Shown here in pieces: positions 1 through 64,000 of a DNA stretch of 64,000 bases (its first letter is position 1; every line of letters starts with the position of its first letter). The stretch lies in the sequence record OP557969.1; one strand, written 5' to 3'. The DNA comes from Escherichia phage ph0011. Made by a program: the position numbers and the translations under genes. Under the pieces are notes generated by a model that was given only the letters and a program-made list of their open reading frames with translations, did not search any database and had not been told where the DNA came from.

Positions 1-16
1 CCTTTTCAAAAAACTG

Positions 17-265
17 ATGTATGTTAATGATAATAATTATAGTGTTAAATTATCATTCGATATTGTGTTGGATAAATTAACATTTACGGAATACACTACC
101 AATAAAACTTCATTTTTACACAAGTATAATAGAAAGGTATATAATCATATTTCTAGTTATTTAAATGAAGAATATTACTTTCAACAATCTACAATAGAAA
201 AAGTATTATTCAGTACTGAAGAATTAAAAGAATTATATTATTGGTATGAGAAATTTACATCTTGA
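17..265 (+). CDS. small protein, C-terminal EExFFQxST motif family
   Basis: ORF 82 aa; motif EEYYFQQSTIEKV. Confidence 0.5.
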   Translation: MYVNDNNYSVKLSFDIVLDKLTFTEYTTNKTSFLHKYNRKVYNHISSYLNEEYYFQQSTIEKVLFSTEELKELYYWYEKFTS

Positions 266-320
266 CATTATGGTGGTTTCATCTTACAATACAAGATAAT
301 GATGCGTTGAGGACAAATTC

Positions 321-731
321 ATGAGTATAGATTTACACAATGAACTACAATATTTTTTTGATTTGGATATATCACGTTTGAACAGACATGTCAATCATAT
401 ATCCAGAACTATATGGTGGTCTGATGAGGCTGATGAACCAAGGATTCAGATTTGTGATAATTTGTCAGTTTTAAGATTGTATGTTCTTGATACCGAAATG
501 AATATTATGATAACATACGTACCACCCACAAACAAACTTCTAATCAACACACTAAACCCAGATACAGTACTGAAAATTTTTGATTTGGATACGATACAGT
601 CAAGCGAAACACTATTCCAACGTTCATTGGTTGATGATCTAGGGGGTATTTCTTTTGACGATATATTAAAATTGAAGAAGATGTATAATGAATTATTAGA
701 GATTAAAAATACCGTTCTAATGGGGATTTAA
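321..731 (+). CDS. EExFFQxST motif family protein
   Basis: ORF 136 aa; motif SETLFQRSLVDDLGGISFDDI. Confidence 0.55.
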   Translation: MSIDLHNELQYFFDLDISRLNRHVNHISRTIWWSDEADEPRIQICDNLSVLRLYVLDTEMNIMITYVPPTNKLLINTLNPDTVLKIFDLDTIQSSETLFQRSLVDDLGGISFDDILKLKKMYNELLEIKNTVLMGI

Positions 732-732
732 T

Positions 733-1137
733 ATGGTAAGTTTATTAGATATTGATAATACTAGTCTGGTTCTGGTGAAAAAAGGATTAATTCCAAATTC
801 TAACAAGATTGATTATGCTGTTATTGAAACAAATATTGGGAATATCTGGTACGACTCTGAAAGAGACATTGTGTTTAGCTGTGTAGATAGTGATCGTTCT
901 GAGTGCTGTAGGGTTGGGCATGACGGACAATTTATTTTCGAATTTCGTTTCTGGAAAGATTCCAGATTTCACCAGGAGCATGTTTCAATTACAAATGTAA
1001 ATTGTAATGAAGAATCATTCTTCATGGAAAGTACTATTAATGATTTTGGCTCAGTTACTTTTGAGTACTATAAAAAAGTATATAACTTGTACAGAGAAGT
1101 AATTCGAATCATAAGAACCTCTGAGGGTCAAGATTAA
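733..1137 (+). CDS. EExFFQxST motif family protein
   Basis: ORF 134 aa; motif EESFFMESTINDFGSVTFE. Confidence 0.55.
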   Translation: MVSLLDIDNTSLVLVKKGLIPNSNKIDYAVIETNIGNIWYDSERDIVFSCVDSDRSECCRVGHDGQFIFEFRFWKDSRFHQEHVSITNVNCNEESFFMESTINDFGSVTFEYYKKVYNLYREVIRIIRTSEGQD

Positions 1138-1138
1138 T

Positions 1139-1516
1139 ATGACTACTACCATATATAATATTTTAGGTAACTTGAATAAAAACATAGATAATGATTTTGT
1201 TATAGTTGAAAACACTAAAAATATAATTCATCTACCATTGGGTACACCAGATAGGTTAATTTTTAACATATACGCTAACACACTGACATACATACACGAT
1301 GGTATGGTTATCGTTGTGCTTGATATTAAAGAAAATACAATACGATATGCATATGACTTTAACGTTTATTGGTCAAGAACTCATAGTATTGATATTGAGG
1401 AAGATGAACTTTTTCAATTATCGTTAATTGAGAAAAATGTAATAGGAGTTACCGAGATTGGTATTGTTAAAAAAGCTTTGGAATATGCAAATAAAAAAAT
1501 AAATGGCGAACTATGA
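1139..1516 (+). CDS. EExFFQxST motif family protein
   Basis: ORF 125 aa; motif EDELFQLSLIEKN; ATGA overlap with next gene. Confidence 0.5.
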   Translation: MTTTIYNILGNLNKNIDNDFVIVENTKNIIHLPLGTPDRLIFNIYANTLTYIHDGMVIVVLDIKENTIRYAYDFNVYWSRTHSIDIEEDELFQLSLIEKNVIGVTEIGIVKKALEYANKKINGEL

Positions 1517-1977
1517 TGAACATTGAGGAAATAAAAAATCATTTTGAAATTGCATTGTCTTGTGATTTTGATAGTTGTTATGTTACTGAACCAGAAGATA
1601 TAATTAGAATTTCCACATCGTTTTCAGAAGAATACAATATACTCATTGAGAAATCATATGACAGAACCGAACTCTCATTTTACAATAAGGATTTACGAAC
1701 AACATCATTTATATTATTATATAACACAACATCGGATATAATAGAGATTATAACAAGTAAAACAGGTAAAACAAGTAAAGATGTACATTATGAGACTATA
1801 CCAAATGTAAGTTATTGTTCAACAGAAGAAGGATACTTCCAGGAATCACTTATTAAAAATTTATCAGTTAGCTATTCTGATTTAAGCATTATAGTCAATT
1901 ATGTGGAAAAGTTAAATGATTTCGTTCTATCGATGTTTGATATCACTGAGCAAAAACCAAAGGAAATCAAATGTTAA
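1513..1977 (+). CDS. EExFFQxST motif family protein
   Basis: ORF 154 aa; motif EEGYFQESLIKNL. Confidence 0.55.
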   Translation: MMNIEEIKNHFEIALSCDFDSCYVTEPEDIIRISTSFSEEYNILIEKSYDRTELSFYNKDLRTTSFILLYNTTSDIIEIITSKTGKTSKDVHYETIPNVSYCSTEEGYFQESLIKNLSVSYSDLSIIVNYVEKLNDFVLSMFDITEQKPKEIKC

Positions 1978-2426
1978 ATCCTGGACATTTTTTTCATTTA
2001 CTGGACATTACACCTATACCCGATTTGATCAGCGAGACTAATCATTATCGTGATATTGGAATTGTATCAATGGAATATGATTCACCTGACTTTAAATGTT
2101 ACGTAACATACGATCAGGTGGCTTATGAGTCAGAGCCTGAGATTAAAAAACCATCATATATTTTTGTGTTCATATATAATGATTATAGTGGTGATGTACT
2201 GAATGATGTTCATATTGACACATTTGAAATATGTGGTAATATTATATCAGATGATTCAGCATCCACATTTGATTTGGAATTAAACAGTACTGAAGAGTCA
2301 CTTTTTCAGTTGAGTACTATATGTGATACTATATTAACTCTAGATGACATTGAGAAATTTAAAGAACAGCTTGACGCAGTTCGTGAGATGTTCTATAATC
2401 ATTATCCAGAAGTAGAGTTCAATTAA
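1971..2426 (+). CDS. EExFFQxST motif family protein
   Basis: ORF 151 aa; motif EESLFQLSTICDTILTLDDIEKF. Confidence 0.55.
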   Translation: MLNPGHFFHLLDITPIPDLISETNHYRDIGIVSMEYDSPDFKCYVTYDQVAYESEPEIKKPSYIFVFIYNDYSGDVLNDVHIDTFEICGNIISDDSASTFDLELNSTEESLFQLSTICDTILTLDDIEKFKEQLDAVREMFYNHYPEVEFN

Positions 2427-2440
2427 CTAAAGGTAATAAA

Positions 2441-2701
2441 ATGACAAAAGTAGTTCGTAAACGCCACATGATGAATATGGATGAATTTCGTACATTTGAC
2501 AAATATCGTACTATGTTTCGTATGCTGTCACAGGGTCGCCCAATCGTCATTGTAACAGAGAATTACATGTCACCTGAGATTATGTTTGGTAATTACGAAA
2601 AGGTCTTCATGTTGTACGTGAAGCGTGGATTGCTTACAATCAAGACATTAGCTGAAGCAACTGATGATGATATGGATGGAGATAATACCTTTACCATGTG
2701 A
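2441..2701 (+). CDS. hypothetical protein
   Basis: ORF 86 aa in + strand gene train. Confidence 0.4.
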   Translation: MTKVVRKRHMMNMDEFRTFDKYRTMFRMLSQGRPIVIVTENYMSPEIMFGNYEKVFMLYVKRGLLTIKTLAEATDDDMDGDNTFTM

Positions 2702-2740
2702 GGAAATATATGTCTGAAAAACCAAAAGAACCTTTAGATC

Positions 2741-3031
2741 GTGATGATGATTTTTATGACGAACGATATGGAGATGATAATGAGTAAAAATAGTGCGGTG
2801 CTTAAAAAGATTTTAAAGGAAATTGATGGTGAATTTAATGTCACAGAAGAAGAATATCAGCATTGGAAGAAAGATTTCGAACAACTAACCGAGTATGATA
2901 AAGTGTTCAATATGATTGGCGTAATTAGCCAGTACTTACTTGGTGGAGGACGTGCAAGTGCTTCAATTCTGGCATCTGCAATCATCTGCACATCACGATG
3001 GTGTGATGAAAAAAGTTTGGAAGATTTCTAA
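2741..3031 (+). CDS. hypothetical protein
   Basis: ORF 96 aa; start uncertain. Confidence 0.35.
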   Translation: MMMIFMTNDMEMIMSKNSAVLKKILKEIDGEFNVTEEEYQHWKKDFEQLTEYDKVFNMIGVISQYLLGGGRASASILASAIICTSRWCDEKSLEDF

Positions 3032-3083
3032 ATAAGATGCTATAATATATCAGAGTACCTTAACAATATAAAAAGGATTTTAT

Positions 3084-4964
3084 ATGAAACCTATCCGAGT
3101 ACTATCTCTTTTTAATGGAATGAGTGTAGGATACATGGCATTAAAAGATGCTGGTATCCCTGTTGAAAAATATTATTCATCCGAAATTGACAAATTTGCT
3201 ATAGCTGAATCCCAAGCTAACTTCCCCGATATAATCCAATTGGGTGATGTAACTAAGTGGAGAGAATGGGATATTGAATGGGACAAGATAGATCTACTGA
3301 TGGGTGGTTTTCCATGCTTCCCAGCAGGAACTATGATAATGACAAATAAAGGTCATAAAGATATAAAAGATATAAAAATTGGTGATATGGTTCTTACACA
3401 CACTGGACAGTACCAAAAAGTATTGAGTACTGGTGTTAAAAAGGCTCCCACTCGTATTATTACGGGTCAAGGTCACCTTCCAATTGAATGTACCGATAAT
3501 CATCCATTTTGGAGTAGGGAACGTCTAGCCAATAAATGGAATAATCAACGCCGAAGATATGATTCTGTGTTTTCTGAACCGCAATGGGTAAATGCTATAG
3601 ATCTTACTAAACAAAGTTATATTTGTAATGTTAAAAATATTACACATAATACTGTAAGTGATAAAGATGAAAAATATTGGTATTTTGTTGGTCGTTTTAT
3701 GGGTGATGGATGTGCTAGTGTATCTAATAACAAATACAGTATTACTATTGTAGATTCATTAGATAAAGTTGATGAATTGAAAAAATGCTTTGATGATTTT
3801 GGATACAAATACACATTAGCTATTAAAGATAATCATGTAAGATGTGATATATATAGCAAAAAGCTTTATGATGAATTAATATGTATTGGGCATAAATCAC
3901 AAAACAAATGTTTACCACCTGAAATATTCAATGAAACTATCAATAACAAAGAAGCATTTATTAAAGGATACATGGATGCAGATGGTTGTGAGGATAAACA
4001 CAATAAAAAATACAAATTTACCACCACAAGTTATAAAATAGTTCTTGGTATGCAACAGTTAATCTTAGATACTTATCAAAGTCATTGTACTATTAGCCAA
4101 ACTGTTCCAAAAACAAAAAAATATATAAAAAATAAGTTGGTTAATCAGCTTCCGTATTGGAATGTTCATTTTAGCTATAATAAAATTAAAAGAGATGATG
4201 TAATATATGATGAAATTTATATATGGAATCGTGGTGTAAAAAGTAATGTACCAACCGGAGAATGGAAAACCGTTTACAATATTGAAGTTGCAGTAGATAA
4301 CACATATACAGCGAACAATATTGTAGTTCATAACTGCCAAGCGTGGTCAGTTGCAGGTAAACAGGGTGGAATAAATGATCCTCGTGGTATGTTATTCCAT
4401 ACAATGGTTGATATTTACCAGCACATAAAAAGTCTCAATCCAGACTTGAAAGTACTGTTCGAGAATGTTAAAATGAAAGAAGATTTCAAGCAATACATTA
4501 ATAGTGTTCTTGAGATGACACCAGTACTGATAAATTCCCAGCATTATACGCCTCACTTCAGGCAGCGATATTACTGGTACAGTACTGATAAACTTTTTAT
4601 ACCACCTGCATTATCCAATGCACCTAAACTTCAAGATATTATTGAAGATGGTTGGTACACTGACAGAACCGCTTCGTACTGTATAGATGCTAACTATTTT
4701 AAGGGTGGTGATTGTAACCAGTACTTTAATAAATCAAGAAGACAAATTGTTTTCAAAGAACCTGATATCGATAGGGATTTCCTTCTTGAACATGGTAAGC
4801 GAAATGTGGACTATCGTCATTTAACAGTACAAGAGTGTTGCATGTTGCAAGGAATTGATGTAAACTACTTCAAAGTTAGTAGTTCAACACAAGCATACAA
4901 AATGCTTGGGAATGGATGGACTATGCCAGTTATATCACACTTACTACGAGATATATTCTTTTGA
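3084..4964 (+). CDS. DNA C5-cytosine methyltransferase, intein-containing precursor
   Basis: 626-aa ORF. Exteins carry C5-MTase motifs: LSLFNGMSVGYMAL (motif I-like), GGFP|CQAWSVAGK (motif IV Pro-Cys split by the insert), DPRGMLF, VLFENV (motif VI), LTVQECCMLQGI, MLGNGWTMPV. Spliced product predicted ~286 aa. Confidence 0.85.
   Translation: MKPIRVLSLFNGMSVGYMALKDAGIPVEKYYSSEIDKFAIAESQANFPDIIQLGDVTKWREWDIEWDKIDLLMGGFPCFPAGTMIMTNKGHKDIKDIKIGDMVLTHTGQYQKVLSTGVKKAPTRIITGQGHLPIECTDNHPFWSRERLANKWNNQRRRYDSVFSEPQWVNAIDLTKQSYICNVKNITHNTVSDKDEKYWYFVGRFMGDGCASVSNNKYSITIVDSLDKVDELKKCFDDFGYKYTLAIKDNHVRCDIYSKKLYDELICIGHKSQNKCLPPEIFNETINNKEAFIKGYMDADGCEDKHNKKYKFTTTSYKIVLGMQQLILDTYQSHCTISQTVPKTKKYIKNKLVNQLPYWNVHFSYNKIKRDDVIYDEIYIWNRGVKSNVPTGEWKTVYNIEVAVDNTYTANNIVVHNCQAWSVAGKQGGINDPRGMLFHTMVDIYQHIKSLNPDLKVLFENVKMKEDFKQYINSVLEMTPVLINSQHYTPHFRQRYYWYSTDKLFIPPALSNAPKLQDIIEDGWYTDRTASYCIDANYFKGGDCNQYFNKSRRQIVFKEPDIDRDFLLEHGKRNVDYRHLTVQECCMLQGIDVNYFKVSSSTQAYKMLGNGWTMPVISHLLRDIFF
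3315..4334 (+). mobile_element. intein with LAGLIDADG homing endonuclease domain inside the C5-MTase gene
   Basis: Starts Cys (CFPAGTMIMT, block A), block B TDNHPF, two LAGLIDADG motifs (FVGRFMGDGC, FIKGYMDADGCE), ends IVVHN followed by +1 Cys of CQAWS; in frame, 340 aa. Confidence 0.8.
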
Positions 4965-4966
4965 AC

Positions 4967-5446
4967 ATGAACAACTACCCCACTTATACAGAACGTGCAA
5001 TGGAATTTAAACGTCAGTTAGCCAAGGATGAATTAGAATTTAATTTGTATTATCCTAATATTGGTGATGAGGTATTGTATAGTTCTCATGCTAAGAATGG
5101 AACTTTACTTCATTCCGGTAAAGGTATTGTTGTGGATATGATTAGTACGTTTAAAGGAAAACTTAATGTAATGTACAAAGTACAAGATTCAAGTACTAAG
5201 TGTATTCATGAAGTGATGCATAATATACCTACATACCCAAAAGATTTTGTTGAGCTAATATCTCGAAGGGAGAAACCTATGTTCTATTGTGGTTACGACA
5301 AATTAACCAAACAAATTATTCCTAATACTATGGGAAAATTTAAAAGTGATGTAAAATCTGAACTTAATAAGAAATTAGGTTCTTCATGGGAAACTGAAAA
5401 CGAGTTTATCGAAATTCGTTTAATTGAAGTTACTATTCTTGATTAA
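4967..5446 (+). CDS. hypothetical protein
   Basis: ORF; start set at first ATG after MTase stop (MNNYPTYTERAMEF). Confidence 0.45.
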   Translation: MNNYPTYTERAMEFKRQLAKDELEFNLYYPNIGDEVLYSSHAKNGTLLHSGKGIVVDMISTFKGKLNVMYKVQDSSTKCIHEVMHNIPTYPKDFVELISRREKPMFYCGYDKLTKQIIPNTMGKFKSDVKSELNKKLGSSWETENEFIEIRLIEVTILD

Positions 5447-5447
5447 T

Positions 5448-5480
5448 TATAAATCCACGCATTGCGTGGATTTTTTCATA
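5448..5480 (+). terminator. rho-independent terminator hairpin
   Basis: AAATCCACGCATTGCGTGGATTTTTT. Confidence 0.6.
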
Positions 5481-5489
5481 GGTGCATAT

Positions 5490-6005
5490 ATGACAGTTCC
5501 GTATGTTAAAATTATTAACAATATCCTTGATTTATGGGAAGATGTTATTACCGGTAAAAAGAATCCAATACCAGTACACGTACTAACTGGAAGACTACAA
5601 TTCAGAATGTCTAACAAAACTGAAACGTTTAATAATCATGATATTTGTATTACATTAAAAACACCTGTTAGTATTGTAATTAAAAAAAATAAAGATGATG
5701 AATTGTCATTATCTATTGGTCGTGATAAAATTATTTTAAGTAATTTGTCTGAAGAAGAATTCTTTCAAAGAAGTACTATCATCGACATGAAAGATTTCAC
5801 ATATGAATCATTAGTAGAACTCAATACACGTTTTGATGATATTCAGGAACGATTGCGACCAATACTCCGTAGAGAAGAAGAAGCCTGGATTGAAAGTATG
5901 AAGAAGATGCAAGAAATGTTAAAAGAAAATATTAACAATCTTGGTAAAACAACAATGGAAATTGGTAAAACTTTAAAACTCAACTTTTCAAAGGATCGTA
6001 AATGA
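5490..6005 (+). CDS. EExFFQxST motif family protein
   Basis: start moved to MTVPYVKII after terminator; motif EEEFFQRSTIIDM. Confidence 0.5.
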   Translation: MTVPYVKIINNILDLWEDVITGKKNPIPVHVLTGRLQFRMSNKTETFNNHDICITLKTPVSIVIKKNKDDELSLSIGRDKIILSNLSEEEFFQRSTIIDMKDFTYESLVELNTRFDDIQERLRPILRREEEAWIESMKKMQEMLKENINNLGKTTMEIGKTLKLNFSKDRK

Positions 6006-6454
6006 AAATCGATGAACTGATTTATATTTTAGGTAACTTGCACAAAATATTGTTACATCGCAACGAGATGAATAAACTAGGGTATAATATAACTAATTTA
6101 AATGAAACATCATTTAAATATAACTCAATCACTGGTGGAAATTATAATATTGTGTATTGTCATGAAACTGACCCTGACTGCTATCAACTTACGTTATACT
6201 TTTATCCAACAAACCCTACCATTGTTCAAGACATATCATCAATATCACTTGACCCAGATGGTGAAATGAGTATAGAATATAGCTATGATTCTAAAAAAGA
6301 ATGTTACGTTGAAGATATGAAAAATATGTTTAACGATGCATATGTGTTCCAGCTAAGTACTGTACATGATGTTGGAAGTACTAATGGGCAATTTTGGAAT
6401 ACATGCTATTATCATATGATTGGAATTTGTAAATTACTAAAAGGCGATGATTAA
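6002..6454 (+). CDS. EExFFQxST motif family protein (divergent)
   Basis: ORF 150 aa; motif DAYVFQLSTVHDVG. Confidence 0.5.
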   Translation: MKIDELIYILGNLHKILLHRNEMNKLGYNITNLNETSFKYNSITGGNYNIVYCHETDPDCYQLTLYFYPTNPTIVQDISSISLDPDGEMSIEYSYDSKKECYVEDMKNMFNDAYVFQLSTVHDVGSTNGQFWNTCYYHMIGICKLLKGDD

Positions 6455-6837
6455 TGAAATACAGCATTGAAGTACATTACACTACTGGTGATACTGAAAA
6501 TCAATATAACATAGTTAAGACCATTGATGTTCAATGGGATACTAAAGAGGAAGCAGTTGCTGCTTTACAGTGTCTAAAAGAGCATTGGGTGTTTTATATG
6601 AAGCAAGATAATTGCCATACAAAAGAACGCGAAACTATCGTTAAAAATGCTAAACAAAAAGAGTGGTTTGACCCAATTTCACCAGAATATTCATTTTTGG
6701 TTAAAGTTGGTGGCGTGACAGTACCCTTACGAACACCGTGGAACGGCTACTTTGAAACTCTTCATAATGCACGAGTTGTCGCTGTTGACAATCCTGAACA
6801 AATCGATTTTGATTCATTGGACTGGAAAAAATTATGA
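6454..6837 (+). CDS. hypothetical protein
   Basis: ORF 127 aa, ATGA-coupled. Confidence 0.45.
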   Translation: MKYSIEVHYTTGDTENQYNIVKTIDVQWDTKEEAVAALQCLKEHWVFYMKQDNCHTKERETIVKNAKQKEWFDPISPEYSFLVKVGGVTVPLRTPWNGYFETLHNARVVAVDNPEQIDFDSLDWKKL

Positions 6838-7277
6838 CAGTACTGCACCAATTGAAGAAGGTTAAGCATCCAGTTGTATATGAGGACTGGAAACGTCAGA
6901 AGCTGATGGGTGACTTTTATTACCCAAAATCTAAAGTTCTTGCGAATTCAAGATGTACATATATCAAACATAACGATAAAGATACAGTATTTGTTGAAAT
7001 GGGGTTCAATCCATCAAATACAATGTTCAGTACTAACCAAACATTTTACAAATTTCATATCCAAAAAGATGTATTTTCTATTAAAATTATAAAACATTTA
7101 GTTGAAGATCTGGTATACAGTGAAGAAAGAGTTCCTTTATCATTAGTGGATATTCCTTATAATAATTTAGAGGAAATGTACTTCCAACAGTTGACAGTAC
7201 AAGAAAACTTTGGTATGATAGGACTTCAAGAGTTAGAGATGATTAAGCAAATTCGTGATATCTACTTTAAGGGGTAA
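6834..7277 (+). CDS. EExFFQxST motif family protein (divergent)
   Basis: ORF 147 aa; motif EEMYFQQLTVQENFGMIGLQELE. Confidence 0.5.
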   Translation: MTVLHQLKKVKHPVVYEDWKRQKLMGDFYYPKSKVLANSRCTYIKHNDKDTVFVEMGFNPSNTMFSTNQTFYKFHIQKDVFSIKIIKHLVEDLVYSEERVPLSLVDIPYNNLEEMYFQQLTVQENFGMIGLQELEMIKQIRDIYFKG

Positions 7278-7279
7278 CT

Positions 7280-7423
7280 ATGCCAGTACGTAACAGTACT
7301 TCACGCTTTACGCTTCAACAGAAAGCAGATCTTTTGAATATGGCAAACAAAGATTCTAATTATTACTATCTAGTACTCGGTGGTTCAGTTGAAAAGATTG
7401 ACCTACGTGCGTGTATGAAATAA
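7280..7423 (+). CDS. small hypothetical protein
   Basis: 47-aa ORF read from sequence (MPVRNSTSRF...). Confidence 0.3.
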   Translation: MPVRNSTSRFTLQQKADLLNMANKDSNYYYLVLGGSVEKIDLRACMK

Positions 7424-7436
7424 CAAAGGGGATAAA

Positions 7437-7607
7437 ATGAGCTTACGTGAATCATGGGAACAATTTAAAGAAGAGATTGGTTATCGTGGTGTTAAGATTG
7501 AACAAATCAATCGTACTGAAAGCATCAAAGCTAGTACTAATGGAACTACCTATGATCGTTATGATGAAAAGTATGGTTTACATTCTAAACCAAAGGATAC
7601 TGAATAA
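7437..7607 (+). CDS. small hypothetical protein
   Basis: 56-aa ORF (MSLRESWEQFKEE...), GGGG upstream. Confidence 0.3.
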   Translation: MSLRESWEQFKEEIGYRGVKIEQINRTESIKASTNGTTYDRYDEKYGLHSKPKDTE

Positions 7608-7750
7608 TGGTGTATACTAACATTTTTACTGGTATTATGCGTAAGTTTGTTAATGGTATTGGATATGTATCCAATGACAACGGTAGTACATGGGTAAAAA
7701 ATAATACGTCCGAATCTTTAGTGAAAAGTCTTCCGTATTATAAAGCTTGA
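7607..7750 (+). CDS. small hypothetical protein
   Basis: 47-aa ORF (MVYTNIFTGIM...). Confidence 0.3.
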   Translation: MVYTNIFTGIMRKFVNGIGYVSNDNGSTWVKNNTSESLVKSLPYYKA

Positions 7751-7775
7751 CACATGAAAATGGAGTATGTATAAT
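7746..7775 (+). promoter_or_regulatory. sigma70-type early promoter
   Basis: TTGACA (7746-7751), 18-nt spacer, TATAAT (7770-7775). Confidence 0.55.
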
Positions 7776-7810
7776 ACTCCAATATTAATCAAATGAGGAT
7801 ATGCGAAATG

Positions 7811-8380
7811 GCTGGTGTTGATAAAATTTGTGAATTCAGTGGCGATTATGAAGGTTACGAAATGTACAAGTCCAAGCGTAATCACATTCAAGTACTGTCA
7901 AAATATCGAAAACATTTTCGTGGACATAAAGCAACATTGTATATTTTTGAGAATGGATATTCTGAAGTTTTCACAAGTGGTGGGTACAGTACAGCTAATA
8001 TGGCACATATCAACCCAAACCCAACTGAAGATGATTGGAATAGTGGTAATGCTTTTCGTATTTCAATTTTGAATAAAATGAATCGATACGACCGTTATTG
8101 TACATTCTTTGAAAATATTTCAGAATACAAGCAAGCATTAAAGAAATATAATCAACGCTTACTAATGAATTATGATTACATTCTTCATGTACCTACTGTT
8201 CCAGGTCAGGTTAATGGTCTGTACACGAACAGTACACATGATTTAACTGCGGTGAAGCGTCGTCTTAAACGTATGTTGGGTCATGGAAAACTAACTATCA
8301 AGATTATGCGTAATGAATCTATGTATAACTTTTTAAATGTTCTTCATTACACATTAAAGGATAAAAATGGAAGCGATTAA
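7811..8380 (+). CDS. hypothetical protein
   Basis: ORF; start 7793 or 7811. Confidence 0.45.
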   Translation, partial: AGVDKICEFSGDYEGYEMYKSKRNHIQVLSKYRKHFRGHKATLYIFENGYSEVFTSGGYSTANMAHINPNPTEDDWNSGNAFRISILNKMNRYDRYCTFFENISEYKQALKKYNQRLLMNYDYILHVPTVPGQVNGLYTNSTHDLTAVKRRLKRMLGHGKLTIKIMRNESMYNFLNVLHYTLKDKNGSD

Positions 8381-8564
8381 GTTTATTTTTGAGGTACTTA
8401 TTGCATTCATCGTATGTACTGTATCTATTGCTATTTCTTTAATCCCAGTCATCATTTACCAAGTCTATGGTGGCACAGACCAAACAATTGATATGCTTCT
8501 TCGTTGTTTTGGTTTCTGTATATGGTTGATTATGTTTATGTACTATATGCATATTGAGGACTGA
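8367..8564 (+). CDS. small membrane protein
   Basis: 65 aa, hydrophobic. Confidence 0.4.
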   Translation: MEAIKFIFEVLIAFIVCTVSIAISLIPVIIYQVYGGTDQTIDMLLRCFGFCIWLIMFMYYMHIED

Positions 8565-8566
8565 TT

Positions 8567-9397
8567 ATGTCATTGGAAAAATTAATCATTTCCGAATTCC
8601 GAAAGTACATCATGGATTGTGATAGAGATATCCAGCGTAAATTCAATGAGTATCTTGACAAATATCCATATTTGATGTTTAATCCATTTGAAACTCAAAC
8701 CGATGTTAAACTTGGATTTTACATTGGGTTTACTCAACGAATTCTACAACAATATGAGATGAAACAGGCAGAGGTTTGGGTAGAAACTGATTCGAATGAG
8801 ACGAATGTTTTTTACCTGTACTCTTATTATGCGGAAATTGTTAGTTCAATGACACTAGAAGGGTATCTATTCGTCAAAACATCTGATATTGAAAAAATAT
8901 ACATAGAACCTGTATCTTTGGATATGGTTGCCCAGCTTCCGACTATCCAGCAAATGGATGCGAATGAATTGACATATTCAGTATTTGAGTACCTTAATAG
9001 AGATGATTTAACTCAAGAAATTGAGAATATGGTTGCATCATATACTTCAACTCTTATATCTAATGGTTCACTTAGAATAGAACTGATTTACGACGATACT
9101 AGTACTAATGCAGTACGAGGTACTCGAATTGGAAAAGTTACTATACGTGTTGTCCACAATGATGTAGTACTTGGTTATATTTCGAAACGTGGTCATGACT
9201 TGTGTATGATTAACGCATATGTTATTGACCGAAAAGAATGGAACGATTTAATGCAAAAAATCGTAGACGGAAGTGGAATTCGTGATATAATGAGTAATGA
9301 AACAGTGATAATTAATCCTGATATTGACTGTGATGTATATTTTCCAGTTCCTGGATTTACACTACGTAATTTTGGTAAATTAAAGGATACAAAATGA
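8567..9397 (+). CDS. hypothetical protein
   Basis: ORF 276 aa. Confidence 0.5.
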   Translation: MSLEKLIISEFRKYIMDCDRDIQRKFNEYLDKYPYLMFNPFETQTDVKLGFYIGFTQRILQQYEMKQAEVWVETDSNETNVFYLYSYYAEIVSSMTLEGYLFVKTSDIEKIYIEPVSLDMVAQLPTIQQMDANELTYSVFEYLNRDDLTQEIENMVASYTSTLISNGSLRIELIYDDTSTNAVRGTRIGKVTIRVVHNDVVLGYISKRGHDLCMINAYVIDRKEWNDLMQKIVDGSGIRDIMSNETVIINPDIDCDVYFPVPGFTLRNFGKLKDTK

Positions 9398-9684
9398 AAA
9401 TTTTAGAAGTTTTACTTGAAAAAGATGCATCTGGTACTCTTTATGTTGGTAATGATTTCAGTCCTGATCCAATTGATATGATACAGCGTATTCAATCACT
9501 GACCCAATCAATTTCAGTTAAACAACCTTTCCTAAAAGAATTGGAAATTCATTGCGATAAAGACATGGAGCAGCATGATAATGTTATTTCTGATATCAAA
9601 AATCTGTTGACAAAGAATGGATATGTGGAGTATAATCCTCCTATCGTAATCGTTATCCCTGACTTCATGAGAGGAACATTGTAA
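9394..9684 (+). CDS. hypothetical protein
   Basis: ORF 96 aa ATGA-coupled. Confidence 0.45.
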   Translation: MKILEVLLEKDASGTLYVGNDFSPDPIDMIQRIQSLTQSISVKQPFLKELEIHCDKDMEQHDNVISDIKNLLTKNGYVEYNPPIVIVIPDFMRGTL

Positions 9685-9953
9685 TGACGAAAGAAGAAAT
9701 GAAATCTCGCTTAAGCGAACTGAAGAAAGAACGCAAACTAGTCCGTTTGGACTGGGACATTCTTAACAAAAAAGATGAGCAATCATATGCTAACTGGAGT
9801 TCTGATAAAGTTCGCAATGAACGTAGTAAAGAAGACAACAAACAGTTTATGGCACTGTCCAAGCGTTTATCTTCATTGAACAGTGAGATTACTGGTCTTC
9901 AAAAGGAAATTATTTCAATTCTTCGAGCGGAAATTAACTCACTATATGAATAA
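9684..9953 (+). CDS. hypothetical coiled-coil protein
   Basis: 89 aa, K/E-rich heptad-like. Confidence 0.45.
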   Translation: MTKEEMKSRLSELKKERKLVRLDWDILNKKDEQSYANWSSDKVRNERSKEDNKQFMALSKRLSSLNSEITGLQKEIISILRAEINSLYE

Positions 9954-10242
9954 ACATGAAGTATTAGTATTAGATAATAAATTCTATGTACCAAATGATG
10001 ATAGTACTGAAACATATTATCTAATTAATAAAATTATGACTGAAACTAATACTTGTTGTCGTCAAATCCCAGGAAAATATGAGTTCAGTCAGTCTATTGG
10101 CTATTATCGTTATAATCCATTGGAATCATTTACAATTGACGTGTTGAAAATCATTGACATTCTTGTACAGAATGGGTATAATGAAAAACATGTAAATAAC
10201 TCAGAGTTACCAGTTTCAAAAATCGTTATTTCTAATAATTAG
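9946..10242 (+). CDS. hypothetical protein
   Basis: start at MNKHEVLVL overlapping previous stop. Confidence 0.4.
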   Translation: MNKHEVLVLDNKFYVPNDDSTETYYLINKIMTETNTCCRQIPGKYEFSQSIGYYRYNPLESFTIDVLKIIDILVQNGYNEKHVNNSELPVSKIVISNN

Positions 10243-10244
10243 AA

Positions 10245-10273
10245 TTGGATAATAACAGATGATGTGATATAAT
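10245..10273 (+). promoter_or_regulatory. candidate promoter
   Basis: TTGGAT-N17-TATAAT. Confidence 0.35.
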
Positions 10274-10356
10274 GTTTTTATCGGCAGATGTTAAAATGCA
10301 AACCATTCCTCAATGATGAGGGTTTTTTCATTAAAAAGAAATAAAAGGGTATTAAA

Positions 10357-10566
10357 ATGGCTAAAGAAATTCACGCACAAGTACTAGATATCACCGACTT
10401 CGACCGCACTGTGAACTACATTCAATTCCAGATTCATCAAGCTGAAGAAGCTCTTGCTGCATTCCATGGTACTGGTGCAAGGCCAATCCGTTTTGCTCAC
10501 CTAGTTGCATGGAAGAAAAGTCTACAAGAAGAACTGTCTGAAATGCGTAAAGCAAATCGTAAGTAA
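10357..10566 (+). CDS. small hypothetical protein (GC-richer than neighbours)
   Basis: 69-aa ORF between two hairpins, AAGGG RBS. Confidence 0.45.
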   Translation: MAKEIHAQVLDITDFDRTVNYIQFQIHQAEEALAAFHGTGARPIRFAHLVAWKKSLQEELSEMRKANRK

Positions 10567-10574
10567 TCTGTTTT

Positions 10575-10605
10575 CGCCCCATCAATTTTGGTGGGGCATT
10601 TTAAT
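10575..10605 (+). terminator. rho-independent terminator
   Basis: GCCCCATCAATTTTGGTGGGGCATTTT. Confidence 0.6.
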
Positions 10606-10629
10606 CACATAAATCAAGAGGATTAACAC

Positions 10630-11136
10630 ATGAGTATCGAGTATTGGTTTTTGTTTGTGTGTATTGGAACACTTGCATTAATTACAATTGGATTAATTTT
10701 TAATACAATGATTACTGGAAGTAAGTACTTTAAAACATTCCAGCTTTTAATGTCAGCTATGCCATATAGTGCAGAAGCCGAAAAAACAATTTCTCTAATT
10801 TTAGATAAGTTCGATGCAAATCTGTTAGTTGCGAAAATTTCGGATTGTAATACAAATATGGTATTTTATTCTACCGTCGATGAATCAGGTACAAAATATG
10901 ACAAATGTACATCTCCTATAGTTGCTGAAATTTTTATTGGTTCAAAATATTATGCTTACGGGTATGTAAGAAAATATTATTCTGAAGCAAAAGCTGAGTT
11001 AACGAAGAAACGCCCATCGGTAAAAACATTAAAACGTATCATTGCGTTGGAAAATAAACTTCGTGGCGAAATTAATACAAATGAACCACCATCAGTAATT
11101 AAATCAAAAAATAATATTGTCGTGGAGTTAGAATGA
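10630..11136 (+). CDS. membrane-anchored hypothetical protein
   Basis: 168 aa, N-terminal TM. Confidence 0.5.
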   Translation: MSIEYWFLFVCIGTLALITIGLIFNTMITGSKYFKTFQLLMSAMPYSAEAEKTISLILDKFDANLLVAKISDCNTNMVFYSTVDESGTKYDKCTSPIVAEIFIGSKYYAYGYVRKYYSEAKAELTKKRPSVKTLKRIIALENKLRGEINTNEPPSVIKSKNNIVVELE

Positions 11137-11137
11137 G

Positions 11138-11425
11138 ATGCACCCTGAAAAATCAAAACAAATCCTTATTGATGTACAAGCTAAATTATTAGATGTTATG
11201 AAAATCATCGATGAGTTACCACAGGGTTATAAGTACAAAGTTCGTGAGATGTTATCGTGTGCCGAAACTGTTGTTTCTATGTATGATGATGTACAGAACG
11301 GAATTATTCCTGATATTTTAAACGATGATGTTAATAATACCGAAGTGAAAGAGACTATCACAGAAACAGAAAATGTATCTAATAAAAAAGTTCTTGATAT
11401 TAGTGGTATAAAAATTAATATCTAA
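11138..11425 (+). CDS. hypothetical protein
   Basis: ORF 95 aa. Confidence 0.45.
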   Translation: MHPEKSKQILIDVQAKLLDVMKIIDELPQGYKYKVREMLSCAETVVSMYDDVQNGIIPDILNDDVNNTEVKETITETENVSNKKVLDISGIKINI

Positions 11426-11553
11426 AATATTCAATAAGAGAATTAATGAATTATTAAATAGTTAGATATCAAAACACATACATTCGTAGTTACGTCCAAA
11501 AAATCACTTTATGTTACCCAGTCATGTACTGGGTATTTTTTTAAGGAAATAAA

Positions 11554-11946
11554 ATGACTGAATCAGAACTACATGAAATGATAGATTTCATTTATGAAAT
11601 GATACAAGATAAAAATATCATTAATACAATTACTTCTGGTCCAAGACAAATTGGTAATCAAATGACATATTCTTTATCTTTATGGATAAACCAGAACTAC
11701 AAAGTTGATTGTTTGTATTTCCGTCCTGATATTGATGCTTATTATTTTGTCAATCATGATGCATTAATGAAACCACATAAGCGTCCAGTTGATGATAACT
11801 TTGTGACACACCCATTTTACCTTGCTGAATCAGAGGAAGATGAGTTTCAAAAGAACACAACGTTAAGCCCAGGTGAAATTTGCATCCCTTACACACTAAA
11901 AGATAAAATGATTTACATCACAGAAGTTATGAAAACATGCTGGTAA
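11554..11946 (+). CDS. EExFQ motif family protein (divergent)
   Basis: motif EDEFQKNTTLSPGEI. Confidence 0.45.
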   Translation: MTESELHEMIDFIYEMIQDKNIINTITSGPRQIGNQMTYSLSLWINQNYKVDCLYFRPDIDAYYFVNHDALMKPHKRPVDDNFVTHPFYLAESEEDEFQKNTTLSPGEICIPYTLKDKMIYITEVMKTCW

Positions 11947-11993
11947 GTGCAATGAAACTCAGATATAATACTATGACTTACTAAGGAGAACAT

Positions 11994-12563
11994 ATGAACT
12001 TTATTAAATTCAACACATCTGAGTCAGAAGCATACTTTAATACAAATAATAAATTTAATATTATTCTTAAAGACGGAACGGTTGTTATCGGAGTATCATT
12101 GCTTTCATTTGATGGCGAAAAACTCGAAACTGTTTATAAATTCACCAATCTTGATGGTGATTATTGGGATACATCAGATGTATCTAAAATTTGCACACAT
12201 TATGTATTTGAATCTATTGAAGTTGGTGATGGCTGGGCATTGACCTGCAATGGTAATAAAGTATTTTCTGGTAACATATTTGGGGTAATTTCCAGTAAAG
12301 AAATAGTAGACCATCATCTTCATGTTCTCAATAATAACGCCAACACTTATACACCTGATAATATCAAAATTCACGATATTGTAACATATATTGATTATAA
12401 TGGTTTCAGACATAAAGCAATTGTAACTGAAATTAAAAAACCAAAAAATTATTTCGATCACGGTTTGATTGAAGTATATATGGTAGGTGGCGAAAAACAA
12501 TACTTTGAACATTTCACTTATACTGGTTGGGATAGATTCCTAACCGTTATTGAGGAATACTAA
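11994..12563 (+). CDS. hypothetical protein
   Basis: ORF 189 aa, AGGAG RBS. Confidence 0.5.
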   Translation: MNFIKFNTSESEAYFNTNNKFNIILKDGTVVIGVSLLSFDGEKLETVYKFTNLDGDYWDTSDVSKICTHYVFESIEVGDGWALTCNGNKVFSGNIFGVISSKEIVDHHLHVLNNNANTYTPDNIKIHDIVTYIDYNGFRHKAIVTEIKKPKNYFDHGLIEVYMVGGEKQYFEHFTYTGWDRFLTVIEEY

Positions 12564-12564
12564 C

Positions 12565-13053
12565 ATGCCGATTCGTGGTGTACCAGACCCAATACGTGAA
12601 ATTCTTAAGCACATTCGCATTGAAACACTAGAAGTTAACATGCGTCGTTATAATATATATTACTTTAAAACTTCCGAAATGAGTTCTGTACAGATTGTCA
12701 TTGGTACATCTATTAAGATTACTCGTGTACTTGATGGCAGTACTGACTTTGTTGAATACAACGTACTTACTAATAAAGTAACACATACATATAAATGGAG
12801 TGGATATAAAACTATTAAATATGAGTTTGACTTAGCTAGAACCGAAGAAGAACGATTCATGTTGAGTACTATAAATCCAGAAAACTATCCTGACATTGAT
12901 ACATTTTTGCTAATTTTAAAATTGTATAATAAAGCAAATGAGAAAGCTAAAGAGTACAATAGAATCATGTATGAACGCAAAAAAGAACGTGTACAAAAAA
13001 GTTATGATCTGTATGATAACCCATACGTGAAATATAGTAAGGGAAAGAAATGA
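12565..13053 (+). CDS. EExFFQxST motif family protein
   Basis: motif EERFMLSTINPEN; start at MPIRGV. Confidence 0.5.
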   Translation: MPIRGVPDPIREILKHIRIETLEVNMRRYNIYYFKTSEMSSVQIVIGTSIKITRVLDGSTDFVEYNVLTNKVTHTYKWSGYKTIKYEFDLARTEEERFMLSTINPENYPDIDTFLLILKLYNKANEKAKEYNRIMYERKKERVQKSYDLYDNPYVKYSKGKK

Positions 13054-13454
13054 ATAATGAAGTTCAAATTATCATTACTCCACCTATACAAAGTCTGGAT
13101 GTAACCATTAGCGATTTTTTGGAAAAATACTATGAATGGTTTAATGAAGATTCAGTCATTTATAACCATTCATTAACGGATGGTTTTGTTGAGCTTATTG
13201 AATTAAATTCCAAATCGCTATATTTCTGTGTCGAATACAATGATTATATGACCGATGAAGCATATCGCTTTCGTTGTACATTATATCCTAACCATTTTTC
13301 TATTGGTTATAAAGACTATCAGTACTGTACCACTAACTATAGTGAAGAGGAAGAATTTCAGTACAATTTACTTTATCCAGATTTGGATTATACTATCGCA
13401 GTACTGTTGTCTAAAATCATGGATTTTTATAAAGGTAAATGTAATGCAACCTAA
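13050..13454 (+). CDS. EExFQ motif family protein (divergent)
   Basis: motif EEEFQYNLLYPDLDY. Confidence 0.45.
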   Translation: MNNEVQIIITPPIQSLDVTISDFLEKYYEWFNEDSVIYNHSLTDGFVELIELNSKSLYFCVEYNDYMTDEAYRFRCTLYPNHFSIGYKDYQYCTTNYSEEEEFQYNLLYPDLDYTIAVLLSKIMDFYKGKCNAT

Positions 13455-13625
13455 AACATTCGATGAGTGGTATCAAATACATTACAATATAAATGCAGCA
13501 GATATATACTATTTTAAGCTTGAATTGTATATATCATTGCGTGACCCAGTTGAGTACTATAACAACATTATCAATTGTGATGATTTTGGTACATATTTTA
13601 GCATTGCAGTTATGGATAAAATAAG

Positions 13626-13808
13626 ATGACACACAAAGAATGGTTAGATGAACTAAAGTTCAAACATGATCATTTTGGTCTTGGTATACGCCAGGGTCAT
13701 TATGATGTGTTAAAAGATAAACAACTTTTCAAATCATTTGTACTTGATGAGGATAGTAATCACTGGTACATCTATGAGCTTGCGGTTAGAGACAAAAAAA
13801 TTGACTAG
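13626..13808 (+). CDS. MTHxEW small-protein family member
   Basis: MTHKEWLDELKF...YIYELAVRD; paralog of 14354/15611/15772/15933. Confidence 0.5.
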   Translation: MTHKEWLDELKFKHDHFGLGIRQGHYDVLKDKQLFKSFVLDEDSNHWYIYELAVRDKKID

Positions 13809-13853
13809 TACTGATATATATGCTATTGTTTTGTTTTAAACAGGAGAACAATA

Positions 13854-14357
13854 ATGCTCATTACGCATGTACCGGAAAGTATTACTGAGATTTTAAGTAA
13901 AATTAATGTTAATGAATTTGAACGAACAGTTCGAAAACAAGGTACTTATCACTATAAGCACAAAGATGGTGAACATCAAATAAGCTTAGATCAGAATTAT
14001 CAAACTCTAACAATTAAAATGGTTACTCGCTGGAATTTTATTCGTAAAGATACTATTATCTGTGATTTTGGTAAAAGACTACTTAGAAAATGTTTCTCTG
14101 AAACAAATGGTATCTATCCAAACCCGAATAGAATTTTCACATATAAATACATCACAGATGAAGATGTACATTTTCAAGAGAGTTTGGTATGTGATAATAA
14201 GTACTTTCCCGCATTTTCAGATAATTTGAAGTTAAAAGAACTATATAACTATTTCTTAAACGACAATATTCAGTGGGATGAAGAATTAAAACAACGACAG
14301 ATAGAACGTGAAAAGAAAAAAGTCTGGACTGGTTCACATTGGATGCAACGTAAATGA
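13854..14357 (+). CDS. EExFFQxS motif family protein (divergent)
   Basis: motif DVHFQESLVCDNKYF. Confidence 0.45.
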   Translation: MLITHVPESITEILSKINVNEFERTVRKQGTYHYKHKDGEHQISLDQNYQTLTIKMVTRWNFIRKDTIICDFGKRLLRKCFSETNGIYPNPNRIFTYKYITDEDVHFQESLVCDNKYFPAFSDNLKLKELYNYFLNDNIQWDEELKQRQIEREKKKVWTGSHWMQRK

Positions 14358-14524
14358 CACATGAAGAATGGATGTCTATTATGAAAGAACGATATGATCT
14401 GTTTGGGAATGGATTTCGTGATGGTCATTACGATATTTTACGAGACAAACAACAGTTCGATTTATATGTACTAGATGAGGATGGAAATCGATGGTTCATA
14501 TATGAGCTTGCATTTAGGGAATAG
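14354..14524 (+). CDS. MTHxEW small-protein family member
   Basis: MTHEEWMSIMKERYDLFGNGFRDGHYDILRDKQQF...FIYELAFRE. Confidence 0.5.
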   Translation: MTHEEWMSIMKERYDLFGNGFRDGHYDILRDKQQFDLYVLDEDGNRWFIYELAFRE

Positions 14525-14534
14525 AAGATATATT

Positions 14535-14827
<293 letters not shown>

Positions 14828-14834
14828 TTTTTCA

Positions 14835-14862
14835 TTGACAACCTCAGTATATTTGCTATAAT
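14835..14862 (+). promoter_or_regulatory. sigma70-type early promoter
   Basis: TTGACA-N16-TATAAT. Confidence 0.55.
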
Positions 14863-14897
14863 CACTTCAGATGAATAAATCCACGAGGTATCCAAAA

Positions 14898-15098
14898 ATG
14901 ACCAAAGCAGAACTTGTTGCATTATTGGAATCATACCCTGATGATGCATGTATTGAAGTTGTACATACTGCACGACATTTTGACATTGAAGATGTAGTAC
15001 GTTATAATGATAAAGGTGTACCAATAATGGAACTGTGTATTGGTGAAGTGAAAACTGTACCTGAATCGGAAAAACGTAAAAAAATTAATCAGGAGTAA
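14898..15098 (+). CDS. hypothetical protein
   Basis: ORF from MTKAELVALLE. Confidence 0.45.
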   Translation: MTKAELVALLESYPDDACIEVVHTARHFDIEDVVRYNDKGVPIMELCIGEVKTVPESEKRKKINQE

Positions 15099-15102
15099 TA
15101 TT

Positions 15103-15375
15103 ATGCATTTTGAAAAATTCAACACAAGTCGTGACACACGCATTGATGCTCTTTATGAAACCCAAGACTCAATTAGTATTCGTACATGTAGTGGTGATGT
15201 ATATCATGACTGTACTATTGGTTGGGAACAGGGAAGAACACGTAGTGCAGAATTCGATAACTATCGCTTCTACCAAGGGGACACCACAATCTGGCCTGAA
15301 GACGTAGAAGATATTGCAATTGAAGATGAACATAAAGATGAATTTATCAAATTTAATCCCGAAACCGAATCATAA
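15103..15375 (+). CDS. hypothetical protein
   Basis: ORF 90 aa, GGAG RBS. Confidence 0.45.
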   Translation: MHFEKFNTSRDTRIDALYETQDSISIRTCSGDVYHDCTIGWEQGRTRSAEFDNYRFYQGDTTIWPEDVEDIAIEDEHKDEFIKFNPETES

Positions 15376-15389
15376 ATAACGGGACAACA

Positions 15390-15506
<117 letters not shown>

Positions 15507-15511
15507 AAAAG

Positions 15512-15585
15512 ACGGGGTATAGCACAATTGGATAGTGCAAGAGAATTCTAATCTCTAGGTTGGGGGTTCAAGTCCCTCTACCTCG
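15512..15585 (+). tRNA. tRNA-Arg (anticodon TCT)
   Basis: acceptor CGGGGTA/TACCTCG (one G-U), D stem GCAC/GTGC, anticodon stem AGAGA/TCTCT loop ATTCTAA, T arm GGGGG-TTCAAGT-CCCTC. Confidence 0.7.
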
Positions 15586-15610
15586 GCCTACTTTAATTAA
15601 AGGTTAAACC

Positions 15611-15775
15611 ATGACGCATGAAGAATGGATGAATGACATTAATTTTAGATATGCAGGTATCGGTAACTGGAGAAAGTATCATTGGGAAATCATATCAGAC
15701 CCAGCAGAATACGATAAACTTATGAATCATGAAGTGTATCCGTGGTTCTTTATTGAAATAATGGTACGATTATGA
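15611..15775 (+). CDS. MTHxEW small-protein family member
   Basis: MTHEEWMNDINFRYAGIGNWRKYHWEI...; ATGA overlap. Confidence 0.45.
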   Translation: MTHEEWMNDINFRYAGIGNWRKYHWEIISDPAEYDKLMNHEVYPWFFIEIMVRL

Positions 15776-15932
15776 CACATGAAGAATGGATGAATGACAT
15801 TAATTTTAGATATTCGGGTATCGGTAAATGGCTAAAGTATCATTGGGAATTCATTTCAGAGCCACATCTGTATGATAAACTTATCAACGATTCTGCATAT
15901 AAAATGTACTTAATTGAACTACTGGTACGAAT

Positions 15933-15936
<4 letters not shown>
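15772..15936 (+). CDS. MTHxEW small-protein family member
   Basis: MTHEEWMNDINFRYSGIGKWLKYHWEF... Confidence 0.45.
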
Positions 15937-16105
<169 letters not shown>

Positions 16106-16108
16106 AAG

Positions 16109-16553
<445 letters not shown>

Positions 16554-16581
16554 GTATCTTAATAACAGAAGGTATATTGAA

Positions 16582-16821
16582 ATGAGTAAGTATTTTGTGA
16601 GTTATAGTTATAATGTATCACGAAAGATTCCACGTGGTGACGGAATGGGATGGTCTTATGATGCATATACTTTAAATGAGTCATGTATCATCGAATTAAA
16701 AGAAAAAGACCTTGACATTTTAAAAATCAAACAATATATTCTTGATGTTGAATTGGCACATCGTACTGATATCTATCCAGATGTAAATAACATCAGCATC
16801 TTAGTACTAACCAAAGTATAA
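16582..16821 (+). CDS. hypothetical protein
   Basis: start MSKYFVSY after AAGG. Confidence 0.45.
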   Translation: MSKYFVSYSYNVSRKIPRGDGMGWSYDAYTLNESCIIELKEKDLDILKIKQYILDVELAHRTDIYPDVNNISILVLTKV

Positions 16822-16827
16822 GATAAA

Positions 16828-16861
<34 letters not shown>

Positions 16862-17215
16862 GAATTCCACAATCAGACGTATATGGTGTAAGTTACGTCG
16901 ATGCAATCCAGAACAAGATCTCTGGTACTCTAGGAAGTGGTTAATGTTAACCTAGACGGGTTTGATAATTGGACGATAGGCAATTATTACTTGACTAGCA
17001 GGTTTAAACTAGAGGTGACTATCCTTCACCAAACTGGAAAACCGGATGGACTTTTATTTAAAAGGGTAAGGCGTGGAAATATGTTTACAGTAGTTGCTTT
17101 TAGTAGCCTGTACGCCCCACGTCAAGGTAGCCGAAAGGCAAGTTAAAACGGGTGGTTATAAAGCTGAATTAACAGCGGCGTTTAAAAGCGTCACCATCCA
17201 TTTTTTTTAATTAAA
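16862..17215 (+). ncRNA. candidate structured stable RNA(s), unclassified
   Basis: ~350 nt directly downstream of an early promoter, ending in a T-run, with no RBS-associated ORF and locally higher GC; sits in the tRNA cluster. Confidence 0.35.
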
Positions 17216-17224
17216 GTTGGTGAT

Positions 17225-17863
<639 letters not shown>

Positions 17864-17882
17864 CTTTTTAATTTAAAAGTAC

Positions 17883-17910
17883 TTTACTGTAGTGTTTAGT
17901 ACCGTATAAT
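17883..17910 (+). promoter_or_regulatory. candidate early promoter
   Basis: TTTACT-N16-TATAAT. Confidence 0.45.
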
Positions 17911-17936
17911 GTAAACAAAAGGATAAAATAAAACTC

Positions 17937-18461
<525 letters not shown>

Positions 18462-18483
18462 TTAAAAAATCAGTACTTTATTA

Positions 18484-18697
<214 letters not shown>

Positions 18698-18720
18698 TCA
18701 TTGCACTCTTCTCTTGTAAT

Positions 18721-18868
<148 letters not shown>

Positions 18869-18889
18869 TTCACATGATATAGGGTACAC

Positions 18890-19147
<258 letters not shown>

Positions 19148-19163
19148 ATAAAAAGAACGAAAA

Positions 19164-19205
<42 letters not shown>

Positions 19206-19215
19206 GATTCCCGAT

Positions 19216-19342
<127 letters not shown>

Positions 19343-19361
19343 AGAGGTACTTCGAGTATGC

Positions 19362-19417
<56 letters not shown>

Positions 19418-19436
19418 AACTACTTTTTAATTGACG

Positions 19437-19487
<51 letters not shown>

Positions 19488-19504
19488 TACAACCGACAAT
19501 GACT

Positions 19505-19571
<67 letters not shown>

Positions 19572-19746
19572 GAAGAAACTGCTAAACAGCTTGAAGAACT
19601 TTGTAGTGCTGCACCGATGCCGACTCTTGGCTTAATCAAGTTGATGCGTCGAAATAAGAAAAATTTAAAATAATACAGTAAGATGGCCTCCCCTCCATAT
19701 CATGAGAGTATAGAGACTTGTTGGTTATCTTACTTTTAAACAAACT

Positions 19747-19820
19747 GCCTCAATAGCAAAATTGGTAATGCACACGTTTTGTAAGCGTGAGATTTTTCCG
19801 TTCGAGTCGGAATTGGGGCA
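19747..19820 (+). tRNA. candidate tRNA-Thr (anticodon TGT)
   Basis: acceptor GCCTCAA/TTGGGGC (one U-G), anticodon stem CACGT/GCGTG loop TTTGTAA, T arm TTCCG-TTCGAGT-CGGAA; 6-nt variable loop is atypical. Confidence 0.5.
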
Positions 19821-19837
19821 CAAAATAAAGGCACACT

Positions 19838-20254
19838 ATGACATACAATATTGTTAAAATGGTGAACTATGTATTAAAAAACAACTCATGGTCACTGCAT
19901 GATGTACAATTAGAAGATATTGGTGAAGTTAGAGTATTTTGCTATGATGAAGAATTGAATGAAACCACTGATTTGAATAAATGTTTTAATATTTTTCTTG
20001 GTTATGAAATCAATGATCATTTTTATTCATTTGATGTGTATTTTGAAAAAGTTAAAATCAGAATTTCTAATGTAAATAGTGATTATTTTGACACTAGAAT
20101 TGAATTGAATTTTGACGATATTGATACTGAAGAAAAATTCTTTCAGTACTGCCTCGTAAACGACCTAAATGGCTTGACATTTGAGGACATTAGTGCTATA
20201 CTTAAAGTTCAAAGATTGATTCCAGAAGAGGTTTCAAATCCGTTTAATGACTAG
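19838..20254 (+). CDS. EExFFQxST motif family protein
   Basis: motif EEKFFQYCLVNDLNGLTFEDI. Confidence 0.55.
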   Translation: MTYNIVKMVNYVLKNNSWSLHDVQLEDIGEVRVFCYDEELNETTDLNKCFNIFLGYEINDHFYSFDVYFEKVKIRISNVNSDYFDTRIELNFDDIDTEEKFFQYCLVNDLNGLTFEDISAILKVQRLIPEEVSNPFND

Positions 20255-20612
20255 TTTAATAACTCGTATAATGCAAGATGTTCATAGGAATCTTTATACT
20301 GGTAATTTTGATGATCCTAACATAAAAATATTATGTTATGATGGGTTCACACTAGTACACCCATTAGAATCTAATAATATATACATAGCATATAATTCAC
20401 CTAATCTTTTGTATCAATTTGATTTATATAGTACATTAGCGAAAGTAATCTTAGATGTTTCTAAGGAGCCATTTTTTATTGCAGTACGTGATTTTGAGTA
20501 CACAGAAGAATCATTATTCCAGTACTCGATGATAAATGATATTGGTGACTTGACATTAGAAGAAATAAATGCAATAGTTGGTGTGTGTCGTTTGATTAAT
20601 ACCCACAATTAG
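20247..20612 (+). CDS. EExFFQxST motif family protein
   Basis: motif EESLFQYSMINDIGDLTLEEI. Confidence 0.55.
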   Translation: MTSLITRIMQDVHRNLYTGNFDDPNIKILCYDGFTLVHPLESNNIYIAYNSPNLLYQFDLYSTLAKVILDVSKEPFFIAVRDFEYTEESLFQYSMINDIGDLTLEEINAIVGVCRLINTHN

Positions 20613-20621
20613 GAGATTCAT

Positions 20622-20813
20622 ATGTTCTGGAATTTATTATGCTTGTTTGGTCGTACATTAGTTCTTGCAATTATTCATACACCTGGCATTCGTAATTATG
20701 TTTCTTATGAATTTAAGAAAAATTATCACAACAATACTGAAGATCGTGCAACTAAGATGTGCAAAGACTTCAATGTAGATGTTCCACCATTCAAGAAGTA
20801 CGAGGATGAATAA
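20622..20813 (+). CDS. small hypothetical protein
   Basis: ORF 63 aa. Confidence 0.35.
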   Translation: MFWNLLCLFGRTLVLAIIHTPGIRNYVSYEFKKNYHNNTEDRATKMCKDFNVDVPPFKKYEDE

Positions 20814-21097
20814 TGGAATTTATTGTTGCACCTGATGAACTAAAAACATTCACGTTCCGAGACAATAACAATTATCCTTATACAAATCATTCATTGAATT
20901 CATTACATGTTATTTCAATCATTGCATCTGAATACAGAGACAATCCATGTATTGATTTTAAAACCACTGATGGTGAATATACATGGGTGATCCCAAAAGA
21001 TAAATATAGTTATCAAGGGGCAGTAGAAATTCGCGACTCGATTCTACAGCAAATTGAAGATGGACATACTCATCCTAAACTAAACATTCAGTACTGA
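20813..21097 (+). CDS. hypothetical protein
   Basis: ORF 94 aa. Confidence 0.45.
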   Translation: MEFIVAPDELKTFTFRDNNNYPYTNHSLNSLHVISIIASEYRDNPCIDFKTTDGEYTWVIPKDKYSYQGAVEIRDSILQQIEDGHTHPKLNIQY

Positions 21098-21214
21098 AAT
21101 CGCTTATCAGAATAACTTCTAATAATAATTATTTTTCTCTACTATCTAACAGTATTTTACAAGAATTCTGTATTTTTGAAGTTGATTTTTGAACTTCTTA
21201 TATGTTATACTTAC

Positions 21215-21245
21215 GGCTGATTCAATTATGAATCAGCCTTTTTTC
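21215..21245 (+). terminator. rho-independent terminator
   Basis: GGCTGATTCAATTATGAATCAGCCTTTTTT. Confidence 0.6.
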
Positions 21246-21262
21246 TTATGAGGATTAATATA

Positions 21263-21679
21263 ATGAATAGAGAAGTTATTAGTTTAATGGATGAGTATAT
21301 AAACCAAACGCATCGTTTGATATTTTTAAATGAATTCGAGTCCAGAACAACGTATTATTCTGGAGAATATGAGATAACGACTGGTTCATTTCTGAACGGA
21401 TATATGGAGTTTTTTGAACAAAGCGATAATGTTTTTATTTCCATATCTGAAAAACATGGTGATGGTTGTGTTATTGATGTATGGCCCAATAAAGTAGAGA
21501 TTGATACTTCACACAAAATTGTAATTGATGTAGACGAATCATTATATGATTTAACTGAAGATATGTATATGCAGCTAAATTTTGTATATGACCTAACTAA
21601 TATAAGTTATTGTAATTTAAGTAAATTATTTTATATTTGTGGCGTATTACATAATAATACACAACAAAATAAAGGATAA
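21263..21679 (+). CDS. hypothetical protein
   Basis: start MNREVISL after GAGGA. Confidence 0.45.
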   Translation: MNREVISLMDEYINQTHRLIFLNEFESRTTYYSGEYEITTGSFLNGYMEFFEQSDNVFISISEKHGDGCVIDVWPNKVEIDTSHKIVIDVDESLYDLTEDMYMQLNFVYDLTNISYCNLSKLFYICGVLHNNTQQNKG

Positions 21680-21687
21680 ACATTTAA

Positions 21688-22092
21688 ATGTTGAAAATTC
21701 CACAACAGGCATTATCTATACTAATTGAAAATGGTGTAATATTTTCTGAAGGATGTAGTTCATTCTATACATGTGATGTGGACCAGTACACATTTGAATA
21801 CCGTTCATTTAAAAATACATTGAGTGTTTCATGTGAAGCTTCTGACAACATTGTACTTGTCGTTTCTTTCTATGGTGTACCAAAATTCTTCATTGATATA
21901 TATTATGATTCTTTTAAGATACAAACATACGACCATTTTCTTGGTGAAGTGCTCTTGCAAATGCCAATTGAACATGTTACTATAAATGAAGATATGTTCT
22001 TTCAGCTATCTACTGTATATGATATGTGTGGTTTGACATTTGACAACATTAATGGTATTTTTGAAATTGCCAGAACCCTACGAGGAAGATGA
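21688..22092 (+). CDS. EExFFQxST motif family protein
   Basis: motif EDMFFQLSTVYDMCGLTFDNI. Confidence 0.55.
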   Translation: MLKIPQQALSILIENGVIFSEGCSSFYTCDVDQYTFEYRSFKNTLSVSCEASDNIVLVVSFYGVPKFFIDIYYDSFKIQTYDHFLGEVLLQMPIEHVTINEDMFFQLSTVYDMCGLTFDNINGIFEIARTLRGR

Positions 22093-22093
22093 T

Positions 22094-22501
22094 ATGGTCA
22101 AAATTTTAAGTGACAATACAGTTGATATTGTTATTGATGTACTTGAAAACAGTAATACATTTGAGAAGAAACACAGTACTGTATACTTCGGTAAAGATTG
22201 TTGGCTGAACTATACATCTGATAGTTCATTTATAATTCATGTTGAAAAGGGTGATATTGGATTAACGATACATGCTTCCTATAATAAAACAATCACTGTT
22301 ATTGCCAACAAGCCAAGTACTTCTGATTTCTGGGATATAATTGATGATTGTGATCATTTCATGTCAACATTCTATAAAACAGAAGAAGAACATTTCATGG
22401 ATAGTACTGTTCGAGAATTACAAATTCCATTTAAATTAATGAAAGCGGTAAGGGATTTTATTTCAAAATACAAAAAAACAGGAGTATGTGATGCAATTTA
22501 A
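22094..22501 (+). CDS. EExFFQxST motif family protein (divergent)
   Basis: motif EEEHFMDSTVRELQ; start at MVKILSD. Confidence 0.45.
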   Translation: MVKILSDNTVDIVIDVLENSNTFEKKHSTVYFGKDCWLNYTSDSSFIIHVEKGDIGLTIHASYNKTITVIANKPSTSDFWDIIDDCDHFMSTFYKTEEEHFMDSTVRELQIPFKLMKAVRDFISKYKKTGVCDAI

Positions 22502-22952
22502 TGGTAATGTTTCTAAAGTTGCTTTAGTATTTGAAAATTGTGAGTGTGTGTATATTGATGTAAAAGATGTTTTATGGATGCATATTGGTGATGAGAAGAC
22601 ACTTTGTAGTCGTTTTTCGAATGGGCTGACAATTAGTACTGGTATTGGTGAGTTTGGTATTGCGTTGCGTAGTAATACCCCAGCGGATTTCATGGACAAC
22701 ACCACACTGTTGGAACGTTTAAAAATGCGTGACGTTACACATGTTTATCTATATGATAATCAAGACGTAGAACGTCATTATGTTGTTGAATGGTCAGATT
22801 ATAACATGAATGGGCAATATTCAGTAAACCAGCGTGTACAAATTACGCCAGGTGGTAATATTGTATTTGTTAGTACAACAGGTAAATTAATCAACGTAGA
22901 TGATAAAAATATCGATCTATTTACATCATACGATAGTTATAATTTGAGGTGA
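22488..22952 (+). CDS. hypothetical protein
   Basis: ORF 154 aa. Confidence 0.5.
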   Translation: MMQFNGNVSKVALVFENCECVYIDVKDVLWMHIGDEKTLCSRFSNGLTISTGIGEFGIALRSNTPADFMDNTTLLERLKMRDVTHVYLYDNQDVERHYVVEWSDYNMNGQYSVNQRVQITPGGNIVFVSTTGKLINVDDKNIDLFTSYDSYNLR

Positions 22953-22956
22953 TATT

Positions 22957-23319
22957 ATGAACTTGTGGATATTTACACTTATTTGTTGTATTACTATTGT
23001 ACTTTGTCGTCTAATTCATGTATACTCATATCATAAAGCGTTACGTATTGAGCAAGAGACTTACTTAAAAAAACAGCCACCGAAGAAGTTACCATCACCG
23101 TATGGGTTGAAACGTGAAATGCACTCCAAAAGCAAAGAGTGGGGATATGCAATCACAAAAAATGGGTATATTTACACAGCGAGTAATGGTTATTTTCAAA
23201 TTCACCACAAATTAGAGGTAGCAGTTAAGATTTTGTGGGAAATGGAGGATATTGGTGGTTATGAGCGTACTAAGTTTGAATACATATCAGATGATCCAGG
23301 AACTTCACGAGAAACATGA
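22957..23319 (+). CDS. membrane-anchored hypothetical protein
   Basis: N-terminal TM (LWIFTLICCITIVLC). Confidence 0.45.
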   Translation: MNLWIFTLICCITIVLCRLIHVYSYHKALRIEQETYLKKQPPKKLPSPYGLKREMHSKSKEWGYAITKNGYIYTASNGYFQIHHKLEVAVKILWEMEDIGGYERTKFEYISDDPGTSRET

Positions 23320-23466
23320 TATAATTATCGATGTTAAGAAGAAGGAAGTTGTTATGAAAAAACAAGAATATCGCATATTAGATCACTTCCATCTAAAAGC
23401 ATTTATAATGAAGTTCTGTACAGATGAACATCTTACTGGACGAGTAATACGTAAGGAGTTGTAAAA

Positions 23467-23808
23467 ATGAACTTAAGTTCAACAATTCAGTTTTTGAGCA
23501 ATAACTTTGATAGGATCATATCTCGCGGTGGGATGATTGTACATCCTGATACAGACGAAATGTACATCATTGGATTTGATAAAAATTCTTATGATCAAGT
23601 GCTTGTAATTTCAAAGTTAGAAAGTTATAATGAAGTCGTTCAGTTTTGTTGTACCGAATTTGGTATATACATTAAAGATGCTGAAACAAATACGATTTCA
23701 CATTATTTTTATCACACACTGATGGGTACTAAAGACTTCGGATTAAAGTTTGATGATTTAGTACAATGTCATTATATGTTTAAAACCTTCCCTGTTAGTG
23801 GTCACTAA
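23467..23808 (+). CDS. hypothetical protein
   Basis: ORF 113 aa. Confidence 0.45.
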   Translation: MNLSSTIQFLSNNFDRIISRGGMIVHPDTDEMYIIGFDKNSYDQVLVISKLESYNEVVQFCCTEFGIYIKDAETNTISHYFYHTLMGTKDFGLKFDDLVQCHYMFKTFPVSGH

Positions 23809-23822
23809 GGAGTGTATCAAAT

Positions 23823-24608
23823 ATGAACAACATTTTCTTCAAAACTATTTCTTTCAAAAAAGAATCTTACTCATATTCCTATGTTGATGGTAATGTGCTT
23901 AATATTGTTCTGAATGGGGTAGATGTTCCTGTGAAATTCGACTCACATGAAGAAGCAGTCGATGGGGCAAAAGAATTGAATTCAATTCTCAATGGTGAAG
24001 ATAGTCAAAAACAAAAGGTAAAATCAGATTTAGATGCACTTTTGGAAAAAATCAAAAGTGGTGAAGTTCTTGAAATTTTAGAAAACTGTAATGAAAAACT
24101 ACGTAAAGTAGTCAATGATGTTCATGACCAGATTCAAGAAAAAGCACTAGACCAAGCCTTTAAGCATGTATCTAAAAAAGCTGAATCACGTATTGATAAT
24201 ATGGTCAAAAACATTGATGATGTACTTTCACATCTCTTTACCAAAGAATACGAATGTGACACAGACGAGCCAGTTACTGAATCTAAAAAAGAAAAACGCA
24301 ACTTTGGTTCAAGTGATGATGTATTTGGTTTTTCTAATGTACGAACAAGTGCAGATGAACCAAAGGAAATCAGTGAGATGCTCATTGGTGACATGACAAC
24401 AAAGCAACTTCGTAATGAAATTGACAAGTTTGTTACTACATCTATCAAATCTGAACGTGCACAAAATATGTTCAAAAGTATCAGTGCTAATTTTGGTACT
24501 GAAGCCACCGAACAAGCACTAAATGCATTTAAAGAATTGATTTATAATGTTGCCATTCGCAATCCAGAAAAAACACTCGAAGAAGTCCTACGAGAAAATT
24601 TCAAATAA
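23823..24608 (+). CDS. hypothetical protein
   Basis: ORF 261 aa followed by terminator. Confidence 0.5.
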   Translation: MNNIFFKTISFKKESYSYSYVDGNVLNIVLNGVDVPVKFDSHEEAVDGAKELNSILNGEDSQKQKVKSDLDALLEKIKSGEVLEILENCNEKLRKVVNDVHDQIQEKALDQAFKHVSKKAESRIDNMVKNIDDVLSHLFTKEYECDTDEPVTESKKEKRNFGSSDDVFGFSNVRTSADEPKEISEMLIGDMTTKQLRNEIDKFVTTSIKSERAQNMFKSISANFGTEATEQALNAFKELIYNVAIRNPEKTLEEVLRENFK

Positions 24609-24620
24609 TTAGATAAAAGT

Positions 24621-24649
24621 AAAGCCACTACACTGTAGTGGCTTTTTTT
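24621..24649 (+). terminator. rho-independent terminator
   Basis: AAAGCCACTACACTGTAGTGGCTTTTTTT. Confidence 0.65.
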
Positions 24650-24816
24650 ATTATTCGTTGTAACCATCAAATACAGGTGAAATAATATTATCTATATCAT
24701 AAACGATAATACTACATCCACTAAGCTTATATCTTCCCCCGATATAATTGTTCTTGACATTTATTCCACCATTGGTATAATTATTATAACATATTTATTA
24801 GGTATAACAAAAAAGT

Positions 24817-24845
24817 GCTTGACTGGTGCATGACAAAATGCTACT
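24817..24845 (+). promoter_or_regulatory. candidate promoter
   Basis: TTGACT-N17-TACTAT. Confidence 0.4.
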
Positions 24846-24877
24846 ATATAGTGAATGAATAAATGAGGTGTTTTTTT

Positions 24878-25462
24878 ATGAATGTTATTGACGATAGACT
24901 AGTACTGAAAAATGGAAAAATGACTGTTAAGTTATATAAAGACGAAGCTGATTCATTCATGGCAAAAGCTATTGAAAAATCAGAACGATATAAATTATTA
25001 GCACCTGCTAGTAAATCACCGTATGGTTTTAATCATGCCCATAGTCATTTTGTAGGAATGGTTTGTGAACATGCATCTTTAGTTCTTTTTAATGAAATTG
25101 AAAATAATACTGGTATTAAACTTAATATTGATCCTGCATTTCAAAATGATGCACGCGATGGGGAGTGTGATATTAAGGTAAACAACCTTCGTATCGAAGT
25201 CAAAGGTATTAAGTATAAATCATGGACCGACTTTGGACCATGTGTCAGTACTCGACAGTTGAAAAATATCCAAAAAAAAGCTGACGTAATATTATGGGTA
25301 TTGTATAATGAGAAAAAACAAGAGTTCACTTTTGAGGGTTTCAACTATGTGAAAGATATTAGTTCTATCCCAGTTGTACTCACGGGTGTCCCAGGCAGAC
25401 CAATGATTGAAAATCATCCAGTACTGAGTATTATCAAACCACTTCAGGAGTTACCGTTATGA
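24878..25462 (+). CDS. hypothetical protein, possible PD-(D/E)xK-like nuclease
   Basis: GECDIKV...RIEVKG resembles D...E-x-K nuclease motif; weak. Confidence 0.35.
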   Translation: MNVIDDRLVLKNGKMTVKLYKDEADSFMAKAIEKSERYKLLAPASKSPYGFNHAHSHFVGMVCEHASLVLFNEIENNTGIKLNIDPAFQNDARDGECDIKVNNLRIEVKGIKYKSWTDFGPCVSTRQLKNIQKKADVILWVLYNEKKQEFTFEGFNYVKDISSIPVVLTGVPGRPMIENHPVLSIIKPLQELPL

Positions 25463-25686
25463 TTACAGCCACTGTATACCAAGATATCAATGAAAAGTTT
25501 AATTCCAAAATTGCATTTTTACAATTCCCAGTTATCCCACCAGTTGGGGCAACATTAAATCTAACCATTTGTGGGTTTGAAAAATATTACGAAATTCTAG
25601 ATATTGAGTACTGTGCTGATGTGTATTCATGTAATAGTGAATTTGCCATTCCGGTATCAATCGATATTATCGTTAAAGAGGTTTAA
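25459..25686 (+). CDS. hypothetical protein
   Basis: ORF 75 aa. Confidence 0.4.
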   Translation: MITATVYQDINEKFNSKIAFLQFPVIPPVGATLNLTICGFEKYYEILDIEYCADVYSCNSEFAIPVSIDIIVKEV

Positions 25687-25689
25687 AAT

Positions 25690-26145
25690 ATGTTTAAAAA
25701 TTTTATTGTTATTGTAGCAGTACTGTTTGGTGCATCATGTTTTATTACACCAGTACATGCAGAAGAACAACGTCAAACTATTAAAACTATTGGTACTGGT
25801 AAAACACCACCTAAACGTACTGCGGAAGAATACATGCCGGAAATCCGTGAGCGTTATCGTCAGACATACAGGGAAAAACATGCAAATGACAAACCAATCA
25901 AAAAGCACAAATGGGAAGTAGTTAAATCCCCTTCATTTTGTGCTGGTTATGCAAAGGTAAAGGTTGAACAACACAACAACCAGTACTATAAGGATATGTA
26001 TTACTTCTATGACTCCAGAATTTCTGACACTGATTTGATGGCAGGGAAGGTTGATAAAGAAGAATTTCTTCAAGGTTATGATATGATGGATGATGCTAAG
26101 ATCATGGAATGTGTAGATGTGTATGAAAAATATAGAGGGTTCTAA
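25690..26145 (+). CDS. secreted/periplasmic hypothetical protein
   Basis: signal peptide MFKNFIVIVAVLFGASCFITPVHA. Confidence 0.5.
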   Translation: MFKNFIVIVAVLFGASCFITPVHAEEQRQTIKTIGTGKTPPKRTAEEYMPEIRERYRQTYREKHANDKPIKKHKWEVVKSPSFCAGYAKVKVEQHNNQYYKDMYYFYDSRISDTDLMAGKVDKEEFLQGYDMMDDAKIMECVDVYEKYRGF

Positions 26146-26606
26146 TGATACTACTAGTATTATTATCAAGCCCGTTTGCTTATTTTATTCTGTATAATAT
26201 TTTTAGTAATGCTCATCATTTTAAATACGCACAAACAATTGCAAAACATGAAGGATGGTGGCATTATTTTCCAGCACTACTGTGTTCATATATGTTCAAT
26301 GAACGCTATTTTATTTTTCCAGAATATACAAAGCACTATTATGATACTAAAATAAATGGCATAATTGAGTACTGTCTACGTAATTATCTGAATAATACAG
26401 ATAATGTTAAAGTGAATTTATTAAATGGAAATTCACCAAGAATAGTCTGTACGTCTTACATAGAAGACCCCATTTACTTATATCTATATGATCATAGTAT
26501 TTCGGTTCGTTGTTCTATGCGTAGTAGTTGTGAGTACTTTATCTTACCACCTACACAAATAAGATTAATAGAAAAATACTTGAAATTGATTGACAAAAAA
26601 GATTAG
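26145..26606 (+). CDS. hypothetical protein
   Basis: ORF 153 aa. Confidence 0.4.
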   Translation: MILLVLLSSPFAYFILYNIFSNAHHFKYAQTIAKHEGWWHYFPALLCSYMFNERYFIFPEYTKHYYDTKINGIIEYCLRNYLNNTDNVKVNLLNGNSPRIVCTSYIEDPIYLYLYDHSISVRCSMRSSCEYFILPPTQIRLIEKYLKLIDKKD

Positions 26607-26650
26607 TAGTGTTATAATCACAAGACCAACCGATAAAAGAGGAACTGAAA

Positions 26651-27109
26651 ATGGACGTATTGGCTACCAATTTCAAACGTAACACAGAAGAGCGTGAAGG
26701 ATACCTTAGTATTAGTGATGTAGTTGCTGATAACTTCAAACAATACATTTTTAATAGTGCGATTAAGTTAAAATGCACAAAGGATGCTCCAGACCGTAGT
26801 TTTACTAAATGGATTGCATATTGGGAAGATTCACCAATTGCAATTGAAATGACAGTTATTACAACAGTTCTGGAAACGGGATATATCAAAGCTATTGTAG
26901 TTGATAAGAAAGTCAGATCTCTTGATGAAATTAACCCATATCCAGCCCGAAATTCTAAAGTTTTTGGGTTTTTGGTTGAAGGTAAGTTTATGATTGAAAA
27001 AGATGCAAAAGAATATGTAATTAATATGCTACAAACACCAACCGAGAAAAAAAAGGTCGTTGACCAGAATGCTATTGATTCAATCAAGAAAGCATGGGGA
27101 CTTAAGTAA
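26651..27109 (+). CDS. hypothetical protein
   Basis: ORF 152 aa, AGAGGAA RBS. Confidence 0.5.
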   Translation: MDVLATNFKRNTEEREGYLSISDVVADNFKQYIFNSAIKLKCTKDAPDRSFTKWIAYWEDSPIAIEMTVITTVLETGYIKAIVVDKKVRSLDEINPYPARNSKVFGFLVEGKFMIEKDAKEYVINMLQTPTEKKKVVDQNAIDSIKKAWGLK

Positions 27110-27110
27110 C

Positions 27111-27533
27111 ATGTTCACACTAAGTAATACAAAATATCTTTTTCTTATTAGTATTATTGGTTGGGTTATGGCTCCAGTGCTTAATGCACTGGGGATTCCA
27201 GAGGGACACAAACTTGTCAATATTTCAGGTTTAATCCAAGCTATTTCGTGGTATTCATTAATCATATTTTTTGTGTGTATTAACACATTTGCACGCGAGT
27301 ATCGACGCTTACTTTATTTTAAAGTTTTCGGAACTACATACTATAGTTTTCTTTATACATTTATTTTAGTTCCATGTGTAGTATATGCCTTTGTTTATGA
27401 TTACTATACATATATGTGGGTGTGTAGTACAATGTTTGTTATGTTAGAATATACAAGAACTGTTCAAAACTCATATGCAGAAGAGTTTCATGATCAAGAA
27501 GTTAAACGCAAATTAACGGAGCTAAACAAATGA
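27111..27533 (+). CDS. multi-pass membrane protein
   Basis: start MFTLSNTKYLFLISIIGW; several TM segments. Confidence 0.45.
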   Translation: MFTLSNTKYLFLISIIGWVMAPVLNALGIPEGHKLVNISGLIQAISWYSLIIFFVCINTFAREYRRLLYFKVFGTTYYSFLYTFILVPCVVYAFVYDYYTYMWVCSTMFVMLEYTRTVQNSYAEEFHDQEVKRKLTELNK

Positions 27534-27955
27534 GAGTATATAATAAAATTTGTATTTTTGTATTTTTAGTTTGTGCGTTCAATTCCTTTGGTTATTACTG
27601 CAACGAAAACAATATTTCATATGGATTAAATCCTTTGTGGTTTTCAATTTCAAATGTAGTTCAAATTGGTATTGCTATTATGTCTGCCCTTATGTTCTGT
27701 CCAATTGTCACAATGGATACTGATCATGAAAGGCTTGGATTTATCCGTGATACTGGTGACGAACCTTACAGTAGATTGATTGTGTTGTATCCATTTGTTG
27801 TTATATTAGGTACTAATATCCAACTTGGGTCTTTATCTAATAGTATTACTTCAGCAGCCATTACCATCTTTGCATTCACATTTTTTATTGTACACAAATC
27901 AGTACTTAAATGGTATATCACCCAATTGGCAGAGAAGGGTACGGAAATCAGTTGA
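27530..27955 (+). CDS. multi-pass membrane protein
   Basis: 141 aa, hydrophobic. Confidence 0.45.
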   Translation: MRVYNKICIFVFLVCAFNSFGYYCNENNISYGLNPLWFSISNVVQIGIAIMSALMFCPIVTMDTDHERLGFIRDTGDEPYSRLIVLYPFVVILGTNIQLGSLSNSITSAAITIFAFTFFIVHKSVLKWYITQLAEKGTEIS

Positions 27956-28014
27956 CGTGATGTATCGAGTCATATATAATTATTACATCAAAACGATCAA
28001 ATGGTAAGGAACTT

Positions 28015-28266
28015 ATGAACATTGATAAGGTCAAAGAACTTAGTGCAGCACTAATTAAGAACGAAGAAGTATGTGAAGAACTTCGCAGTACTATCAAAGT
28101 GGAGTATGCACGTCTTCAAGCTATGCTTCAGGAGTCAGAATGGGTTGTAACAAAATCTATCGAATCCATCTATAAGGATATCGAATCTCTTTTCAACAAG
28201 AAAAGTAAAATCGAATCTGATTCATATAACAAACGCAAAGAATTAAATTCAGTACTTGGAATCTAA
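28015..28266 (+). CDS. hypothetical coiled-coil protein
   Basis: ORF 83 aa. Confidence 0.45.
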   Translation: MNIDKVKELSAALIKNEEVCEELRSTIKVEYARLQAMLQESEWVVTKSIESIYKDIESLFNKKSKIESDSYNKRKELNSVLGI

Positions 28267-28342
28267 AAAAAGTAGTTGACATAAAACAAAATATGGAGTA
28301 CAGTGTGCTCCATAATTAATTATAAGATAAAAGGAAACCGTT

Positions 28343-28603
28343 ATGAAATCTATTCTCGTTGCAGTTAACCAGATTGCTTCTCCATCTTTCAACTTCAAAC
28401 AAGCTGTTGCTGATAAATTGAAGAAAATCTGCCCCAACGCTGAATTAACGTTCTGTGTGTTTGATTCTGAAAAAGTATCAACGGTTGATCTAAACTATAT
28501 CATCAACGACATTAAAAGCATTTCAGGTGAAAGTAATTTAAACTTACTAAATGAGATTGCTGATGATTATGATCATACACTAGTAATTTCGGAGAAATAT
28601 TAA
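28343..28603 (+). CDS. hypothetical protein
   Basis: ORF 86 aa, AAGGAAA RBS. Confidence 0.45.
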   Translation: MKSILVAVNQIASPSFNFKQAVADKLKKICPNAELTFCVFDSEKVSTVDLNYIINDIKSISGESNLNLLNEIADDYDHTLVISEKY

Positions 28604-28608
28604 ATTAA

Positions 28609-29028
28609 ATGATTAGATTAATTCAGTACTTAATCATTAAATTTTTTGGCTGTCATACAATTGAAGGAAAAGCTTCACTTGCACATAAAATTTTTGTAGC
28701 ATTGTGTACAGGTGATTATGACGTATTGAATAAGTACTGTAAATCTCAAGCATGTATTGATATAATGGCACTTCGTATCTATGAGTGTCAATTCAATAGA
28801 TATAATTTTTACCAGTACAGATATGATAAACAAGAATTTGATAGTTTTGAAATGTTAAAAAATTTATGCAACAATAAAAAGAATATGCATATATCTGAAT
28901 TTGTTGCTTTGTATTTTTATTTAAAAAGTTCATTGTTCATAACCACGAGTCAACTTTTTGATACTAGATTTAATGCATTCAAAGGTAAAGAATTTTACAT
29001 ATATGATAAATTCTTAGATAAGGTTTAA
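28609..29028 (+). CDS. hypothetical protein
   Basis: ORF 139 aa. Confidence 0.4.
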   Translation: MIRLIQYLIIKFFGCHTIEGKASLAHKIFVALCTGDYDVLNKYCKSQACIDIMALRIYECQFNRYNFYQYRYDKQEFDSFEMLKNLCNNKKNMHISEFVALYFYLKSSLFITTSQLFDTRFNAFKGKEFYIYDKFLDKV

Positions 29029-29029
29029 T

Positions 29030-29527
29030 ATGACAACAGTTTACATTGATAAACGATTAAATTTATTGATTACTGATTCTAGAGTTACATTAACCATACC
29101 ACGAAACTTATTTGGTATTTTCCCACTAAAACCAAAATATCAATATGGAGTTGTTAATCAAAAAACTTTATATGTACATGACCGTTTATTCAGTGCTAGT
29201 GGGGCAATAAGTGAAATTGATAAAGTACTGAATTGGTTAATTAACAAAGAACCTGTTATACCGCATAAAAAACTAGGTTGTCATTGTGTTCTACTATCCA
29301 AAGATTATATCATTCACATGAATATATCTAATGGTAAGTTCACTAAGAAACTTCAATATCTTCATAAAGACTATACTTTCTTTATGGGAAGTGGTGGAGA
29401 GTATATGGTAGATGCAGCAATACATGAAGACACTACGACTTTATGTAATAAAGTTTTTAGTACATTCATGGACGTTCATAACCATGATTCTTTTACCGAT
29501 AGCAATATTAATGTGTATAAATTTTAA
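29030..29527 (+). CDS. hypothetical protein
   Basis: ORF 165 aa. Confidence 0.45.
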   Translation: MTTVYIDKRLNLLITDSRVTLTIPRNLFGIFPLKPKYQYGVVNQKTLYVHDRLFSASGAISEIDKVLNWLINKEPVIPHKKLGCHCVLLSKDYIIHMNISNGKFTKKLQYLHKDYTFFMGSGGEYMVDAAIHEDTTTLCNKVFSTFMDVHNHDSFTDSNINVYKF

Positions 29528-29548
29528 TTTCGTCAATAGGAGAAGTAG

Positions 29549-30514
29549 GTGAAAAAACTTGATTTGAATACAATTGCAGATGAAGTTCTGGATGAATGCT
29601 TTGGTAATGAAGAAGTGAATACGCTGGATGCGTTAGAACCAGTTCAAGAAAAAGATAACATTGACGAGAAAAATAATGGTAATTTCAAGTTTAATATTAG
29701 TCTTAAGCGACCAGCAAATGTAACAAATGAAGATATTATTCGTGATATTCAAGCAGGTATTAACGTAAAGAAAAATACTGAACTATTAGTTCGTTATAAT
29801 TACGGCTTGATTATTGATGTTGCAAGTAAATGCACGTGTTATATTCCATTTGAAGATAAGATTTCATATGGTATCGAGGGATTCATGCGAGCATTAAAAA
29901 CATTTGACCTTAGTAAGAATGTAAAGTTCGCTACGTATGCATCGTCAAGTATCTATATGACTGTATACAATGAAAGTTCAGATGCTAATCATCTGGTCCA
30001 TTTCCCTCGTTACATGAGTGTTAATAAGATACAAGTGAAACGCTTCTGTCATAATTATGAGCGTCAGCATGGTTGCCGTCCTACACCAGAAATTATTTCT
30101 GAAGAGACTGGTATTGAAATCCAGCACGTTAAGAATTGTTTATTATTCCAAAGTGAATATACTTCACTGGATGCACCATTGGATGGTGTTTCTGATGGGA
30201 CGATGAGTGATATTCTGCATTCATCTGAAGGTGATTATAATCTTAATGTTGACAGTATTCGTGCACCGTTGCGTTATACCATCAACGAACTAACTAATGA
30301 GTTGAGTGCTAAGGAATGTGAGATTATTCAACGTGTTCATGGGTTAGGTGAATTTAATCCTGAAACACTACGTGAAATTGCTGATAGTGGTTTTATCGAT
30401 GACAACGGTAAGTGTGTAAAATCCAGATCTTCGGTTCATCGTAAATACAGTGATGCTCTTAAGAAACTCAAGAAATTAGTGCTTGCTAAAGGGTACGAAT
30501 ACGAAGATTTCTAA
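29549..30514 (+). CDS. sigma-70 family RNA polymerase sigma factor
   Basis: GTG start after AGGAG; region 2-like LVRYNYGLIIDVASK, GIEGFMRALKTFD...KFATYA; region 4-like C-terminal TLREIADSG...KYSDALKKLKKL. Confidence 0.7.
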   Translation: MKKLDLNTIADEVLDECFGNEEVNTLDALEPVQEKDNIDEKNNGNFKFNISLKRPANVTNEDIIRDIQAGINVKKNTELLVRYNYGLIIDVASKCTCYIPFEDKISYGIEGFMRALKTFDLSKNVKFATYASSSIYMTVYNESSDANHLVHFPRYMSVNKIQVKRFCHNYERQHGCRPTPEIISEETGIEIQHVKNCLLFQSEYTSLDAPLDGVSDGTMSDILHSSEGDYNLNVDSIRAPLRYTINELTNELSAKECEIIQRVHGLGEFNPETLREIADSGFIDDNGKCVKSRSSVHRKYSDALKKLKKLVLAKGYEYEDF

Positions 30515-30520
30515 ATTGTA

Positions 30521-30547
30521 AAGGTTGGCATATGCCAACCTTTTTTA
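30521..30547 (+). terminator. rho-independent terminator
   Basis: AAGGTTGGCATATGCCAACCTTTTTT. Confidence 0.65.
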
Positions 30548-31194
30548 TTGGGACAAAGCATAAATATATGATATAATAATTATGTACAATCCTGTTGAAT
30601 GCAGAAATGCATATAAATTAGAACCTGATCCTATCGAAAACGTAGATGGCAGATGAGCAGTTCAGCAGTGCGATGAGCAGAAGAAACCCGTCAGAAGTGG
30701 GCATAGTTTGAACCCCTCACGGCAATGCGGCTCAATAAAGAACTCCGATAAGCATACAGAGAGTTCCTAGATAGACATATAAGGAATCACACCTTACCAG
30801 ATTTGCTAAGGGAGTCTTGAAATAAGACAGCTTGAACTTTGATTGTATAGAGTTTCAAGTGAGTGCTGGGATGAAAAGACCAGTGACCGTTGCATATGAC
30901 CGTGATAGGGAGAAACAGAGCAACCCGCTTCCGTTTGTGATTGATCATTTTTACAATATAGATCCGTCCAAAATTCACGATACAATAATATCCGATGCCA
31001 TCAGCGTCAAGAAGAGACTTAATTGTCTCTTTTTTATTACTTTCATTCCCCTGTGGGGGATGAAATAGTCCTCAACAAATCCCGTCAAGTATTAAAAGTC
31101 CTAGACAGTTATGAAACATTCGCGTATAATACGTAGTATTAGAAGCGAACAGACATCTCGAAGAGATGGATGATTAACTATTAAGGAATATCCA
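30548..31194 (+). other. GC-elevated noncoding island, candidate large structured RNA or decayed foreign gene
   Basis: ~650 bp without a credible ORF; composition clearly less AT-rich than flanks; internal hairpin TTCATTCCCCTGTGGGGGATGAA. Confidence 0.3.
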
Positions 31195-31404
31195 ATGAAT
31201 TCAATCATATTTTTAGTAGTAGCTTTTTCTGTTAATTCCGGTGTACAAATAACCCCAATGAATTCCATGAATCAATGTATAGCAGTTCGTGATAGTACAT
31301 ACGAACAAGTAAACAAAAATATTAGAATGACAGTTAGTAAAGAACAAATGTGGTGTTACAATAGTAATACTAACGCAAAGCTTATTGTAGGACAAACTCA
31401 ATGA
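31195..31404 (+). CDS. small secreted/membrane hypothetical protein
   Basis: 69 aa, hydrophobic N-terminus. Confidence 0.4.
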   Translation: MNSIIFLVVAFSVNSGVQITPMNSMNQCIAVRDSTYEQVNKNIRMTVSKEQMWCYNSNTNAKLIVGQTQ

Positions 31405-31631
31405 GTTATGGTGTTCGTTTTGAGATTCGCTCTATTGTTATTAATGATAATAAGAAAGCATCGTTAGATAGTGACATACGTGAAATTTATCTATCATGTA
31501 TCCGTGCAAAATCTGAAGCAGATGCATTAGCACAAATGTATATTTTTAACTTTTCAAACGGATTTAATTTGGAACGAGTTATTGAAGTGAAAAAAGTACT
31601 TATAGGTTGTAGCATAGAAGGAATCGTGTAA
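31401..31631 (+). CDS. hypothetical protein
   Basis: ORF 76 aa. Confidence 0.4.
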   Translation: MSYGVRFEIRSIVINDNKKASLDSDIREIYLSCIRAKSEADALAQMYIFNFSNGFNLERVIEVKKVLIGCSIEGIV

Positions 31632-31632
31632 A

Positions 31633-32421
31633 ATGTGCACTATAGATGAATTAATTAGACGGAATTCAAAATACTACAAACCATCAGAAATTGTAGGCAA
31701 CATTACTAAATCAGAGTTCGGACCAAATACACGAAAACTCATTCATGTAATGTTACGTGATGGCTTTAAATGTGATTGTTGTGGTGAATCCAATGTGGTA
31801 TTCACTTTACATAAGCACAGTACTAAAGAACGTTATAAATTCAGACCTTATGTACTTAAAGGGAAACGCCTTGTACGCATGACGTTAGACCATAATGTAC
31901 TGGACTGTCTTCAGGGTGGTAATGACAAAGAAAACATGACTGCACTGTGTGAGGATTGCAATGCATTACGCCAGCATAAATTTGCTGAGTACAGTGAGTT
32001 TAAGTTCTGGTATCATAACGCAGATCGTTCCATTGAACCTGACGTTAACTACTGCTTTATTGAGTACATTAAGAATGCAAAAGATACATACATTCTTAAA
32101 TCAATGTCACCTATTACAGTGTTTCCTGAGAATCTATTCACTACATTAAAGAATAGTTTTATGGTAGGTGATATTGATGCATTCAAGTATTTTGACAAAG
32201 GTGCAAAACATTTTGAAGTTCAATGTCTTAGTACTGCACTATGTGAACTTATTAAAATTTACATAAAAGATTATTTGGGTATTGACAATGTACGCGTACC
32301 AGAGTATACTTTTTCTATTGATTTCGATTGTGAATCAATCAAAGAGTTTGGGATTCTTTTCAATAAACAAATAGAACTTGCAATTCAAAACGAAATCAAG
32401 TACTATAATACTAACATTTAA
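31633..32421 (+). CDS. HNH endonuclease domain protein
   Basis: CDCCGES...HKH...LDHNVLDCLQGGNDKENMTALCEDCNALRQH. Confidence 0.6.
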   Translation: MCTIDELIRRNSKYYKPSEIVGNITKSEFGPNTRKLIHVMLRDGFKCDCCGESNVVFTLHKHSTKERYKFRPYVLKGKRLVRMTLDHNVLDCLQGGNDKENMTALCEDCNALRQHKFAEYSEFKFWYHNADRSIEPDVNYCFIEYIKNAKDTYILKSMSPITVFPENLFTTLKNSFMVGDIDAFKYFDKGAKHFEVQCLSTALCELIKIYIKDYLGIDNVRVPEYTFSIDFDCESIKEFGILFNKQIELAIQNEIKYYNTNI

Positions 32422-32436
32422 TCAGAGGAAATTATT

Positions 32437-32619
32437 ATGCAAATCATCATTCTTATCGTAGGTATCATTCTTGGTGTATATGGTCACTCCTGGATGAACG
32501 AGAAGTTCCCTAATACCCGTCCTGAGTATTGCAGTACGAATGTATACCAGAATGGTGAGAAACCAAAGGAAAGTATTGGTAAAAAGCTGGACAAAGTACT
32601 TGACGTTATCAACGAATAA
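32437..32619 (+). CDS. small membrane protein
   Basis: 60 aa, N-terminal TM. Confidence 0.4.
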   Translation: MQIIILIVGIILGVYGHSWMNEKFPNTRPEYCSTNVYQNGEKPKESIGKKLDKVLDVINE

Positions 32620-32628
32620 GGGTAAAGT

Positions 32629-32829
32629 ATGTTTAAATCAAATACAAATGTTGGTAAGAAGGTTCAATTACTTGAGGATGTATCCACCTTGAGTGGAATT
32701 TTCCCAAGAGGTCACATCATGACTATTATTGCCGAAACATCCCGTGGCTGGGATTTGGAAGATGCTGATGGTAATCGCATCCTTGAGGCTGGATTCTATG
32801 GTCATCGTGAATATAAAATCATTGATTAA
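32629..32829 (+). CDS. hypothetical protein
   Basis: ORF 66 aa. Confidence 0.4.
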   Translation: MFKSNTNVGKKVQLLEDVSTLSGIFPRGHIMTIIAETSRGWDLEDADGNRILEAGFYGHREYKIID

Positions 32830-32838
32830 GGATGCAAC

Positions 32839-32922
32839 ATGACTTTAGAAATTGTCTTTGGTATTCTTAGCTTAGTAGTCTGTGTGGGTTGGTTTGGGTA
32901 TCTGATGATTTTTGGTGATTAA
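32839..32922 (+). CDS. 27-aa hydrophobic peptide
   Basis: MTLEIVFGILSLVVCVGWFGYLMIFGD read from sequence. Confidence 0.3.
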   Translation: MTLEIVFGILSLVVCVGWFGYLMIFGD

Positions 32923-32925
32923 TAC

Positions 32926-32952
32926 TTGACACAAGATATCAGTACTGTATAA
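32926..32952 (+). promoter_or_regulatory. early promoter
   Basis: TTGACACAAGATATCAGTACTGTATAATG. Confidence 0.65.
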
Positions 32953-33046
32953 TGTTTATATCAAAGGGAATGCAGTGAAAGGAAAGACAGCATAATCGTA
33001 CTCGTCACTGTGTTCCTGTACTTTTAAATTAAATGAGGAATTAACT

Positions 33047-33355
33047 ATGTTTCAAACTAACACTCAAGGTTTTGTAATCATTGATTTGAATCAAAACAGC
33101 GGTAATTGGATGAAACCTACTGACGCATGTATGCAGTTTGATTTCTTAGGTTACAGAATTAGTGTAAGTACTGGTGCTTCTGTACTGAGTGGTGGTTGTA
33201 TCGTCGAACATCTGGTAACTGATCCAGAAGGTCGTGAGTATGAAATTGCAGGTTCAGTACAAGATGCCATTATGTTTGTATGTCAGCGTGAAATGAATGG
33301 TTCGAATTCAAATGCACTGACTTATGCTCTTTCTCAAGAAGTGGAGATTCGTTAA
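33047..33355 (+). CDS. hypothetical protein
   Basis: ORF 102 aa. Confidence 0.5.
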   Translation: MFQTNTQGFVIIDLNQNSGNWMKPTDACMQFDFLGYRISVSTGASVLSGGCIVEHLVTDPEGREYEIAGSVQDAIMFVCQREMNGSNSNALTYALSQEVEIR

Positions 33356-33606
33356 TGAAATACATTGTAGCAGTACTCGTCGCATTTTTACTCACTGCAT
33401 GTGATGCTTCAACCAAAGAACGCACAAGTGATTTTATTCTCCCGACTGAATTAAAAGAAGCCGGATGTAAGATTTATCGTATGCAAAAGGACGGTGCTGA
33501 TGTAACCTTGTATACAGTCTATTGCCCTAATGCAAATACCAGTACTGGATACACTAGCGGTAAAACACGAGTCAATACTTCAGTGATTAATGGAGCACAA
33601 CAATGA
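33355..33606 (+). CDS. putative lipoprotein
   Basis: lipobox LLTAC in MKYIVAVLVAFLLTACDAS. Confidence 0.55.
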   Translation: MKYIVAVLVAFLLTACDASTKERTSDFILPTELKEAGCKIYRMQKDGADVTLYTVYCPNANTSTGYTSGKTRVNTSVINGAQQ

Positions 33607-33971
33607 GCCTTGATACAACCCGTACATCAGATTTATTAACTCGTCTGAATGATGAAGAATATCTTGCTGAAATAAAGTACAAGCTTGATAAACTGGTTCG
33701 AAGTGCTGAAGTAATTGAAGTTGAAGGTCACTTACCAATGGATCAATTCCATACGTTCAACGAAGATATGGTTTATTATCCTAATGAAATTTGGATTGAG
33801 TGGCAACATTGGACTGGTAAAACACTACGTATTGAAGGGTATTGTGTGAAGTATGAACGTGATCCTGGTTATGTGACAAAAACTTTGTCAATTTGGTGTA
33901 CAAAAACACATGAACTCGTTGAGGTGAATTTGAATTATATGAATGGCTTCCGTTGGGGTGATGTTCAATGA
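33603..33971 (+). CDS. hypothetical protein
   Basis: ORF 122 aa. Confidence 0.45.
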   Translation: MSLDTTRTSDLLTRLNDEEYLAEIKYKLDKLVRSAEVIEVEGHLPMDQFHTFNEDMVYYPNEIWIEWQHWTGKTLRIEGYCVKYERDPGYVTKTLSIWCTKTHELVEVNLNYMNGFRWGDVQ

Positions 33972-34243
33972 TTAAAAAACTATTGACAGTTGTCTTTGTA
34001 TTCTGTACAATGATTCTTACAGCATGTAATGATGACGGCAGGTTTAGTGCAAAAGACTTAGTTCGTCAGGATTGTACATTCACAGGTAAGTCTTTTATTA
34101 ACGAGTATGAAATATGTACACAATCAGGTCGTATCTGTGGTGGTTGGGAAAAACGTCAGGAGCGATTGTATGTATATGAATGCCCTGGACATCACAACAA
34201 AGTACTAAGCACACACAAACTTGTTTATGATAAGGTTGAATAA
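33968..34243 (+). CDS. putative Cys-rich lipoprotein
   Basis: lipobox ILTAC; 7 further Cys. Confidence 0.55.
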   Translation: MIKKLLTVVFVFCTMILTACNDDGRFSAKDLVRQDCTFTGKSFINEYEICTQSGRICGGWEKRQERLYVYECPGHHNKVLSTHKLVYDKVE

Positions 34244-34458
34244 TGACTACCAATGAAATGATGCAGGTTATTTGGGATAAAGGTTGTGATATTAAAATCA
34301 CTAGTACTGATGTTCGTGTATTCAAAACTGAATATATGGAATACTTGGACCTTGATACTTATAATAATATTGTATCAATTGAACACAAAGGTGCAGTACT
34401 TGAAACTATTGATGTGGTTCTGAAGAAAGCAACAGACCTATTAGGTGCGTCAGTGTGA
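34243..34458 (+). CDS. hypothetical protein
   Basis: ORF 71 aa. Confidence 0.4.
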   Translation: MTTNEMMQVIWDKGCDIKITSTDVRVFKTEYMEYLDLDTYNNIVSIEHKGAVLETIDVVLKKATDLLGASV

Positions 34459-34609
34459 ATAATAAAGAGTGGGAAGAATACCGAAAAAAATGCCGAGAGT
34501 TTGATAAAGAACTAACTGGTACTATTAATGCAGTAATGGGTGTATCTGTTTTTATTTCAGTTGTGTCATTATTTGCTGTTATTATTAATAAATTTTTATA
34601 GGAAATCCC

Positions 34610-34807
34610 ATGTTTACTTTATATCTCGCAGTGGTTCTTACTAATGGTGAAATCACTCGTACTATTGGTGAAGGTGTATATAAAACGCCTGAGCAATGTT
34701 ACTCTGCTACACATTGGCCTCGTGATAGTGATGATACTCGTACCGAATTCAAATGCATGAAAGTAAAAGGTGATTTTGTTAACCTTAAAGTTATTGAGGC
34801 TAAATGA
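34610..34807 (+). CDS. hypothetical protein
   Basis: ORF 65 aa. Confidence 0.4.
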   Translation: MFTLYLAVVLTNGEITRTIGEGVYKTPEQCYSATHWPRDSDDTRTEFKCMKVKGDFVNLKVIEAK

Positions 34808-35322
34808 TGAATATTAATGAGTTGTTAATATTATTGTTTAATCGTGGAAATGATGTAAGACGTACTATATATCAAGACAAAATACACATTGAAACTGATA
34901 AATGCTATGGTAAAACAACTCATGAGATTTTAAAACCAAACGGTAAGCGATATGCCGACGTATGTTTTCATGAACGTAGTGATGGTAGTGACATAATCAG
35001 TACTGATATTGTGTTTTATGCTAGGTCATCGGCAGAATCTTATGAAATCGAACTTGTATATTGCCCTAGTTCAAAAGCACACAATAAGCGTCAGATATTA
35101 TATGATGTTTATTCACCACCAGGTGTAGCTGAACATTTTGTTATCGATTACAGTACTGAAGAAAGTGTGTTTCAACAGAGTTTGATTCATAACTTCCAGT
35201 TGAACGATCCAAATGTACCAAAGATGTTCAATCTACTCGATGCAATTGATGTTGATTTTGAATTTGTTATGTGCATCAGAACTTCTTTAATCGATGAATT
35301 TATGGAACTACTTAATATATGA
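34804..35322 (+). CDS. EExFFQxS motif family protein
   Basis: motif EESVFQQSLIHNF. Confidence 0.5.
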   Translation: MMNINELLILLFNRGNDVRRTIYQDKIHIETDKCYGKTTHEILKPNGKRYADVCFHERSDGSDIISTDIVFYARSSAESYEIELVYCPSSKAHNKRQILYDVYSPPGVAEHFVIDYSTEESVFQQSLIHNFQLNDPNVPKMFNLLDAIDVDFEFVMCIRTSLIDEFMELLNI

Positions 35323-35540
35323 ATCGTTACTACATTGTTTATGAGCATGTATCTGAGTTTAATAATATACGTGGATATAAGAAAGAAGTTCAGAAGATTG
35401 ATGTATTTGTACGTGCTTTAAATCCTACTCATGCACTAATGAAACTTTTTGATGAAGTAACTAAGTACAACACACCGAAAACACAACGCTATGTTGAAAC
35501 TGTACATTGTGTAATGCTTACTGAATATGATGGAGAATGA
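35319..35540 (+). CDS. hypothetical protein
   Basis: ORF 73 aa. Confidence 0.4.
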   Translation: MNRYYIVYEHVSEFNNIRGYKKEVQKIDVFVRALNPTHALMKLFDEVTKYNTPKTQRYVETVHCVMLTEYDGE

Positions 35541-35543
35541 CAA

Positions 35544-35762
35544 ATGAATTTATATCTTGTTGAAGGGTCAGTGCAAGTGTACACCGTAGATGGTGAAGGT
35601 TATCGCTTTTCACATGTAGAAGATTTTAAGTACGTTGTACAAGCGGAAGGTCAGTATGACGCAGAAATTCAGGTTAAAGAATCATTCCGTAATAAGAATG
35701 CAATTGGAAAATTCAAATACCAGAACTTACAATTCATTGTATGGCCCAGCATTAATGACTAA
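35544..35762 (+). CDS. hypothetical protein
   Basis: ORF 72 aa. Confidence 0.4.
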   Translation: MNLYLVEGSVQVYTVDGEGYRFSHVEDFKYVVQAEGQYDAEIQVKESFRNKNAIGKFKYQNLQFIVWPSIND

Positions 35763-36001
35763 GATGTGGTGGTGTCATGGTGTCTATAACGTGTATGTAA
35801 ATGGTCGATATAAAATGTCTAGTACCTATGCTAGACGTGTTCATGCGAAGAATAAAGTTGATGCGGCGTGTGATATCATTGAGTGGTATGCTGGGTTTAA
35901 TACATTTGACTATATGTACGAAATAATCACAATAAATGTTGTACAAATTGACACGTCTTTGATATAATAACTTTATCAAAACAACTTCATCTGAGGATTT
36001 T

Positions 36002-36664
36002 ATGTTAGTAAATCTTAATTTCATCACATCTCCTGATTGGGCATTGCGTGGTGTTTCTTTGAACTTTAAAGAAACTAATTTCGACCACATTGGTGATTGT
36101 ACTTTAGTTAATGCTACATTTGATCCACATCATCCTTTTTGGGCTAAAATTCACGATCCAAATGTAAACAATAGTACATCAGTCATGACTATTGTTCAAA
36201 CGAAACATCCTGGTATTCTTGCAGGATACCGTCCTGAACATGCAATTGAACACTTCACTGATTACGATGTGGTTGATGAATATCCAATGATCCATGAAGA
36301 TGGAAGTTTATACACATCCGAAGACTTCCGTGCTATATTTAATAGTACTGATGATATTCTACCAAGTGGTCGTCCACGCCCTGAGACTTATTGTATGCAC
36401 ACATCATATGGTGTTGCAGATACACTTGAACAGATTTTAACGAAGTACAAGAACCTTATTGAAGGTCCAGAAGAAATTGTTTTATGCTATCATCCAGTAC
36501 TGAAGTCTGACCAACCAGAGAGTGGTGGGTGGCGTTGGCATAAGAATGGGGAGTACATCGGTACTAAGCGTAGTAAAGAACGCTTTGAGTACTTGTATGA
36601 TGAGCCAGATGTTGATGTTGTTTTGTGTTATAATTTTCTTAAGGTGAAAAAGAAATGTATCTAG
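36002..36664 (+). CDS. hypothetical protein
   Basis: ORF 220 aa, GAGGA RBS. Confidence 0.5.
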   Translation: MLVNLNFITSPDWALRGVSLNFKETNFDHIGDCTLVNATFDPHHPFWAKIHDPNVNNSTSVMTIVQTKHPGILAGYRPEHAIEHFTDYDVVDEYPMIHEDGSLYTSEDFRAIFNSTDDILPSGRPRPETYCMHTSYGVADTLEQILTKYKNLIEGPEEIVLCYHPVLKSDQPESGGWRWHKNGEYIGTKRSKERFEYLYDEPDVDVVLCYNFLKVKKKCI

Positions 36665-36879
36665 TATTGAATTTTGTAGTTGTGTTTTTGTTTATGTTCT
36701 ACCCTACACTAGTAGCATTAGCCACTAAACGAACATGGACACATATTATTACTGTTTTCTTTCTTAACGTTGTACTTGTATTTGTGTCTATTATTATTCC
36801 AATAAGCTTTACATATACTGACATTGTATTGGTATTCCTCTTTGTGTTCAGTTATCTTATGCTCATTGATGAAAAATAA
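36655..36879 (+). CDS. small membrane protein
   Basis: 74 aa, two TM. Confidence 0.4.
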   Translation: MYLVLNFVVVFLFMFYPTLVALATKRTWTHIITVFFLNVVLVFVSIIIPISFTYTDIVLVFLFVFSYLMLIDEK

Positions 36880-36882
36880 TAT

Positions 36883-36909
36883 TGACAAACGTTCTTAGAA
36901 CTGTATAAT
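36883..36909 (+). promoter_or_regulatory. early promoter
   Basis: TTGACAAACGTTCTTAGAACTGTATAATA. Confidence 0.6.
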
Positions 36910-36954
36910 AGCTACTGTAGTTTAAAAAAACACTTTATTTTGAGGATATGAAAT

Positions 36955-37275
36955 ATGTTATCAGTATTGTTTTCGATTCCATCCCTAGTTCTGATTTGGC
37001 TTATTGTTTACGAATTCTTTATCACTGATGTTAATGATAAAAAAGAGTTTGTACAGTTGTTTCTGCTAGATTCACCGATTGTCCGAATTTATTATACTAT
37101 CGTTTGTGTTTCAGTACTTGTATGGATTGTGAGTTTTATTTTCCCATTGGGTTCATTAGTATATACGTTGAATTTTATGGAAAATGTAGTTGCTATTCTA
37201 TGGCTAATTGCAGCATGGTATACAGGTAATGTTAGTATTTGGATTGATATTTTAAAATCTAAATTCACAAAATAA
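36955..37275 (+). CDS. membrane protein
   Basis: 106 aa. Confidence 0.45.
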   Translation: MLSVLFSIPSLVLIWLIVYEFFITDVNDKKEFVQLFLLDSPIVRIYYTIVCVSVLVWIVSFIFPLGSLVYTLNFMENVVAILWLIAAWYTGNVSIWIDILKSKFTK

Positions 37276-37358
37276 TATTTAATAGTAAAAAATACCCCCT
37301 ATGACATTAAATACTTCTATACTATATGTACAAATGTATTTTTCTATAGGGGTTTGTT

Positions 37359-37718
37359 ATGGGTAGATATATAAAATTAATAGCATTTGTTTGCTTATTA
37401 TTTTCATGTTTTAGTTATGGTTCGTCATCTGTAACACAATGTCGTAGTTCAAATGGAACTATATATTCATTGACAAACGATCCGAATAATGGTAAAAACA
37501 TTGTTATCAATGGTGTAACTTATCGTGTTAAAGCTCAGAGTACCATCGGTAATAAAAAGATAACGACTTATGTAAATGATTCTGGAACAATTGCGAATGT
37601 TATATTAATCGTTAACCCAATAACAGGTAATGGTGATATCTATATTGTGATTTATTTGGATACAGCATTACAACGAGAACTAAATTTGGATGAATTAAAT
37701 CTGCACTGCAAAATATAG
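37359..37718 (+). CDS. secreted protein or lipoprotein
   Basis: signal peptide MGRYIKLIAFVCLLFSCFSYG. Confidence 0.45.
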   Translation: MGRYIKLIAFVCLLFSCFSYGSSSVTQCRSSNGTIYSLTNDPNNGKNIVINGVTYRVKAQSTIGNKKITTYVNDSGTIANVILIVNPITGNGDIYIVIYLDTALQRELNLDELNLHCKI

Positions 37719-37728
37719 GATATAATAT

Positions 37729-38106
37729 ATGCTCAATTCTATTGTGATTTGGTTTTTAAGTATTCCAATTATTTTATCTTTTGTAATTTCTATTTGTATG
37801 ATTTTATATTTTATTTTTGCTGGGGTGTATTTTATTTTTACAAACAAAGATATTTTTATTTCTAAGCTTGATTCTATATTTGCATGTGAATCGTTAGCTT
37901 ATAATTTGTGGATAATTTGTTCTTGTATCATGGGCATGGCATTCCTACTACACGAATTTAATGTCATTGATGATAATGTTGTATATATTAGTACTGGGTT
38001 AGCATTATATCCAGCTACATGGTACTTGATTTATGTTGTCGATATATGGTATAGTACTTACAAAGAATACCATTGTAAAAAATCAGCAAAAGATGAGGGA
38101 AAGTGA
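37729..38106 (+). CDS. multi-pass membrane protein
   Basis: 125 aa. Confidence 0.45.
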   Translation: MLNSIVIWFLSIPIILSFVISICMILYFIFAGVYFIFTNKDIFISKLDSIFACESLAYNLWIICSCIMGMAFLLHEFNVIDDNVVYISTGLALYPATWYLIYVVDIWYSTYKEYHCKKSAKDEGK

Positions 38107-38459
38107 TAATGAAAATTATTTTGTTTTTTGTATCTATGTTAGTTTGTGGTTTAGTGTCAGCAGAACCGTTGGCAGGTGTTATTTGTACTGATGGAAATAC
38201 CAAACACACATATCAAGGTGATAGCTATGACCGCGATATCGTTTATATTGATGGTCAACAATACAGCTTTGTTAAAGAACATACCATTGGTGACATTAGC
38301 TTTACTGAGTACGCTAAAGATAAGAATCCGAAGGAATTAGCATTTATTGAAGTTGATTTGTATGAAGACAGTAATGGCTCTCAATATGCTAAACTTGTAT
38401 TGATGCGTCGTGGTGCAAAAGAAACAAGTTTTGGTGGTTTATGTAAATACAAGGACTAA
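38103..38459 (+). CDS. secreted hypothetical protein
   Basis: signal peptide MIMKIILFFVSMLVCGLVSAEP. Confidence 0.45.
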   Translation: MIMKIILFFVSMLVCGLVSAEPLAGVICTDGNTKHTYQGDSYDRDIVYIDGQQYSFVKEHTIGDISFTEYAKDKNPKELAFIEVDLYEDSNGSQYAKLVLMRRGAKETSFGGLCKYKD

Positions 38460-38464
38460 ATTTT

Positions 38465-38656
38465 ATGTTGATTTATCAATGTGACGGTATTCGTGTTCTA
38501 CAACATCCTTATCTTCAAATCTTTCATGTTCAGATGTTTATGGAAGGTGATAATCCGAGAACTTATGAACGCACATATGATTATTTCACGGTCAAAGAGT
38601 GCGACAATATCGATGAAGTACGACGATTAGTACATGAACTCCAAAACAAAGGTTGA
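38465..38656 (+). CDS. small hypothetical protein
   Basis: 63 aa; stop codon lies inside the PeSL-like element. Confidence 0.4.
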   Translation: MLIYQCDGIRVLQHPYLQIFHVQMFMEGDNPRTYERTYDYFTVKECDNIDEVRRLVHELQNKG

Positions 38657-38682
38657 CTTCGGTCAGCCTTTTTTGTTATAAT
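38649..38682 (+). promoter_or_regulatory. PeSL-like terminator-promoter module (copy 1)
   Basis: AGGTTGACTTCGGTCAGCCTTTTTT hairpin with UUCG loop containing TTGACT, then TATAAT 18 nt downstream. Confidence 0.7.
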
Positions 38683-38711
38683 TATTTTATATTCTAATGG
38701 AGTTTAAAATT

Positions 38712-39152
38712 ATGTTAGTATATCGTTTTGAACTTAAATTTAGTTACATTGAACCTGATTTGAAACCAGCAACAAATGTTGGTCCATTTGCACGGTATTC
38801 TTCAAAATACAGTACTAAAAATGGTTTTGACCGTTTGTATATGTCTACGCCTACTCAGTTCCAACCTGAACCAACTGATGATGGAATCTATTCAATCAAA
38901 TATGGATGGGCATTTGGCTGTCAAAGTTTGAATGATTTGTTTCGGTTCTTTACTATGGACTTGGGAAAATTACATCGTGCTGGGTTTGCTATTTCCGTAT
39001 ATGACGTACCTGATAATCATGTGGATATTGGTCGTAATCAGGTTCAGTACTATTGCGGTAGTGCAATATTGGTTCGTATCATGTCAGTTAAGGATGCAAA
39101 GGTGGTGAACCGTCAAAGTAAAAGAGTAATACATGAGGTTCTATATGGATAA
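38712..39152 (+). CDS. hypothetical protein
   Basis: start MLVYRFELKF after GGAG. Confidence 0.45.
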   Translation: MLVYRFELKFSYIEPDLKPATNVGPFARYSSKYSTKNGFDRLYMSTPTQFQPEPTDDGIYSIKYGWAFGCQSLNDLFRFFTMDLGKLHRAGFAISVYDVPDNHVDIGRNQVQYYCGSAILVRIMSVKDAKVVNRQSKRVIHEVLYG

Positions 39153-39489
39153 GACACAAATAGAATTGAAAAAATTTGTATCATTTTATCTACCAAATGA
39201 TCCACGTATGTCACAAAAAGATTTGGAATATTATAATATCCTAAGTAAACAGCTAATGAGAAAGTTTCAACAGTGTTTAAGTATATTCAATACTGATGGT
39301 AGACGTAGATACCGAATCATTTCAATGAATGATGAAAACGCAAACTACTTTGATTATGATGTTGTTTTTAGAGCATATAATGATGACCGAATTAAATTAA
39401 ATTATGATCAAATAATATTTGATCTAAGTGCTATATCTGTTATAATTACTCACATCGCCGAGATTAATGGTTTTAAAGAGTGGTATTGA
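39145..39489 (+). CDS. hypothetical protein
   Basis: start MDKTQIELKK. Confidence 0.4.
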   Translation: MDKTQIELKKFVSFYLPNDPRMSQKDLEYYNILSKQLMRKFQQCLSIFNTDGRRRYRIISMNDENANYFDYDVVFRAYNDDRIKLNYDQIIFDLSAISVIITHIAEINGFKEWY

Positions 39490-39503
39490 ATAGAGGACAA
39501 TAT

Positions 39504-39770
39504 ATGAAGCTTAAATTGCAATATAATGGATTTACTTTACGTAATGATACTGAGTTTGTCAATCGTTCACCTGGTGCTGAACTTTTTTTGCGAGAGATGA
39601 ACATTCCTTTCATTATCACTACTGTAGGGGATCGTGAAGTTTTACAATACGCAGAACATCCTATTATTGATGTTCCTTGGTACTCTGAACATATGTACAT
39701 GGATATGGCACGTCGCTACAACTGTAAGTTCATAGTAGAAGGTGATAAAATTACAGTACAATTTAAATGA
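39504..39770 (+). CDS. hypothetical protein
   Basis: start MKLKLQYNG after AGAGGA. Confidence 0.45.
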   Translation: MKLKLQYNGFTLRNDTEFVNRSPGAELFLREMNIPFIITTVGDREVLQYAEHPIIDVPWYSEHMYMDMARRYNCKFIVEGDKITVQFK

Positions 39771-39823
39771 TCATTTAAGCATCATTGCAAATGTAGAAAT
39801 GGTGTACATGAAGTATAATATAA

Positions 39824-39855
39824 AAAGGGAAATCATATATGGCTTCCCCTTTTTC
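39824..39855 (+). terminator. candidate rho-independent terminator
   Basis: AAAGGGAAATCATATATGGCTTCCCCTTTTTC. Confidence 0.45.
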
Positions 39856-39896
39856 TTATTACGTACAATTAAGTACATATATTAATTGGGGAAATT

Positions 39897-40469
39897 ATGA
39901 ATCGTAAAGGTCGTTTTAAGGTATCAAAGAAGAACAAAAGTTCTAGATTTAAGCCTATAGTTTTAACCGTTAAAGCCAAAGCGGAATTAACTGCACTTAG
40001 TAAAAAGATTATTTCATCTAAGATCAAAATATCATATATAAATTCAGTAAAATATCATAATGTCAAACCACGAGATCAACTTATTTCACTCATATTTAAA
40101 CGTAATGATTTTGAGATATCAGTGGATGATTATAGAGCCTATAATGCTGGTTTCATTAATGTTATTTGTACTACAGAACTAACTGAATTAGAACATTTGT
40201 CATGTATAGTAAATCTCGATAAAGGTGTAGTGAAATACCACTTTGTACATTTTACTAATATTAATGATGGAAAGGGTGTACAATCCAGAACTATAGTACC
40301 TACATGTGATGTGACTAAATTATCAAAGCTCAATGACGAAGAATATTTTCAAGAAAGTACTGTAACTGAATATATAGATGAAATTATAGCAACTTACAAA
40401 GAATGTATATGGGTTTTAAATGCAATGAAGCCTAAATTATGTTTGATGAATATTGTACGTGATTTATGA
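39897..40469 (+). CDS. EExFFQxST motif family protein
   Basis: motif DEEYFQESTVTEYIDE. Confidence 0.55.
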   Translation: MNRKGRFKVSKKNKSSRFKPIVLTVKAKAELTALSKKIISSKIKISYINSVKYHNVKPRDQLISLIFKRNDFEISVDDYRAYNAGFINVICTTELTELEHLSCIVNLDKGVVKYHFVHFTNINDGKGVQSRTIVPTCDVTKLSKLNDEEYFQESTVTEYIDEIIATYKECIWVLNAMKPKLCLMNIVRDL

Positions 40470-40482
40470 ATAAGGAATTGAA

Positions 40483-40926
40483 ATGTGTTGGGTAAATGTA
40501 AACAGTATTGAACTTAATGAAAAAGATATTTTTGCATTTGTAAATTTAACAAATAATACAGTTCTAAAAGGTCGATTGTTCAGTTCCAGTACTGGTGAAA
40601 AATGGATTTCATTGATGAATGATTGTGGTGAGATTTATAATGTGATGTCTTTACCACAATGGGTCTATAGTAACACTGCGGATGATGTTCTTGCAGCAGT
40701 TATGCGTGAGTTTGAAAAACTTCCCGGTGGTGATATCAAAAACAAAGTTTTTAATGCCGAGCGTAAAAATTATACAGCACAACAATTAGAATCACTCGCT
40801 ATTGCTGCATATCAAGCTGCTATTAAGAAGCCCGAATGTGTTATTCTTAAGTATATTCCAGACTTAAAACTCACGTTGGAAGATATGGACGCATTCATTT
40901 TTACATCTGAACTGGACCAGTACTGA
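40483..40926 (+). CDS. hypothetical protein
   Basis: ORF 147 aa. Confidence 0.5.
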   Translation: MCWVNVNSIELNEKDIFAFVNLTNNTVLKGRLFSSSTGEKWISLMNDCGEIYNVMSLPQWVYSNTADDVLAAVMREFEKLPGGDIKNKVFNAERKNYTAQQLESLAIAAYQAAIKKPECVILKYIPDLKLTLEDMDAFIFTSELDQY

Positions 40927-41039
40927 TTTAACTTTGGGACAAACCTTCCTATAATGATATAATTTTTTTGTCAGTTTATTTAAATGACATATGAAATATA
41001 AATATTATTGTAAAGTTTATCTCTTATAGGAGTTATAAA

Positions 41040-41423
41040 ATGGTTGATAAATGGAATAAGAAAGAACCATCTCATGATGTGGATATTTCTGACCTAGATA
41101 ATGAACATAAACACAAGTACCTAGATTCACTAGGTCTACTAAAGCCGGACCAAAGTATTGCACATGATCGTCCTTCACGTGAAAAAGCATTCAGTCTGGA
41201 ATCTCTAGGTCATGAGCTAAATCGTGTGTTTGAAGAACACCCAATCTATGTACGTGATATTATTGAGAAACTTAAAGTAACTCCTAAAGAGCACTTTAAA
41301 GCAACTGTACACTCTGCATTCAATGCATTACATGAAGCACTTAAGAAAACTCACAACCTTCGTAAGATTCATGATGATATTGTAAATGCAATTGAAAGTG
41401 AAAAACATAAATTCAAGAAGTAA
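41040..41423 (+). CDS. charged hypothetical protein, paralog of 41489..42760
   Basis: shares KYLDSLGLLKP and LKVTPKEHFKA-type motifs with next gene. Confidence 0.5.
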   Translation: MVDKWNKKEPSHDVDISDLDNEHKHKYLDSLGLLKPDQSIAHDRPSREKAFSLESLGHELNRVFEEHPIYVRDIIEKLKVTPKEHFKATVHSAFNALHEALKKTHNLRKIHDDIVNAIESEKHKFKK

Positions 41424-41431
41424 TAGAAAAG

Positions 41432-41466
41432 AGGTTGACTTCGGTCAGCCTTTTTTATATATTATA
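41432..41466 (+). promoter_or_regulatory. PeSL-like terminator-promoter module (copy 2)
   Basis: GAGGTTGACTTCGGTCAGCCTTTTTT + TATATT/TATAAA. Confidence 0.65.
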
Positions 41467-41488
41467 AATATAGTCATAGAGAAAAAAC

Positions 41489-42760
41489 ATGAAATCTATG
41501 GAGAGAAATCAAATGCCAAGTAATTTTACTGATAAAAATGGTGGTAACATGGCAGGTCACTCGGATAAATGGAGTGAACGCAACCGCCGCCCAAATAGTT
41601 ACCAAGCAGGTCAAGGTTCCCGTGGCTCCAGAAACCAAGGAACTGGTCTAGCTGGTAAAGCAAATGCTGAACCAGGTGAAGTTAAAAGTACTGAGAACAT
41701 GACTGAGCTAGAAAAGCTACGTTATGTTAATTCATTAGGACTTCTTAATGCTACACAAAAACAACGTCTAGCTGATATGGAACGCGAAGAAAAAGAAAAA
41801 ACGACTGCTAAAGAAGAACCAAAACAGGAAGCACCGAAGCCGTCTAATCCTGTCAAAGAACTGTCTGATAAGTTAGGTAAGATCTTTGCAAATAAACCCC
41901 AACTTATTCAAGGTATTGTCAAAGAATTGCAATCTGTACCTAAAGAAGAATTAAAAGTCAAAGCACAAGCTGTTCTGGATGCAATGAAAGGAAATACCAG
42001 CACTGAGCCAACTGAAGTGTTCAGCACTATTATGCGTGCACTGGAAGGTAAACAACAAGGTGAAGAACGTGGTGATGAAGTAAGTCTTGAACGTGTTCTT
42101 AAAACATTTGATAGTATTGGGAAAGAAGACCGTGTTAATGCACAACAGGTTAAAAATGTACTAGCAAAATTGGAAAACCGTCTAGAAGGTAAAGATGATA
42201 AGATTAAATTGGTATCTGATGCAGTTGACAATGCACTTAAATCTTATGTACAAGGTGAAAAGAGTCGTTTTGTGACCGCGATGGATGTAGCATTCAATAC
42301 AATGAAAAAGTATGAAGCTGACCATGGTGAGAAGGTTACACCTGATGGTTATCTGATGCGTGATGATGAAGAAGGTGCAGTAGAACAGAATGATGTTCAT
42401 TCTGACGAAGATATTGATGATATGGAAGCTGAACTGTCACAAGATCGCCAAATGACTGAAAAATCACACAACGAACTAAAGAAATTAATGCAGTGGGTCG
42501 CTGATGTTGGAGAAAAAGCGGGTGCTGATAAGAAAAGTATAAACCGAAATCTTAGTTGGATTAAAGATAAAGTAGGTAACAACGCTCGTAAACTACAAAA
42601 AGCATGGACTGATGTAGTGAATGGTGCAGTAGATATTGACGTTGAATCTGGTGAAGCATATGATTATGCATTGACTACACTTGATGATTCTTTTCGTGAC
42701 TACGAAAAAGGAAACGTAACTCCTTGGGAAAAGGACATAATGAGCAAATACGGCAAATGA
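41489..42760 (+). CDS. large K/E-rich hypothetical protein
   Basis: 423 aa; LRYVNSLGLLNATQ, ELQSVPKEELKVKAQ motifs. Confidence 0.55.
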   Translation: MKSMERNQMPSNFTDKNGGNMAGHSDKWSERNRRPNSYQAGQGSRGSRNQGTGLAGKANAEPGEVKSTENMTELEKLRYVNSLGLLNATQKQRLADMEREEKEKTTAKEEPKQEAPKPSNPVKELSDKLGKIFANKPQLIQGIVKELQSVPKEELKVKAQAVLDAMKGNTSTEPTEVFSTIMRALEGKQQGEERGDEVSLERVLKTFDSIGKEDRVNAQQVKNVLAKLENRLEGKDDKIKLVSDAVDNALKSYVQGEKSRFVTAMDVAFNTMKKYEADHGEKVTPDGYLMRDDEEGAVEQNDVHSDEDIDDMEAELSQDRQMTEKSHNELKKLMQWVADVGEKAGADKKSINRNLSWIKDKVGNNARKLQKAWTDVVNGAVDIDVESGEAYDYALTTLDDSFRDYEKGNVTPWEKDIMSKYGK

Positions 42761-42768
42761 TAACAAAA

Positions 42769-42801
42769 AGGTTGACTTCGGTCAGCCTTTTTTGTTATGA
42801 T
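42769..42801 (+). promoter_or_regulatory. PeSL-like terminator-promoter module (copy 3)
   Basis: AAGGTTGACTTCGGTCAGCCTTTTTT + TATGAT. Confidence 0.65.
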
Positions 42802-42829
42802 GGTGCTATCCACTATTGAGGCCAGAGAG

Positions 42830-43453
42830 ATGACCAAGCAAGAAATATTCAAAACTTTAATTGATATATTACGTCCATCTAAATTACGGTGTGCAATGGA
42901 GTTTGATATTCCTTATGCTGAACAGGTAATCTTTCCACAAGTGAAATCAGCAGGACTTACGTTGCTTGGTATGGGAATGTACTCTGTTGTAGTTGAACAT
43001 GAAAACTATCCTGGGCGAGCATTTAAAGTGACAACATCACGCTGGGATGGCTTTCGTGCATATGCAAAGTACTGCATTGAAAACGCAGGAACTAAATTTC
43101 TTCCTGTTATATACAGTGCAAATGAGCAAGGAAACTTCGGCTGGTATGAGATGGATAAGTATTACCCTATAATTAAACAAAAAAATAATTACGATGATTT
43201 TGTGAGTACTAAAATTGGTGATTTATATTCGTATGCACATGCTGGACAGTATGCTTCATCACTATCTACTATGTGTGGTAGCCCAGAAGAAATTGCTATT
43301 GCAACAGTTGTTGCGAACATAATGAAAGAGTTTCATGGTCGTTTTGTACCAGACATTCATTCCAGAAATGTAATGATGGACAAAGATGGCAACGTATACA
43401 TCACAGATCCTATTTCATGTGATGTACGGCGAGAAATACCAATCACACAATAA
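42830..43453 (+). CDS. hypothetical protein
   Basis: start MTKQEIFK, downstream of the module -10 (track ATG 42797 lies inside the -10). Confidence 0.45.
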   Translation: MTKQEIFKTLIDILRPSKLRCAMEFDIPYAEQVIFPQVKSAGLTLLGMGMYSVVVEHENYPGRAFKVTTSRWDGFRAYAKYCIENAGTKFLPVIYSANEQGNFGWYEMDKYYPIIKQKNNYDDFVSTKIGDLYSYAHAGQYASSLSTMCGSPEEIAIATVVANIMKEFHGRFVPDIHSRNVMMDKDGNVYITDPISCDVRREIPITQ

Positions 43454-43467
43454 GACCCAGTTTTTTG

Positions 43468-43496
43468 TTGACAGAACTTTAATACTGTTATATTAT
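43468..43496 (+). promoter_or_regulatory. candidate promoter
   Basis: TTGACA ... TATATT/TATTAT. Confidence 0.4.
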
Positions 43497-43534
43497 TTAA
43501 AAATGATAAACGAATTACATCTAAGGGTAAAATC

Positions 43535-43816
43535 ATGCGTTCATTTGAAAACTTAATCGGAAAAAACCGTTTAGCAGAAATTGAAGCAGATGTAAAAGAA
43601 TTGTCACAATCAAAAAGTTATATTCACTTAGATGAACTTTTTATTAAGTACGGTGAAATTGGATTTAAGACGTTATTTGTTTTTACTTTTAAAGTTCACA
43701 GTTTAAAGTACTTCGATTTAAGTTATAAAAATGGTCAACCGAATCTATATCATATGTATTATCTCAAGAATATAGAAGAGGCTCATTCCTTATTTTCTGA
43801 ATATCTGAAGGTATAA
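43535..43816 (+). CDS. hypothetical protein
   Basis: ORF 93 aa. Confidence 0.45.
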   Translation: MRSFENLIGKNRLAEIEADVKELSQSKSYIHLDELFIKYGEIGFKTLFVFTFKVHSLKYFDLSYKNGQPNLYHMYYLKNIEEAHSLFSEYLKV

Positions 43817-43817
43817 A

Positions 43818-44156
43818 ATGGAACAATATTTTGAATTAATTAATAAAGTGTCATTCTATGTAGTGTCATTGACGTGGGTTTATTTCATGTTTTGCTACAT
43901 TATTGCATTCTTCCGATATACTACTTTATATGAACGTATCTATTATGATGCACCAATTTCATTCTTGGTGTTCTGTGCATGTACGTGGGGAATATTAGAA
44001 GTACTGATATGTGGATATAGAACTGATGAATTAAATCTGGTATCGGTATTGACTGGGTTATCACTTGGTGTTATGATATCTTTCTTTCCAGTATGGTTGT
44101 TCTTTGAACTGATCCATCGCATTGATGTATGGCGTTCTAATATCCCTGAAAAATAA
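43818..44156 (+). CDS. small membrane protein family A, member 1
   Basis: TM-rich; C-terminal IHRIDVWRSNIPEK. Confidence 0.5.
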   Translation: MEQYFELINKVSFYVVSLTWVYFMFCYIIAFFRYTTLYERIYYDAPISFLVFCACTWGILEVLICGYRTDELNLVSVLTGLSLGVMISFFPVWLFFELIHRIDVWRSNIPEK

Positions 44157-44159
44157 GGA

Positions 44160-44507
44160 TTGATAATGATTTTCTACACTAATTCGTTTGCTTATGCTAT
44201 TGCATCAATCTACATTGTGTACTTCTTATTTGGTGGAGTACTGTACTTCTTTAAGTACAAAACATTGTTTAACAGAATGTATCCAAATCACCCAATTGTA
44301 GTAGTACTTTTGATAATTTCTGTTGCTCATATCATTGTAGAAACAATAATGGGTATCAGTGCAGTACATTACAGTCTAGGTACTATTGTAATTATTACTA
44401 TGATCATAGCATACATTTTAGTAATGGGTTCTGGTTTATTTGGGAATGTAGCAATGAAAATGTATAATCGAATCAAAACATTACGTGATAATCTACCGGA
44501 GCGTTGA
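44160..44507 (+). CDS. small membrane protein family A, member 2
   Basis: C-terminal KTLRDNLPER. Confidence 0.5.
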   Translation: MIMIFYTNSFAYAIASIYIVYFLFGGVLYFFKYKTLFNRMYPNHPIVVVLLIISVAHIIVETIMGISAVHYSLGTIVIITMIIAYILVMGSGLFGNVAMKMYNRIKTLRDNLPER

Positions 44508-44508
44508 G

Positions 44509-44853
44509 TTGTATAATTTAAATTTAATATCATATATCATAACAACAATGTTTACTTTCTATGCCTTTGTTGGTATAATCCTACTGTACTTTAAATTTTA
44601 TAAAGTCTTTGACCGTTTATTTCCATCATTGGAACATGAATTCTTATTGGTGATGTACATCTGTTTAACGTGTATGTCTACATTTTTCACTGTATTTGAT
44701 GGTATCATTGGTATTAAAGCTGAATATCCAAATGGAAGTACACTTGTTGCCTTTATACTGGTAGGATTCTTCGGTACTTATATCACTTTCATTTCAACAT
44801 GGTCTGTGGTTGATTATCTCATTAGATTACGAAATAAAATGCCAAATCGATAG
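44509..44853 (+). CDS. small membrane protein family A, member 3
   Basis: C-terminal IRLRNKMPNR; start uncertain (TTG 44509 after GGAG, or ATG 44548). Confidence 0.4.
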   Translation: MYNLNLISYIITTMFTFYAFVGIILLYFKFYKVFDRLFPSLEHEFLLVMYICLTCMSTFFTVFDGIIGIKAEYPNGSTLVAFILVGFFGTYITFISTWSVVDYLIRLRNKMPNR

Positions 44854-44862
44854 GGGATTGCT

Positions 44863-45120
44863 ATGTTTGCATTGCGTAATAAAAATACAAAAGAGATTCT
44901 ATGTATCTCAGCAGTATGGGATTGTGCAGGAAGTGAAATGATCCTCGAAGAAGGTTCAGGTGATTGTGTTTATGTTGTTCAGGATCGTCGTGAACTTGAA
45001 TCATTACTTGATGAATTTAATGCTGGTGGTAATCCTAAAAGTACTGAATTCCCTGTGATTATTAATCCAGCATCACCTGGTTCTTATGAAATTCTACAAC
45101 TGTGGGAGATGGATAAGTAA
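44863..45120 (+). CDS. hypothetical protein
   Basis: ORF 85 aa. Confidence 0.45.
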   Translation: MFALRNKNTKEILCISAVWDCAGSEMILEEGSGDCVYVVQDRRELESLLDEFNAGGNPKSTEFPVIINPASPGSYEILQLWEMDK

Positions 45121-45500
45121 TGCGTCAAATGTACAAAGTAACCGAGCTAAACAAGCGTCTGATTAAACAATCAATGTTCGAGGACAAAGAGTCTTATTAT
45201 AACTTTAAACGTGCTGTAGAGGCTGCTATCCATATCCAGAAGCTTAAAGATAGTGGTTGTATTATTCTCGAAAATGGTTCTGATGTTGTAACGGATGACT
45301 TTAGTGTAGCGTTTGATGTTTCACCAGATGGCACACTATCAATGCCACGATTAGGAACTGGAAACATGACTGTTTGGGTCGGCTTCACTATGGGTAATGT
45401 ACCAGACACGGTGTATGTAGATGATATTGAGTTGAAAGAAAGCTTCAAAAACTTATCTTATCTTGAACCACAATACGCACATGAAATGAATTTATTTTGA
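45120..45500 (+). CDS. hypothetical protein
   Basis: ORF 126 aa. Confidence 0.45.
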   Translation: MRQMYKVTELNKRLIKQSMFEDKESYYNFKRAVEAAIHIQKLKDSGCIILENGSDVVTDDFSVAFDVSPDGTLSMPRLGTGNMTVWVGFTMGNVPDTVYVDDIELKESFKNLSYLEPQYAHEMNLF

Positions 45501-45501
45501 G

Positions 45502-45529
45502 TTGACAAACAGATTTAGTACTGTATAAT
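45502..45529 (+). promoter_or_regulatory. early promoter
   Basis: TTGACAAACAGATTTAGTACTGTATAATG. Confidence 0.65.
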
Positions 45530-45576
45530 GTTTACCAACGGGATGAATTTCCCATCCCTACTATCGAGGAATTACC

Positions 45577-46131
45577 ATGATTACTTTTAAGAAAACAGCT
45601 AACCATATCCATGAAATTTACATTAACGGTCATAAAGCTGGGCTTCTTCGCTTACTGGCACATCATCCTAATGTAGACGTATCTGATAATGAACCTAAAG
45701 ATTGGCGTGTCTTTTTCTTTGGAAAGTACAGTGATTTTCAAGTATCAAATCTGAAGAATATTCGTTCAGTATGCACGTTAACTGAAATTAAAGAAAAGTT
45801 AGCAGAAGCACTGAAAACCAATCCAAATGGAATCCTTCCTCCTGATAACTTTGTAGATAAAGGTTATGCTTTAGCTCATTTCAAAGATGGTACTATTCAA
45901 TCTATTAGTACTGAATATGAATATCACTGGACTGAGTACTTCACTTATGGCTCACCTAATACATTGATGGCTTCACGTAGTAAATTGGAAGAAGTACTGA
46001 CGCGTATTAATGAACGCGAGCGTCAGTTCTATGACAAACCAGAAATGTGGAGTTCAACTTACATTGACCGTATTGACTATGTTATTATGACTCCAATCTT
46101 TAACACTGCTTACTATGATTCTTTGAAATAA
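45577..46131 (+). CDS. hypothetical protein
   Basis: ORF 184 aa. Confidence 0.5.
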   Translation: MITFKKTANHIHEIYINGHKAGLLRLLAHHPNVDVSDNEPKDWRVFFFGKYSDFQVSNLKNIRSVCTLTEIKEKLAEALKTNPNGILPPDNFVDKGYALAHFKDGTIQSISTEYEYHWTEYFTYGSPNTLMASRSKLEEVLTRINERERQFYDKPEMWSSTYIDRIDYVIMTPIFNTAYYDSLK

Positions 46132-46142
46132 GGATAACTTAT

Positions 46143-46319
46143 ATGAAACTACGTACTCGTAATCGCCTGATGGATGCACTGTATCATGAACAGTATTCAT
46201 TAAATGAAGTAAAGCGTCAGCTAATGTATACATATCAGTTACCAGCCCGTACTGCGAAACAGCGTGCTAAAGAATTACTGAAAGAAGCTATCGAGTACTG
46301 GGAATCCGATTCGTATTAA
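46143..46319 (+). CDS. small basic hypothetical protein
   Basis: 58-aa ORF read from sequence (MKLRTRNRLMDALYHE...). Confidence 0.35.
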   Translation: MKLRTRNRLMDALYHEQYSLNEVKRQLMYTYQLPARTAKQRAKELLKEAIEYWESDSY

Positions 46320-46358
46320 TATTACGTGATATGTCACATTAATTAAGTGAGACGATAA

Positions 46359-46610
46359 ATGAAAATTTTATTAGTTCTAATACTACTAATTGTTTTACCA
46401 TTTACTTTAGTATCTCCTGAACTTGCATGGAATGTGTTTGTGTACTTGGTATGTACTATTGCGGTAAATGGTATCTTGTTCTTAGTTCTATTCATAAATG
46501 GAATAGGACACGGTGGTGGATGGACCAGTACTGCTAATATTGTACATAAAACCACTATGTCTTTATTTGTAGTGTGGAATTTATTCTGGACTTGGTTTGT
46601 GTTCTTCTAA
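46359..46610 (+). CDS. small membrane protein
   Basis: 83 aa. Confidence 0.45.
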   Translation: MKILLVLILLIVLPFTLVSPELAWNVFVYLVCTIAVNGILFLVLFINGIGHGGGWTSTANIVHKTTMSLFVVWNLFWTWFVFF

Positions 46611-46618
46611 TTAAAAAT

Positions 46619-46990
46619 ATGAATATAGATTTGAAAGGTTCAACACGAACTGTTATCCTTATTGGTGATTATGCTATTAAGATTCCAACCTTTAAAAGTT
46701 GGAAGTTATTCCTAACTGGAATGATAGCGAACCTCAATGAACGTTCATGGATGCAGTACTCCAATCGTAGTGATAGTGGAATATCCCCTACGCTGTGGTC
46801 CTCTCGTACTGGTTTAATAACAGTACAGAAACGTTGTAAACCTGTACAACATAGGGGTTTATTTTGGGTTGAGTTGTGTGCGTTGGCATCAAAATCAGAG
46901 TTGAATACTGACTTCTTCTATTCAGATGCGAAGCCAGAAAACTTTGGGTATCTGTGTGGTAAGTTGGTTAAACTTGATTATGGAGATTAA
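46619..46990 (+). CDS. hypothetical protein
   Basis: start MNIDLKGSTR. Confidence 0.4.
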   Translation: MNIDLKGSTRTVILIGDYAIKIPTFKSWKLFLTGMIANLNERSWMQYSNRSDSGISPTLWSSRTGLITVQKRCKPVQHRGLFWVELCALASKSELNTDFFYSDAKPENFGYLCGKLVKLDYGD

Positions 46991-46991
46991 T

Positions 46992-47261
46992 ATGTACGCA
47001 TTGTATAATAAAGAAAAGAAACGATTTGCTAAGGTTGAAATTTCGATTGATACATTTGACATGTTGGAGTACTGTATTGTAACGGATTTATATGCTAACT
47101 TGTATTACGTTCTTGATGACGTATCAGTACTGCAACGATTGCTTGAGAATTCCAAAAGTCAATGCCAGGGCATCTATGATGGTTCATCTTATGAAACACC
47201 TGAGTGTTCCTACGGCTATCTGGACGGGTATGAGATTGTAAAGTTGGGGATTGTTGAATAA
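46992..47261 (+). CDS. hypothetical protein
   Basis: start MYALYNKEKK. Confidence 0.4.
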   Translation: MYALYNKEKKRFAKVEISIDTFDMLEYCIVTDLYANLYYVLDDVSVLQRLLENSKSQCQGIYDGSSYETPECSYGYLDGYEIVKLGIVE

Positions 47262-47273
47262 ATTGATTAAACA

Positions 47274-47687
47274 ATGAAGAAGTGTATCGCATGTAATATT
47301 GAAAAAGACATTAGTGAATTTGGTATAAGAAAAGATACTGGGAAACATAGAAATACATGCAAAGGTTGTAGTAATATTACCAGTAAGAAAACCAGAAATA
47401 AAAAAACTGATGTCAAAAAGCTTGAAGAAATCAAAAGAAAAAATAAAGATTTCATGACCAGAGTTAAATCATTTTATGGATGTAGTATTTGTGCGATGAA
47501 GTATCCAGAATGTTTAGACTTTCACCATCTTGACCCTAATACTAAAGAACATACACCAAGTTCTATGTTCAGTAAAAGTCGAGATGCTATCAAAGATGAA
47601 ATTCGAAAGTGTATGATTCTTTGTTCTAATCATCATCGCATGGTCCATTCTGGAAGACTATGTTTAATTGAAAGAAAAAAGGGTTGA
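47274..47687 (+). CDS. HNH endonuclease with zinc ribbons
   Basis: CIACN...CKGC; CSICAMKYPECLDFHHLDPNTKEH...CMILCSNHHRMVH. Confidence 0.65.
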   Translation: MKKCIACNIEKDISEFGIRKDTGKHRNTCKGCSNITSKKTRNKKTDVKKLEEIKRKNKDFMTRVKSFYGCSICAMKYPECLDFHHLDPNTKEHTPSSMFSKSRDAIKDEIRKCMILCSNHHRMVHSGRLCLIERKKG

Positions 47688-47713
47688 CTTCTGTCAGCCC
47701 TTTTTGTTATAAT
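47680..47713 (+). promoter_or_regulatory. PeSL-like terminator-promoter module (copy 4)
   Basis: GGGTTGACTTCTGTCAGCCCTTTTT + TATAAT; HNH stop codon inside. Confidence 0.7.
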
Positions 47714-47743
47714 CATTTCATCGAAGCTTGAGGATATTAAAAA

Positions 47744-48226
47744 ATGAACTACTTAGATTTGATTAACTCATATGTAATTAGCCCATATATTAACGATGAA
47801 AGTATTAAATGTGTAGTATCAGTTGAGGATCACCCAACTGGTGCATTAAAACTATTTGGTGCAGGTCAAATTAACAACCGCAACGGGTATACATTTGAAT
47901 ATTTACCATCAAGTGATAAGTTTGGATGTTATGACCACGAAACAAATAAGGGATATATTTGGGGAACACACTTAAGTATTGCACAATCTTCGCTTTTCGA
48001 AGACCATAATGGGTATATGTGGCGATATTTGGGTGCAGTACTGCTTGATATCGCCCGTAGGTATAAGAAGTGTATAACATTAACTTATACTCATACAAAT
48101 GAATATAAAAACGAAGTTCAAGTTAATGATGAGGAATTTTTTAAAAATATTCCTTATATTGATTTTAACTGTCAAAATGGTTATGCTACATACCCAGCAA
48201 GTTTTGAAGGTGAAAGATACTTTTAA
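47744..48226 (+). CDS. hypothetical protein
   Basis: ORF 160 aa. Confidence 0.5.
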   Translation: MNYLDLINSYVISPYINDESIKCVVSVEDHPTGALKLFGAGQINNRNGYTFEYLPSSDKFGCYDHETNKGYIWGTHLSIAQSSLFEDHNGYMWRYLGAVLLDIARRYKKCITLTYTHTNEYKNEVQVNDEEFFKNIPYIDFNCQNGYATYPASFEGERYF

Positions 48227-48319
48227 AAAAGAGTTGATTTAAAATGTATAAGTGATATACTTATCATATCAAGACGAAACAACAACCAACATGTAAACGC
48301 TACTAATTAGGAGACACAC

Positions 48320-48730
48320 ATGATCAACAAACATTTCGCAGTTTCCAAAACTGTAACCATCGATAATGAATGGGAAATTACCATTCTAAATGATACGGCT
48401 CGTGGACTACTGGCAGAGAATATTCTCCAGAAGTATATTGACTGTGAATCTGAGTTGATCATTCATGAACGCACTAAATTTCTTCTAATTGGTGGAAAGA
48501 AATGTAAAGTTCTGGTATTCACTGACAAAATGACCCGTGCAGATATCATTACTAAATTGGTTAGTTCTTCACGTCATCGTCCAGGTGTTAATAGATCAAT
48601 CGATGAGATTAAAGAAATGAAGCCAGGTGATTTATTCATTGTCGCGGGGTTTGATTCAAAAACGAGAAAAATGAGTATTTCAGAAATGTATACTAATGCT
48701 GAAATGCGTAATAAATTCTTTTCTAACTAA
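48320..48730 (+). CDS. hypothetical protein
   Basis: ORF 136 aa, AGGAGA RBS. Confidence 0.5.
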   Translation: MINKHFAVSKTVTIDNEWEITILNDTARGLLAENILQKYIDCESELIIHERTKFLLIGGKKCKVLVFTDKMTRADIITKLVSSSRHRPGVNRSIDEIKEMKPGDLFIVAGFDSKTRKMSISEMYTNAEMRNKFFSN

Positions 48731-48776
48731 TCAACCCGTGTAGTGTAATTTTATACACATTTTAGATGGATAAAAT

Positions 48777-49982
48777 ATGATCTTCGAAACTGAAAAAACA
48801 TTACTTGAAACTTACACTTTGGATAATCTAGTTAAACTTAACCTTGAACGACCAGATATCCAACGCAATTGGCAATGGAAAAATAATAACCAAAACAATC
48901 TTATTATTTCTATTCTAAAGAATTCTCCAATTGGTCAATTTTTGGTATGGAATGAAACTAGCTCGAATACTATGTACATCACTGATGGTCGTCATCGCTA
49001 TACAGTAATTTCAAACTTCATGAACAATAAATTTCCAGTCACTGTTAGAACTGAAGATGGGACTAAGGATTATTATTATGGTTCTGATGATCCAGTAGAA
49101 GAAGAAAACATTTCACTGAAACTTGGTGGAAAACGTAAAACATGGGATTTTTTATCTAAAGAAGAGCGTGATGCGTTTCGTGCAAAGGAAGTATCAGTAA
49201 CATTCGTTCATACCGACGATGCTGAAAAGATTTCAGATATGTTTATTGCAATTAATACTGCATCATCTAATCTATGTAAAGTGGATTTGTTAGTATGTAA
49301 GCACCACACAAATACATATATGAAACGTATTGATAAGCTATTTTCAATTGAGTTTGGTAAAGATGAACCCATGGCATCATTAGTTAGTGATTTTTACCGT
49401 GCAATCGGTCATTGTTGTGTTAATGGTAATCATGAGAAACACTTATCAAAGCTTAAAGCTAACCCTAAAGTACAGAAGCGTGAATTTTTTGAAATGTTCT
49501 TTATGGTCAAAGCGTTCGCGAAATTATGTGCTAGTGCACTAGATGGTAAGCTAAACTCATACCGTATGCCAAAGATGAACCAACAAATTGAAGAAGCAAT
49601 TATTAGTACTGAATCTCTTAGTGAGAAACATGCTGATGCTGATTTTGTTCAGTTTGTTAATGCAGTTCGTGAGATGAATTTAGTATCACCTGTAAAATCT
49701 GCACAAAAATTTCAATTTATCCATGAAGATATGAAGAATACCTTTAATAAGAGACTCTTTTGTATTTTGATGGGATTGTTTTATGCTTATGGTACAAGAT
49801 TGCCATTACATTTTCGTGATGTATGGGGTGACATTTATAATGAAATGTCAGAAAAAAGTTCAGAACTACCTACTAATGGAACCGATAGTCCTTCCGCAAT
49901 TTTAGCTGGCATTGAAATGATTGAACCATACTTTAGTTCAGCATTCAATAATATTCCATTGAGTGCTTACGTGGGAAAGTGA
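48777..49982 (+). CDS. DUF262-like (ParB/Srx-fold, GmrSD N-domain type) protein
   Basis: RPDIQRNWQW...LIISILKNSPIGQFLVW...YITDGRHRYTVISNF matches DUF262 pattern (P-x-FQR...W, DGQQR-like). Confidence 0.6.
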   Translation: MIFETEKTLLETYTLDNLVKLNLERPDIQRNWQWKNNNQNNLIISILKNSPIGQFLVWNETSSNTMYITDGRHRYTVISNFMNNKFPVTVRTEDGTKDYYYGSDDPVEEENISLKLGGKRKTWDFLSKEERDAFRAKEVSVTFVHTDDAEKISDMFIAINTASSNLCKVDLLVCKHHTNTYMKRIDKLFSIEFGKDEPMASLVSDFYRAIGHCCVNGNHEKHLSKLKANPKVQKREFFEMFFMVKAFAKLCASALDGKLNSYRMPKMNQQIEEAIISTESLSEKHADADFVQFVNAVREMNLVSPVKSAQKFQFIHEDMKNTFNKRLFCILMGLFYAYGTRLPLHFRDVWGDIYNEMSEKSSELPTNGTDSPSAILAGIEMIEPYFSSAFNNIPLSAYVGK

Positions 49983-50191
49983 AAAAACGTGGTGTACTAA
50001 ATACACTACAAAAACAATATCTTTTGAAAAGATATTCTTTGTGTTATCTTTGTGGACAGAAGATATCGGATTCAGATATACTACATTTTGACCATGTTCA
50101 ATCATTAAAAGATGGTGGTAGTAATGAATTAAGTAATATACGACCAACGCACTCCATTTGTAATTTACGTAAAGGTGCTAAGAGTATGTAA
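49979..50191 (+). CDS. small HNH nuclease
   Basis: CYLCGQK...HFDHVQSLKDGGSNELSNIRPTHSICNLRKG; ATGA-coupled to DUF262 gene. Confidence 0.65.
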   Translation: MKKRGVLNTLQKQYLLKRYSLCYLCGQKISDSDILHFDHVQSLKDGGSNELSNIRPTHSICNLRKGAKSM

Positions 50192-50240
50192 AGCTAATAC
50201 TCCCCAAAGATGGGGAGTATATATAATTAAAGGGATTTAT

Positions 50241-51077
50241 ATGAGTATTAAAAATAAATTAGATCAGTATTATACAAATCCAGAGTATGCTAAAAAATGT
50301 TATACTAAATCATTAGAGTTTATTTCGTCTCGAATGGACATTAATTCATCTTATTATATGGAGCCTTGTGTTGGGACTGGTTCGTTTTATCTACAGTTTC
50401 CTGAATCCCGTCGATTTGGGTGTGACATTGATCCGGTACATCTTGATGAAAATGTTATCCATTCCGATTTTTTACTTGAATTTGGTATCAATGCAAGAAG
50501 TAAAGGTGAACCAATACTTGTTATAAGTAATCCACCTTTTGGAAAAATTTCTTCTTTAGCCATTAAGTTTTTTAATAAATGTGCATCAATGCCTGAAGTG
50601 AAATATATTTGTTTTATTGTCCCTATGACATTTCGAAAAGCAGCAACACAAAATAAACTCAATGAGATGTTTCACCTGGTATTGGATGAAGATTCTCCAA
50701 ATGACGCTTTTATACTGCACGGAGAACCACATCATGTACCATGCGTGTTTCAGATATGGGAACGTAGGGATACAGTTCGTGAGAAACATGAGATTAAGAA
50801 CAAATCAGACTATTTCGATTATTGTACTAAGGAAGAGGCTGATGTTTTTATAAAACGTGTAGGAACCAAAGCAGGTGAGTATGCCGAGCCAGGGAAAGAA
50901 CACAAAGATGCAAGTATGTACTACATCAAAACTAAGTATGTTGATGAAATCATTAAGGTTTTGAAAAGTAAAGATTACCTTGATGAGATAAAACGTATAC
51001 GTAAAACCACAGCAGGGGTATACTGTGTGTCCAAATCTGAAATCGTTCTTAATATTGAAAAACGTTTGAATCTTTGA
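50241..51077 (+). CDS. DNA N6-adenine methyltransferase (gamma-class motif order), N4-cytosine not excluded
   Basis: YYTNPEYA (motif X-like), EPCVGTGSF (motif I), ISNPPFG (motif IV); start at MSIKNKLDQ. Confidence 0.6.
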   Translation: MSIKNKLDQYYTNPEYAKKCYTKSLEFISSRMDINSSYYMEPCVGTGSFYLQFPESRRFGCDIDPVHLDENVIHSDFLLEFGINARSKGEPILVISNPPFGKISSLAIKFFNKCASMPEVKYICFIVPMTFRKAATQNKLNEMFHLVLDEDSPNDAFILHGEPHHVPCVFQIWERRDTVREKHEIKNKSDYFDYCTKEEADVFIKRVGTKAGEYAEPGKEHKDASMYYIKTKYVDEIIKVLKSKDYLDEIKRIRKTTAGVYCVSKSEIVLNIEKRLNL

Positions 51078-51084
51078 AAATTAT

Positions 51085-51117
51085 AGGTTGACTTCGGTCA
51101 GCCTTTATTGTTATAAT
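51085..51117 (+). promoter_or_regulatory. PeSL-like terminator-promoter module (copy 5)
   Basis: AGGTTGACTTCGGTCAGCCTTTATTG + TATAAT. Confidence 0.7.
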
Positions 51118-51145
51118 CATTTTATATAAACAAGAGGATGATTAC

Positions 51146-51649
51146 ATGACACGCATTAATTTAGTACACGTTAAAGAGCTTGCTGACCAACATTTGATGG
51201 CTGAATATCGTGAACTTCCACGGGTGTTCGGTGCTGTACAAAAACACGTCCAAGCACGTAAGAGTGTCCGTAATTTCAAAATTAACAGTACTTATCTGTT
51301 AGGTTCAGGTCATGTGACATTTTTCTACGACAAGTTACTGTACTTACAAAAGCGTCATGTTGAGATTGTCAACGAATGTTTGCGTCGTGGTATGAAGATT
51401 CAAAACACAGAAGTAAACGACATTAGCAGCTTCCCTGATGAGTTTTGTAATGACTACGTACCTTCGGAGTCAGAGATTAAAATGTCTCGTGACCGTTTGA
51501 TTGAGAAGCTCCAGATGAAGCCTAAGTGGTATAAGTTTACTGCTGTTGAAATTCCACAGTACGTTAAAGATATGCAGAACGTAAAATCTAGTACTGATAT
51601 GTTCGAAGAAATTGAAGAGCAAATCAAAGATGAAATGAATAATTATTAA
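51146..51649 (+). CDS. denV: endonuclease V, pyrimidine-dimer DNA glycosylase
   Basis: [31 protein letters not shown]...[12 protein letters not shown] matches my recollection of T4 DenV nearly residue for residue over the N-terminal half. Confidence 0.85.
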
Positions 51650-51654
51650 AGGTA

Positions 51655-51688
51655 AGGGTTGACTTCGGTCAACCCTTTTTGCTATAAT
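51655..51688 (+). promoter_or_regulatory. PeSL-like terminator-promoter module (copy 6)
   Basis: AAGGGTTGACTTCGGTCAACCCTTTTT + TATAAT. Confidence 0.7.
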
Positions 51689-51716
51689 CATTTCATCAAC
51701 TACAGAGGGTAACGAA

Positions 51717-52490
51717 ATGAACCGTACAGAAAAAGCACTTCAAATCGAAAAAAACTTCAACTCTATGATGGCAGCACTGGAATGTCTTCTGGATACACAA
51801 ACCAACTCCATCAATTCTTTGATTGTATCAGGAAAAGGTGGTGTTGGTAAAACTTACAACGTTGACCAGCGTTTACGGAAAGCGGATGATAACTTTGAAA
51901 TTGACTACAAAAAAATCAGTGGTAAAGTAACTACTGTGGGTCTGTACGAAGCACTGTATCGTTCACGTCATGCTGCTTCTGTACTGTTGCTGGATGATGT
52001 TGATATCTTCTCTGATGAGACTAACATTGACTTACTCAAAGCTGTATTGGATACATCTGAAAAGCGTGTAGTATCATATGCAACATCTGCTAAGTACCTT
52101 GAACAGCAGGGTATTCCTAAGCAGTTTGAATTCCGTGGTAAGGTTATCTTCCTGACGAACAAAAACCTGTCACAGATTGCTAAAGGTAAAAGTAGTTTAG
52201 CACCACACATCGATGCACTTATTACTCGTAGCATCTTTGTTGACCTGCAACTGTTTACAAATGAAGAAGTAATGATTCACATTGAAAACATTATGAACAA
52301 AACAAACATCCTTGAAAACAATGGTGTTAACAAAAATGGTTGCAAAGCAATTCTGAATTGGATGCTGAACAATGAAGATCGTCTGCGTAGCCCATCACTG
52401 CGTATGCCAGTACTGATCGCTGGTTTGTATAATAAATTCCCATACGACTGGGAGTCAATGGCAGAGAATATGTTCCTTGAGAAAATTTAA
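51717..52490 (+). CDS. P-loop NTPase
   Basis: Walker A SGKGGVGKT, Walker B-like VLLLDDVD. Confidence 0.55.
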   Translation: MNRTEKALQIEKNFNSMMAALECLLDTQTNSINSLIVSGKGGVGKTYNVDQRLRKADDNFEIDYKKISGKVTTVGLYEALYRSRHAASVLLLDDVDIFSDETNIDLLKAVLDTSEKRVVSYATSAKYLEQQGIPKQFEFRGKVIFLTNKNLSQIAKGKSSLAPHIDALITRSIFVDLQLFTNEEVMIHIENIMNKTNILENNGVNKNGCKAILNWMLNNEDRLRSPSLRMPVLIAGLYNKFPYDWESMAENMFLEKI

Positions 52491-52552
52491 TTATATGTGT
52501 TGACGATTCTACTATAGTGTAGTACTATAATACTTCATTCTGGAGATACGAT

Positions 52553-52894
52553 ATGCTTGAGTTTTTTAATTCAAATACAATGCTTGGTATTACTTTAATT
52601 TACATGTTTGTATTTTTGTTTTATCATTCAATTGTAATTAGCCTGTGGTATTTTAAAAGGAAAGTTGTTTTTAAATTGTATTCGTATGATAATGTATTCT
52701 TAGTTGTATATAGTATTGTACAAGGTGGGTTTATTTTATTTGGTATTATGACTTATTTCATTTATCGATTGGAAATTGATAATACACCACACATTACACA
52801 ATATGTTGTGTTTTCTGGACTAATCGTGTGGTTGTTGACATGTGTCGTGTACTTTATTATTAAAGCTCGTGACAAAATTAAAGGGGAATTCTAA
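52553..52894 (+). CDS. small membrane protein family A, member 4
   Basis: LWYFKRK after TM1; C-terminal ARDKIKGEF. Confidence 0.5.
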   Translation: MLEFFNSNTMLGITLIYMFVFLFYHSIVISLWYFKRKVVFKLYSYDNVFLVVYSIVQGGFILFGIMTYFIYRLEIDNTPHITQYVVFSGLIVWLLTCVVYFIIKARDKIKGEF

Positions 52895-53232
52895 TGTTAA
52901 CATTTTTTCAGTCAGATACAATGATTAGTATTACGTTGATTTATCTGTTTGGATTTTTCTTTTATCATGCACTAGTTGTAGTACTATGGTATTTTAAAAA
53001 GAATATAGTTTTCAAACTGTATCCTAAAGGAAACGTTTCATTACTTCTTTTCACTATTATCCAAGGTATCTTTGCAATTTTTGGTATTACTGCACATTTA
53101 ATTTATTGTGCTAATCCACATTTGAACTCAATATCACAATACATTGTATTTTTTGGATTACTAATTTGGGTACTAATATACGTAACTAATCTCATCATTA
53201 ATGGTAGAGCTAAAATTCACGGAGACTTTTAA
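52894..53232 (+). CDS. small membrane protein family A, member 5
   Basis: close paralog of 52553 (MLTFFQSDTMISITLIY...). Confidence 0.5.
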   Translation: MLTFFQSDTMISITLIYLFGFFFYHALVVVLWYFKKNIVFKLYPKGNVSLLLFTIIQGIFAIFGITAHLIYCANPHLNSISQYIVFFGLLIWVLIYVTNLIINGRAKIHGDF

Positions 53233-53579
53233 TGTTTGAATCTTATCTTGACTTTTTAAGGAATAGTCCAGTAGCACACTCACTTGCTGGGATTGTTCTA
53301 TCAGGCTATATCACATTTTGGGTAGTTATGTTTCTAGGATGGTATTTTAAACGACAATTCTATAAGCGTAACGGTGAAGATTTTATGAATTCTGCTATTA
53401 ATCAATCGTTGTTTGCATCAACATTGATAGCATCAATTGTAGCAACACTCACTGGTGCAGTTCTATCAGCATTCGCCGCAGTTTACGGCACACTTGGAGT
53501 GGTATGTTTATCTTTAATATTGATCATTAAACTTTGTTGTGTTATGATTGAACTTCGAAATAAGATACCGGAGGAATGA
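53232..53579 (+). CDS. small membrane protein family A, member 6
   Basis: GWYFKRQ; C-terminal ELRNKIPEE. Confidence 0.5.
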   Translation: MFESYLDFLRNSPVAHSLAGIVLSGYITFWVVMFLGWYFKRQFYKRNGEDFMNSAINQSLFASTLIASIVATLTGAVLSAFAAVYGTLGVVCLSLILIIKLCCVMIELRNKIPEE

Positions 53580-53914
53580 TGGAGTATTTTATTGATTTAC
53601 TGCCGTGGTATATGAAAGTGAGTATTTTATACTATATTATTAGTACTGGATTCTACTTCCTGATGTGGTTTTTTAAACGACCAATTTCAGTGTACATTGC
53701 TGATAACATGCTGCAATTAAAATTACAAGCATGGTTTTATATGGCGATGTTTATGCCTATTATTCACTATTCAATGATTAGTCTAGGTTTACGTTCTAAT
53801 GGTGAACCAATTGTATTAGTATTCTATTGGACTTCAACTCTAGTATATGTCGGTTTGTTGTTATACCCAATCGTTCATATATTACGTGCTAAAGTTCCTG
53901 ATGCGAGGTACTAA
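53576..53914 (+). CDS. small membrane protein family A, member 7
   Basis: WFFKRP; C-terminal LRAKVPDARY. Confidence 0.5.
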   Translation: MMEYFIDLLPWYMKVSILYYIISTGFYFLMWFFKRPISVYIADNMLQLKLQAWFYMAMFMPIIHYSMISLGLRSNGEPIVLVFYWTSTLVYVGLLLYPIVHILRAKVPDARY

Positions 53915-54228
53915 TGGATATAGTAACATTGATTTACACGTTGTATTCATTCTATTTTATTATGTGTTGGATTGGATTTTTATTTGTACTGAAGACGTTT
54001 GATTATGTTGAAAGACAGATAAAAGAATTTTGTATTCCTTTTATTGGGTCAACCATAATTAGTATTACTTGTTTGTATTATTTGGTATGTGATCCACCAG
54101 ATAACACTGCAATGATTGACTTTATGTTAGCACCAACTACTGTTATTTTTTTATGTAGTCTGCTGCCACCTATTAGTCGTGGGTTAGCAGAATTTAGACG
54201 CAAACAAAAGCTTAAACGAGGGATGTAA
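53914..54228 (+). CDS. small membrane protein family A, member 8
   Basis: tandem position, TM-rich, basic C-terminus. Confidence 0.45.
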   Translation: MDIVTLIYTLYSFYFIMCWIGFLFVLKTFDYVERQIKEFCIPFIGSTIISITCLYYLVCDPPDNTAMIDFMLAPTTVIFLCSLLPPISRGLAEFRRKQKLKRGM

Positions 54229-54596
54229 TGGAAATCACACTTATTATATTAACTTCTATGTTGTTTATTAGTACAGTTGTTATTATTGGCAAGTTCTTCT
54301 GTGTATCCTTCTTGGAAACCGTATATGATGAAATTGCAGATGATTATGAATTAGAAGCAGGATTTTTTATTACGTATTGGGTTAGTTTATTACTGCTTAT
54401 CACAGTATGGGTTTTGCATATATTCCAATGGGGTATGGTTGGTGATGATCCATTACTGGGAATTATTTGTGCGACATTTGGGCTACTGACTGGTGCTGCC
54501 CACAATCTGATAGTAATTGTGCAAACTATAAAATGCGTATTAGTTCCACATTTTCAGAGAATGCACCAAAACATTAAACGCCGCAAACGAGGTTAA
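54228..54596 (+). CDS. small membrane protein family A, member 9
   Basis: tandem position, TM-rich, basic C-terminus. Confidence 0.45.
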   Translation: MEITLIILTSMLFISTVVIIGKFFCVSFLETVYDEIADDYELEAGFFITYWVSLLLLITVWVLHIFQWGMVGDDPLLGIICATFGLLTGAAHNLIVIVQTIKCVLVPHFQRMHQNIKRRKRG

Positions 54597-54597
54597 T

Positions 54598-54960
54598 ATG
54601 AACGGGATAGAGTTATCTGTGTTTGGTCAATCACTAATAATTATTAATACTTTCTTTTTCTCACTTAATTCATTTATGTGTATTGGGAAGTATTTTCATA
54701 AACGACCATTATCAAATATATATGATGTAATTCAAACGAGATATAGTCCAGCATATACTATAGTTATTAGCAGTTTCAATTTTGGTTTTGTTTTATTAGT
54801 AATTGGAATGTTAACATCAACGTTGAATATCATCACATTCGGTCTTATGATATGTTCATTGGCATTAACATTAGTTATATGTTGTTTAGTACTACACCTT
54901 ATGGTTCTATTATATTTAAAGATATATGAAATTCACCACCGCTTAGGTACGAGGAAATGA
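54598..54960 (+). CDS. small membrane protein family A, member 10
   Basis: GKYFHKRP; TM-rich. Confidence 0.45.
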   Translation: MNGIELSVFGQSLIIINTFFFSLNSFMCIGKYFHKRPLSNIYDVIQTRYSPAYTIVISSFNFGFVLLVIGMLTSTLNIITFGLMICSLALTLVICCLVLHLMVLLYLKIYEIHHRLGTRK

Positions 54961-54961
54961 T

Positions 54962-55333
54962 ATGAGTTATCGTGAAGTATTTTCTATAATTTCAATTATT
55001 ATGTTCAGTGCTGGAACATTGATTTGGTTACTATACTTTTTCTGTATTAATCCAGTGTATAATATGTTATGCAATATTAAATCAAGTACTGGCTATATGA
55101 CTTTTATGATCTTTATGGGATATTATTGTCTAAGCATTTTAGGTGTTTTTTTTGTTGTTATATTTGATATAGGGCCAAACAAGGACGGTCTACAAATGTA
55201 TGAGTTAATAACTATGTTTGGGTGTATGATACCAACCGCACTAATGTTTGTAGCTATTGGTTCTGGATGTATAAAGTTATACAATTATTTAAAATCCATT
55301 CATCATTACATTCATAATAAACGTATGTCCTAA
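54962..55333 (+). CDS. small membrane protein family A, member 11
   Basis: tandem position, TM-rich. Confidence 0.45.
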   Translation: MSYREVFSIISIIMFSAGTLIWLLYFFCINPVYNMLCNIKSSTGYMTFMIFMGYYCLSILGVFFVVIFDIGPNKDGLQMYELITMFGCMIPTALMFVAIGSGCIKLYNYLKSIHHYIHNKRMS

Positions 55334-55337
55334 TAAA

Positions 55338-55370
55338 AATCCAGTACTGAATAGTACTGGATTATTTGAG
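55338..55370 (+). terminator. rho-independent terminator
   Basis: AATCCAGTACTGAATAGTACTGGATTATTT. Confidence 0.55.
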
Positions 55371-55378
55371 GTAGAGCA

Positions 55379-56026
55379 ATGAAATCGAAATTAGGTTTGT
55401 TTTACAGTAATTATTTTGTTAAGCAGCGTAAATTTATAAAGAAATACTTCTCCACAGAGAAGTCCGGTCCTATTATTTTTAAAAGATCAAAATATCATAC
55501 TTACTTAGCTGGTGTTAAACAGTCTAAAAAATTTATTGCTCTATTAAATAAAAATAAAGTGAAAGCTTCTTATGTTGAAACCAGAAAGAATTCCCCTATA
55601 ACTCCTAGTGATTTTATTGAGTACGGGTGTTTTTATATTGAGAATAATGGTAACACCTATTTTATGGATATTGATTGTAATACATCGAATCTTTTTAACA
55701 TTGTAATAAAACCATCAAAACAATATAATATTTATGGTGATGCTATTATCAAATTGATCAAAAACAAAGATTGGTTTGATTTTGAAATAAATGTTTTAGA
55801 TGAAAATTTTGATGAAGTACCCATTAACCCTGAAATTTGTGATATTCTAAATAGTTTAAAAGGTAGTAGCTACAATATAACATCTGATTTAATGTTTCAG
55901 TACTCTTTAATACATAAAGATATTGAAGATTATATTGTGTGTGCTAAAATCTTGAATTATCTGTATGATGAATTTAAAAAGAGTTCTAAAATCACAGCAT
56001 TCACCCTTTATAATATTTCTGTATAA
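55379..56026 (+). CDS. hypothetical protein, distant EExFFQxST-family relative
   Basis: C-terminal SDLMFQYSLIHKDIEDY. Confidence 0.45.
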   Translation: MKSKLGLFYSNYFVKQRKFIKKYFSTEKSGPIIFKRSKYHTYLAGVKQSKKFIALLNKNKVKASYVETRKNSPITPSDFIEYGCFYIENNGNTYFMDIDCNTSNLFNIVIKPSKQYNIYGDAIIKLIKNKDWFDFEINVLDENFDEVPINPEICDILNSLKGSSYNITSDLMFQYSLIHKDIEDYIVCAKILNYLYDEFKKSSKITAFTLYNISV

Positions 56027-56037
56027 TTTAAAATATT

Positions 56038-56063
56038 AAAGCCAGTGCTCTCGTACTGGCTTT
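56038..56063. terminator. bidirectional terminator hairpin between convergent genes
   Basis: AAAGCCAGTGCTCTCGTACTGGCTTT. Confidence 0.55.
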
Positions 56064-56067
56064 AATA

Positions 56068-57213
56068 TTATTTTTTCCAAGGAAGTAACGAAGTTGGAAT
56101 TTTGATAGGTATATTTGATGAAACAACATCAGGAAAATTTGCATCCCCACAAACATACAAATTATCGTCTTCGTCTATCAACAATATATAGTTGTAACTT
56201 CTACAAAACCCATTTAAACTTCTTCCCTCTAATGCAGATAAATTTATTTCAGTGAATTGTGTTATATATGTTTCATTTGAACCAACACCACATTGACCAT
56301 TAGCATTTATACCACAAGTAAGCAATTTATTATTGTTTTGAATTATACATGATGGTCCAGCAAGGTTCGTACCTAGTTCACCTACAACATTAACCTCACC
56401 TTGTAATGATAAATTTGGAATCACTGTACTCATTGGGACACGAGATGTATTTCCAACACCGGCTTGACCTGAACCATTAGTGGATGCTACTTTAACAGTA
56501 CCGTCATTAAGAAAAATATAAGATGTTTCGATTGTATTAACTGCTTGAGTAGCTGATGTTATTGACGTATCCTGTTTGAAACTAAGTACATTTGTTGTTG
56601 TCGAACCAGAGATAAATGTAGCACCTGCGTACCAATATGTTCCATCCTGGAGTACTAAACCAGTACTTCTAATTGAACACCCAGCACTTCGAACATTTTC
56701 TATATGACTATATGTAAAGGTTGATACAATTGAAGATTCACCATTACCGAATACCCCACCAGTACCTGCACCACAGAAAAACCATTTGCCGTTTTTCAAA
56801 AATACACGCATACAAGCAGAAATAACCACACTATCAATATCACTTGCAGTTACACCAAAATCGGTAAAGAAATGAGTTATATCAATCCAATTGCCACCAG
56901 TATTTGATGGGAGATGTGGAATTACCACTCTAGTCCCTGTGTACCAGATTGTATCATCATCTTTAATAACAAGCGTACCTTGAACACCACCCCAATACCT
57001 GATTACATTAGTATTAACAAGTGTCCACTCAGTAGATGATTCCGTTGAGCCATTACCACCTTGACCATATGATGATGAACCACACCAGTATAAATCGCCA
57101 TTTTTATTTAAATAAAATTTTGCATCAGCCGAACATTGTAATCTGTATTTGAATACTGTTTTTGGTGCTGGTGCAATATTTGCATACTTAATCATTCTTC
57201 CAAAAGGTATCAT
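56068..57213 (-). CDS. beta-propeller (RCC1-like repeat) protein, MLPFGRM family paralog 5
   Basis: start MIPFGRMIKYANIAP after GGAGG; repeats like DLYWCGSSSYGQGGNG. Confidence 0.55.
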   Translation of the reverse strand: MIPFGRMIKYANIAPAPKTVFKYRLQCSADAKFYLNKNGDLYWCGSSSYGQGGNGSTESSTEWTLVNTNVIRYWGGVQGTLVIKDDDTIWYTGTRVVIPHLPSNTGGNWIDITHFFTDFGVTASDIDSVVISACMRVFLKNGKWFFCGAGTGGVFGNGESSIVSTFTYSHIENVRSAGCSIRSTGLVLQDGTYWYAGATFISGSTTTNVLSFKQDTSITSATQAVNTIETSYIFLNDGTVKVASTNGSGQAGVGNTSRVPMSTVIPNLSLQGEVNVVGELGTNLAGPSCIIQNNNKLLTCGINANGQCGVGSNETYITQFTEINLSALEGRSLNGFCRSYNYILLIDEDDNLYVCGDANFPDVVSSNIPIKIPTSLLPWKK

Positions 57214-57284
57214 ATTTCCTCCTTTATCCATTGTACTGTATTTAATCCAAATTAGAAAAGCCAGTATCAAGTACTGGCATTGTA

Positions 57285-58634
57285 TTATTGTAATGGAATT
57301 TCAGTGAGTGTTTTATATGTACTTCCGTTATACACCCCTCTCCAATATACTTTACCATCAGTGCTAATCACTAATAATCCATATGTTGTAAACCCAAGAG
57401 TACCACCAACATACATAGCATCTTTGATTCTAATACCAATGTCTTCATATGTAAATGACGCGACCGCACCCGCTTGCCATGAAGGACTAGCGTAGTAATC
57501 ACTATAAACACCATGTGCTTTATATATTGATGTTGTTCCTGGTTCAAAAATTACAGTTCCACAGTAGTTCATTCGTATTTTAGTACTGGATGACGTTGGT
57601 ACATTTATACCCACGTCATCTTTTATCCCTGTGGTTAGAACGTTAAAACCCCCCGCCACACGGTTGACATCATTCTCACCGATTGAATACATACCAACGT
57701 TGTAGCCCATATAATACACACTAGAACTTCCATTCCAGAAAGAAAAACCACCACCATTACCACAGCGATATAGTTGTGAATTTGAGCAGTACATCATACC
57801 TTCGTTTGTTGCATCAAATTCATCTGCTGTTCCGATCACAGCCACTGTAGTCCATGTTTTAATCACTTGGTTTGCACTAGCGGGTTTTTGAATACCATAT
57901 CGTATATTATATCCTTTACCGACTATTGTACCATCTTCTAATTTGGCATAAAGTACAGGTCTATTACCAACAAAATACATATTATTGTGTGACATGTCTA
58001 TTGTACGTCTTAATGAAACTACTTTTTTTGTCAATTGATTATCTTTAGTAAAAGACGTAAAGTAGTAATCCGATGTTGAATTGTTTATTAAACCTTGTAT
58101 TGACAACCCCATATACCAGATTTCTCCCTTACTATTCAAAGCTGCCAAAATACAACTATATTTTGAAGTGTATGTTGGGTTTACTGAAGTTGCTGGTCCT
58201 TTGTCATATCCACCACAGAATACCATCTCCACAACTTCACCTACGTTAGCAAAATAAGAAGATACGTTGATAAAACCATTTGTTATAAAAGGTGCTGTAT
58301 TTATACTTGAATGTGTGAATATCCCATTTGCATATACACCACAAAAATGATATGAACCATCATTATCTTGGACTATTATCCCATTTGATAGTAACCAAAA
58401 ATTGTTTACATTTTTTCTTACTAATTCGATTCCTGCCCCATTAGTTGGTGTTATACCAAAAGAAACATATTTTGTTTGACCAATTCCATATAAATTTCCA
58501 TTTGATGCTAATATTGCACCAAACCAATTACCACCACCATTCTTGTTATGACCCATGCCGATAGAATCGAATTTCTTAACAGTAGGAATTTGTACTTTAT
58601 TTCCATAATTCATCATCCTTCCAAAAGGTAACAT
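57285..58634 (-). CDS. beta-propeller-like repeat protein, MLPFGRM family paralog 4
   Basis: MLPFGRMMNYGNKV; GGAGG RBS; repeats NLYGIGQTKY, QLYRCGNGGG. Confidence 0.55.
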   Translation of the reverse strand: MLPFGRMMNYGNKVQIPTVKKFDSIGMGHNKNGGGNWFGAILASNGNLYGIGQTKYVSFGITPTNGAGIELVRKNVNNFWLLSNGIIVQDNDGSYHFCGVYANGIFTHSSINTAPFITNGFINVSSYFANVGEVVEMVFCGGYDKGPATSVNPTYTSKYSCILAALNSKGEIWYMGLSIQGLINNSTSDYYFTSFTKDNQLTKKVVSLRRTIDMSHNNMYFVGNRPVLYAKLEDGTIVGKGYNIRYGIQKPASANQVIKTWTTVAVIGTADEFDATNEGMMYCSNSQLYRCGNGGGFSFWNGSSSVYYMGYNVGMYSIGENDVNRVAGGFNVLTTGIKDDVGINVPTSSSTKIRMNYCGTVIFEPGTTSIYKAHGVYSDYYASPSWQAGAVASFTYEDIGIRIKDAMYVGGTLGFTTYGLLVISTDGKVYWRGVYNGSTYKTLTEIPLQ

Positions 58635-58705
58635 ACTTCCTCCTTATTCATCATACTATATTTAATACAAATAAGAAAAGCCAGTATCAAGTACTGGCTT
58701 TTACA

Positions 58706-59896
58706 TTACAATTGTCTAGGTGTATCCAGAACATATCTATTTGTTTTAGGACCACCATCATCATAAGTTCCGGTTGAATATATATTTTTCATATCAGCAG
58801 TTAGGAAAGTACGCAACGAACCGCGATATATTTTTATTTTATCATACATAGAATATGTTATTTCTGACGGCAATGGACATGCAGTAAATTTACCAATGGT
58901 AGCATCATAACCAACACCCAATGTGCCAGCATAACTACTCGCATTTAAACCAGTTGCATATACACCTGCACTCGTAACTAGTATACTAGATTGTGCTGGG
59001 TATCCAGTATGGATTGAATAATAAGTACCGGGTGGTAATGTAGCACTATTATTTCCTAAAACTCCATTAACATTGCTAGATGTAGTTTTATTTCCCCATG
59101 CTCCATTATTAGCTAATCCACCAACTAGAAACTGACGTGCTCCTGTACTTGGATTCTCTACTAAAGCACTGACAGCACCAAATGAACAAACAGTATATTG
59201 TAATGTTTTTGTATATGTGGTACTTGGCTGATATAAAGTATATTCATTAAATGGTGTCCATGTGGTACTAGTACTTATGCCAGATGTACTACCACCAATA
59301 TATAAATTATTTTGTGTATCAAAAAACATTGCACAGTAATTTGTTGACTGTATTTGTGCAATATCTACATCTGGTGTTACCGCTTTAACAAATGAACCAT
59401 CTGATATTTGATAAGTAGTTCCTGTACCATCTGCGAATTGTCTAGCACTATTCCACCCTGTACTCCATATTGTATTATTATCCATTAAGAAAGTAAACCA
59501 CGTAGTACCTGCATACATTTGTTTAATTGAAGTACTTGAACTTTGTTTGTACAAATTTTCAATATATTGGTTATAACTTAAAAACGTAGTAGTACTAGTT
59601 TCTAAACCAATATGACTACCATATCCACAATAAAAATAATTTAAGTCATTATCTTGAACTAACAAAGTTCCTTGTGTCATCCAGCAATCTTTGACATTTT
59701 CTCTAATTAATGTCCACGACCTTACTGCATTATTATTTCCTCTACCAAACTTCCCCCAACTATTACTGCCTCGTGCGTATAGTTGACCGTCGGTATAAAG
59801 TACAACAACCTCAGTATCAGTTGGTATTATTTTCTTAATTTGAAGTGGGACGGGTACAATATTCCCGTACTTAACTATTCTCCCAAAAGGTAACAT
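58706..59896 (-). CDS. beta-propeller (RCC1-like repeat) protein, MLPFGRM family paralog 3
   Basis: MLPFGRIVKYGNIVP; repeats QLYARGSNSWGKFGRGNNN. Confidence 0.55.
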   Translation of the reverse strand: MLPFGRIVKYGNIVPVPLQIKKIIPTDTEVVVLYTDGQLYARGSNSWGKFGRGNNNAVRSWTLIRENVKDCWMTQGTLLVQDNDLNYFYCGYGSHIGLETSTTTFLSYNQYIENLYKQSSSTSIKQMYAGTTWFTFLMDNNTIWSTGWNSARQFADGTGTTYQISDGSFVKAVTPDVDIAQIQSTNYCAMFFDTQNNLYIGGSTSGISTSTTWTPFNEYTLYQPSTTYTKTLQYTVCSFGAVSALVENPSTGARQFLVGGLANNGAWGNKTTSSNVNGVLGNNSATLPPGTYYSIHTGYPAQSSILVTSAGVYATGLNASSYAGTLGVGYDATIGKFTACPLPSEITYSMYDKIKIYRGSLRTFLTADMKNIYSTGTYDDGGPKTNRYVLDTPRQL

Positions 59897-59966
59897 ATTC
59901 CCTCCTTATTCATTATACTATATTTAATACAAATAATAAAAGCCAGTATCAAGTACTGGCCTATAT

Positions 59967-61136
59967 TTAAACTGGCGAATCTAATATAAATTCTAAACTA
60001 CTAATGCCACCATATGTGACATCTGTTCCCGTGCTATATACAAAATTACCATCAGTTATATAAGTTCGGTTATAACTACCTGCCATCTGTGACTTACTAT
60101 AATCAAACCCATCAGGTACGATTGCTTTGGTATATACTAATGCATTAGTAGATGTACCAATACCTAACATACCAGCTTGTGTAGATTGATTGTAGCCGCA
60201 ACAATATATACCATCTGTTGTAGCAATAACTTGGTTATAATTTGAAGTATTGTTAGCAATGCTTACTACATCACCAGGTGGCATTAGTGATGCTGTTTGT
60301 ACATCAAATGCTCTATAATCTTTGAGAGAACCATCTTTCCCATCTGCTTGTGCACCAAATATTCTTGAACCACCATTTGCGATGATAGTTTTACCAGTGG
60401 GATCAGTGCCTATTGCCATTGCCATTGAAGTACCATTATTCACATAGTACTTTATATTAATTGTATTACTTAAGCTGGTAGGAGCACCATAATATATATT
60501 ATATAACTTACTTCCTGAACTTGTAACTGCATTGACTCTTCCTGTATAAAATAACCATCCTTGGCTTGTAACATAACCGTGCATTAAATTACTTGCAAAC
60601 AATTTAACAGGTAATTGATTTGCTGCGGTAGGAACAGTACTTTTGACGAATCTACCAGAAACATTGTTAATTGTTGTCCCATCACCCAACTGACCATCCG
60701 ACCCTACTCCAGTACTCCATATTGTTTGGTCTGATAGTAACACACTTGTAGTCTGATAACTAACGGCTATATCTAATATTGGTAATGTTAATGTATTGAA
60801 TATAGGCATAGCAGATGTCCATATTGATACTCCTGACCCTTTCATACCAACAGTTGTTGAACTTCCACTGTACCATATTTCATTATTGCTTTTCTTAACA
60901 ACTATCGACGTGGCTCCCATCCAAAAATCTTCAACACCAGAAGTACTAAAAGTCCATGTAGTAACAGTATTTTTGTGACCTAAACCCAAAATACCATATG
61001 CATTATCACCACGCACATATAAATCACCACTGTTTGTTAAAACAGCAACATTATAGTTGTTAGCAAGTATTTTTTTAATATTTGGTTTAGCAGGTGCAAT
61101 ATTCCCGTACTTAACCATCCTCGCAAAAGGTAACAA
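59967..61136 (-). CDS. beta-propeller (RCC1-like repeat) protein, MLPFGRM family paralog 2 (TTG start)
   Basis: (M)LPFARMVKYGNIAP; initiation codon is TTG where paralogs have ATG; repeats DLYVRGDNAYGILGLGHKN. Confidence 0.5.
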   Translation of the reverse strand: MLPFARMVKYGNIAPAKPNIKKILANNYNVAVLTNSGDLYVRGDNAYGILGLGHKNTVTTWTFSTSGVEDFWMGATSIVVKKSNNEIWYSGSSTTVGMKGSGVSIWTSAMPIFNTLTLPILDIAVSYQTTSVLLSDQTIWSTGVGSDGQLGDGTTINNVSGRFVKSTVPTAANQLPVKLFASNLMHGYVTSQGWLFYTGRVNAVTSSGSKLYNIYYGAPTSLSNTINIKYYVNNGTSMAMAIGTDPTGKTIIANGGSRIFGAQADGKDGSLKDYRAFDVQTASLMPPGDVVSIANNTSNYNQVIATTDGIYCCGYNQSTQAGMLGIGTSTNALVYTKAIVPDGFDYSKSQMAGSYNRTYITDGNFVYSTGTDVTYGGISSLEFILDSPV

Positions 61137-61213
61137 AATTAAATCTCCAAAATTAAAATAATTATATAGTATTTACAAAAAATACTAGTACATATTTCAG
61201 TACTGGCCTATTA

Positions 61214-62335
61214 TTAAAAGGGCAACGGTAACTCAGTAAAAGTACTTACGTCCGGTAAACCATACATTGAATTAGCATCACCACAGTAATACCACTTCGT
61301 AGAATCATGTACCACCGATAAACGCTGTGCACATAACACTTCCTGTATGTCATTAAACACCATCGGGACTAACTCATATGTATCCGCAAATGAAGATACA
61401 CCACCACTCGCATGAAAAGTATTCGTCCCAGCATAAAATAACTGATTAGTGTTCTTACCCACAGCAAATGTCATCAAATCCCCATCATTCTCCCATAAAG
61501 AAGAAAACTTATCAACACTACCAGAAAGCTCTGTGTAAGTACTCGTAATGGCATTCGCCGCCGCCGCATTACCCATCTGTTTATTCAAGTTCTGTCCAGC
61601 AATAAAATATCTCGTTCGTGCACTAGAATCAGTATATAATAACCCAGTGTTCGTAGTCATCATTCCAATGTCCTTAATCGTCATACCAGTCTGTGAATAA
61701 CTTAGATACGAAGTTAAATTAACATTATTACCCAACGAACCGTTAGAACTCATACCACAACGATGTAATATACCACTTGTATCAACGTAGATAGTACTAA
61801 CTAAACTCGTATACAACTCTTGTACATTATTCGCAATAAACACAGCAGTCGCCTTATTACTAACCCCACCAAATGATAGGTTATTATCAAATCCCTTAGC
61901 GTATAATTGATTATTAGTAGTCAATAATCCAATCGTGTAATAAGACATTTTCATATCCCTTACTGTACTCAAATCTACTGCCCCAAATTGATACGTAACA
62001 TCTGTCCATTTGAAAATCTGTGCACTACCAACACCACCCGTTTCAAACCATTTGTCACCACAGTACAATATGCGATTATCCTTAGTAAAGATAACTGTTA
62101 ACAATCCACTACCACACGCAAACTTTACATCACTTCTAACCTTCGTCCAATCACGTACATAGGTAGTGGTGTTATTACCTATACCTAACTTGCCATAACG
62201 GTTATAACCACGCACCCATAAATCACCACTCTTAGTAATTAATAGTAATGCGTCTCCTGTACTTATTATTCGAAATCCCGATCTAGGATCAGGTACAATA
62301 TTCCCGTACTTAACCATTCTCCCAAAAGGTAACAT
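61214..62335 (-). CDS. beta-propeller (RCC1-like repeat) protein, MLPFGRM family paralog 1
   Basis: MLPFGRMVKYGNIVP; repeats DLWVRGYNRYGKLGIGNNTT. Confidence 0.55.
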   Translation of the reverse strand: MLPFGRMVKYGNIVPDPRSGFRIISTGDALLLITKSGDLWVRGYNRYGKLGIGNNTTTYVRDWTKVRSDVKFACGSGLLTVIFTKDNRILYCGDKWFETGGVGSAQIFKWTDVTYQFGAVDLSTVRDMKMSYYTIGLLTTNNQLYAKGFDNNLSFGGVSNKATAVFIANNVQELYTSLVSTIYVDTSGILHRCGMSSNGSLGNNVNLTSYLSYSQTGMTIKDIGMMTTNTGLLYTDSSARTRYFIAGQNLNKQMGNAAAANAITSTYTELSGSVDKFSSLWENDGDLMTFAVGKNTNQLFYAGTNTFHASGGVSSFADTYELVPMVFNDIQEVLCAQRLSVVHDSTKWYYCGDANSMYGLPDVSTFTELPLPF

Positions 62336-62384
62336 ATTTCCCTCCTTTATTCATCATCTCATATTTACCCCATAAAGAAAACAC

Positions 62385-62413
62385 TTGACACCCTTTCAGT
62401 ACTGTTGTACAAT
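62385..62413 (+). promoter_or_regulatory. candidate promoter
   Basis: TTGACA-N17-TACAAT; + strand resumes after the minus-strand island. Confidence 0.5.
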
Positions 62414-62438
62414 AGAAGGAATATAAGGAGAACTACAC

Positions 62439-62666
62439 ATGACAAATACACTTAAGTACTACATTAATACTCTGTCCGACCTAGAGTACGCGAAGTTTCT
62501 CGCGGATAGTTCGTGGTTGATTGGACTAAAAACACATAACAGCCCCGGATGCACCCTTATGATGTACAATGCTATTGATACCCTTATAGTGAGTATTTTA
62601 CATAGCAACATCTACGGGGATAACAATAAACAATTATCAAAAATCTTAGTACTGCTATCTCTATGA
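62439..62666 (+). CDS. small protein family B member
   Basis: YYINTLSDLEYAKF. Confidence 0.45.
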   Translation: MTNTLKYYINTLSDLEYAKFLADSSWLIGLKTHNSPGCTLMMYNAIDTLIVSILHSNIYGDNNKQLSKILVLLSL

Positions 62667-62875
62667 ACACTATGAGCACTGAACAGTTCTACATCAATGC
62701 ACTACCAACTAAAAGTCTTCAAGAAAGCCTACTGTATACACAAAAGAATCTTAAAAACTTCAAACATTGCCCTAAACTACTGAACTCGTACAGAAATAAT
62801 ATCATAAGTAATGTTTTACAAGGAGAAGAAAGTATGCAATACTATCACATCCTTATCCTTATATTGGAGTACTAA
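62663..62875 (+). CDS. small protein family B member
   Basis: FYINALPTKSLQESL...NVLQGEE. Confidence 0.45.
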   Translation: MNTMSTEQFYINALPTKSLQESLLYTQKNLKNFKHCPKLLNSYRNNIISNVLQGEESMQYYHILILILEY

Positions 62876-62876
62876 T

Positions 62877-63062
62877 ATGTATAAAGATTTCTATTGCAGT
62901 AAACTACACAAGCAATACAGGGATACATTCCCTAAAGAACCTATGCAAATGAATAGTCCCTTTTATAAATTTGACTTCAGACTGGAGACACGTTATGCAA
63001 TAGAACATCAATTCCATGAAACTAAGTACTTATCTATCATGAACCTCATCTTTAAGTTCTAA
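62877..63062 (+). CDS. small hypothetical protein
   Basis: start MYKDFYCSKLHK. Confidence 0.35.
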   Translation: MYKDFYCSKLHKQYRDTFPKEPMQMNSPFYKFDFRLETRYAIEHQFHETKYLSIMNLIFKF

Positions 63063-63073
63063 AAGAGTACTAT

Positions 63074-63286
63074 ATGAAAACTATGAACATACACCAGTAC
63101 TACTTAGATATTCTCCCTAAAGATGTACAGTTCATCCTTAAACAAGAATACAGTACTTTAAAAAACCTTAAAAGAACCGCACCGAATGCATTAATCCTGC
63201 ACCAAAAAAATGTAGTTGATAATATTCTACAAGGTGTACCAGGGACCGAGTACTTTAACATAATAAGGCTAATTACATTACCATGA
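63074..63286 (+). CDS. small protein family B member
   Basis: YYLDILPKDVQFIL...NILQGVPG. Confidence 0.45.
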   Translation: MKTMNIHQYYLDILPKDVQFILKQEYSTLKNLKRTAPNALILHQKNVVDNILQGVPGTEYFNIIRLITLP

Positions 63287-63468
63287 ATCATATATTATAC
63301 TATTACCAAAATCTATCCGACAGGGACAAGTACACCCACAACTCCAATGTATGGTACTACAAACGCGGTAGTATAAGAGACAAACAACATTACTTCTGTA
63401 TTGCTATAAAAGAAGCACTAACAACTAAGTACACGTACAGAGCAGTACTGAAACTTATTGATATGTAA
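63283..63468 (+). CDS. small protein family C member
   Basis: C-terminal KYTYRAVLKLIDM. Confidence 0.45.
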   Translation: MNHILYYYQNLSDRDKYTHNSNVWYYKRGSIRDKQHYFCIAIKEALTTKYTYRAVLKLIDM

Positions 63469-63478
63469 AGAGAATAAT

Positions 63479-63661
63479 ATGAGCATTGAATTGTACTTAA
63501 GTAAATTACAGCCTGGCGATAGATTCATCTACAATAAGTTCGAATCCAACTACAAGAACGGGAGCAACAAATATCGTCGAGGATACCTATATACAAGCAC
63601 AAGAGATGCACAAAACGAAAAGTACACATACAGAGAAGTACTAAAACTTATCTCTATATAA
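63479..63661 (+). CDS. small protein family C member
   Basis: C-terminal KYTYREVLKLISI. Confidence 0.45.
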   Translation: MSIELYLSKLQPGDRFIYNKFESNYKNGSNKYRRGYLYTSTRDAQNEKYTYREVLKLISI

Positions 63662-63669
63662 GGTAATAT

Positions 63670-63855
63670 ATGAACAATTTTGAGTACTATACCAATAAAC
63701 TATCTATGCCTGAAAGATCTCATCTCTATGTGTGGAGAAATGCGTATAAAAACGGAAATAAACTTATACAAAGAAATTCCCTTACAGTGTGTACCAATTT
63801 AATTAAAGCAGAGTACCGTACATATATTGAAGTACTGAAACTTATCTCTATCTAA
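63670..63855 (+). CDS. small protein family C member
   Basis: C-terminal YRTYIEVLKLISI. Confidence 0.45.
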   Translation: MNNFEYYTNKLSMPERSHLYVWRNAYKNGNKLIQRNSLTVCTNLIKAEYRTYIEVLKLISI

Positions 63856-63864
63856 GGTACTCTA

Positions 63865-64000
63865 TGCAAGAATTCTATATCTATAATCTCCAGCACAAAG
63901 ATAGATACAACTATAATCAATTCCAAAGGTACTACACAGTCGGGAACATCAAAGATAAAAAACGATACCTGTTATCATGTACTGTAGATGCACAAAACAA
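63865..64000 (+). CDS. small protein family C member (partial at window end)
   Basis: MQEFYIYNLQHKDRY...SCTVDAQN parallels 63479 protein. Confidence 0.35.

What the first reader, a model, noticed from the sequence alone, without database searches (positions are those of the whole stretch)
43818..55333. Eleven paralogous ~115-aa membrane proteins in two tandem arrays (3 + 8)
Members at 43818, 44160, 44509 and 52553 through 54962 share the architecture TM1, a [WY]-[FY]-F-K-[RK] motif, two further TM segments and a basic C-terminal tail with R-x-K-[IVLM]-P-[DE] (e.g. IHRIDVWRSNIPEK, LRDNLPER, ELRNKIPEE, LRAKVPDARY). 52553 and 52894 are close duplicates. Tandem diversification of small inner-membrane proteins fits an exclusion, immunity or channel-modulating function, but I do not recognise the family.
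Basis: seen in the sequence. Interest (0 to 1): 0.6.

Follow-up and report, generated by a model that had tools for sequence, protein, structure and literature searches.

The report
Jumbo-phage family of small membrane proteins
Eleven related, roughly 110-residue, three-pass inner-membrane proteins sit in two tandem arrays in this jumbo coliphage; they belong to an undescribed family found next to the same ATPase gene in every RaK2-like jumbo phage checked, and their function is unknown, with blocking of attacks on the infected cell's membrane as my best guess.

Summary
All eleven ORFs are real genes under purifying selection, each with its own ribosome-binding site. Each has three hydrophobic helices and a predicted N-out/C-in topology.

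They form one divergent family with two sub-clusters: A1-A3, B1, B2, C and D, and E-H. Profile-profile comparison links the two (E 8e-8 over the full length; controls no better than 1e-4), and intermediate forms occur in related phages.

The window is an Asteriusvirus-like jumbo phage of the 121Q/PBECO4 group. The family is absent from Pfam, NCBIfam, PADLOC and PDB, and PHROGs splits it into at least six families of unknown function.

An array of 4-12 members lies directly downstream of the NrdC.10-type ATPase in every RaK2-like jumbo phage examined, but not in T4-like phages.

Paralogue types and their order are conserved between genera. The sequences nevertheless diverge much faster than their neighbours, alleles reassort gene by gene, and copy number varies (one or two copies of B, C or E).

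The genes lie in a sigma70-promoter (early-type) region and were not found in the phAPEC6 virion proteome.

Function is untested. My best guess, at low confidence, is a set of Imm-like inner-membrane exclusion or immunity factors. This is a new family of moderate interest.

The parts
43818..44156 (+). Member A1 (112 aa, 3 TM; AFFRY elbow, tail RSNIPEK)
   Evidence: Hits phrog_19285 at E 3e-52. dN/dS 0.18 against 121Q.
44166..44507 (+). Member A2 (113 aa from ATG 44166; the ORF opens at TTG 44160)
   Evidence: AAGGA lies 6 nt upstream of ATG 44166. BLASTP to A1 gives 7e-10.
44509..44853 (+). Member A3 (114 aa, TTG start, GGAG Shine-Dalgarno inside the tail codons of A2)
   Evidence: Homologues P0001-P0003 begin MYNLNL.
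52553..52894 (+). Member B1 (113 aa; WYFKRK elbow, tail RDKIKGEF)
   Evidence: Present in the window, 121Q and UE-S1. Absent from PBECO4, BF17, WPEC5 and TH47.
52894..53232 (+). Member B2 (112 aa; 51% identical to B1)
53232..53579 (+). Member C (115 aa; WYFKRQ elbow, tail LRNKIPEE)
   Evidence: 100% identical to a protein named from Escherichia phage ph0011. Truncated in Salmonella phage SD-2_S15.
53579..53914 (+). Member D (111 aa from the second ATG; 112 aa from 53576; WFFKRP elbow, tail LRAKVPDARY)
   Evidence: AlphaFold2 model has pLDDT 88.5 and pTM 0.75. Orthologues in RaK2 and K64-1 are 36-38% identical.
53914..54228 (+). Member E (104 aa; GFLFVLK elbow, tail FRRKQKLKRGM)
   Evidence: Duplicated in Turkey5 and JNE01. 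Split into two ORFs in 121Q.
54228..54596 (+). Member F (122 aa; GKFFCV elbow, tail MHQNIKRRKRG)
   Evidence: AlphaFold2 model has pLDDT 87.9 and pTM 0.75, with the same helix order as D.
54598..54960 (+). Member G (120 aa; GKYFHKRP elbow, tail IHHRLGTRK)
54962..55333 (+). Member H (123 aa; LYFFCINP elbow, tail IHHYIHNKRMS)
   Evidence: The RaK2 orthologue scores 96 bits.
51717..52490 (+). P-loop ATPase homologous to T4 NrdC.10. It is the conserved upstream neighbour of the array in all RaK2-like jumbo phages examined.
   Evidence: A functional link to the array is not shown.
43468..43496 (+). Sigma70-type promoter-like site (TTGACA-17-TATTAT, 11 of 12 matches) upstream of orf43535 and array 1
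   Evidence: Consensus match only.
52500..52531 (+). Promoter-like site (TTGACG, then TACTAT at 17 nt or TATAAT at 20 nt) in the 62-nt gap in front of array 2, followed by a GGAG Shine-Dalgarno
   Evidence: Read directly from the sequence.
51657..51674 (+). Hairpin GGTTGACTTCGGTCAACC, a combined terminator and -35 cassette, followed by TATAAT upstream of the ATPase
   Evidence: One of six copies in the window; none expected by chance.
55339..55363 (.). Palindromic hairpin (TCCAGTACTGAATAGTACTGGA) just after the last member; a possible operon end

Best explanation
Shown here. The eleven genes are ancient, diverged paralogues of one family of small three-pass membrane proteins. The family is restricted to RaK2-like jumbo phages. 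Each protein is a compact three-helix bundle predicted to insert N-out/C-in. Its two conserved elements are both on the cytoplasmic face: an aromatic-Phe 'elbow' at the end of TM1 and an Arg/His-containing basic tail after TM3. The TM2-loop-TM3 half is the most variable part.

Inferred. The genes are translationally coupled, lie in a sigma70-promoter (early-type) region, and are not virion components.

Committed guess. Early in infection each paralogue inserts into the host inner membrane and uses its variable intramembrane hairpin to bind a different membrane-embedded target. The conserved cytoplasmic elements supply the common anchoring and positioning function.

The most likely targets are channels or pores that breach the inner membrane of an already infected cell. 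Candidates are the genome-delivery channels of superinfecting phages, which is how T4 Imm acts when it binds the tape-measure channel, or membrane-acting toxins. On this reading the arrays form a multi-specific exclusion or immunity battery that protects a long jumbo-phage infection cycle.
For: One family:
- hhalign between the two super-clusters gives E 8e-8 over the full length, well beyond the controls.
- Each cluster's HMM ranks the other cluster next after its own members.
- Bridging forms such as WFFCLSG...IHNRIRAEK occur in metagenomic relatives.
- A 43-sequence alignment has an invariant Phe and an invariant Arg.

Real genes:
- dN/dS is 0.13-0.36 against 121Q.
- Every member has a Shine-Dalgarno sequence.

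Topology and fold:
- Lys+Arg counts are 71 on the predicted inside and 7 on the outside.
- The AlphaFold2 models have pLDDT around 88 and the same helix order in D and F.

Early and non-structural:
- Sigma70-type promoters and terminator-promoter hairpins lie upstream, and no TATAAATA lies near either array.
- The phAPEC6 orthologues gp012c-017c and gp028c-029c are absent from the 62-protein virion proteome (PMC7247149).

Accessory, individually acting character:
- Members are 25-50% identical to their Turkey5 orthologues, against 78-94% for neighbouring genes.
- Alleles reassort gene by gene. H is 85% identical to 121Q but 60% to BF17, while A2 is 98% identical to BF17 but 84% to 121Q.
- Duplications are lineage-specific, and truncated copies occur in isolates that were propagated and sequenced.
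- The array downstream of the ATPase holds 4-12 members across the clade.

Precedent: T4 Imm is a small early inner-membrane protein that blocks superinfection by binding the tape-measure channel (bioRxiv 10.64898/2026.03.06.709160).
Against: - No experiment bears on function.
- No sequence or profile similarity to Imm (hhalign P 0.3) or to any family in Pfam, NCBIfam, PADLOC or PDB.
- Paralogue types and their order (B, C, D, E, F, G, H) are kept between Asteriusvirus and RaK2, which infect different hosts. That looks more like a fixed functional set than an arms-race cassette.
- Whole-gene dN/dS is below 1, and the periplasmic loops are not hypervariable (0.38, against 0.40-0.42 for TM2 and TM3).
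- The early timing rests only on promoter consensus matches.
- Small membrane proteins are easily missed by virion mass spectrometry.
Confidence: 0.3

Rival explanations
1. Host-takeover or anti-defence factors. Each paralogue binds and inhibits, or re-purposes, a conserved host inner-membrane protein, such as a transporter, divisome or elongasome component, a protease like FtsH, a respiratory complex, or the membrane effector of an abortive-infection system. The role would not be to exclude other phages.
For: The topology, early-type context, non-virion status and fast divergence are the same as for the best explanation. Keeping the same paralogue types across phages of E. coli, Klebsiella and Salmonella fits targets that are conserved in Enterobacterales. 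The arrays sit among takeover-type genes, including a T7-like protein kinase, nucleases and a GmrSD_N-domain protein.
Against: No homology to any known inhibitor, and no PADLOC or Pfam signal. Nothing identifies a target. Viable phages with truncated or missing copies show that no single member is essential.
Confidence: 0.25
2. Subunits of one hetero-oligomeric inner-membrane assembly, a phage-built platform, channel or anchor. It might work with the adjacent NrdC.10-type ATPase through the conserved cytoplasmic elbow and tail motifs.
For: The array sits directly 3' of the ATPase in every RaK2-like phage examined: Asteriusvirus, RaK2, CBB, GAP32, BF, Munch, and four of the five IMG/VR and metagenomic contigs. 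The types and their order are conserved. The eight genes are spaced -1 to +1 nt apart with embedded Shine-Dalgarno sequences, which implies coupled, near-equimolar translation. Both conserved motifs face the cytoplasm.
Against: T4-like phages have NrdC.10 without any such array. ATPase alleles and array alleles are uncoupled: the window's ATPase is 94.5% identical to Turkey5's and 59% to 121Q's, whereas its array proteins are 72-88% identical to 121Q's and 25-50% to Turkey5's. Copy number varies from 4 to 12, and truncated members are tolerated. The three A-type members lie 7.7 kb away in a separate transcription unit.
Confidence: 0.15
3. Lysis control. One or more members act as class-I-type holins or antiholins. 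That class also has three TM helices, an N-out/C-in topology and a basic C-terminal tail.
For: Size, three TM segments, predicted N-out/C-in topology and a basic cytoplasmic tail match the textbook architecture of lambda-S-type class I holins (the holin architecture is from general knowledge). No holin has been assigned in this phage group, and the endolysin carries an N-terminal TM domain (PMC5259590).
Against: Eleven conserved paralogues are not expected for a holin. The predicted endolysin is far away (121Q gp532, against gp207-232 for the arrays). The region has sigma70-type rather than late-type promoter motifs. No Pfam or PHROG holin family is hit.
Confidence: 0.07
4. Not one family: independent hydrophobic ORFs whose resemblance is only compositional.
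For: Most pairwise BLASTP values between clusters are non-significant. PHROGs keeps them in separate families. The E type links only weakly in shallow profiles (P 0.006-0.03).
Against: The full-length, in-register profile match at E 8e-8 exceeds the reversed and block-shuffled controls. Reciprocal HMM ranking places them above the other multi-TM ORFs of the same window. They share length, helix order and motif positions. Bridging sequences exist in relatives.
Confidence: 0.03

Closest known systems
T4 Imm (immunity to superinfection; 83 aa)
   Same: A small, early-expressed, non-virion inner-membrane protein of a large lytic myovirus. It acts within the membrane, binding the tape-measure channel of a superinfecting phage. 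This is the functional analogy used for the best explanation.
   Different: Two TM segments rather than three, and 83 aa rather than about 110. It is a single gene, not an array. No detectable homology (hmmsearch E above 0.09, hhalign P 0.3).
Class I holins (lambda S105 type)
   Same: About 100-aa proteins with three TM helices, N-out/C-in topology and a charged, basic cytoplasmic C-terminus (general knowledge). The members here have the same predicted topology.
   Different: Holins are single or paired late genes, usually in a lysis cassette. Here there are 10-11 conserved paralogues in an early-type region far from the endolysin, with no hit to any Pfam or PHROG holin family.
PHROG families 19285, 19454, 19046, 27396, 33258 and 26405 (all 'unknown function')
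   Same: Nine of the ten members scanned fall into these families, most at E 1e-44 to 1e-55 and A3 only at 0.0016. Member G matched no family, and H was not scanned against PHROGs.
   Different: PHROGs treats them as unrelated families. This analysis joins them into one superfamily and adds the more distant CBB, GAP32, BF and Munch forms.
Other phage inner-membrane exclusion proteins (P22 SieA, HK97 gp15) and E1-type pore-forming colicin immunity proteins (about 110 aa, 3 TM)
   Same: Small integral inner-membrane proteins that neutralise something entering or inserting into the membrane. The colicin E1-type immunity proteins have a similar size and TM count (from memory, not tested beyond the Pfam scan).
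   Different: No member matched any Pfam, NCBIfam or PDB profile at E up to 1-10. Those proteins are encoded by prophages or plasmids as single genes.

Membership tests
New superfamily proposed here: 3-TM proteins of RaK2-like jumbo phages, encoded downstream of nrdC.10 | Length of about 100-130 aa with three TM helices and a short cytoplasmic helix between TM1 and TM2 | tested here: met
   and the AlphaFold2 models.
New superfamily proposed here: 3-TM proteins of RaK2-like jumbo phages, encoded downstream of nrdC.10 | An aromatic-Phe elbow at the cytoplasmic end of TM1, and an Arg or His about 7-10 residues before a basic C-terminus | tested here: met
   Phe is invariant in A1, A2, A3 and A5. 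Arg is invariant in cluster 1 and is replaced by His or Arg in cluster 2.
New superfamily proposed here: 3-TM proteins of RaK2-like jumbo phages, encoded downstream of nrdC.10 | Tandem array directly downstream of the NrdC.10-type ATPase | tested here: met
   Met for the eight-gene array at 52553-55333. The three A-type genes lie 7.7 kb upstream, next to the T7-like kinase. In the metagenomic relative L006 the kinase lies only about 2.3 kb upstream of the ATPase and its array.
T4 Imm | Sequence homology to Imm | tested here: not met
   hmmsearch gives E 0.14 and 0.095 in a two-sequence database. hhalign gives P 0.3 over 3 columns.
T4 Imm | Two TM segments, about 83 aa | tested here: not met
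   The members here have three TM segments and 104-123 aa.
T4 Imm | Blocks genome entry of superinfecting phage by binding the tape-measure channel | not testable with these tools
   Needs plating and superinfection assays and binding studies.
Class I holin | Three TM helices, N-out/C-in, basic C-terminal tail, about 100 aa | tested here: met
   This is architecture only.
Class I holin | Homology to a described holin family | tested here: not met
   No Pfam hit at E up to 1, and no PHROG with a lysis annotation.
Class I holin | Late expression and linkage to the endolysin and spanin genes | tested here: not met
   The upstream sites are sigma70-type, and TATAAATA is absent near the arrays. The endolysin homologue is 121Q gp532, far from gp207-232. 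Timing is inferred rather than measured.
Class I holin | Forms lethal membrane holes at a programmed time | not testable with these tools
   Needs induction and lysis assays.
Anti-phage defence or counter-defence families (PADLOC-DB) | Profile match to a catalogued defence protein | tested here: not met
   Best E values are 0.025-0.049, each for a single member.

The most novel reading that the evidence does not exclude
The arrays encode a conserved hetero-oligomeric inner-membrane machine built by the phage from 8-12 specialised paralogous three-helix subunits. It would be common to all RaK2-like jumbo phages and dock to a cytoplasmic partner, possibly the adjacent NrdC.10 ATPase, through the conserved elbow and tail motifs. 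That would make it a previously unknown phage organelle-like platform rather than a collection of independent accessory factors.
Probability: 0.12. Interest if true: 0.8.

Novelty: new variant of a known kind. Interest (0 to 1): 0.45.

Why it matters
RaK2-like jumbo phages (121Q, PBECO4, RaK2, K64-1, CBB, GAP32 and others) are being developed for therapy. More than 80% of their genes are unannotated.

This work merges six or more 'unknown' PHROG families, together with the 'putative membrane proteins' of several genera, into one superfamily. The superfamily has a defined topology, two diagnostic motifs and a diagnostic genomic position.

If the members are multi-specific exclusion or immunity factors, they would explain how a slow, large phage protects its infected cell. 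They would also extend the Imm paradigm from a single gene to a diversified battery.

If they form a complex, they would define a new phage-built membrane structure.

In either case the family is a compact and experimentally tractable target: eleven genes of about 340 bp each.

Tried and rejected
- **Family libraries.** Pfam, NCBIfam, PADLOC and PDB sequence searches gave only sub-threshold noise.
- **T4 comparisons.** T4 Imm and the genes next to nrdC.10 in a T4-like phage (nrdC.7, nrdC.8, nrdC.9) are unrelated.
- **IMG/VR scan.** I used the ATPase as bait instead.
- **Regional variability.** Looking for a hypervariable periplasmic loop gave only a mild gradient, with TM1 and loop1 most conserved and no clear hot spot.
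- **Literature.** Searches on 121Q/PBECO4/transmembrane, nrdC.10, Asteriusvirus, and jumbo-phage small membrane proteins found no description of the family.
- **Excluded data.** CMSTMSU (an UNVERIFIED record) is full of frameshifts, so I did not use it as evidence of gene loss.
- **Other membrane ORFs in the window.** I considered a third array at 36655-38459. The family HMMs do not hit those ORFs.

Full report
**What the window is.** The region matches Asteriusvirus jumbo coliphages (121Q, PBECO4, UE-S1, WPEC3 and others) at about 87-88% nucleotide identity over 54-68% of its length. One member is 100% identical to a protein named from 'Escherichia phage ph0011'. G+C is about 33%, and nearly all genes up to 56 kb are on the + strand.

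**Checking the observation.** All eleven ORFs are present and are 104-123 aa long. Each has a Shine-Dalgarno-like element 6-13 nt upstream of its start. Genes within an array are spaced -1 to +9 nt apart. Three starts need refinement: ATG 44166 for the second member, TTG 44509 for the third (confirmed), and probably 53579 for the seventh. Ten members show three Kyte-Doolittle hydrophobic segments. The TM2 of D is amphipathic but is modelled as a helix. Lys+Arg counts are 3 (N-terminus), 29 (loop 1), 4 (loop 2) and 42 (C-tail). By the positive-inside rule this gives N-out/C-in.

**Is it one family?** Pairwise BLASTP links only A1-A2-A3 (7e-10, 1e-7) and B1-B2 (51% identity, 5e-37). PHROGs places the members in at least six separate families of unknown function. 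I added orthologues from 121Q, from Salmonella phage SD-2_S15 and from the much more divergent Turkey5. With these, profile-profile comparisons link A-C, B-C, C-D, F-G and F-H at P 1e-4 to 1e-5, whereas reversed-sequence controls never beat 0.0096.

The two resulting super-clusters are A1-3/B/C/D and E/F/G/H. They align in register over 106 columns at E 8.3e-8 and probability 94.5%. Controls gave 0.05 and 0.005 for reversed profiles and 1.3e-4 for the best of 30 block shuffles. In an independent test, an HMM of cluster 2 ranks the seven cluster-1 genes as the next seven hits among the 259 ORFs of the window. The cluster-1 HMM ranks the four cluster-2 genes at positions 8, 9, 10 and 12. Both HMMs place them ahead of the other multi-TM ORFs of the window.

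Relatives contain bridging forms, such as 'VGWFFCLSG...EIHNRIRAEKNY' and 'IGHFFCQPF...SFRDNLKEKKEY'. AlphaFold2 models of D (pLDDT 88.5) and F (pLDDT 87.9) have the same order of elements: TM1, a short cytoplasmic helix, TM2, a periplasmic turn, then TM3 with a cytoplasmic extension. I therefore regard the paralogy as confirmed.

The invariant features are one Phe in the elbow after TM1 and one Arg in the tail, which becomes His or Arg in E-H.

**A caveat on the tail motif.** The last two to four codons of each member contain the Shine-Dalgarno sequence of the next gene. For example, ccGGAGgaa encodes P-E-E, cGAGGg encodes R-G, and gcGAGG encodes A-R. Part of the terminal 'P-[DE]' or 'R-G' conservation may therefore be selected at the nucleotide level. 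The invariant Arg/His lies outside that window. A1 also keeps P-E without an embedded Shine-Dalgarno sequence.

**Distribution.** A word-indexed search of 5.8 billion proteins found only 31 hits for cluster 1 and 11 for cluster 2, all from this phage clade. An exhaustive HMMER scan of 1.84 billion cluster representatives with the cluster-1 profile found 36 representatives at E up to 1e-3. All of these are 89-120 aa except one 56-aa fragment, and nearly all match over their full length.

The distant hits lie on metagenomic jumbo-phage contigs of 30 kb and 324 kb. There they form arrays of about 12 and about 10 small 3-TM genes placed directly after a 254/255-aa P-loop ATPase. That ATPase corresponds to window 51717-52490. 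It is a homologue of T4 NrdC.10, with 1309 phage records and about 41% identity to T-even phages.

The same arrangement of ATPase, array, and then oppositely oriented RCC1- or Kelch-like genes is found widely:
- in RaK2, whose ORF309-316 read as types C, C, B, D, E, F, H plus one extra type;
- in CBB, GAP32, Serratia phage BF and Salmonella phage Munch;
- in four of five IMG/VR loci.

The fifth IMG/VR locus is T4-like and has no array. The T4-like phage PP01 also has none.

Among Asteriusviruses, the window, 121Q and UE-S1 have 3+8 genes with two B copies. PBECO4, BF17, WPEC5 and TH47 have 3+7 with one B copy. Turkey5 and JNE01 have 3+8 with one B and two E copies. SD-2_S15 carries a truncated C, and 121Q a split E.

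**Evolutionary behaviour.** dN/dS against 121Q is 0.13-0.36, which indicates purifying selection that is somewhat relaxed compared with 0.07-0.18 for neighbouring genes. Against Turkey5, the members are only 25-50% identical, whereas the neighbours orf45120, orf45577, endoV and the ATPase are 78-94% identical. Alleles reassort gene by gene. The ATPase allele is uncoupled from the array alleles: the window's ATPase is 94.5% identical to Turkey5's but 59% to 121Q's. Within orthologue groups, TM1 and loop 1 are the most conserved regions (0.28-0.30 differences per site). TM2, loop 2 and TM3 are the most variable (0.38-0.42).

**Expression context.** This part is inferred.
- A TTGACA-17-TATTAT site precedes orf43535 and array 1.
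- A TTGACG...TACTATAAT site plus a GGAG lies in the 62-nt gap before array 2.
- Six copies of the hairpin GGTTGACTTCGGTCAGCC, a terminator stem that carries a -35 box and resembles the promoter-early stem-loops of T4-type phages, punctuate 38.6-51.7 kb. None is expected by chance.
- The T4-type late motif TATAAATA is under-represented, at 4 copies against about 15 expected, and is absent near the arrays.
- The phAPEC6 orthologues gp012c-017c and gp028c-029c are not among the 62 virion proteins. The neighbouring RCC1-like proteins gp003-010 are among them (PMC7247149).

**Comparison with known families.** There is no significant match in Pfam, NCBIfam, PADLOC or PDB sequences. The fold is a generic three-helix bundle. 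T4 Imm is not homologous and has two TM segments. The architecture equals that of class I holins, but number, position and promoter type argue against a holin role. None of the papers I could search describes the family. The published annotations go no further than 'hypothetical' or 'putative membrane protein'.

**Mechanism.** The following are shown or strongly inferred:
- these are small N-out/C-in inner-membrane proteins;
- their conserved elements face the cytoplasm;
- the intramembrane C-terminal half is variable;
- they are co-translated;
- they are probably early and non-structural;
- individual copies are dispensable, since sequenced isolates carry truncated or missing copies.

My committed but low-confidence (0.3) reading is a multi-specific, Imm-like protective battery. 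The variable TM2-TM3 hairpins would bind different membrane-inserting intruders, such as the tape-measure channels of superinfecting phages or membrane toxins. The precedent is Imm binding the T4 tape-measure channel.

The rivals are inhibition of conserved host membrane proteins or of membrane-acting defence effectors (0.25), a hetero-oligomeric machine possibly tied to NrdC.10 (0.15), and lysis control (0.07). The conservation of paralogue types and order across genera is the main fact that the arms-race reading does not explain well. The decoupling of ATPase and array alleles, the copy-number range and the tolerated truncations are the main facts against the machine model.

**Verdict.** This is a real and previously unrecognised superfamily with a clear genomic signature. 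Its function is unknown. Interest is moderate (0.45): the family is not surprising in kind, because phages carry many small membrane proteins. It is, however, unusually large, ancient, ordered and clade-diagnostic, and it can be tested directly.

Noticed in passing
window 38651, 41433, 42770, 47682, 51086, 51657 (+ strand): Six copies of an 18-nt hairpin, GGTTGACTTCGGTCAGCC. The terminator-like stem contains a TTGACT -35 box and is followed by TATAAT about 17-18 nt later. None is expected by chance. They flank gene cassettes (kinase, endoV, ATPase) and resemble the 'promoter-early stem-loops' implicated in modular shuffling in T4-type phages.
   Followed up: partly
window 36655-38459 (+ strand): A different small-membrane cluster. 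A 74-aa 3-TM ORF is followed by two apparent pairs, each a membrane protein followed by a secreted or lipoprotein-like protein: 36955 (106 aa, 3 TM) with 37359 (119 aa, LLFSC lipobox-like signal), and 37729 (125 aa, TM, basic tail) with 38103 (118 aa, signal peptide). The family HMMs do not hit them.
   Followed up: no
window 56068-62335 (- strand): Five tandem RCC1-repeat-like proteins of 373-449 aa, convergent with array 2. The phAPEC6 homologues ('DNA condensation proteins' gp003-010) are virion components. The same block of convergent RCC1-, Kelch- or Laminin_G-like genes follows the membrane array in most of the RaK2-like relatives examined.
   Followed up: partly
window 51717-52490: The NrdC.10-type ATPase is mosaic. 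It is 94.5% aa identical to the distant phage Turkey5 and 99% to UE-S1, but only about 59% to 121Q and BF17, although the flanking genes are closest to 121Q-type phages. At least two deeply diverged alleles circulate among Asteriusviruses.
   Followed up: partly
window 47274-51077 (+ strand): A variable cassette between the two arrays that differs from 121Q. It holds an HNH/zinc-finger-like 137-aa protein, a 401-aa GmrSD_N (DUF262) domain protein (E 1e-17), a 70-aa HNH protein and a 300-aa protein of unknown family. It looks like a nuclease or anti-restriction island inserted upstream of endoV.
   Followed up: no
window 52880-54965 (gene junctions of array 2) and 44150-44510: The Shine-Dalgarno sequence of each downstream gene is embedded in the last 2-4 codons of the upstream gene (for example ccGGAGgaa = Pro-Glu-Glu). 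Protein tail motif and translational coupling signal are therefore dual-coded.
   Followed up: yes
window, whole: The T4-type late-promoter octamer TATAAATA occurs 4 times, against about 15 expected from shuffles, so it is depleted in this mostly early-type region.
   Followed up: no
L009 12637-12981 (RaK2 ORF316); L006 13755-14078; L004 13586-13894; L017 9482-9832; L019 9523-9855; L018 8407-8745: A further 3-TM type ('...VVAYH..L.....DY..G.DKL...') closes the array in RaK2, CBB, BF, Munch and the metagenomic relatives, but has no counterpart in the window or in the other Asteriusviruses. It links only weakly to the family HMM (E 1e-4 to 0.5).
   Followed up: partly
window 46359-46610 and 27060-27955: Other conserved small multi-TM ORFs that do not belong to the family: an 83-aa 2-TM ORF, which corresponds to 121Q gp214, and 157-aa and 141-aa multi-TM ORFs.
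   Followed up: no

Follow-up and report, generated by a model that had tools for sequence, protein, structure and literature searches.

A variable gene array with a common N-terminal leader in Escherichia phage ph0011: candidate tagged accessory virion proteins

The window (the whole stretch of 64,000 nucleotides from phage ph0011 that was analysed) contains a minus-strand island at 56068-62335 with five genes, whose products start with a common 12-residue leader, M-L-P-F-x-R-Φ-x-x-Y-G-N, and continue with bodies that share only 20-26% identity, confirming the strong divergence described in an earlier note. We estimate a probability of about 55% that this array encodes hypervariable, late-expressed accessory virion proteins, in which the leader serves as an incorporation signal independent of the fold behind it, most likely by docking to a tail, fibre or whisker.

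The source phage is an Asteriusvirus of the 121Q/phAPEC6 group. The array is situated among early-type small genes, outside the main structural module, and the GC skew changes sign across it. As the earlier note had it, this is the only substantial minus-strand coding: an ORF scan revealed no other minus-strand ORF of at least 180 aa in positions 1-56000. No public phage covering at least 80% of the island was found. The five genes of 373-449 aa that had been described are all present, in the order E, D, C, B, A:

61214-62335, minus strand: gene E (cassette type T06), ORF of 373 aa, leader and predicted RCC1-like seven-bladed propeller
59967-61136, minus strand: gene D (T07), ORF of 389 aa with a TTG start, leader and predicted RCC1-like propeller
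58706-59896, minus strand: gene C (T02), ORF of 396 aa, leader and predicted RCC1-like propeller
57285-58634, minus strand: gene B (T10), ORF of 449 aa, leader and divergent beta-rich body
56068-57213, minus strand: gene A (T01), 381 aa from the ATG, leader variant and predicted RCC1-like propeller

The start of gene A was placed at the ATG with a GGAGG, which has AAAGGAGG directly 5' of it; the automatic ORF reaches a TTG at 57270, overlapping the hairpin. Gene E is 96-97% identical to its orthologs in UE-S1 and vB_Ec-M-J, gene B is 93% identical to A4_238, and gene D is 79% identical to its phAPEC6 ortholog gp003, which has been seen in virions by mass spectrometry (MS). Orthologs of gene C are present in all five phages compared.

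The N-terminal peptide had been called invariant. This is true of residues M1, P3, F4, R6, Y10 and N12, which are fixed in all five proteins, while positions 2, 5, 7, 8, 9 and 11 vary. The leaders are encoded as follows:

62300-62335, minus strand: leader of gene E, 36 nt, MLPFGRMVKYGN
61101-61136, minus strand: leader of gene D, 36 nt, (M)LPFARMVKYGN
59861-59896, minus strand: leader of gene C, 36 nt, MLPFGRIVKYGN
58599-58634, minus strand: leader of gene B, 36 nt, MLPFGRMMNYGN
57178-57213, minus strand: leader of gene A, 36 nt, MIPFGRMIKYAN

No further copies of the leader motif, the hairpin or the promoter-like box were found elsewhere in the 64 kb. Between non-orthologous cassettes, nucleotide identity is 86-91% in the leader versus 30-40% beyond codon 13; with identity so uneven along the genes, a recent tandem duplication as the source of the conserved 5' ends is not borne out. 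The leader DNA clusters by phage and not by cassette type (permutations: 0/2000 for phage, 478/2000 for cassette type), a pattern indicative of concerted evolution. At position 9 the five window genes have K or N, and the six Asteriusviruses together have K (33), D (14), N (4), E (4) or V (1); taken more widely, the residues seen there are K, N, D, Q, R or E. Leader variants with MVK and with MFD are both present within one phage, so any partner must accept that the charge of residue 9 changes.

A repeated intergenic junction lies in front of each gene and consists of a terminator hairpin, a TAAATA-N3-TATAAT box and a GGAGG, with one variant form between E and D. The junctions and the array boundaries are:

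62336-62438, minus strand: region upstream of the first array gene, with a TAAATATGAGATGAT box at 62353-62367 and AAAGGAGGG, divergent from the plus-strand gene at 62439
61137-61213, minus strand: junction E-D, weak hairpin 61185-61206 (-6.3 kcal/mol, z -0.6), TAAATACTATATAAT box 61161-61175, GGAGA and TTG
59897-59966, minus strand: junction D-C, hairpin 59940-59962 (-13.8 kcal/mol, z -3.3), TAAATATAGTATAAT box 59912-59926 and AAGGAGGG
58635-58705, minus strand: junction C-B, hairpin 58676-58702 (-14.1 kcal/mol, z -4.4), TAAATATAGTATGAT box 58650-58664 and AAGGAGG
57214-57284, minus strand: junction B-A, hairpin 57260-57278 (-10 kcal/mol, z -3.6), TAAATACAGTACAAT box 57230-57244 and AAAGGAGG
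56032-56069, unstranded: bidirectional terminator ending the array, between gene A and a convergent plus-strand ORF of 215 aa (-19.1 kcal/mol, z -7.5)

The common hairpin that was said to follow the genes is found in three junctions (z -3.3 to -4.4) and is weak in the fourth. For C, B and A, the earlier reading of every gene as a separate transcription unit stands; E and D may be co-transcribed in ph0011. The TTG start of gene D is real; what had been read as an altered ribosome-binding site and a degraded hairpin belongs to a second junction variant, also present in vB_Ec-M-J and UE-S1, and the only changes private to ph0011 are the ATG-to-TTG substitution and one mismatch in the stem. The TAAATA-N3-TATAAT box resembles the T4 late type, and it recurs in phAPEC6 5' of gp077 and gp037c, both of them virion genes. 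For this phage group, a late motif (ATAAATA) and a sigma factor resembling gp55 have been described. Sigma-70 promoters are not enriched (34 found versus 34.4 expected) and the junction box lacks a -35 element at proper spacing. Judged from these motifs, the array promoters are probably late.

The AlphaFold2 (AF2) model of gene E (pTM 0.79, residues 1-19 with pLDDT below 50) shows a seven-bladed RCC1-like propeller of four-stranded blades, with the leader outside the fold. When this model is compared with the PDB using Foldseek, the top matches are UVR8, HERC2, RPGR and RCC1 (TM 0.75-0.78, E down to 8e-19). With the Pfam gathering cut-offs (22 bits for RCC1_2 and 21.7 bits for RCC1), proteins A, C and D match RCC1_2 (24.5-31.9 bits) and D additionally matches RCC1 (27 bits); the RCC1 match of E falls below the cut-off, and B has no Pfam match. 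All five match phrog_4219 (E-values of 3e-97 for C, 4e-95 for A and 4e-16 for B). The propeller fold that had been proposed for the whole family is therefore obtained by structure prediction for E and backed by RCC1 repeat matches for A, C and D. For B, which has its PHROG match and a low-confidence model (pLDDT 51, with blades up to about residue 265 only), a propeller is weakly supported.

When the locus is compared in six Asteriusviruses, its cassette content varies. The syntenic arrays contain 5, 7-8, 9, 12, about 12 and 14-15 genes, with at least 24 cassette types in a roughly conserved order between conserved flanks, and their content varies widely even among near-identical phages. One and the same cassette body can follow one junction and leader variant in one phage and others in another. 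These observations, and the grouping of leaders by genome, bear out the recombination-driven cassette system proposed earlier; the array is best read as a row of swappable, hypervariable genes, apparently diversified by recombination at the junctions.

The same leader is present in CBB, GAP32, Serratia phage BF and uncultivated relatives, on at least four domain types (Kelch, Laminin_G_3, Gly_rich_2 and RCC1-like) and on unassigned proteins, and its range is restricted to Rak2-like jumbo phages. A targeting peptide on different cargoes, one of the possibilities raised in the earlier note, is in line with this distribution and with the many tagged proteins verified by MS in virions of relatives. 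The tag is independent of the fold behind it, and as related phages put it on quite different folds, it has the appearance of an all-purpose entry pass to the virion. The RCC1-like, Kelch and ConA-like lectin folds of the cargo are generic ligand binders, and no depolymerase domains were found in tagged cargoes. Propellers and lectin folds are atypical of trimeric receptor-binding proteins, an observation that counts against docking. A solo tagged paralog is located outside the array, after nrdG, at the position of the RaK2 tailspike cluster; its neighbours are PHROGs of unknown function, and no docking partner was recognised among them. Both this position and the N-terminal peptides of RaK2 tailspikes count towards an external location.

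Tagged proteins detected by MS in virions are gp003, 005, 006, 007, 009 and 010 of phAPEC6, CBB_548, 549, 551, 552 and 553 of CBB, and GAP32_001 and 002 of GAP32; those of phAPEC6 were represented by 1-4 unique peptides, with a coverage of 3-17%. No published experiments or structures locating tagged proteins on the particle were found. The tagged cargo, of 25-50 kDa, has a median pI of 6.7, a net charge of 0, 40% G/S/T/N and 6.2% K+R, versus about 10% K+R in other window ORFs. A neutral composition poor in charged residues, like the fusion of RCC1-like propellers with the shafts of tail fibres in other phages or prophages, counts towards an external adhesin. The array genes are publicly annotated as 'regulator of chromosome condensation / DNA condensation protein', and publications already treat the paralog array under the name 'RCC1 / DNA condensation proteins'. 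As far as composition goes, this function is unsupported, as the proteins lack basic DNA-binding character. The phAPEC6 particle contains an inner body measuring 91 x 18 nm, and the authors who described this phage speculate that the array proteins play a role in it.

In the explanation we propose, each protein would consist of the 12-residue tag, a short unstructured linker and a ligand-binding body. We infer that the tag causes incorporation and that its destination is external: it would act as a docking peptide, plugging exchangeable binding modules onto one shared tail, fibre or whisker site. The bodies would bind host surface ligands, and each particle would display a phage-specific set of adhesin heads. 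The position of the array outside the main structural module, the low MS coverage in phAPEC6 and the coexistence of two leader variants in one phage weigh against this explanation. The junctions may have two roles, supplying each gene with its own expression signals and providing patches of homology where recombination adds, deletes and swaps cassettes; the same homology would homogenise the leaders inside one genome.

The main rival, which we regard as unlikely but deserving of attention, is that the leader targets its cargo to the capsid in the manner of the T4 CTS, and that the cargo is packaged in the prohead core with the DNA and ejected into the host, for instance as anti-defence effectors. 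In T4 the same gene logic does serve packaging into the capsid interior, Rak2-like phages own T4-like head genes, including prohead core scaffold and protease, and phAPEC6 has its inner body. The fast turnover of the array would suit an arms race, and some leader variants have Φ-x-E at positions 7-9 (RLIE, RLVE, RIVE, RMLE), recalling the T4 gp21 site. However, while E is found at position 9 in some CBB, BF and A4 proteins, none of the five window genes has it, and genes E and D have no acidic residue close to the tag. The T4 internal proteins are small and basic; the tagged cargo is neutral, lysine-poor and larger, with beta-propeller or lectin folds, and its low MS coverage does not suggest hundreds of copies. 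Elsewhere, RCC1-like propellers are fused to tail fibres. Far less credible is a function in DNA condensation or in the inner body, with the common N-terminus incidental. Public annotation, the presence in virions and the speculation of the phAPEC6 authors speak for it, but the name derives from the eukaryotic RCC1 fold and not from a tested function, the pI, charge and K+R content given above do not fit, and a structure of such a size would be expected to give a higher MS coverage. Kelch, lectin-fold and Gly-rich proteins bear the same tag, and wide array differences between near-identical phages would be unexpected for a core packaging component.

It is also conceivable, if rather improbable, that the leader, instead of being an attachment point, serves for transient recognition by an assembly factor of the phage (a chaperone, modifying enzyme or protease) needed in folding or maturation. 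Dedicated chaperones for phage fibre proteins exist, such as T4 gp57A and gp38, and the leader is common to several all-beta folds and, in the model of gene E, is unstructured. On the other hand, no candidate factor was found, the virion association of most tagged proteins would still require an incorporation determinant, and the W70 and RaK2 parallels discussed below favour attachment peptides. Very little weight is given to the idea that the conserved 5' end is a nucleotide-level element (an initiation structure, regulator or recombination site), or hitch-hikes by gene conversion with the promoter and ribosome-binding site, with no function for the peptide. Synonymous sites are almost frozen in Asteriusvirus arrays (Pro3 is CCT in 56/56 genes and Lys9 is AAG in 32/33), leaders are homogenised within genomes, and a CCUUUU in the leader is able to pair with the Shine-Dalgarno sequence. 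Yet Pro3 is CCA, with which this pairing is lost, in 27/32 genes of distant lineages, which retain the peptide with other codons, as does the solo copy. Cassettes without a junction still carry the leader, and the initiation regions do not exceed shuffled sequences in stability (z -0.1 to +1.05). Variation in the invariant codons is nearly confined to third positions (0.109 versus 0.01 and 0.005); the peptide itself is, on this codon evidence, under purifying selection.

A wider proposal may tentatively be made, to which we give somewhat less than even odds: MLPFxRΦxxYGN would be a portable, fold-independent loading tag defining a hitherto unrecognised 'tagged accessory virion proteome' of Rak2-like jumbo phages, with dozens of exchangeable lectin-like heads (RCC1-like, Kelch, ConA-like and Gly-rich) on one tail or whisker receptor site. 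Every phage would then carry a recombination-shuffled adhesin library, and the tag could serve to load jumbo phages with cargo of choice, on the particle or inside it.

The bodies share the seven-bladed propeller fold (TM 0.7-0.78) and the RCC1 repeat signatures of eukaryotic RCC1, the HERC2 RLD, RPGR and UVR8. Sequence identity to these domains is only 13-17%, however, and the composition argues against DNA binding; the phage proteins are stand-alone virion proteins with a lineage-specific leader, with no sign of Ran-GEF or chromatin functions. The array junctions recall the PeSL composite terminator/promoter cassettes that drive modular shuffling in T4-type phages (PMC2839356, PMC4122927). 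In both, a repeated stem-loop terminator and a promoter flank variable genes in a hyperplastic region, apparently as points of homologous exchange giving indels and swaps. In contrast to the early promoter of PeSLs, the array has a late-type TAAATA box that lacks a sigma-70 -35 element; the array repeat also continues beyond the start codon, where 12 codons are translated as the leader, and the array cassettes all encode virion proteins of one functional class. The CTS that heads the T4 internal proteins IPI, IPII and IPIII (PMC3012670) is likewise a short conserved sequence at the N-terminus, about 10 residues long, that directs highly diverse cargo into the particle, with a cargo set that differs among related phages. 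The leader has no sequence similarity to it, no conserved prohead-protease site (L/I-x-E) terminates the tag, and the tagged cargo is neutral, larger and apparently low-copy.

Closer in protein type are W70_237-239 of the Vequintavirinae, three adjacent genes for RCC1-like proteins of about 40 kDa detected by MS in virions (PMC11370258). Their diverged bodies belong to the same PHROG, phrog_4219, and carry a short common N-terminal peptide, MLEM[L/M]NLG, but this is another leader in another phage lineage, and there are only three genes, tightly packed without a terminator/promoter junction. Finally, an RBP 'conserved peptide' docks secondary receptor-binding proteins on a T4gp10-like branching domain in the K1E/K1-5/SP6, KP32/KP34, Menlow and ΦK64-1/RaK2 groups (PMC6872550), and this docking has been validated (PMC13352976). 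The ph0011-type tag, which would attach in a similar way, is unrelated to it in sequence, and no T4gp10-like partner was recognised among the neighbours of the solo copy. Its cargoes have propeller and lectin folds of the monomer type, with no depolymerase domains, and are encoded in an array of their own at a distance from the tail-fibre module. The designs are alike: a short N-terminal peptide (7-11 residues there, 12 in ph0011) on otherwise unrelated virion proteins of one phage is followed by a variable module, for specificity there and putatively so in ph0011, and the genes are horizontally exchanged. It is also found in the same jumbo lineage, where RaK2 tailspikes share MxNxLIQPKGS.. 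or MSLSNLS...

The five minus-strand genes of the island, E, D, C, B and A in array order (window 56068-62335), were found as open reading frames at the coordinates given in the earlier note. As that note had claimed, they are the sole substantial coding on this strand: no other minus-strand open reading frame of 180 amino acids or more is present in the first 56 kb or the island. The sign of the GC skew switches over the island. Gene A most likely starts with the ATG at 57213, after AAAGGAGG; an alternative TTG at 57270, from the open reading frame listing, overlaps the preceding hairpin. The proteins share a 12-residue amino-terminal leader (M-L-P-F-x-R-Φ-x-x-Y-G-N), in which M1, P3, F4, R6, Y10 and N12 are constant across all five, followed by bodies with pairwise identities of 20-26%. 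Within the 64 kb, neither the leader motif nor the hairpin GCCAGTACTTGATACTGGC nor the box TTAAATATAGTATAATGAATAAGGAGG occurs outside the island. The gene E product is 100% identical to a protein of Escherichia phage ph0011. Asteriusvirus jumbo coliphages (121Q, PBECO4, phAPEC6, A4 and others) match the island DNA in patches only, at 84-96% identity, and none of the public phage records spans 80% or more of it. The relatives' annotations for these genes read "regulator of chromosome condensation", "putative DNA condensation protein" or "HERC1".

RCC1 or RCC1_2 repeats reach Pfam gathering scores in genes A, C and D and fall slightly short in gene E; the Pfam search of gene B gave no match, and all five proteins match phrog_4219. 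The AlphaFold2 model of gene E (pTM 0.79) has an all-beta body starting at residue 22, with a pLDDT below 50 over residues 1-19, and Foldseek aligns it with UVR8, the HERC2 RLDs, RPGR and RCC1 (TM 0.75-0.78). From these results, gene E is predicted to be a seven-bladed RCC1-like propeller, with the leader outside the fold. The propeller fold proposed earlier for all five genes is solid in four, but only tentative in gene B, because its model is poor (pLDDT 51) and contains blade-like sheets only up to about residue 265. Among solved structures there is no phage entry with this protein family, and single-sequence and profile searches of a set of 5.8 billion proteins gave only 3 and 11 matches, so the AlphaFold2 alignments are shallow.

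By tblastn, and in 2.9 million viral contigs scanned for its DNA pattern, the leader was found only in Rak2-like jumbo phages with lengths of about 320-390 kb, with Escherichia, Salmonella, Cronobacter, Erwinia, Yersinia, Klebsiella aerogenes, Serratia, Pectobacterium and Xanthomonas as hosts; a few uncultivated contigs also carry it. The syntenic locus of phage CBB contains seven genes, all beginning MLPF…YGN or YAN, and is likewise flanked by small membrane-protein genes. The array of Serratia phage BF has at least nine genes, with leaders MLPFPIISN… or MLPFARIVEYGN. In BF (L007/L016) the leader forms coexist, MLPFPIISN(T)… on most RCC1-like and Gly-rich proteins and MLPFARIVEYGN or MLPFPIMNKYGN on others, and across genera the core common to all tagged proteins is MLPF only. 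By Pfam, the bodies behind the leader (the cargoes) comprise RCC1-like propellers, Kelch propellers, Laminin_G_3 domains (a ConA-like lectin fold) and Gly_rich_2 proteins, and some have no Pfam match at all. Judged by these sequences, the leader does not depend on which fold its cargo has. A 548-residue protein starting MLPFYSVKDYAN (MLPFYSVKDYANAGK…), encoded on uncultivated IMG/VR contigs of 20-23 kb (L021, 4385-6031; L026, 893-2539), was set aside; it may match by chance or be a distant tagged protein from beyond the jumbo lineage.

All leader-bearing open reading frames were taken from the syntenic locus of phAPEC6, A4, 121Q, vB_Ec-M-J and UE-S1, and their bodies were clustered at 60% identity into cassette types (T numbers).

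Tagged arrays at the syntenic locus
Window: 5 genes (T06 T07 T02 T10 T01)
A4: 7-8 genes
UE-S1: 9 genes
phAPEC6: 12 genes
121Q: about 12 genes, plus fragments
vB_Ec-M-J: 14-15 genes

The relatives bear out the gain, loss and shuffling of cassettes envisaged earlier, with 5 to about 15 genes per array and at least 24 cassette types in roughly the same order. Orthologous cassettes are 59-97% identical between phages, and the flanks are conserved: genes for small membrane proteins border the array at one end, and a series of tiny open reading frames at the other. An identical body type can be found behind differing upstream contexts. T07, for example, follows a second variant of the junction (the repeated intergenic unit of terminator hairpin, TAAATA-N3-TATAAT box, GGAGG and leader ATG) in the window, the standard junction in A4 and none in phAPEC6. 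A Kelch cassette, EcMJ_585, lies within the Asteriusvirus arrays. The glycine-rich Asteriusvirus cassette T08 has no Pfam match, belongs to phrog_4474 (function unknown) and resembles BF gp377 (Gly_rich_2) by eye only.

In phAPEC6 (MK817115, L001), three full-length tagged array genes (3-1145, 2434-3543 and 6063-7253) are unannotated in GenBank, and gp002 has an annotated start at 3506, with the leader ATG at 3614. Several cassettes of 121Q (L003) are broken into short open reading frames at 9395-9601, 5708-5932 and neighbouring positions; fragments of 68 and 74 residues still begin with the leader, a sign of cassettes that are frameshifted or in decay, or else of errors in sequencing. In A4 (L002, 5837-8774), the distal array end and a 215-residue flank gene are replaced by a leaderless minus-strand pair, A4_236 (668 residues) and A4_237 (314 residues). 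On the plus strand of the window, the array is flanked at 54228-55333 by a tandem trio of paralogous genes for membrane proteins of about 120 residues; comparable triplets lie beside tagged arrays in 121Q, phAPEC6 and also CBB/GAP32, making this a synteny that holds from one genus to another. The tandem tiny open reading frames (60-83 residues) occupy 62439-63855, also on the plus strand, and have a conserved carboxy-terminus (…Y-x-E/A-V-L-K-L-I-S/D-I/M) and a Y-Y-x-N-L-S-like amino-terminus; 121Q has about 17 of them. Here the GC skew is still negative (-0.21) despite the plus-strand reading frames, unlike elsewhere in the window.

Between non-orthologous cassettes, codons 1-12 are 86-91% identical, and identity falls to 30-40% beginning at codon 13. 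Synonymous sites in the leader hardly vary, with Pro3 encoded by CCT in 56 of 56 genes and Lys9 by AAG in 32 of 33, in contrast to Pro15 (CCT 23, CCA 17, others 4). Leader DNA clusters by phage (none of 2000 label permutations reached the observed value), and clustering by cassette type was not seen (478 of 2000). The form …G/A-R-M-V-K… is typical of the window, 121Q and phAPEC6, …V-R-M-L-E… of A4 and …V-R-M-F-D… of vB_Ec-M-J; minority leaders of another type in both vB_Ec-M-J and UE-S1 are consistent with recent cassette import. These patterns point to concerted evolution of the leader DNA, on which purifying selection of the peptide is superimposed: variation at invariant leader codons is nearly all at third positions (0.109 versus 0.01 and 0.005), the leader is retained on cassettes without an upstream junction, Pro3 is CCA in 27 of 32 genes of distant lineages, and a solo RCC1-like paralog far from the vB_Ec-M-J array encodes MLPFARMVKYGN by other codons (CTT, CCA, GTG, GGA). 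An RNA-level cause of the frozen codons was rejected: the five initiation regions folded are no more stable than shuffles (z -0.1 to +1.05), and the possible pairing of the Shine-Dalgarno sequence with CCUUUU is lost where Pro3 is CCA.

The common junction has the consensus ATGCCAGTACTTGATACTGGC-TTTTCTTTTTTGTATTAAATATAGTATAATGAATAAAGGAGGGAATT-ATG. Strong hairpins stand in three of the junctions (-10 to -14 kcal/mol, z -3.3 to -4.4), and the array ends in a further terminator:

56032-56069, both strands: bidirectional array-end terminator, strong (z -7.5)

The hairpin 3' of gene E is weak in ph0011 (z -0.6), so genes E and D may share a transcript. The hairpin and ribosome-binding site before gene D, previously described as degraded and altered, respectively, turned out to be mostly a separate module: the second variant, CCAGTACTGAAATATGTACTGG-TATTTTTTGTAAATACTATATAATT…GGAGA, is also found before several vB_Ec-M-J and UE-S1 cassettes, and what ph0011 has to itself is no more than the ATG-to-TTG change and a single stem mismatch. 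Sigma-70 promoters were rejected for the junctions, as there is no properly spaced -35 element and 34 sites were found versus 34.4 expected. The TAAATA core is similar to ATAAATA, a late motif reported to precede structural genes of CBB and GAP32, phages that encode a T4 gp55-like sigma factor (PMC5259590). Outside the array, 50 kb of phAPEC6 sequence contains TAAATA-N2-6-TA[T/A]AAT with a downstream gene three times, and two of these genes, gp077 and gp037c, are among the region's four virion genes detected by mass spectrometry. From this likeness and the boxes before gp077 and gp037c, the junction promoters are probably late. In the 70 kb of phAPEC6 scanned, gp077, the lone opposite-strand virion gene (384 residues, starting MSRS…, 10 peptides), is untagged. 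At the equivalent position on the minus strand of the window (24640-24800), a TAAATATGTTATAAT box and Shine-Dalgarno sequence precede a 22-codon open reading frame (MSRTIISGEDISLVDVVLSFMI*) and a terminator hairpin; this seems to be a virion gene remnant, with the gp077 counterpart deleted and its expression signals left.

The terminator/promoter junctions would serve as exchange points for cassettes, with gene conversion of the leaders. Comparative evidence suggests both processes, since arrays gain and lose genes, bodies occur with differing junctions and leaders, and leaders are homogenised per genome.

In purified phAPEC6 virions, gp003, 005, 006, 007, 009 and 010 were detected by mass spectrometry (PMC7247149). 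Their sizes and coordinates identify them as six members of the array, and the published coverage is low; gp003 is the gene D ortholog (79% identity). The three array reading frames that are unannotated in phAPEC6 were undetectable in that study for this reason. By coordinates, five of the seven tagged CBB genes are verified by mass spectrometry (CBB_548, 549, 551, 552 and 553), and the virion proteins of GAP32 include GAP32_001 (RCC1-like) and GAP32_002. The Vequintavirinae phage W70 has a tandem set of three RCC1-like proteins that were also verified by mass spectrometry (PMC11370258) and fall in the same PHROG as the window proteins. The W70 trio (OP778610, L012, 19543-23041) has diverged bodies behind a shared leader, MLEM[L/M]NLG. 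It is an independent case of a short shared leader on diverged propellers, in a phage unrelated to the Rak2-like group and with a leader of its own.

The label "DNA condensation" goes back to what the eukaryotic fold is called. In composition the cargoes are neutral (median pI 6.7, net charge 0), consist of 40% Gly/Ser/Thr/Asn and have few charged residues, with a K+R content of 6.2%, versus about 10% in the window's other open reading frames. We favour an external, ligand-binding role for them, because propellers and lectin folds are generic binders, RCC1-like propellers are fused to tail-fibre proteins in Pseudomonas phages Littlefix and PollyC (BFVD), the RaK2 tailspikes have a similar design, and the solo paralog, after nrdG, has the position and orientation of the RaK2 tailspike cluster. 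The nearest non-jumbo homolog, P0008, matches tail-fibre PHROGs over its first 200 residues (E 5e-14). Like the tagged arrays, the RaK2 tailspikes combine short shared amino-terminal peptides with unrelated bodies: four start MxNxLIQPKGSxSK and four MSLSNLS/MSLIQLS. The first class comprises ORF526w, 527w, 529w and 530w and the second ORF531w-534, in a cluster immediately after nrdD-nrdG (NC_019526, L027, 17765-40683). Docking of secondary receptor-binding proteins by amino-terminal "conserved peptides" of 7-11 residues is established (PMC6872550) and has been validated (PMC13352976).

The solo paralog (vB_Ec-M-J, OQ718158, L009, 6001-7173; unannotated, 390 residues, RCC1-like) has its own ATAAATA…TATATAAT box and lies between nrdG and EcMJ_234-236, three large Gly/Ser/Thr/Asn-rich paralogs of phrog_3573 (function unknown). 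These three showed no BLAST similarity to RaK2 tailspikes in a search for a docking partner beside it, and a literature search found no localisation of this protein family on the particle. In the main rival reading, which is less likely, the leader would be a packaging signal directing cargo to the capsid interior, like the T4 CTS, which has the same gene logic (PMC3012670). Against it, the leader has no conserved protease site, with K, N, D, E or Q at position 9, and the cargoes are unlike T4 CTS cargo in both character and apparent abundance.

The RCC1-like arrays of 121Q, PBECO4 and phAPEC6 type have been labelled "DNA condensation proteins" for a decade, with the function never tested, and the whiskers (appendages) of these therapeutic-candidate jumbo phages are still without assigned genes. 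A 12-residue tag that is common to folds and genera and tracks virion incorporation makes the question directly testable. If the tag is a docking peptide, the arrays would form a second, fast-evolving host-interaction layer and could account for host-range differences among near-identical phages. It would then also be a handle for display or cargo-loading engineering on jumbo phages, and the concerted evolution of leader and junction would be a clean natural example of a translated homology patch driving shuffling.

Both the arrays of paralogs and the association of their products with virions have been published before, and the authors of the phAPEC6 study regarded the array as evidence of genome growth through tandem duplication (PMC7247149). 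Searches of the literature outside subscription journals found no mention of the leader strings or the shared amino-terminus, and no account of the leader on unrelated folds, of its concerted evolution or of the junction module. In T4-type phages, PeSL motifs mediate modular shuffling (PMC2839356, PMC4122927). The repeated terminator/promoter unit of the arrays resembles them, but its promoter is late-type and the repeat runs on into the translated leader. Docking or targeting peptides, like PeSL-like shuffling, are known kinds of design, of which the tagged arrays are a new, non-homologous form.
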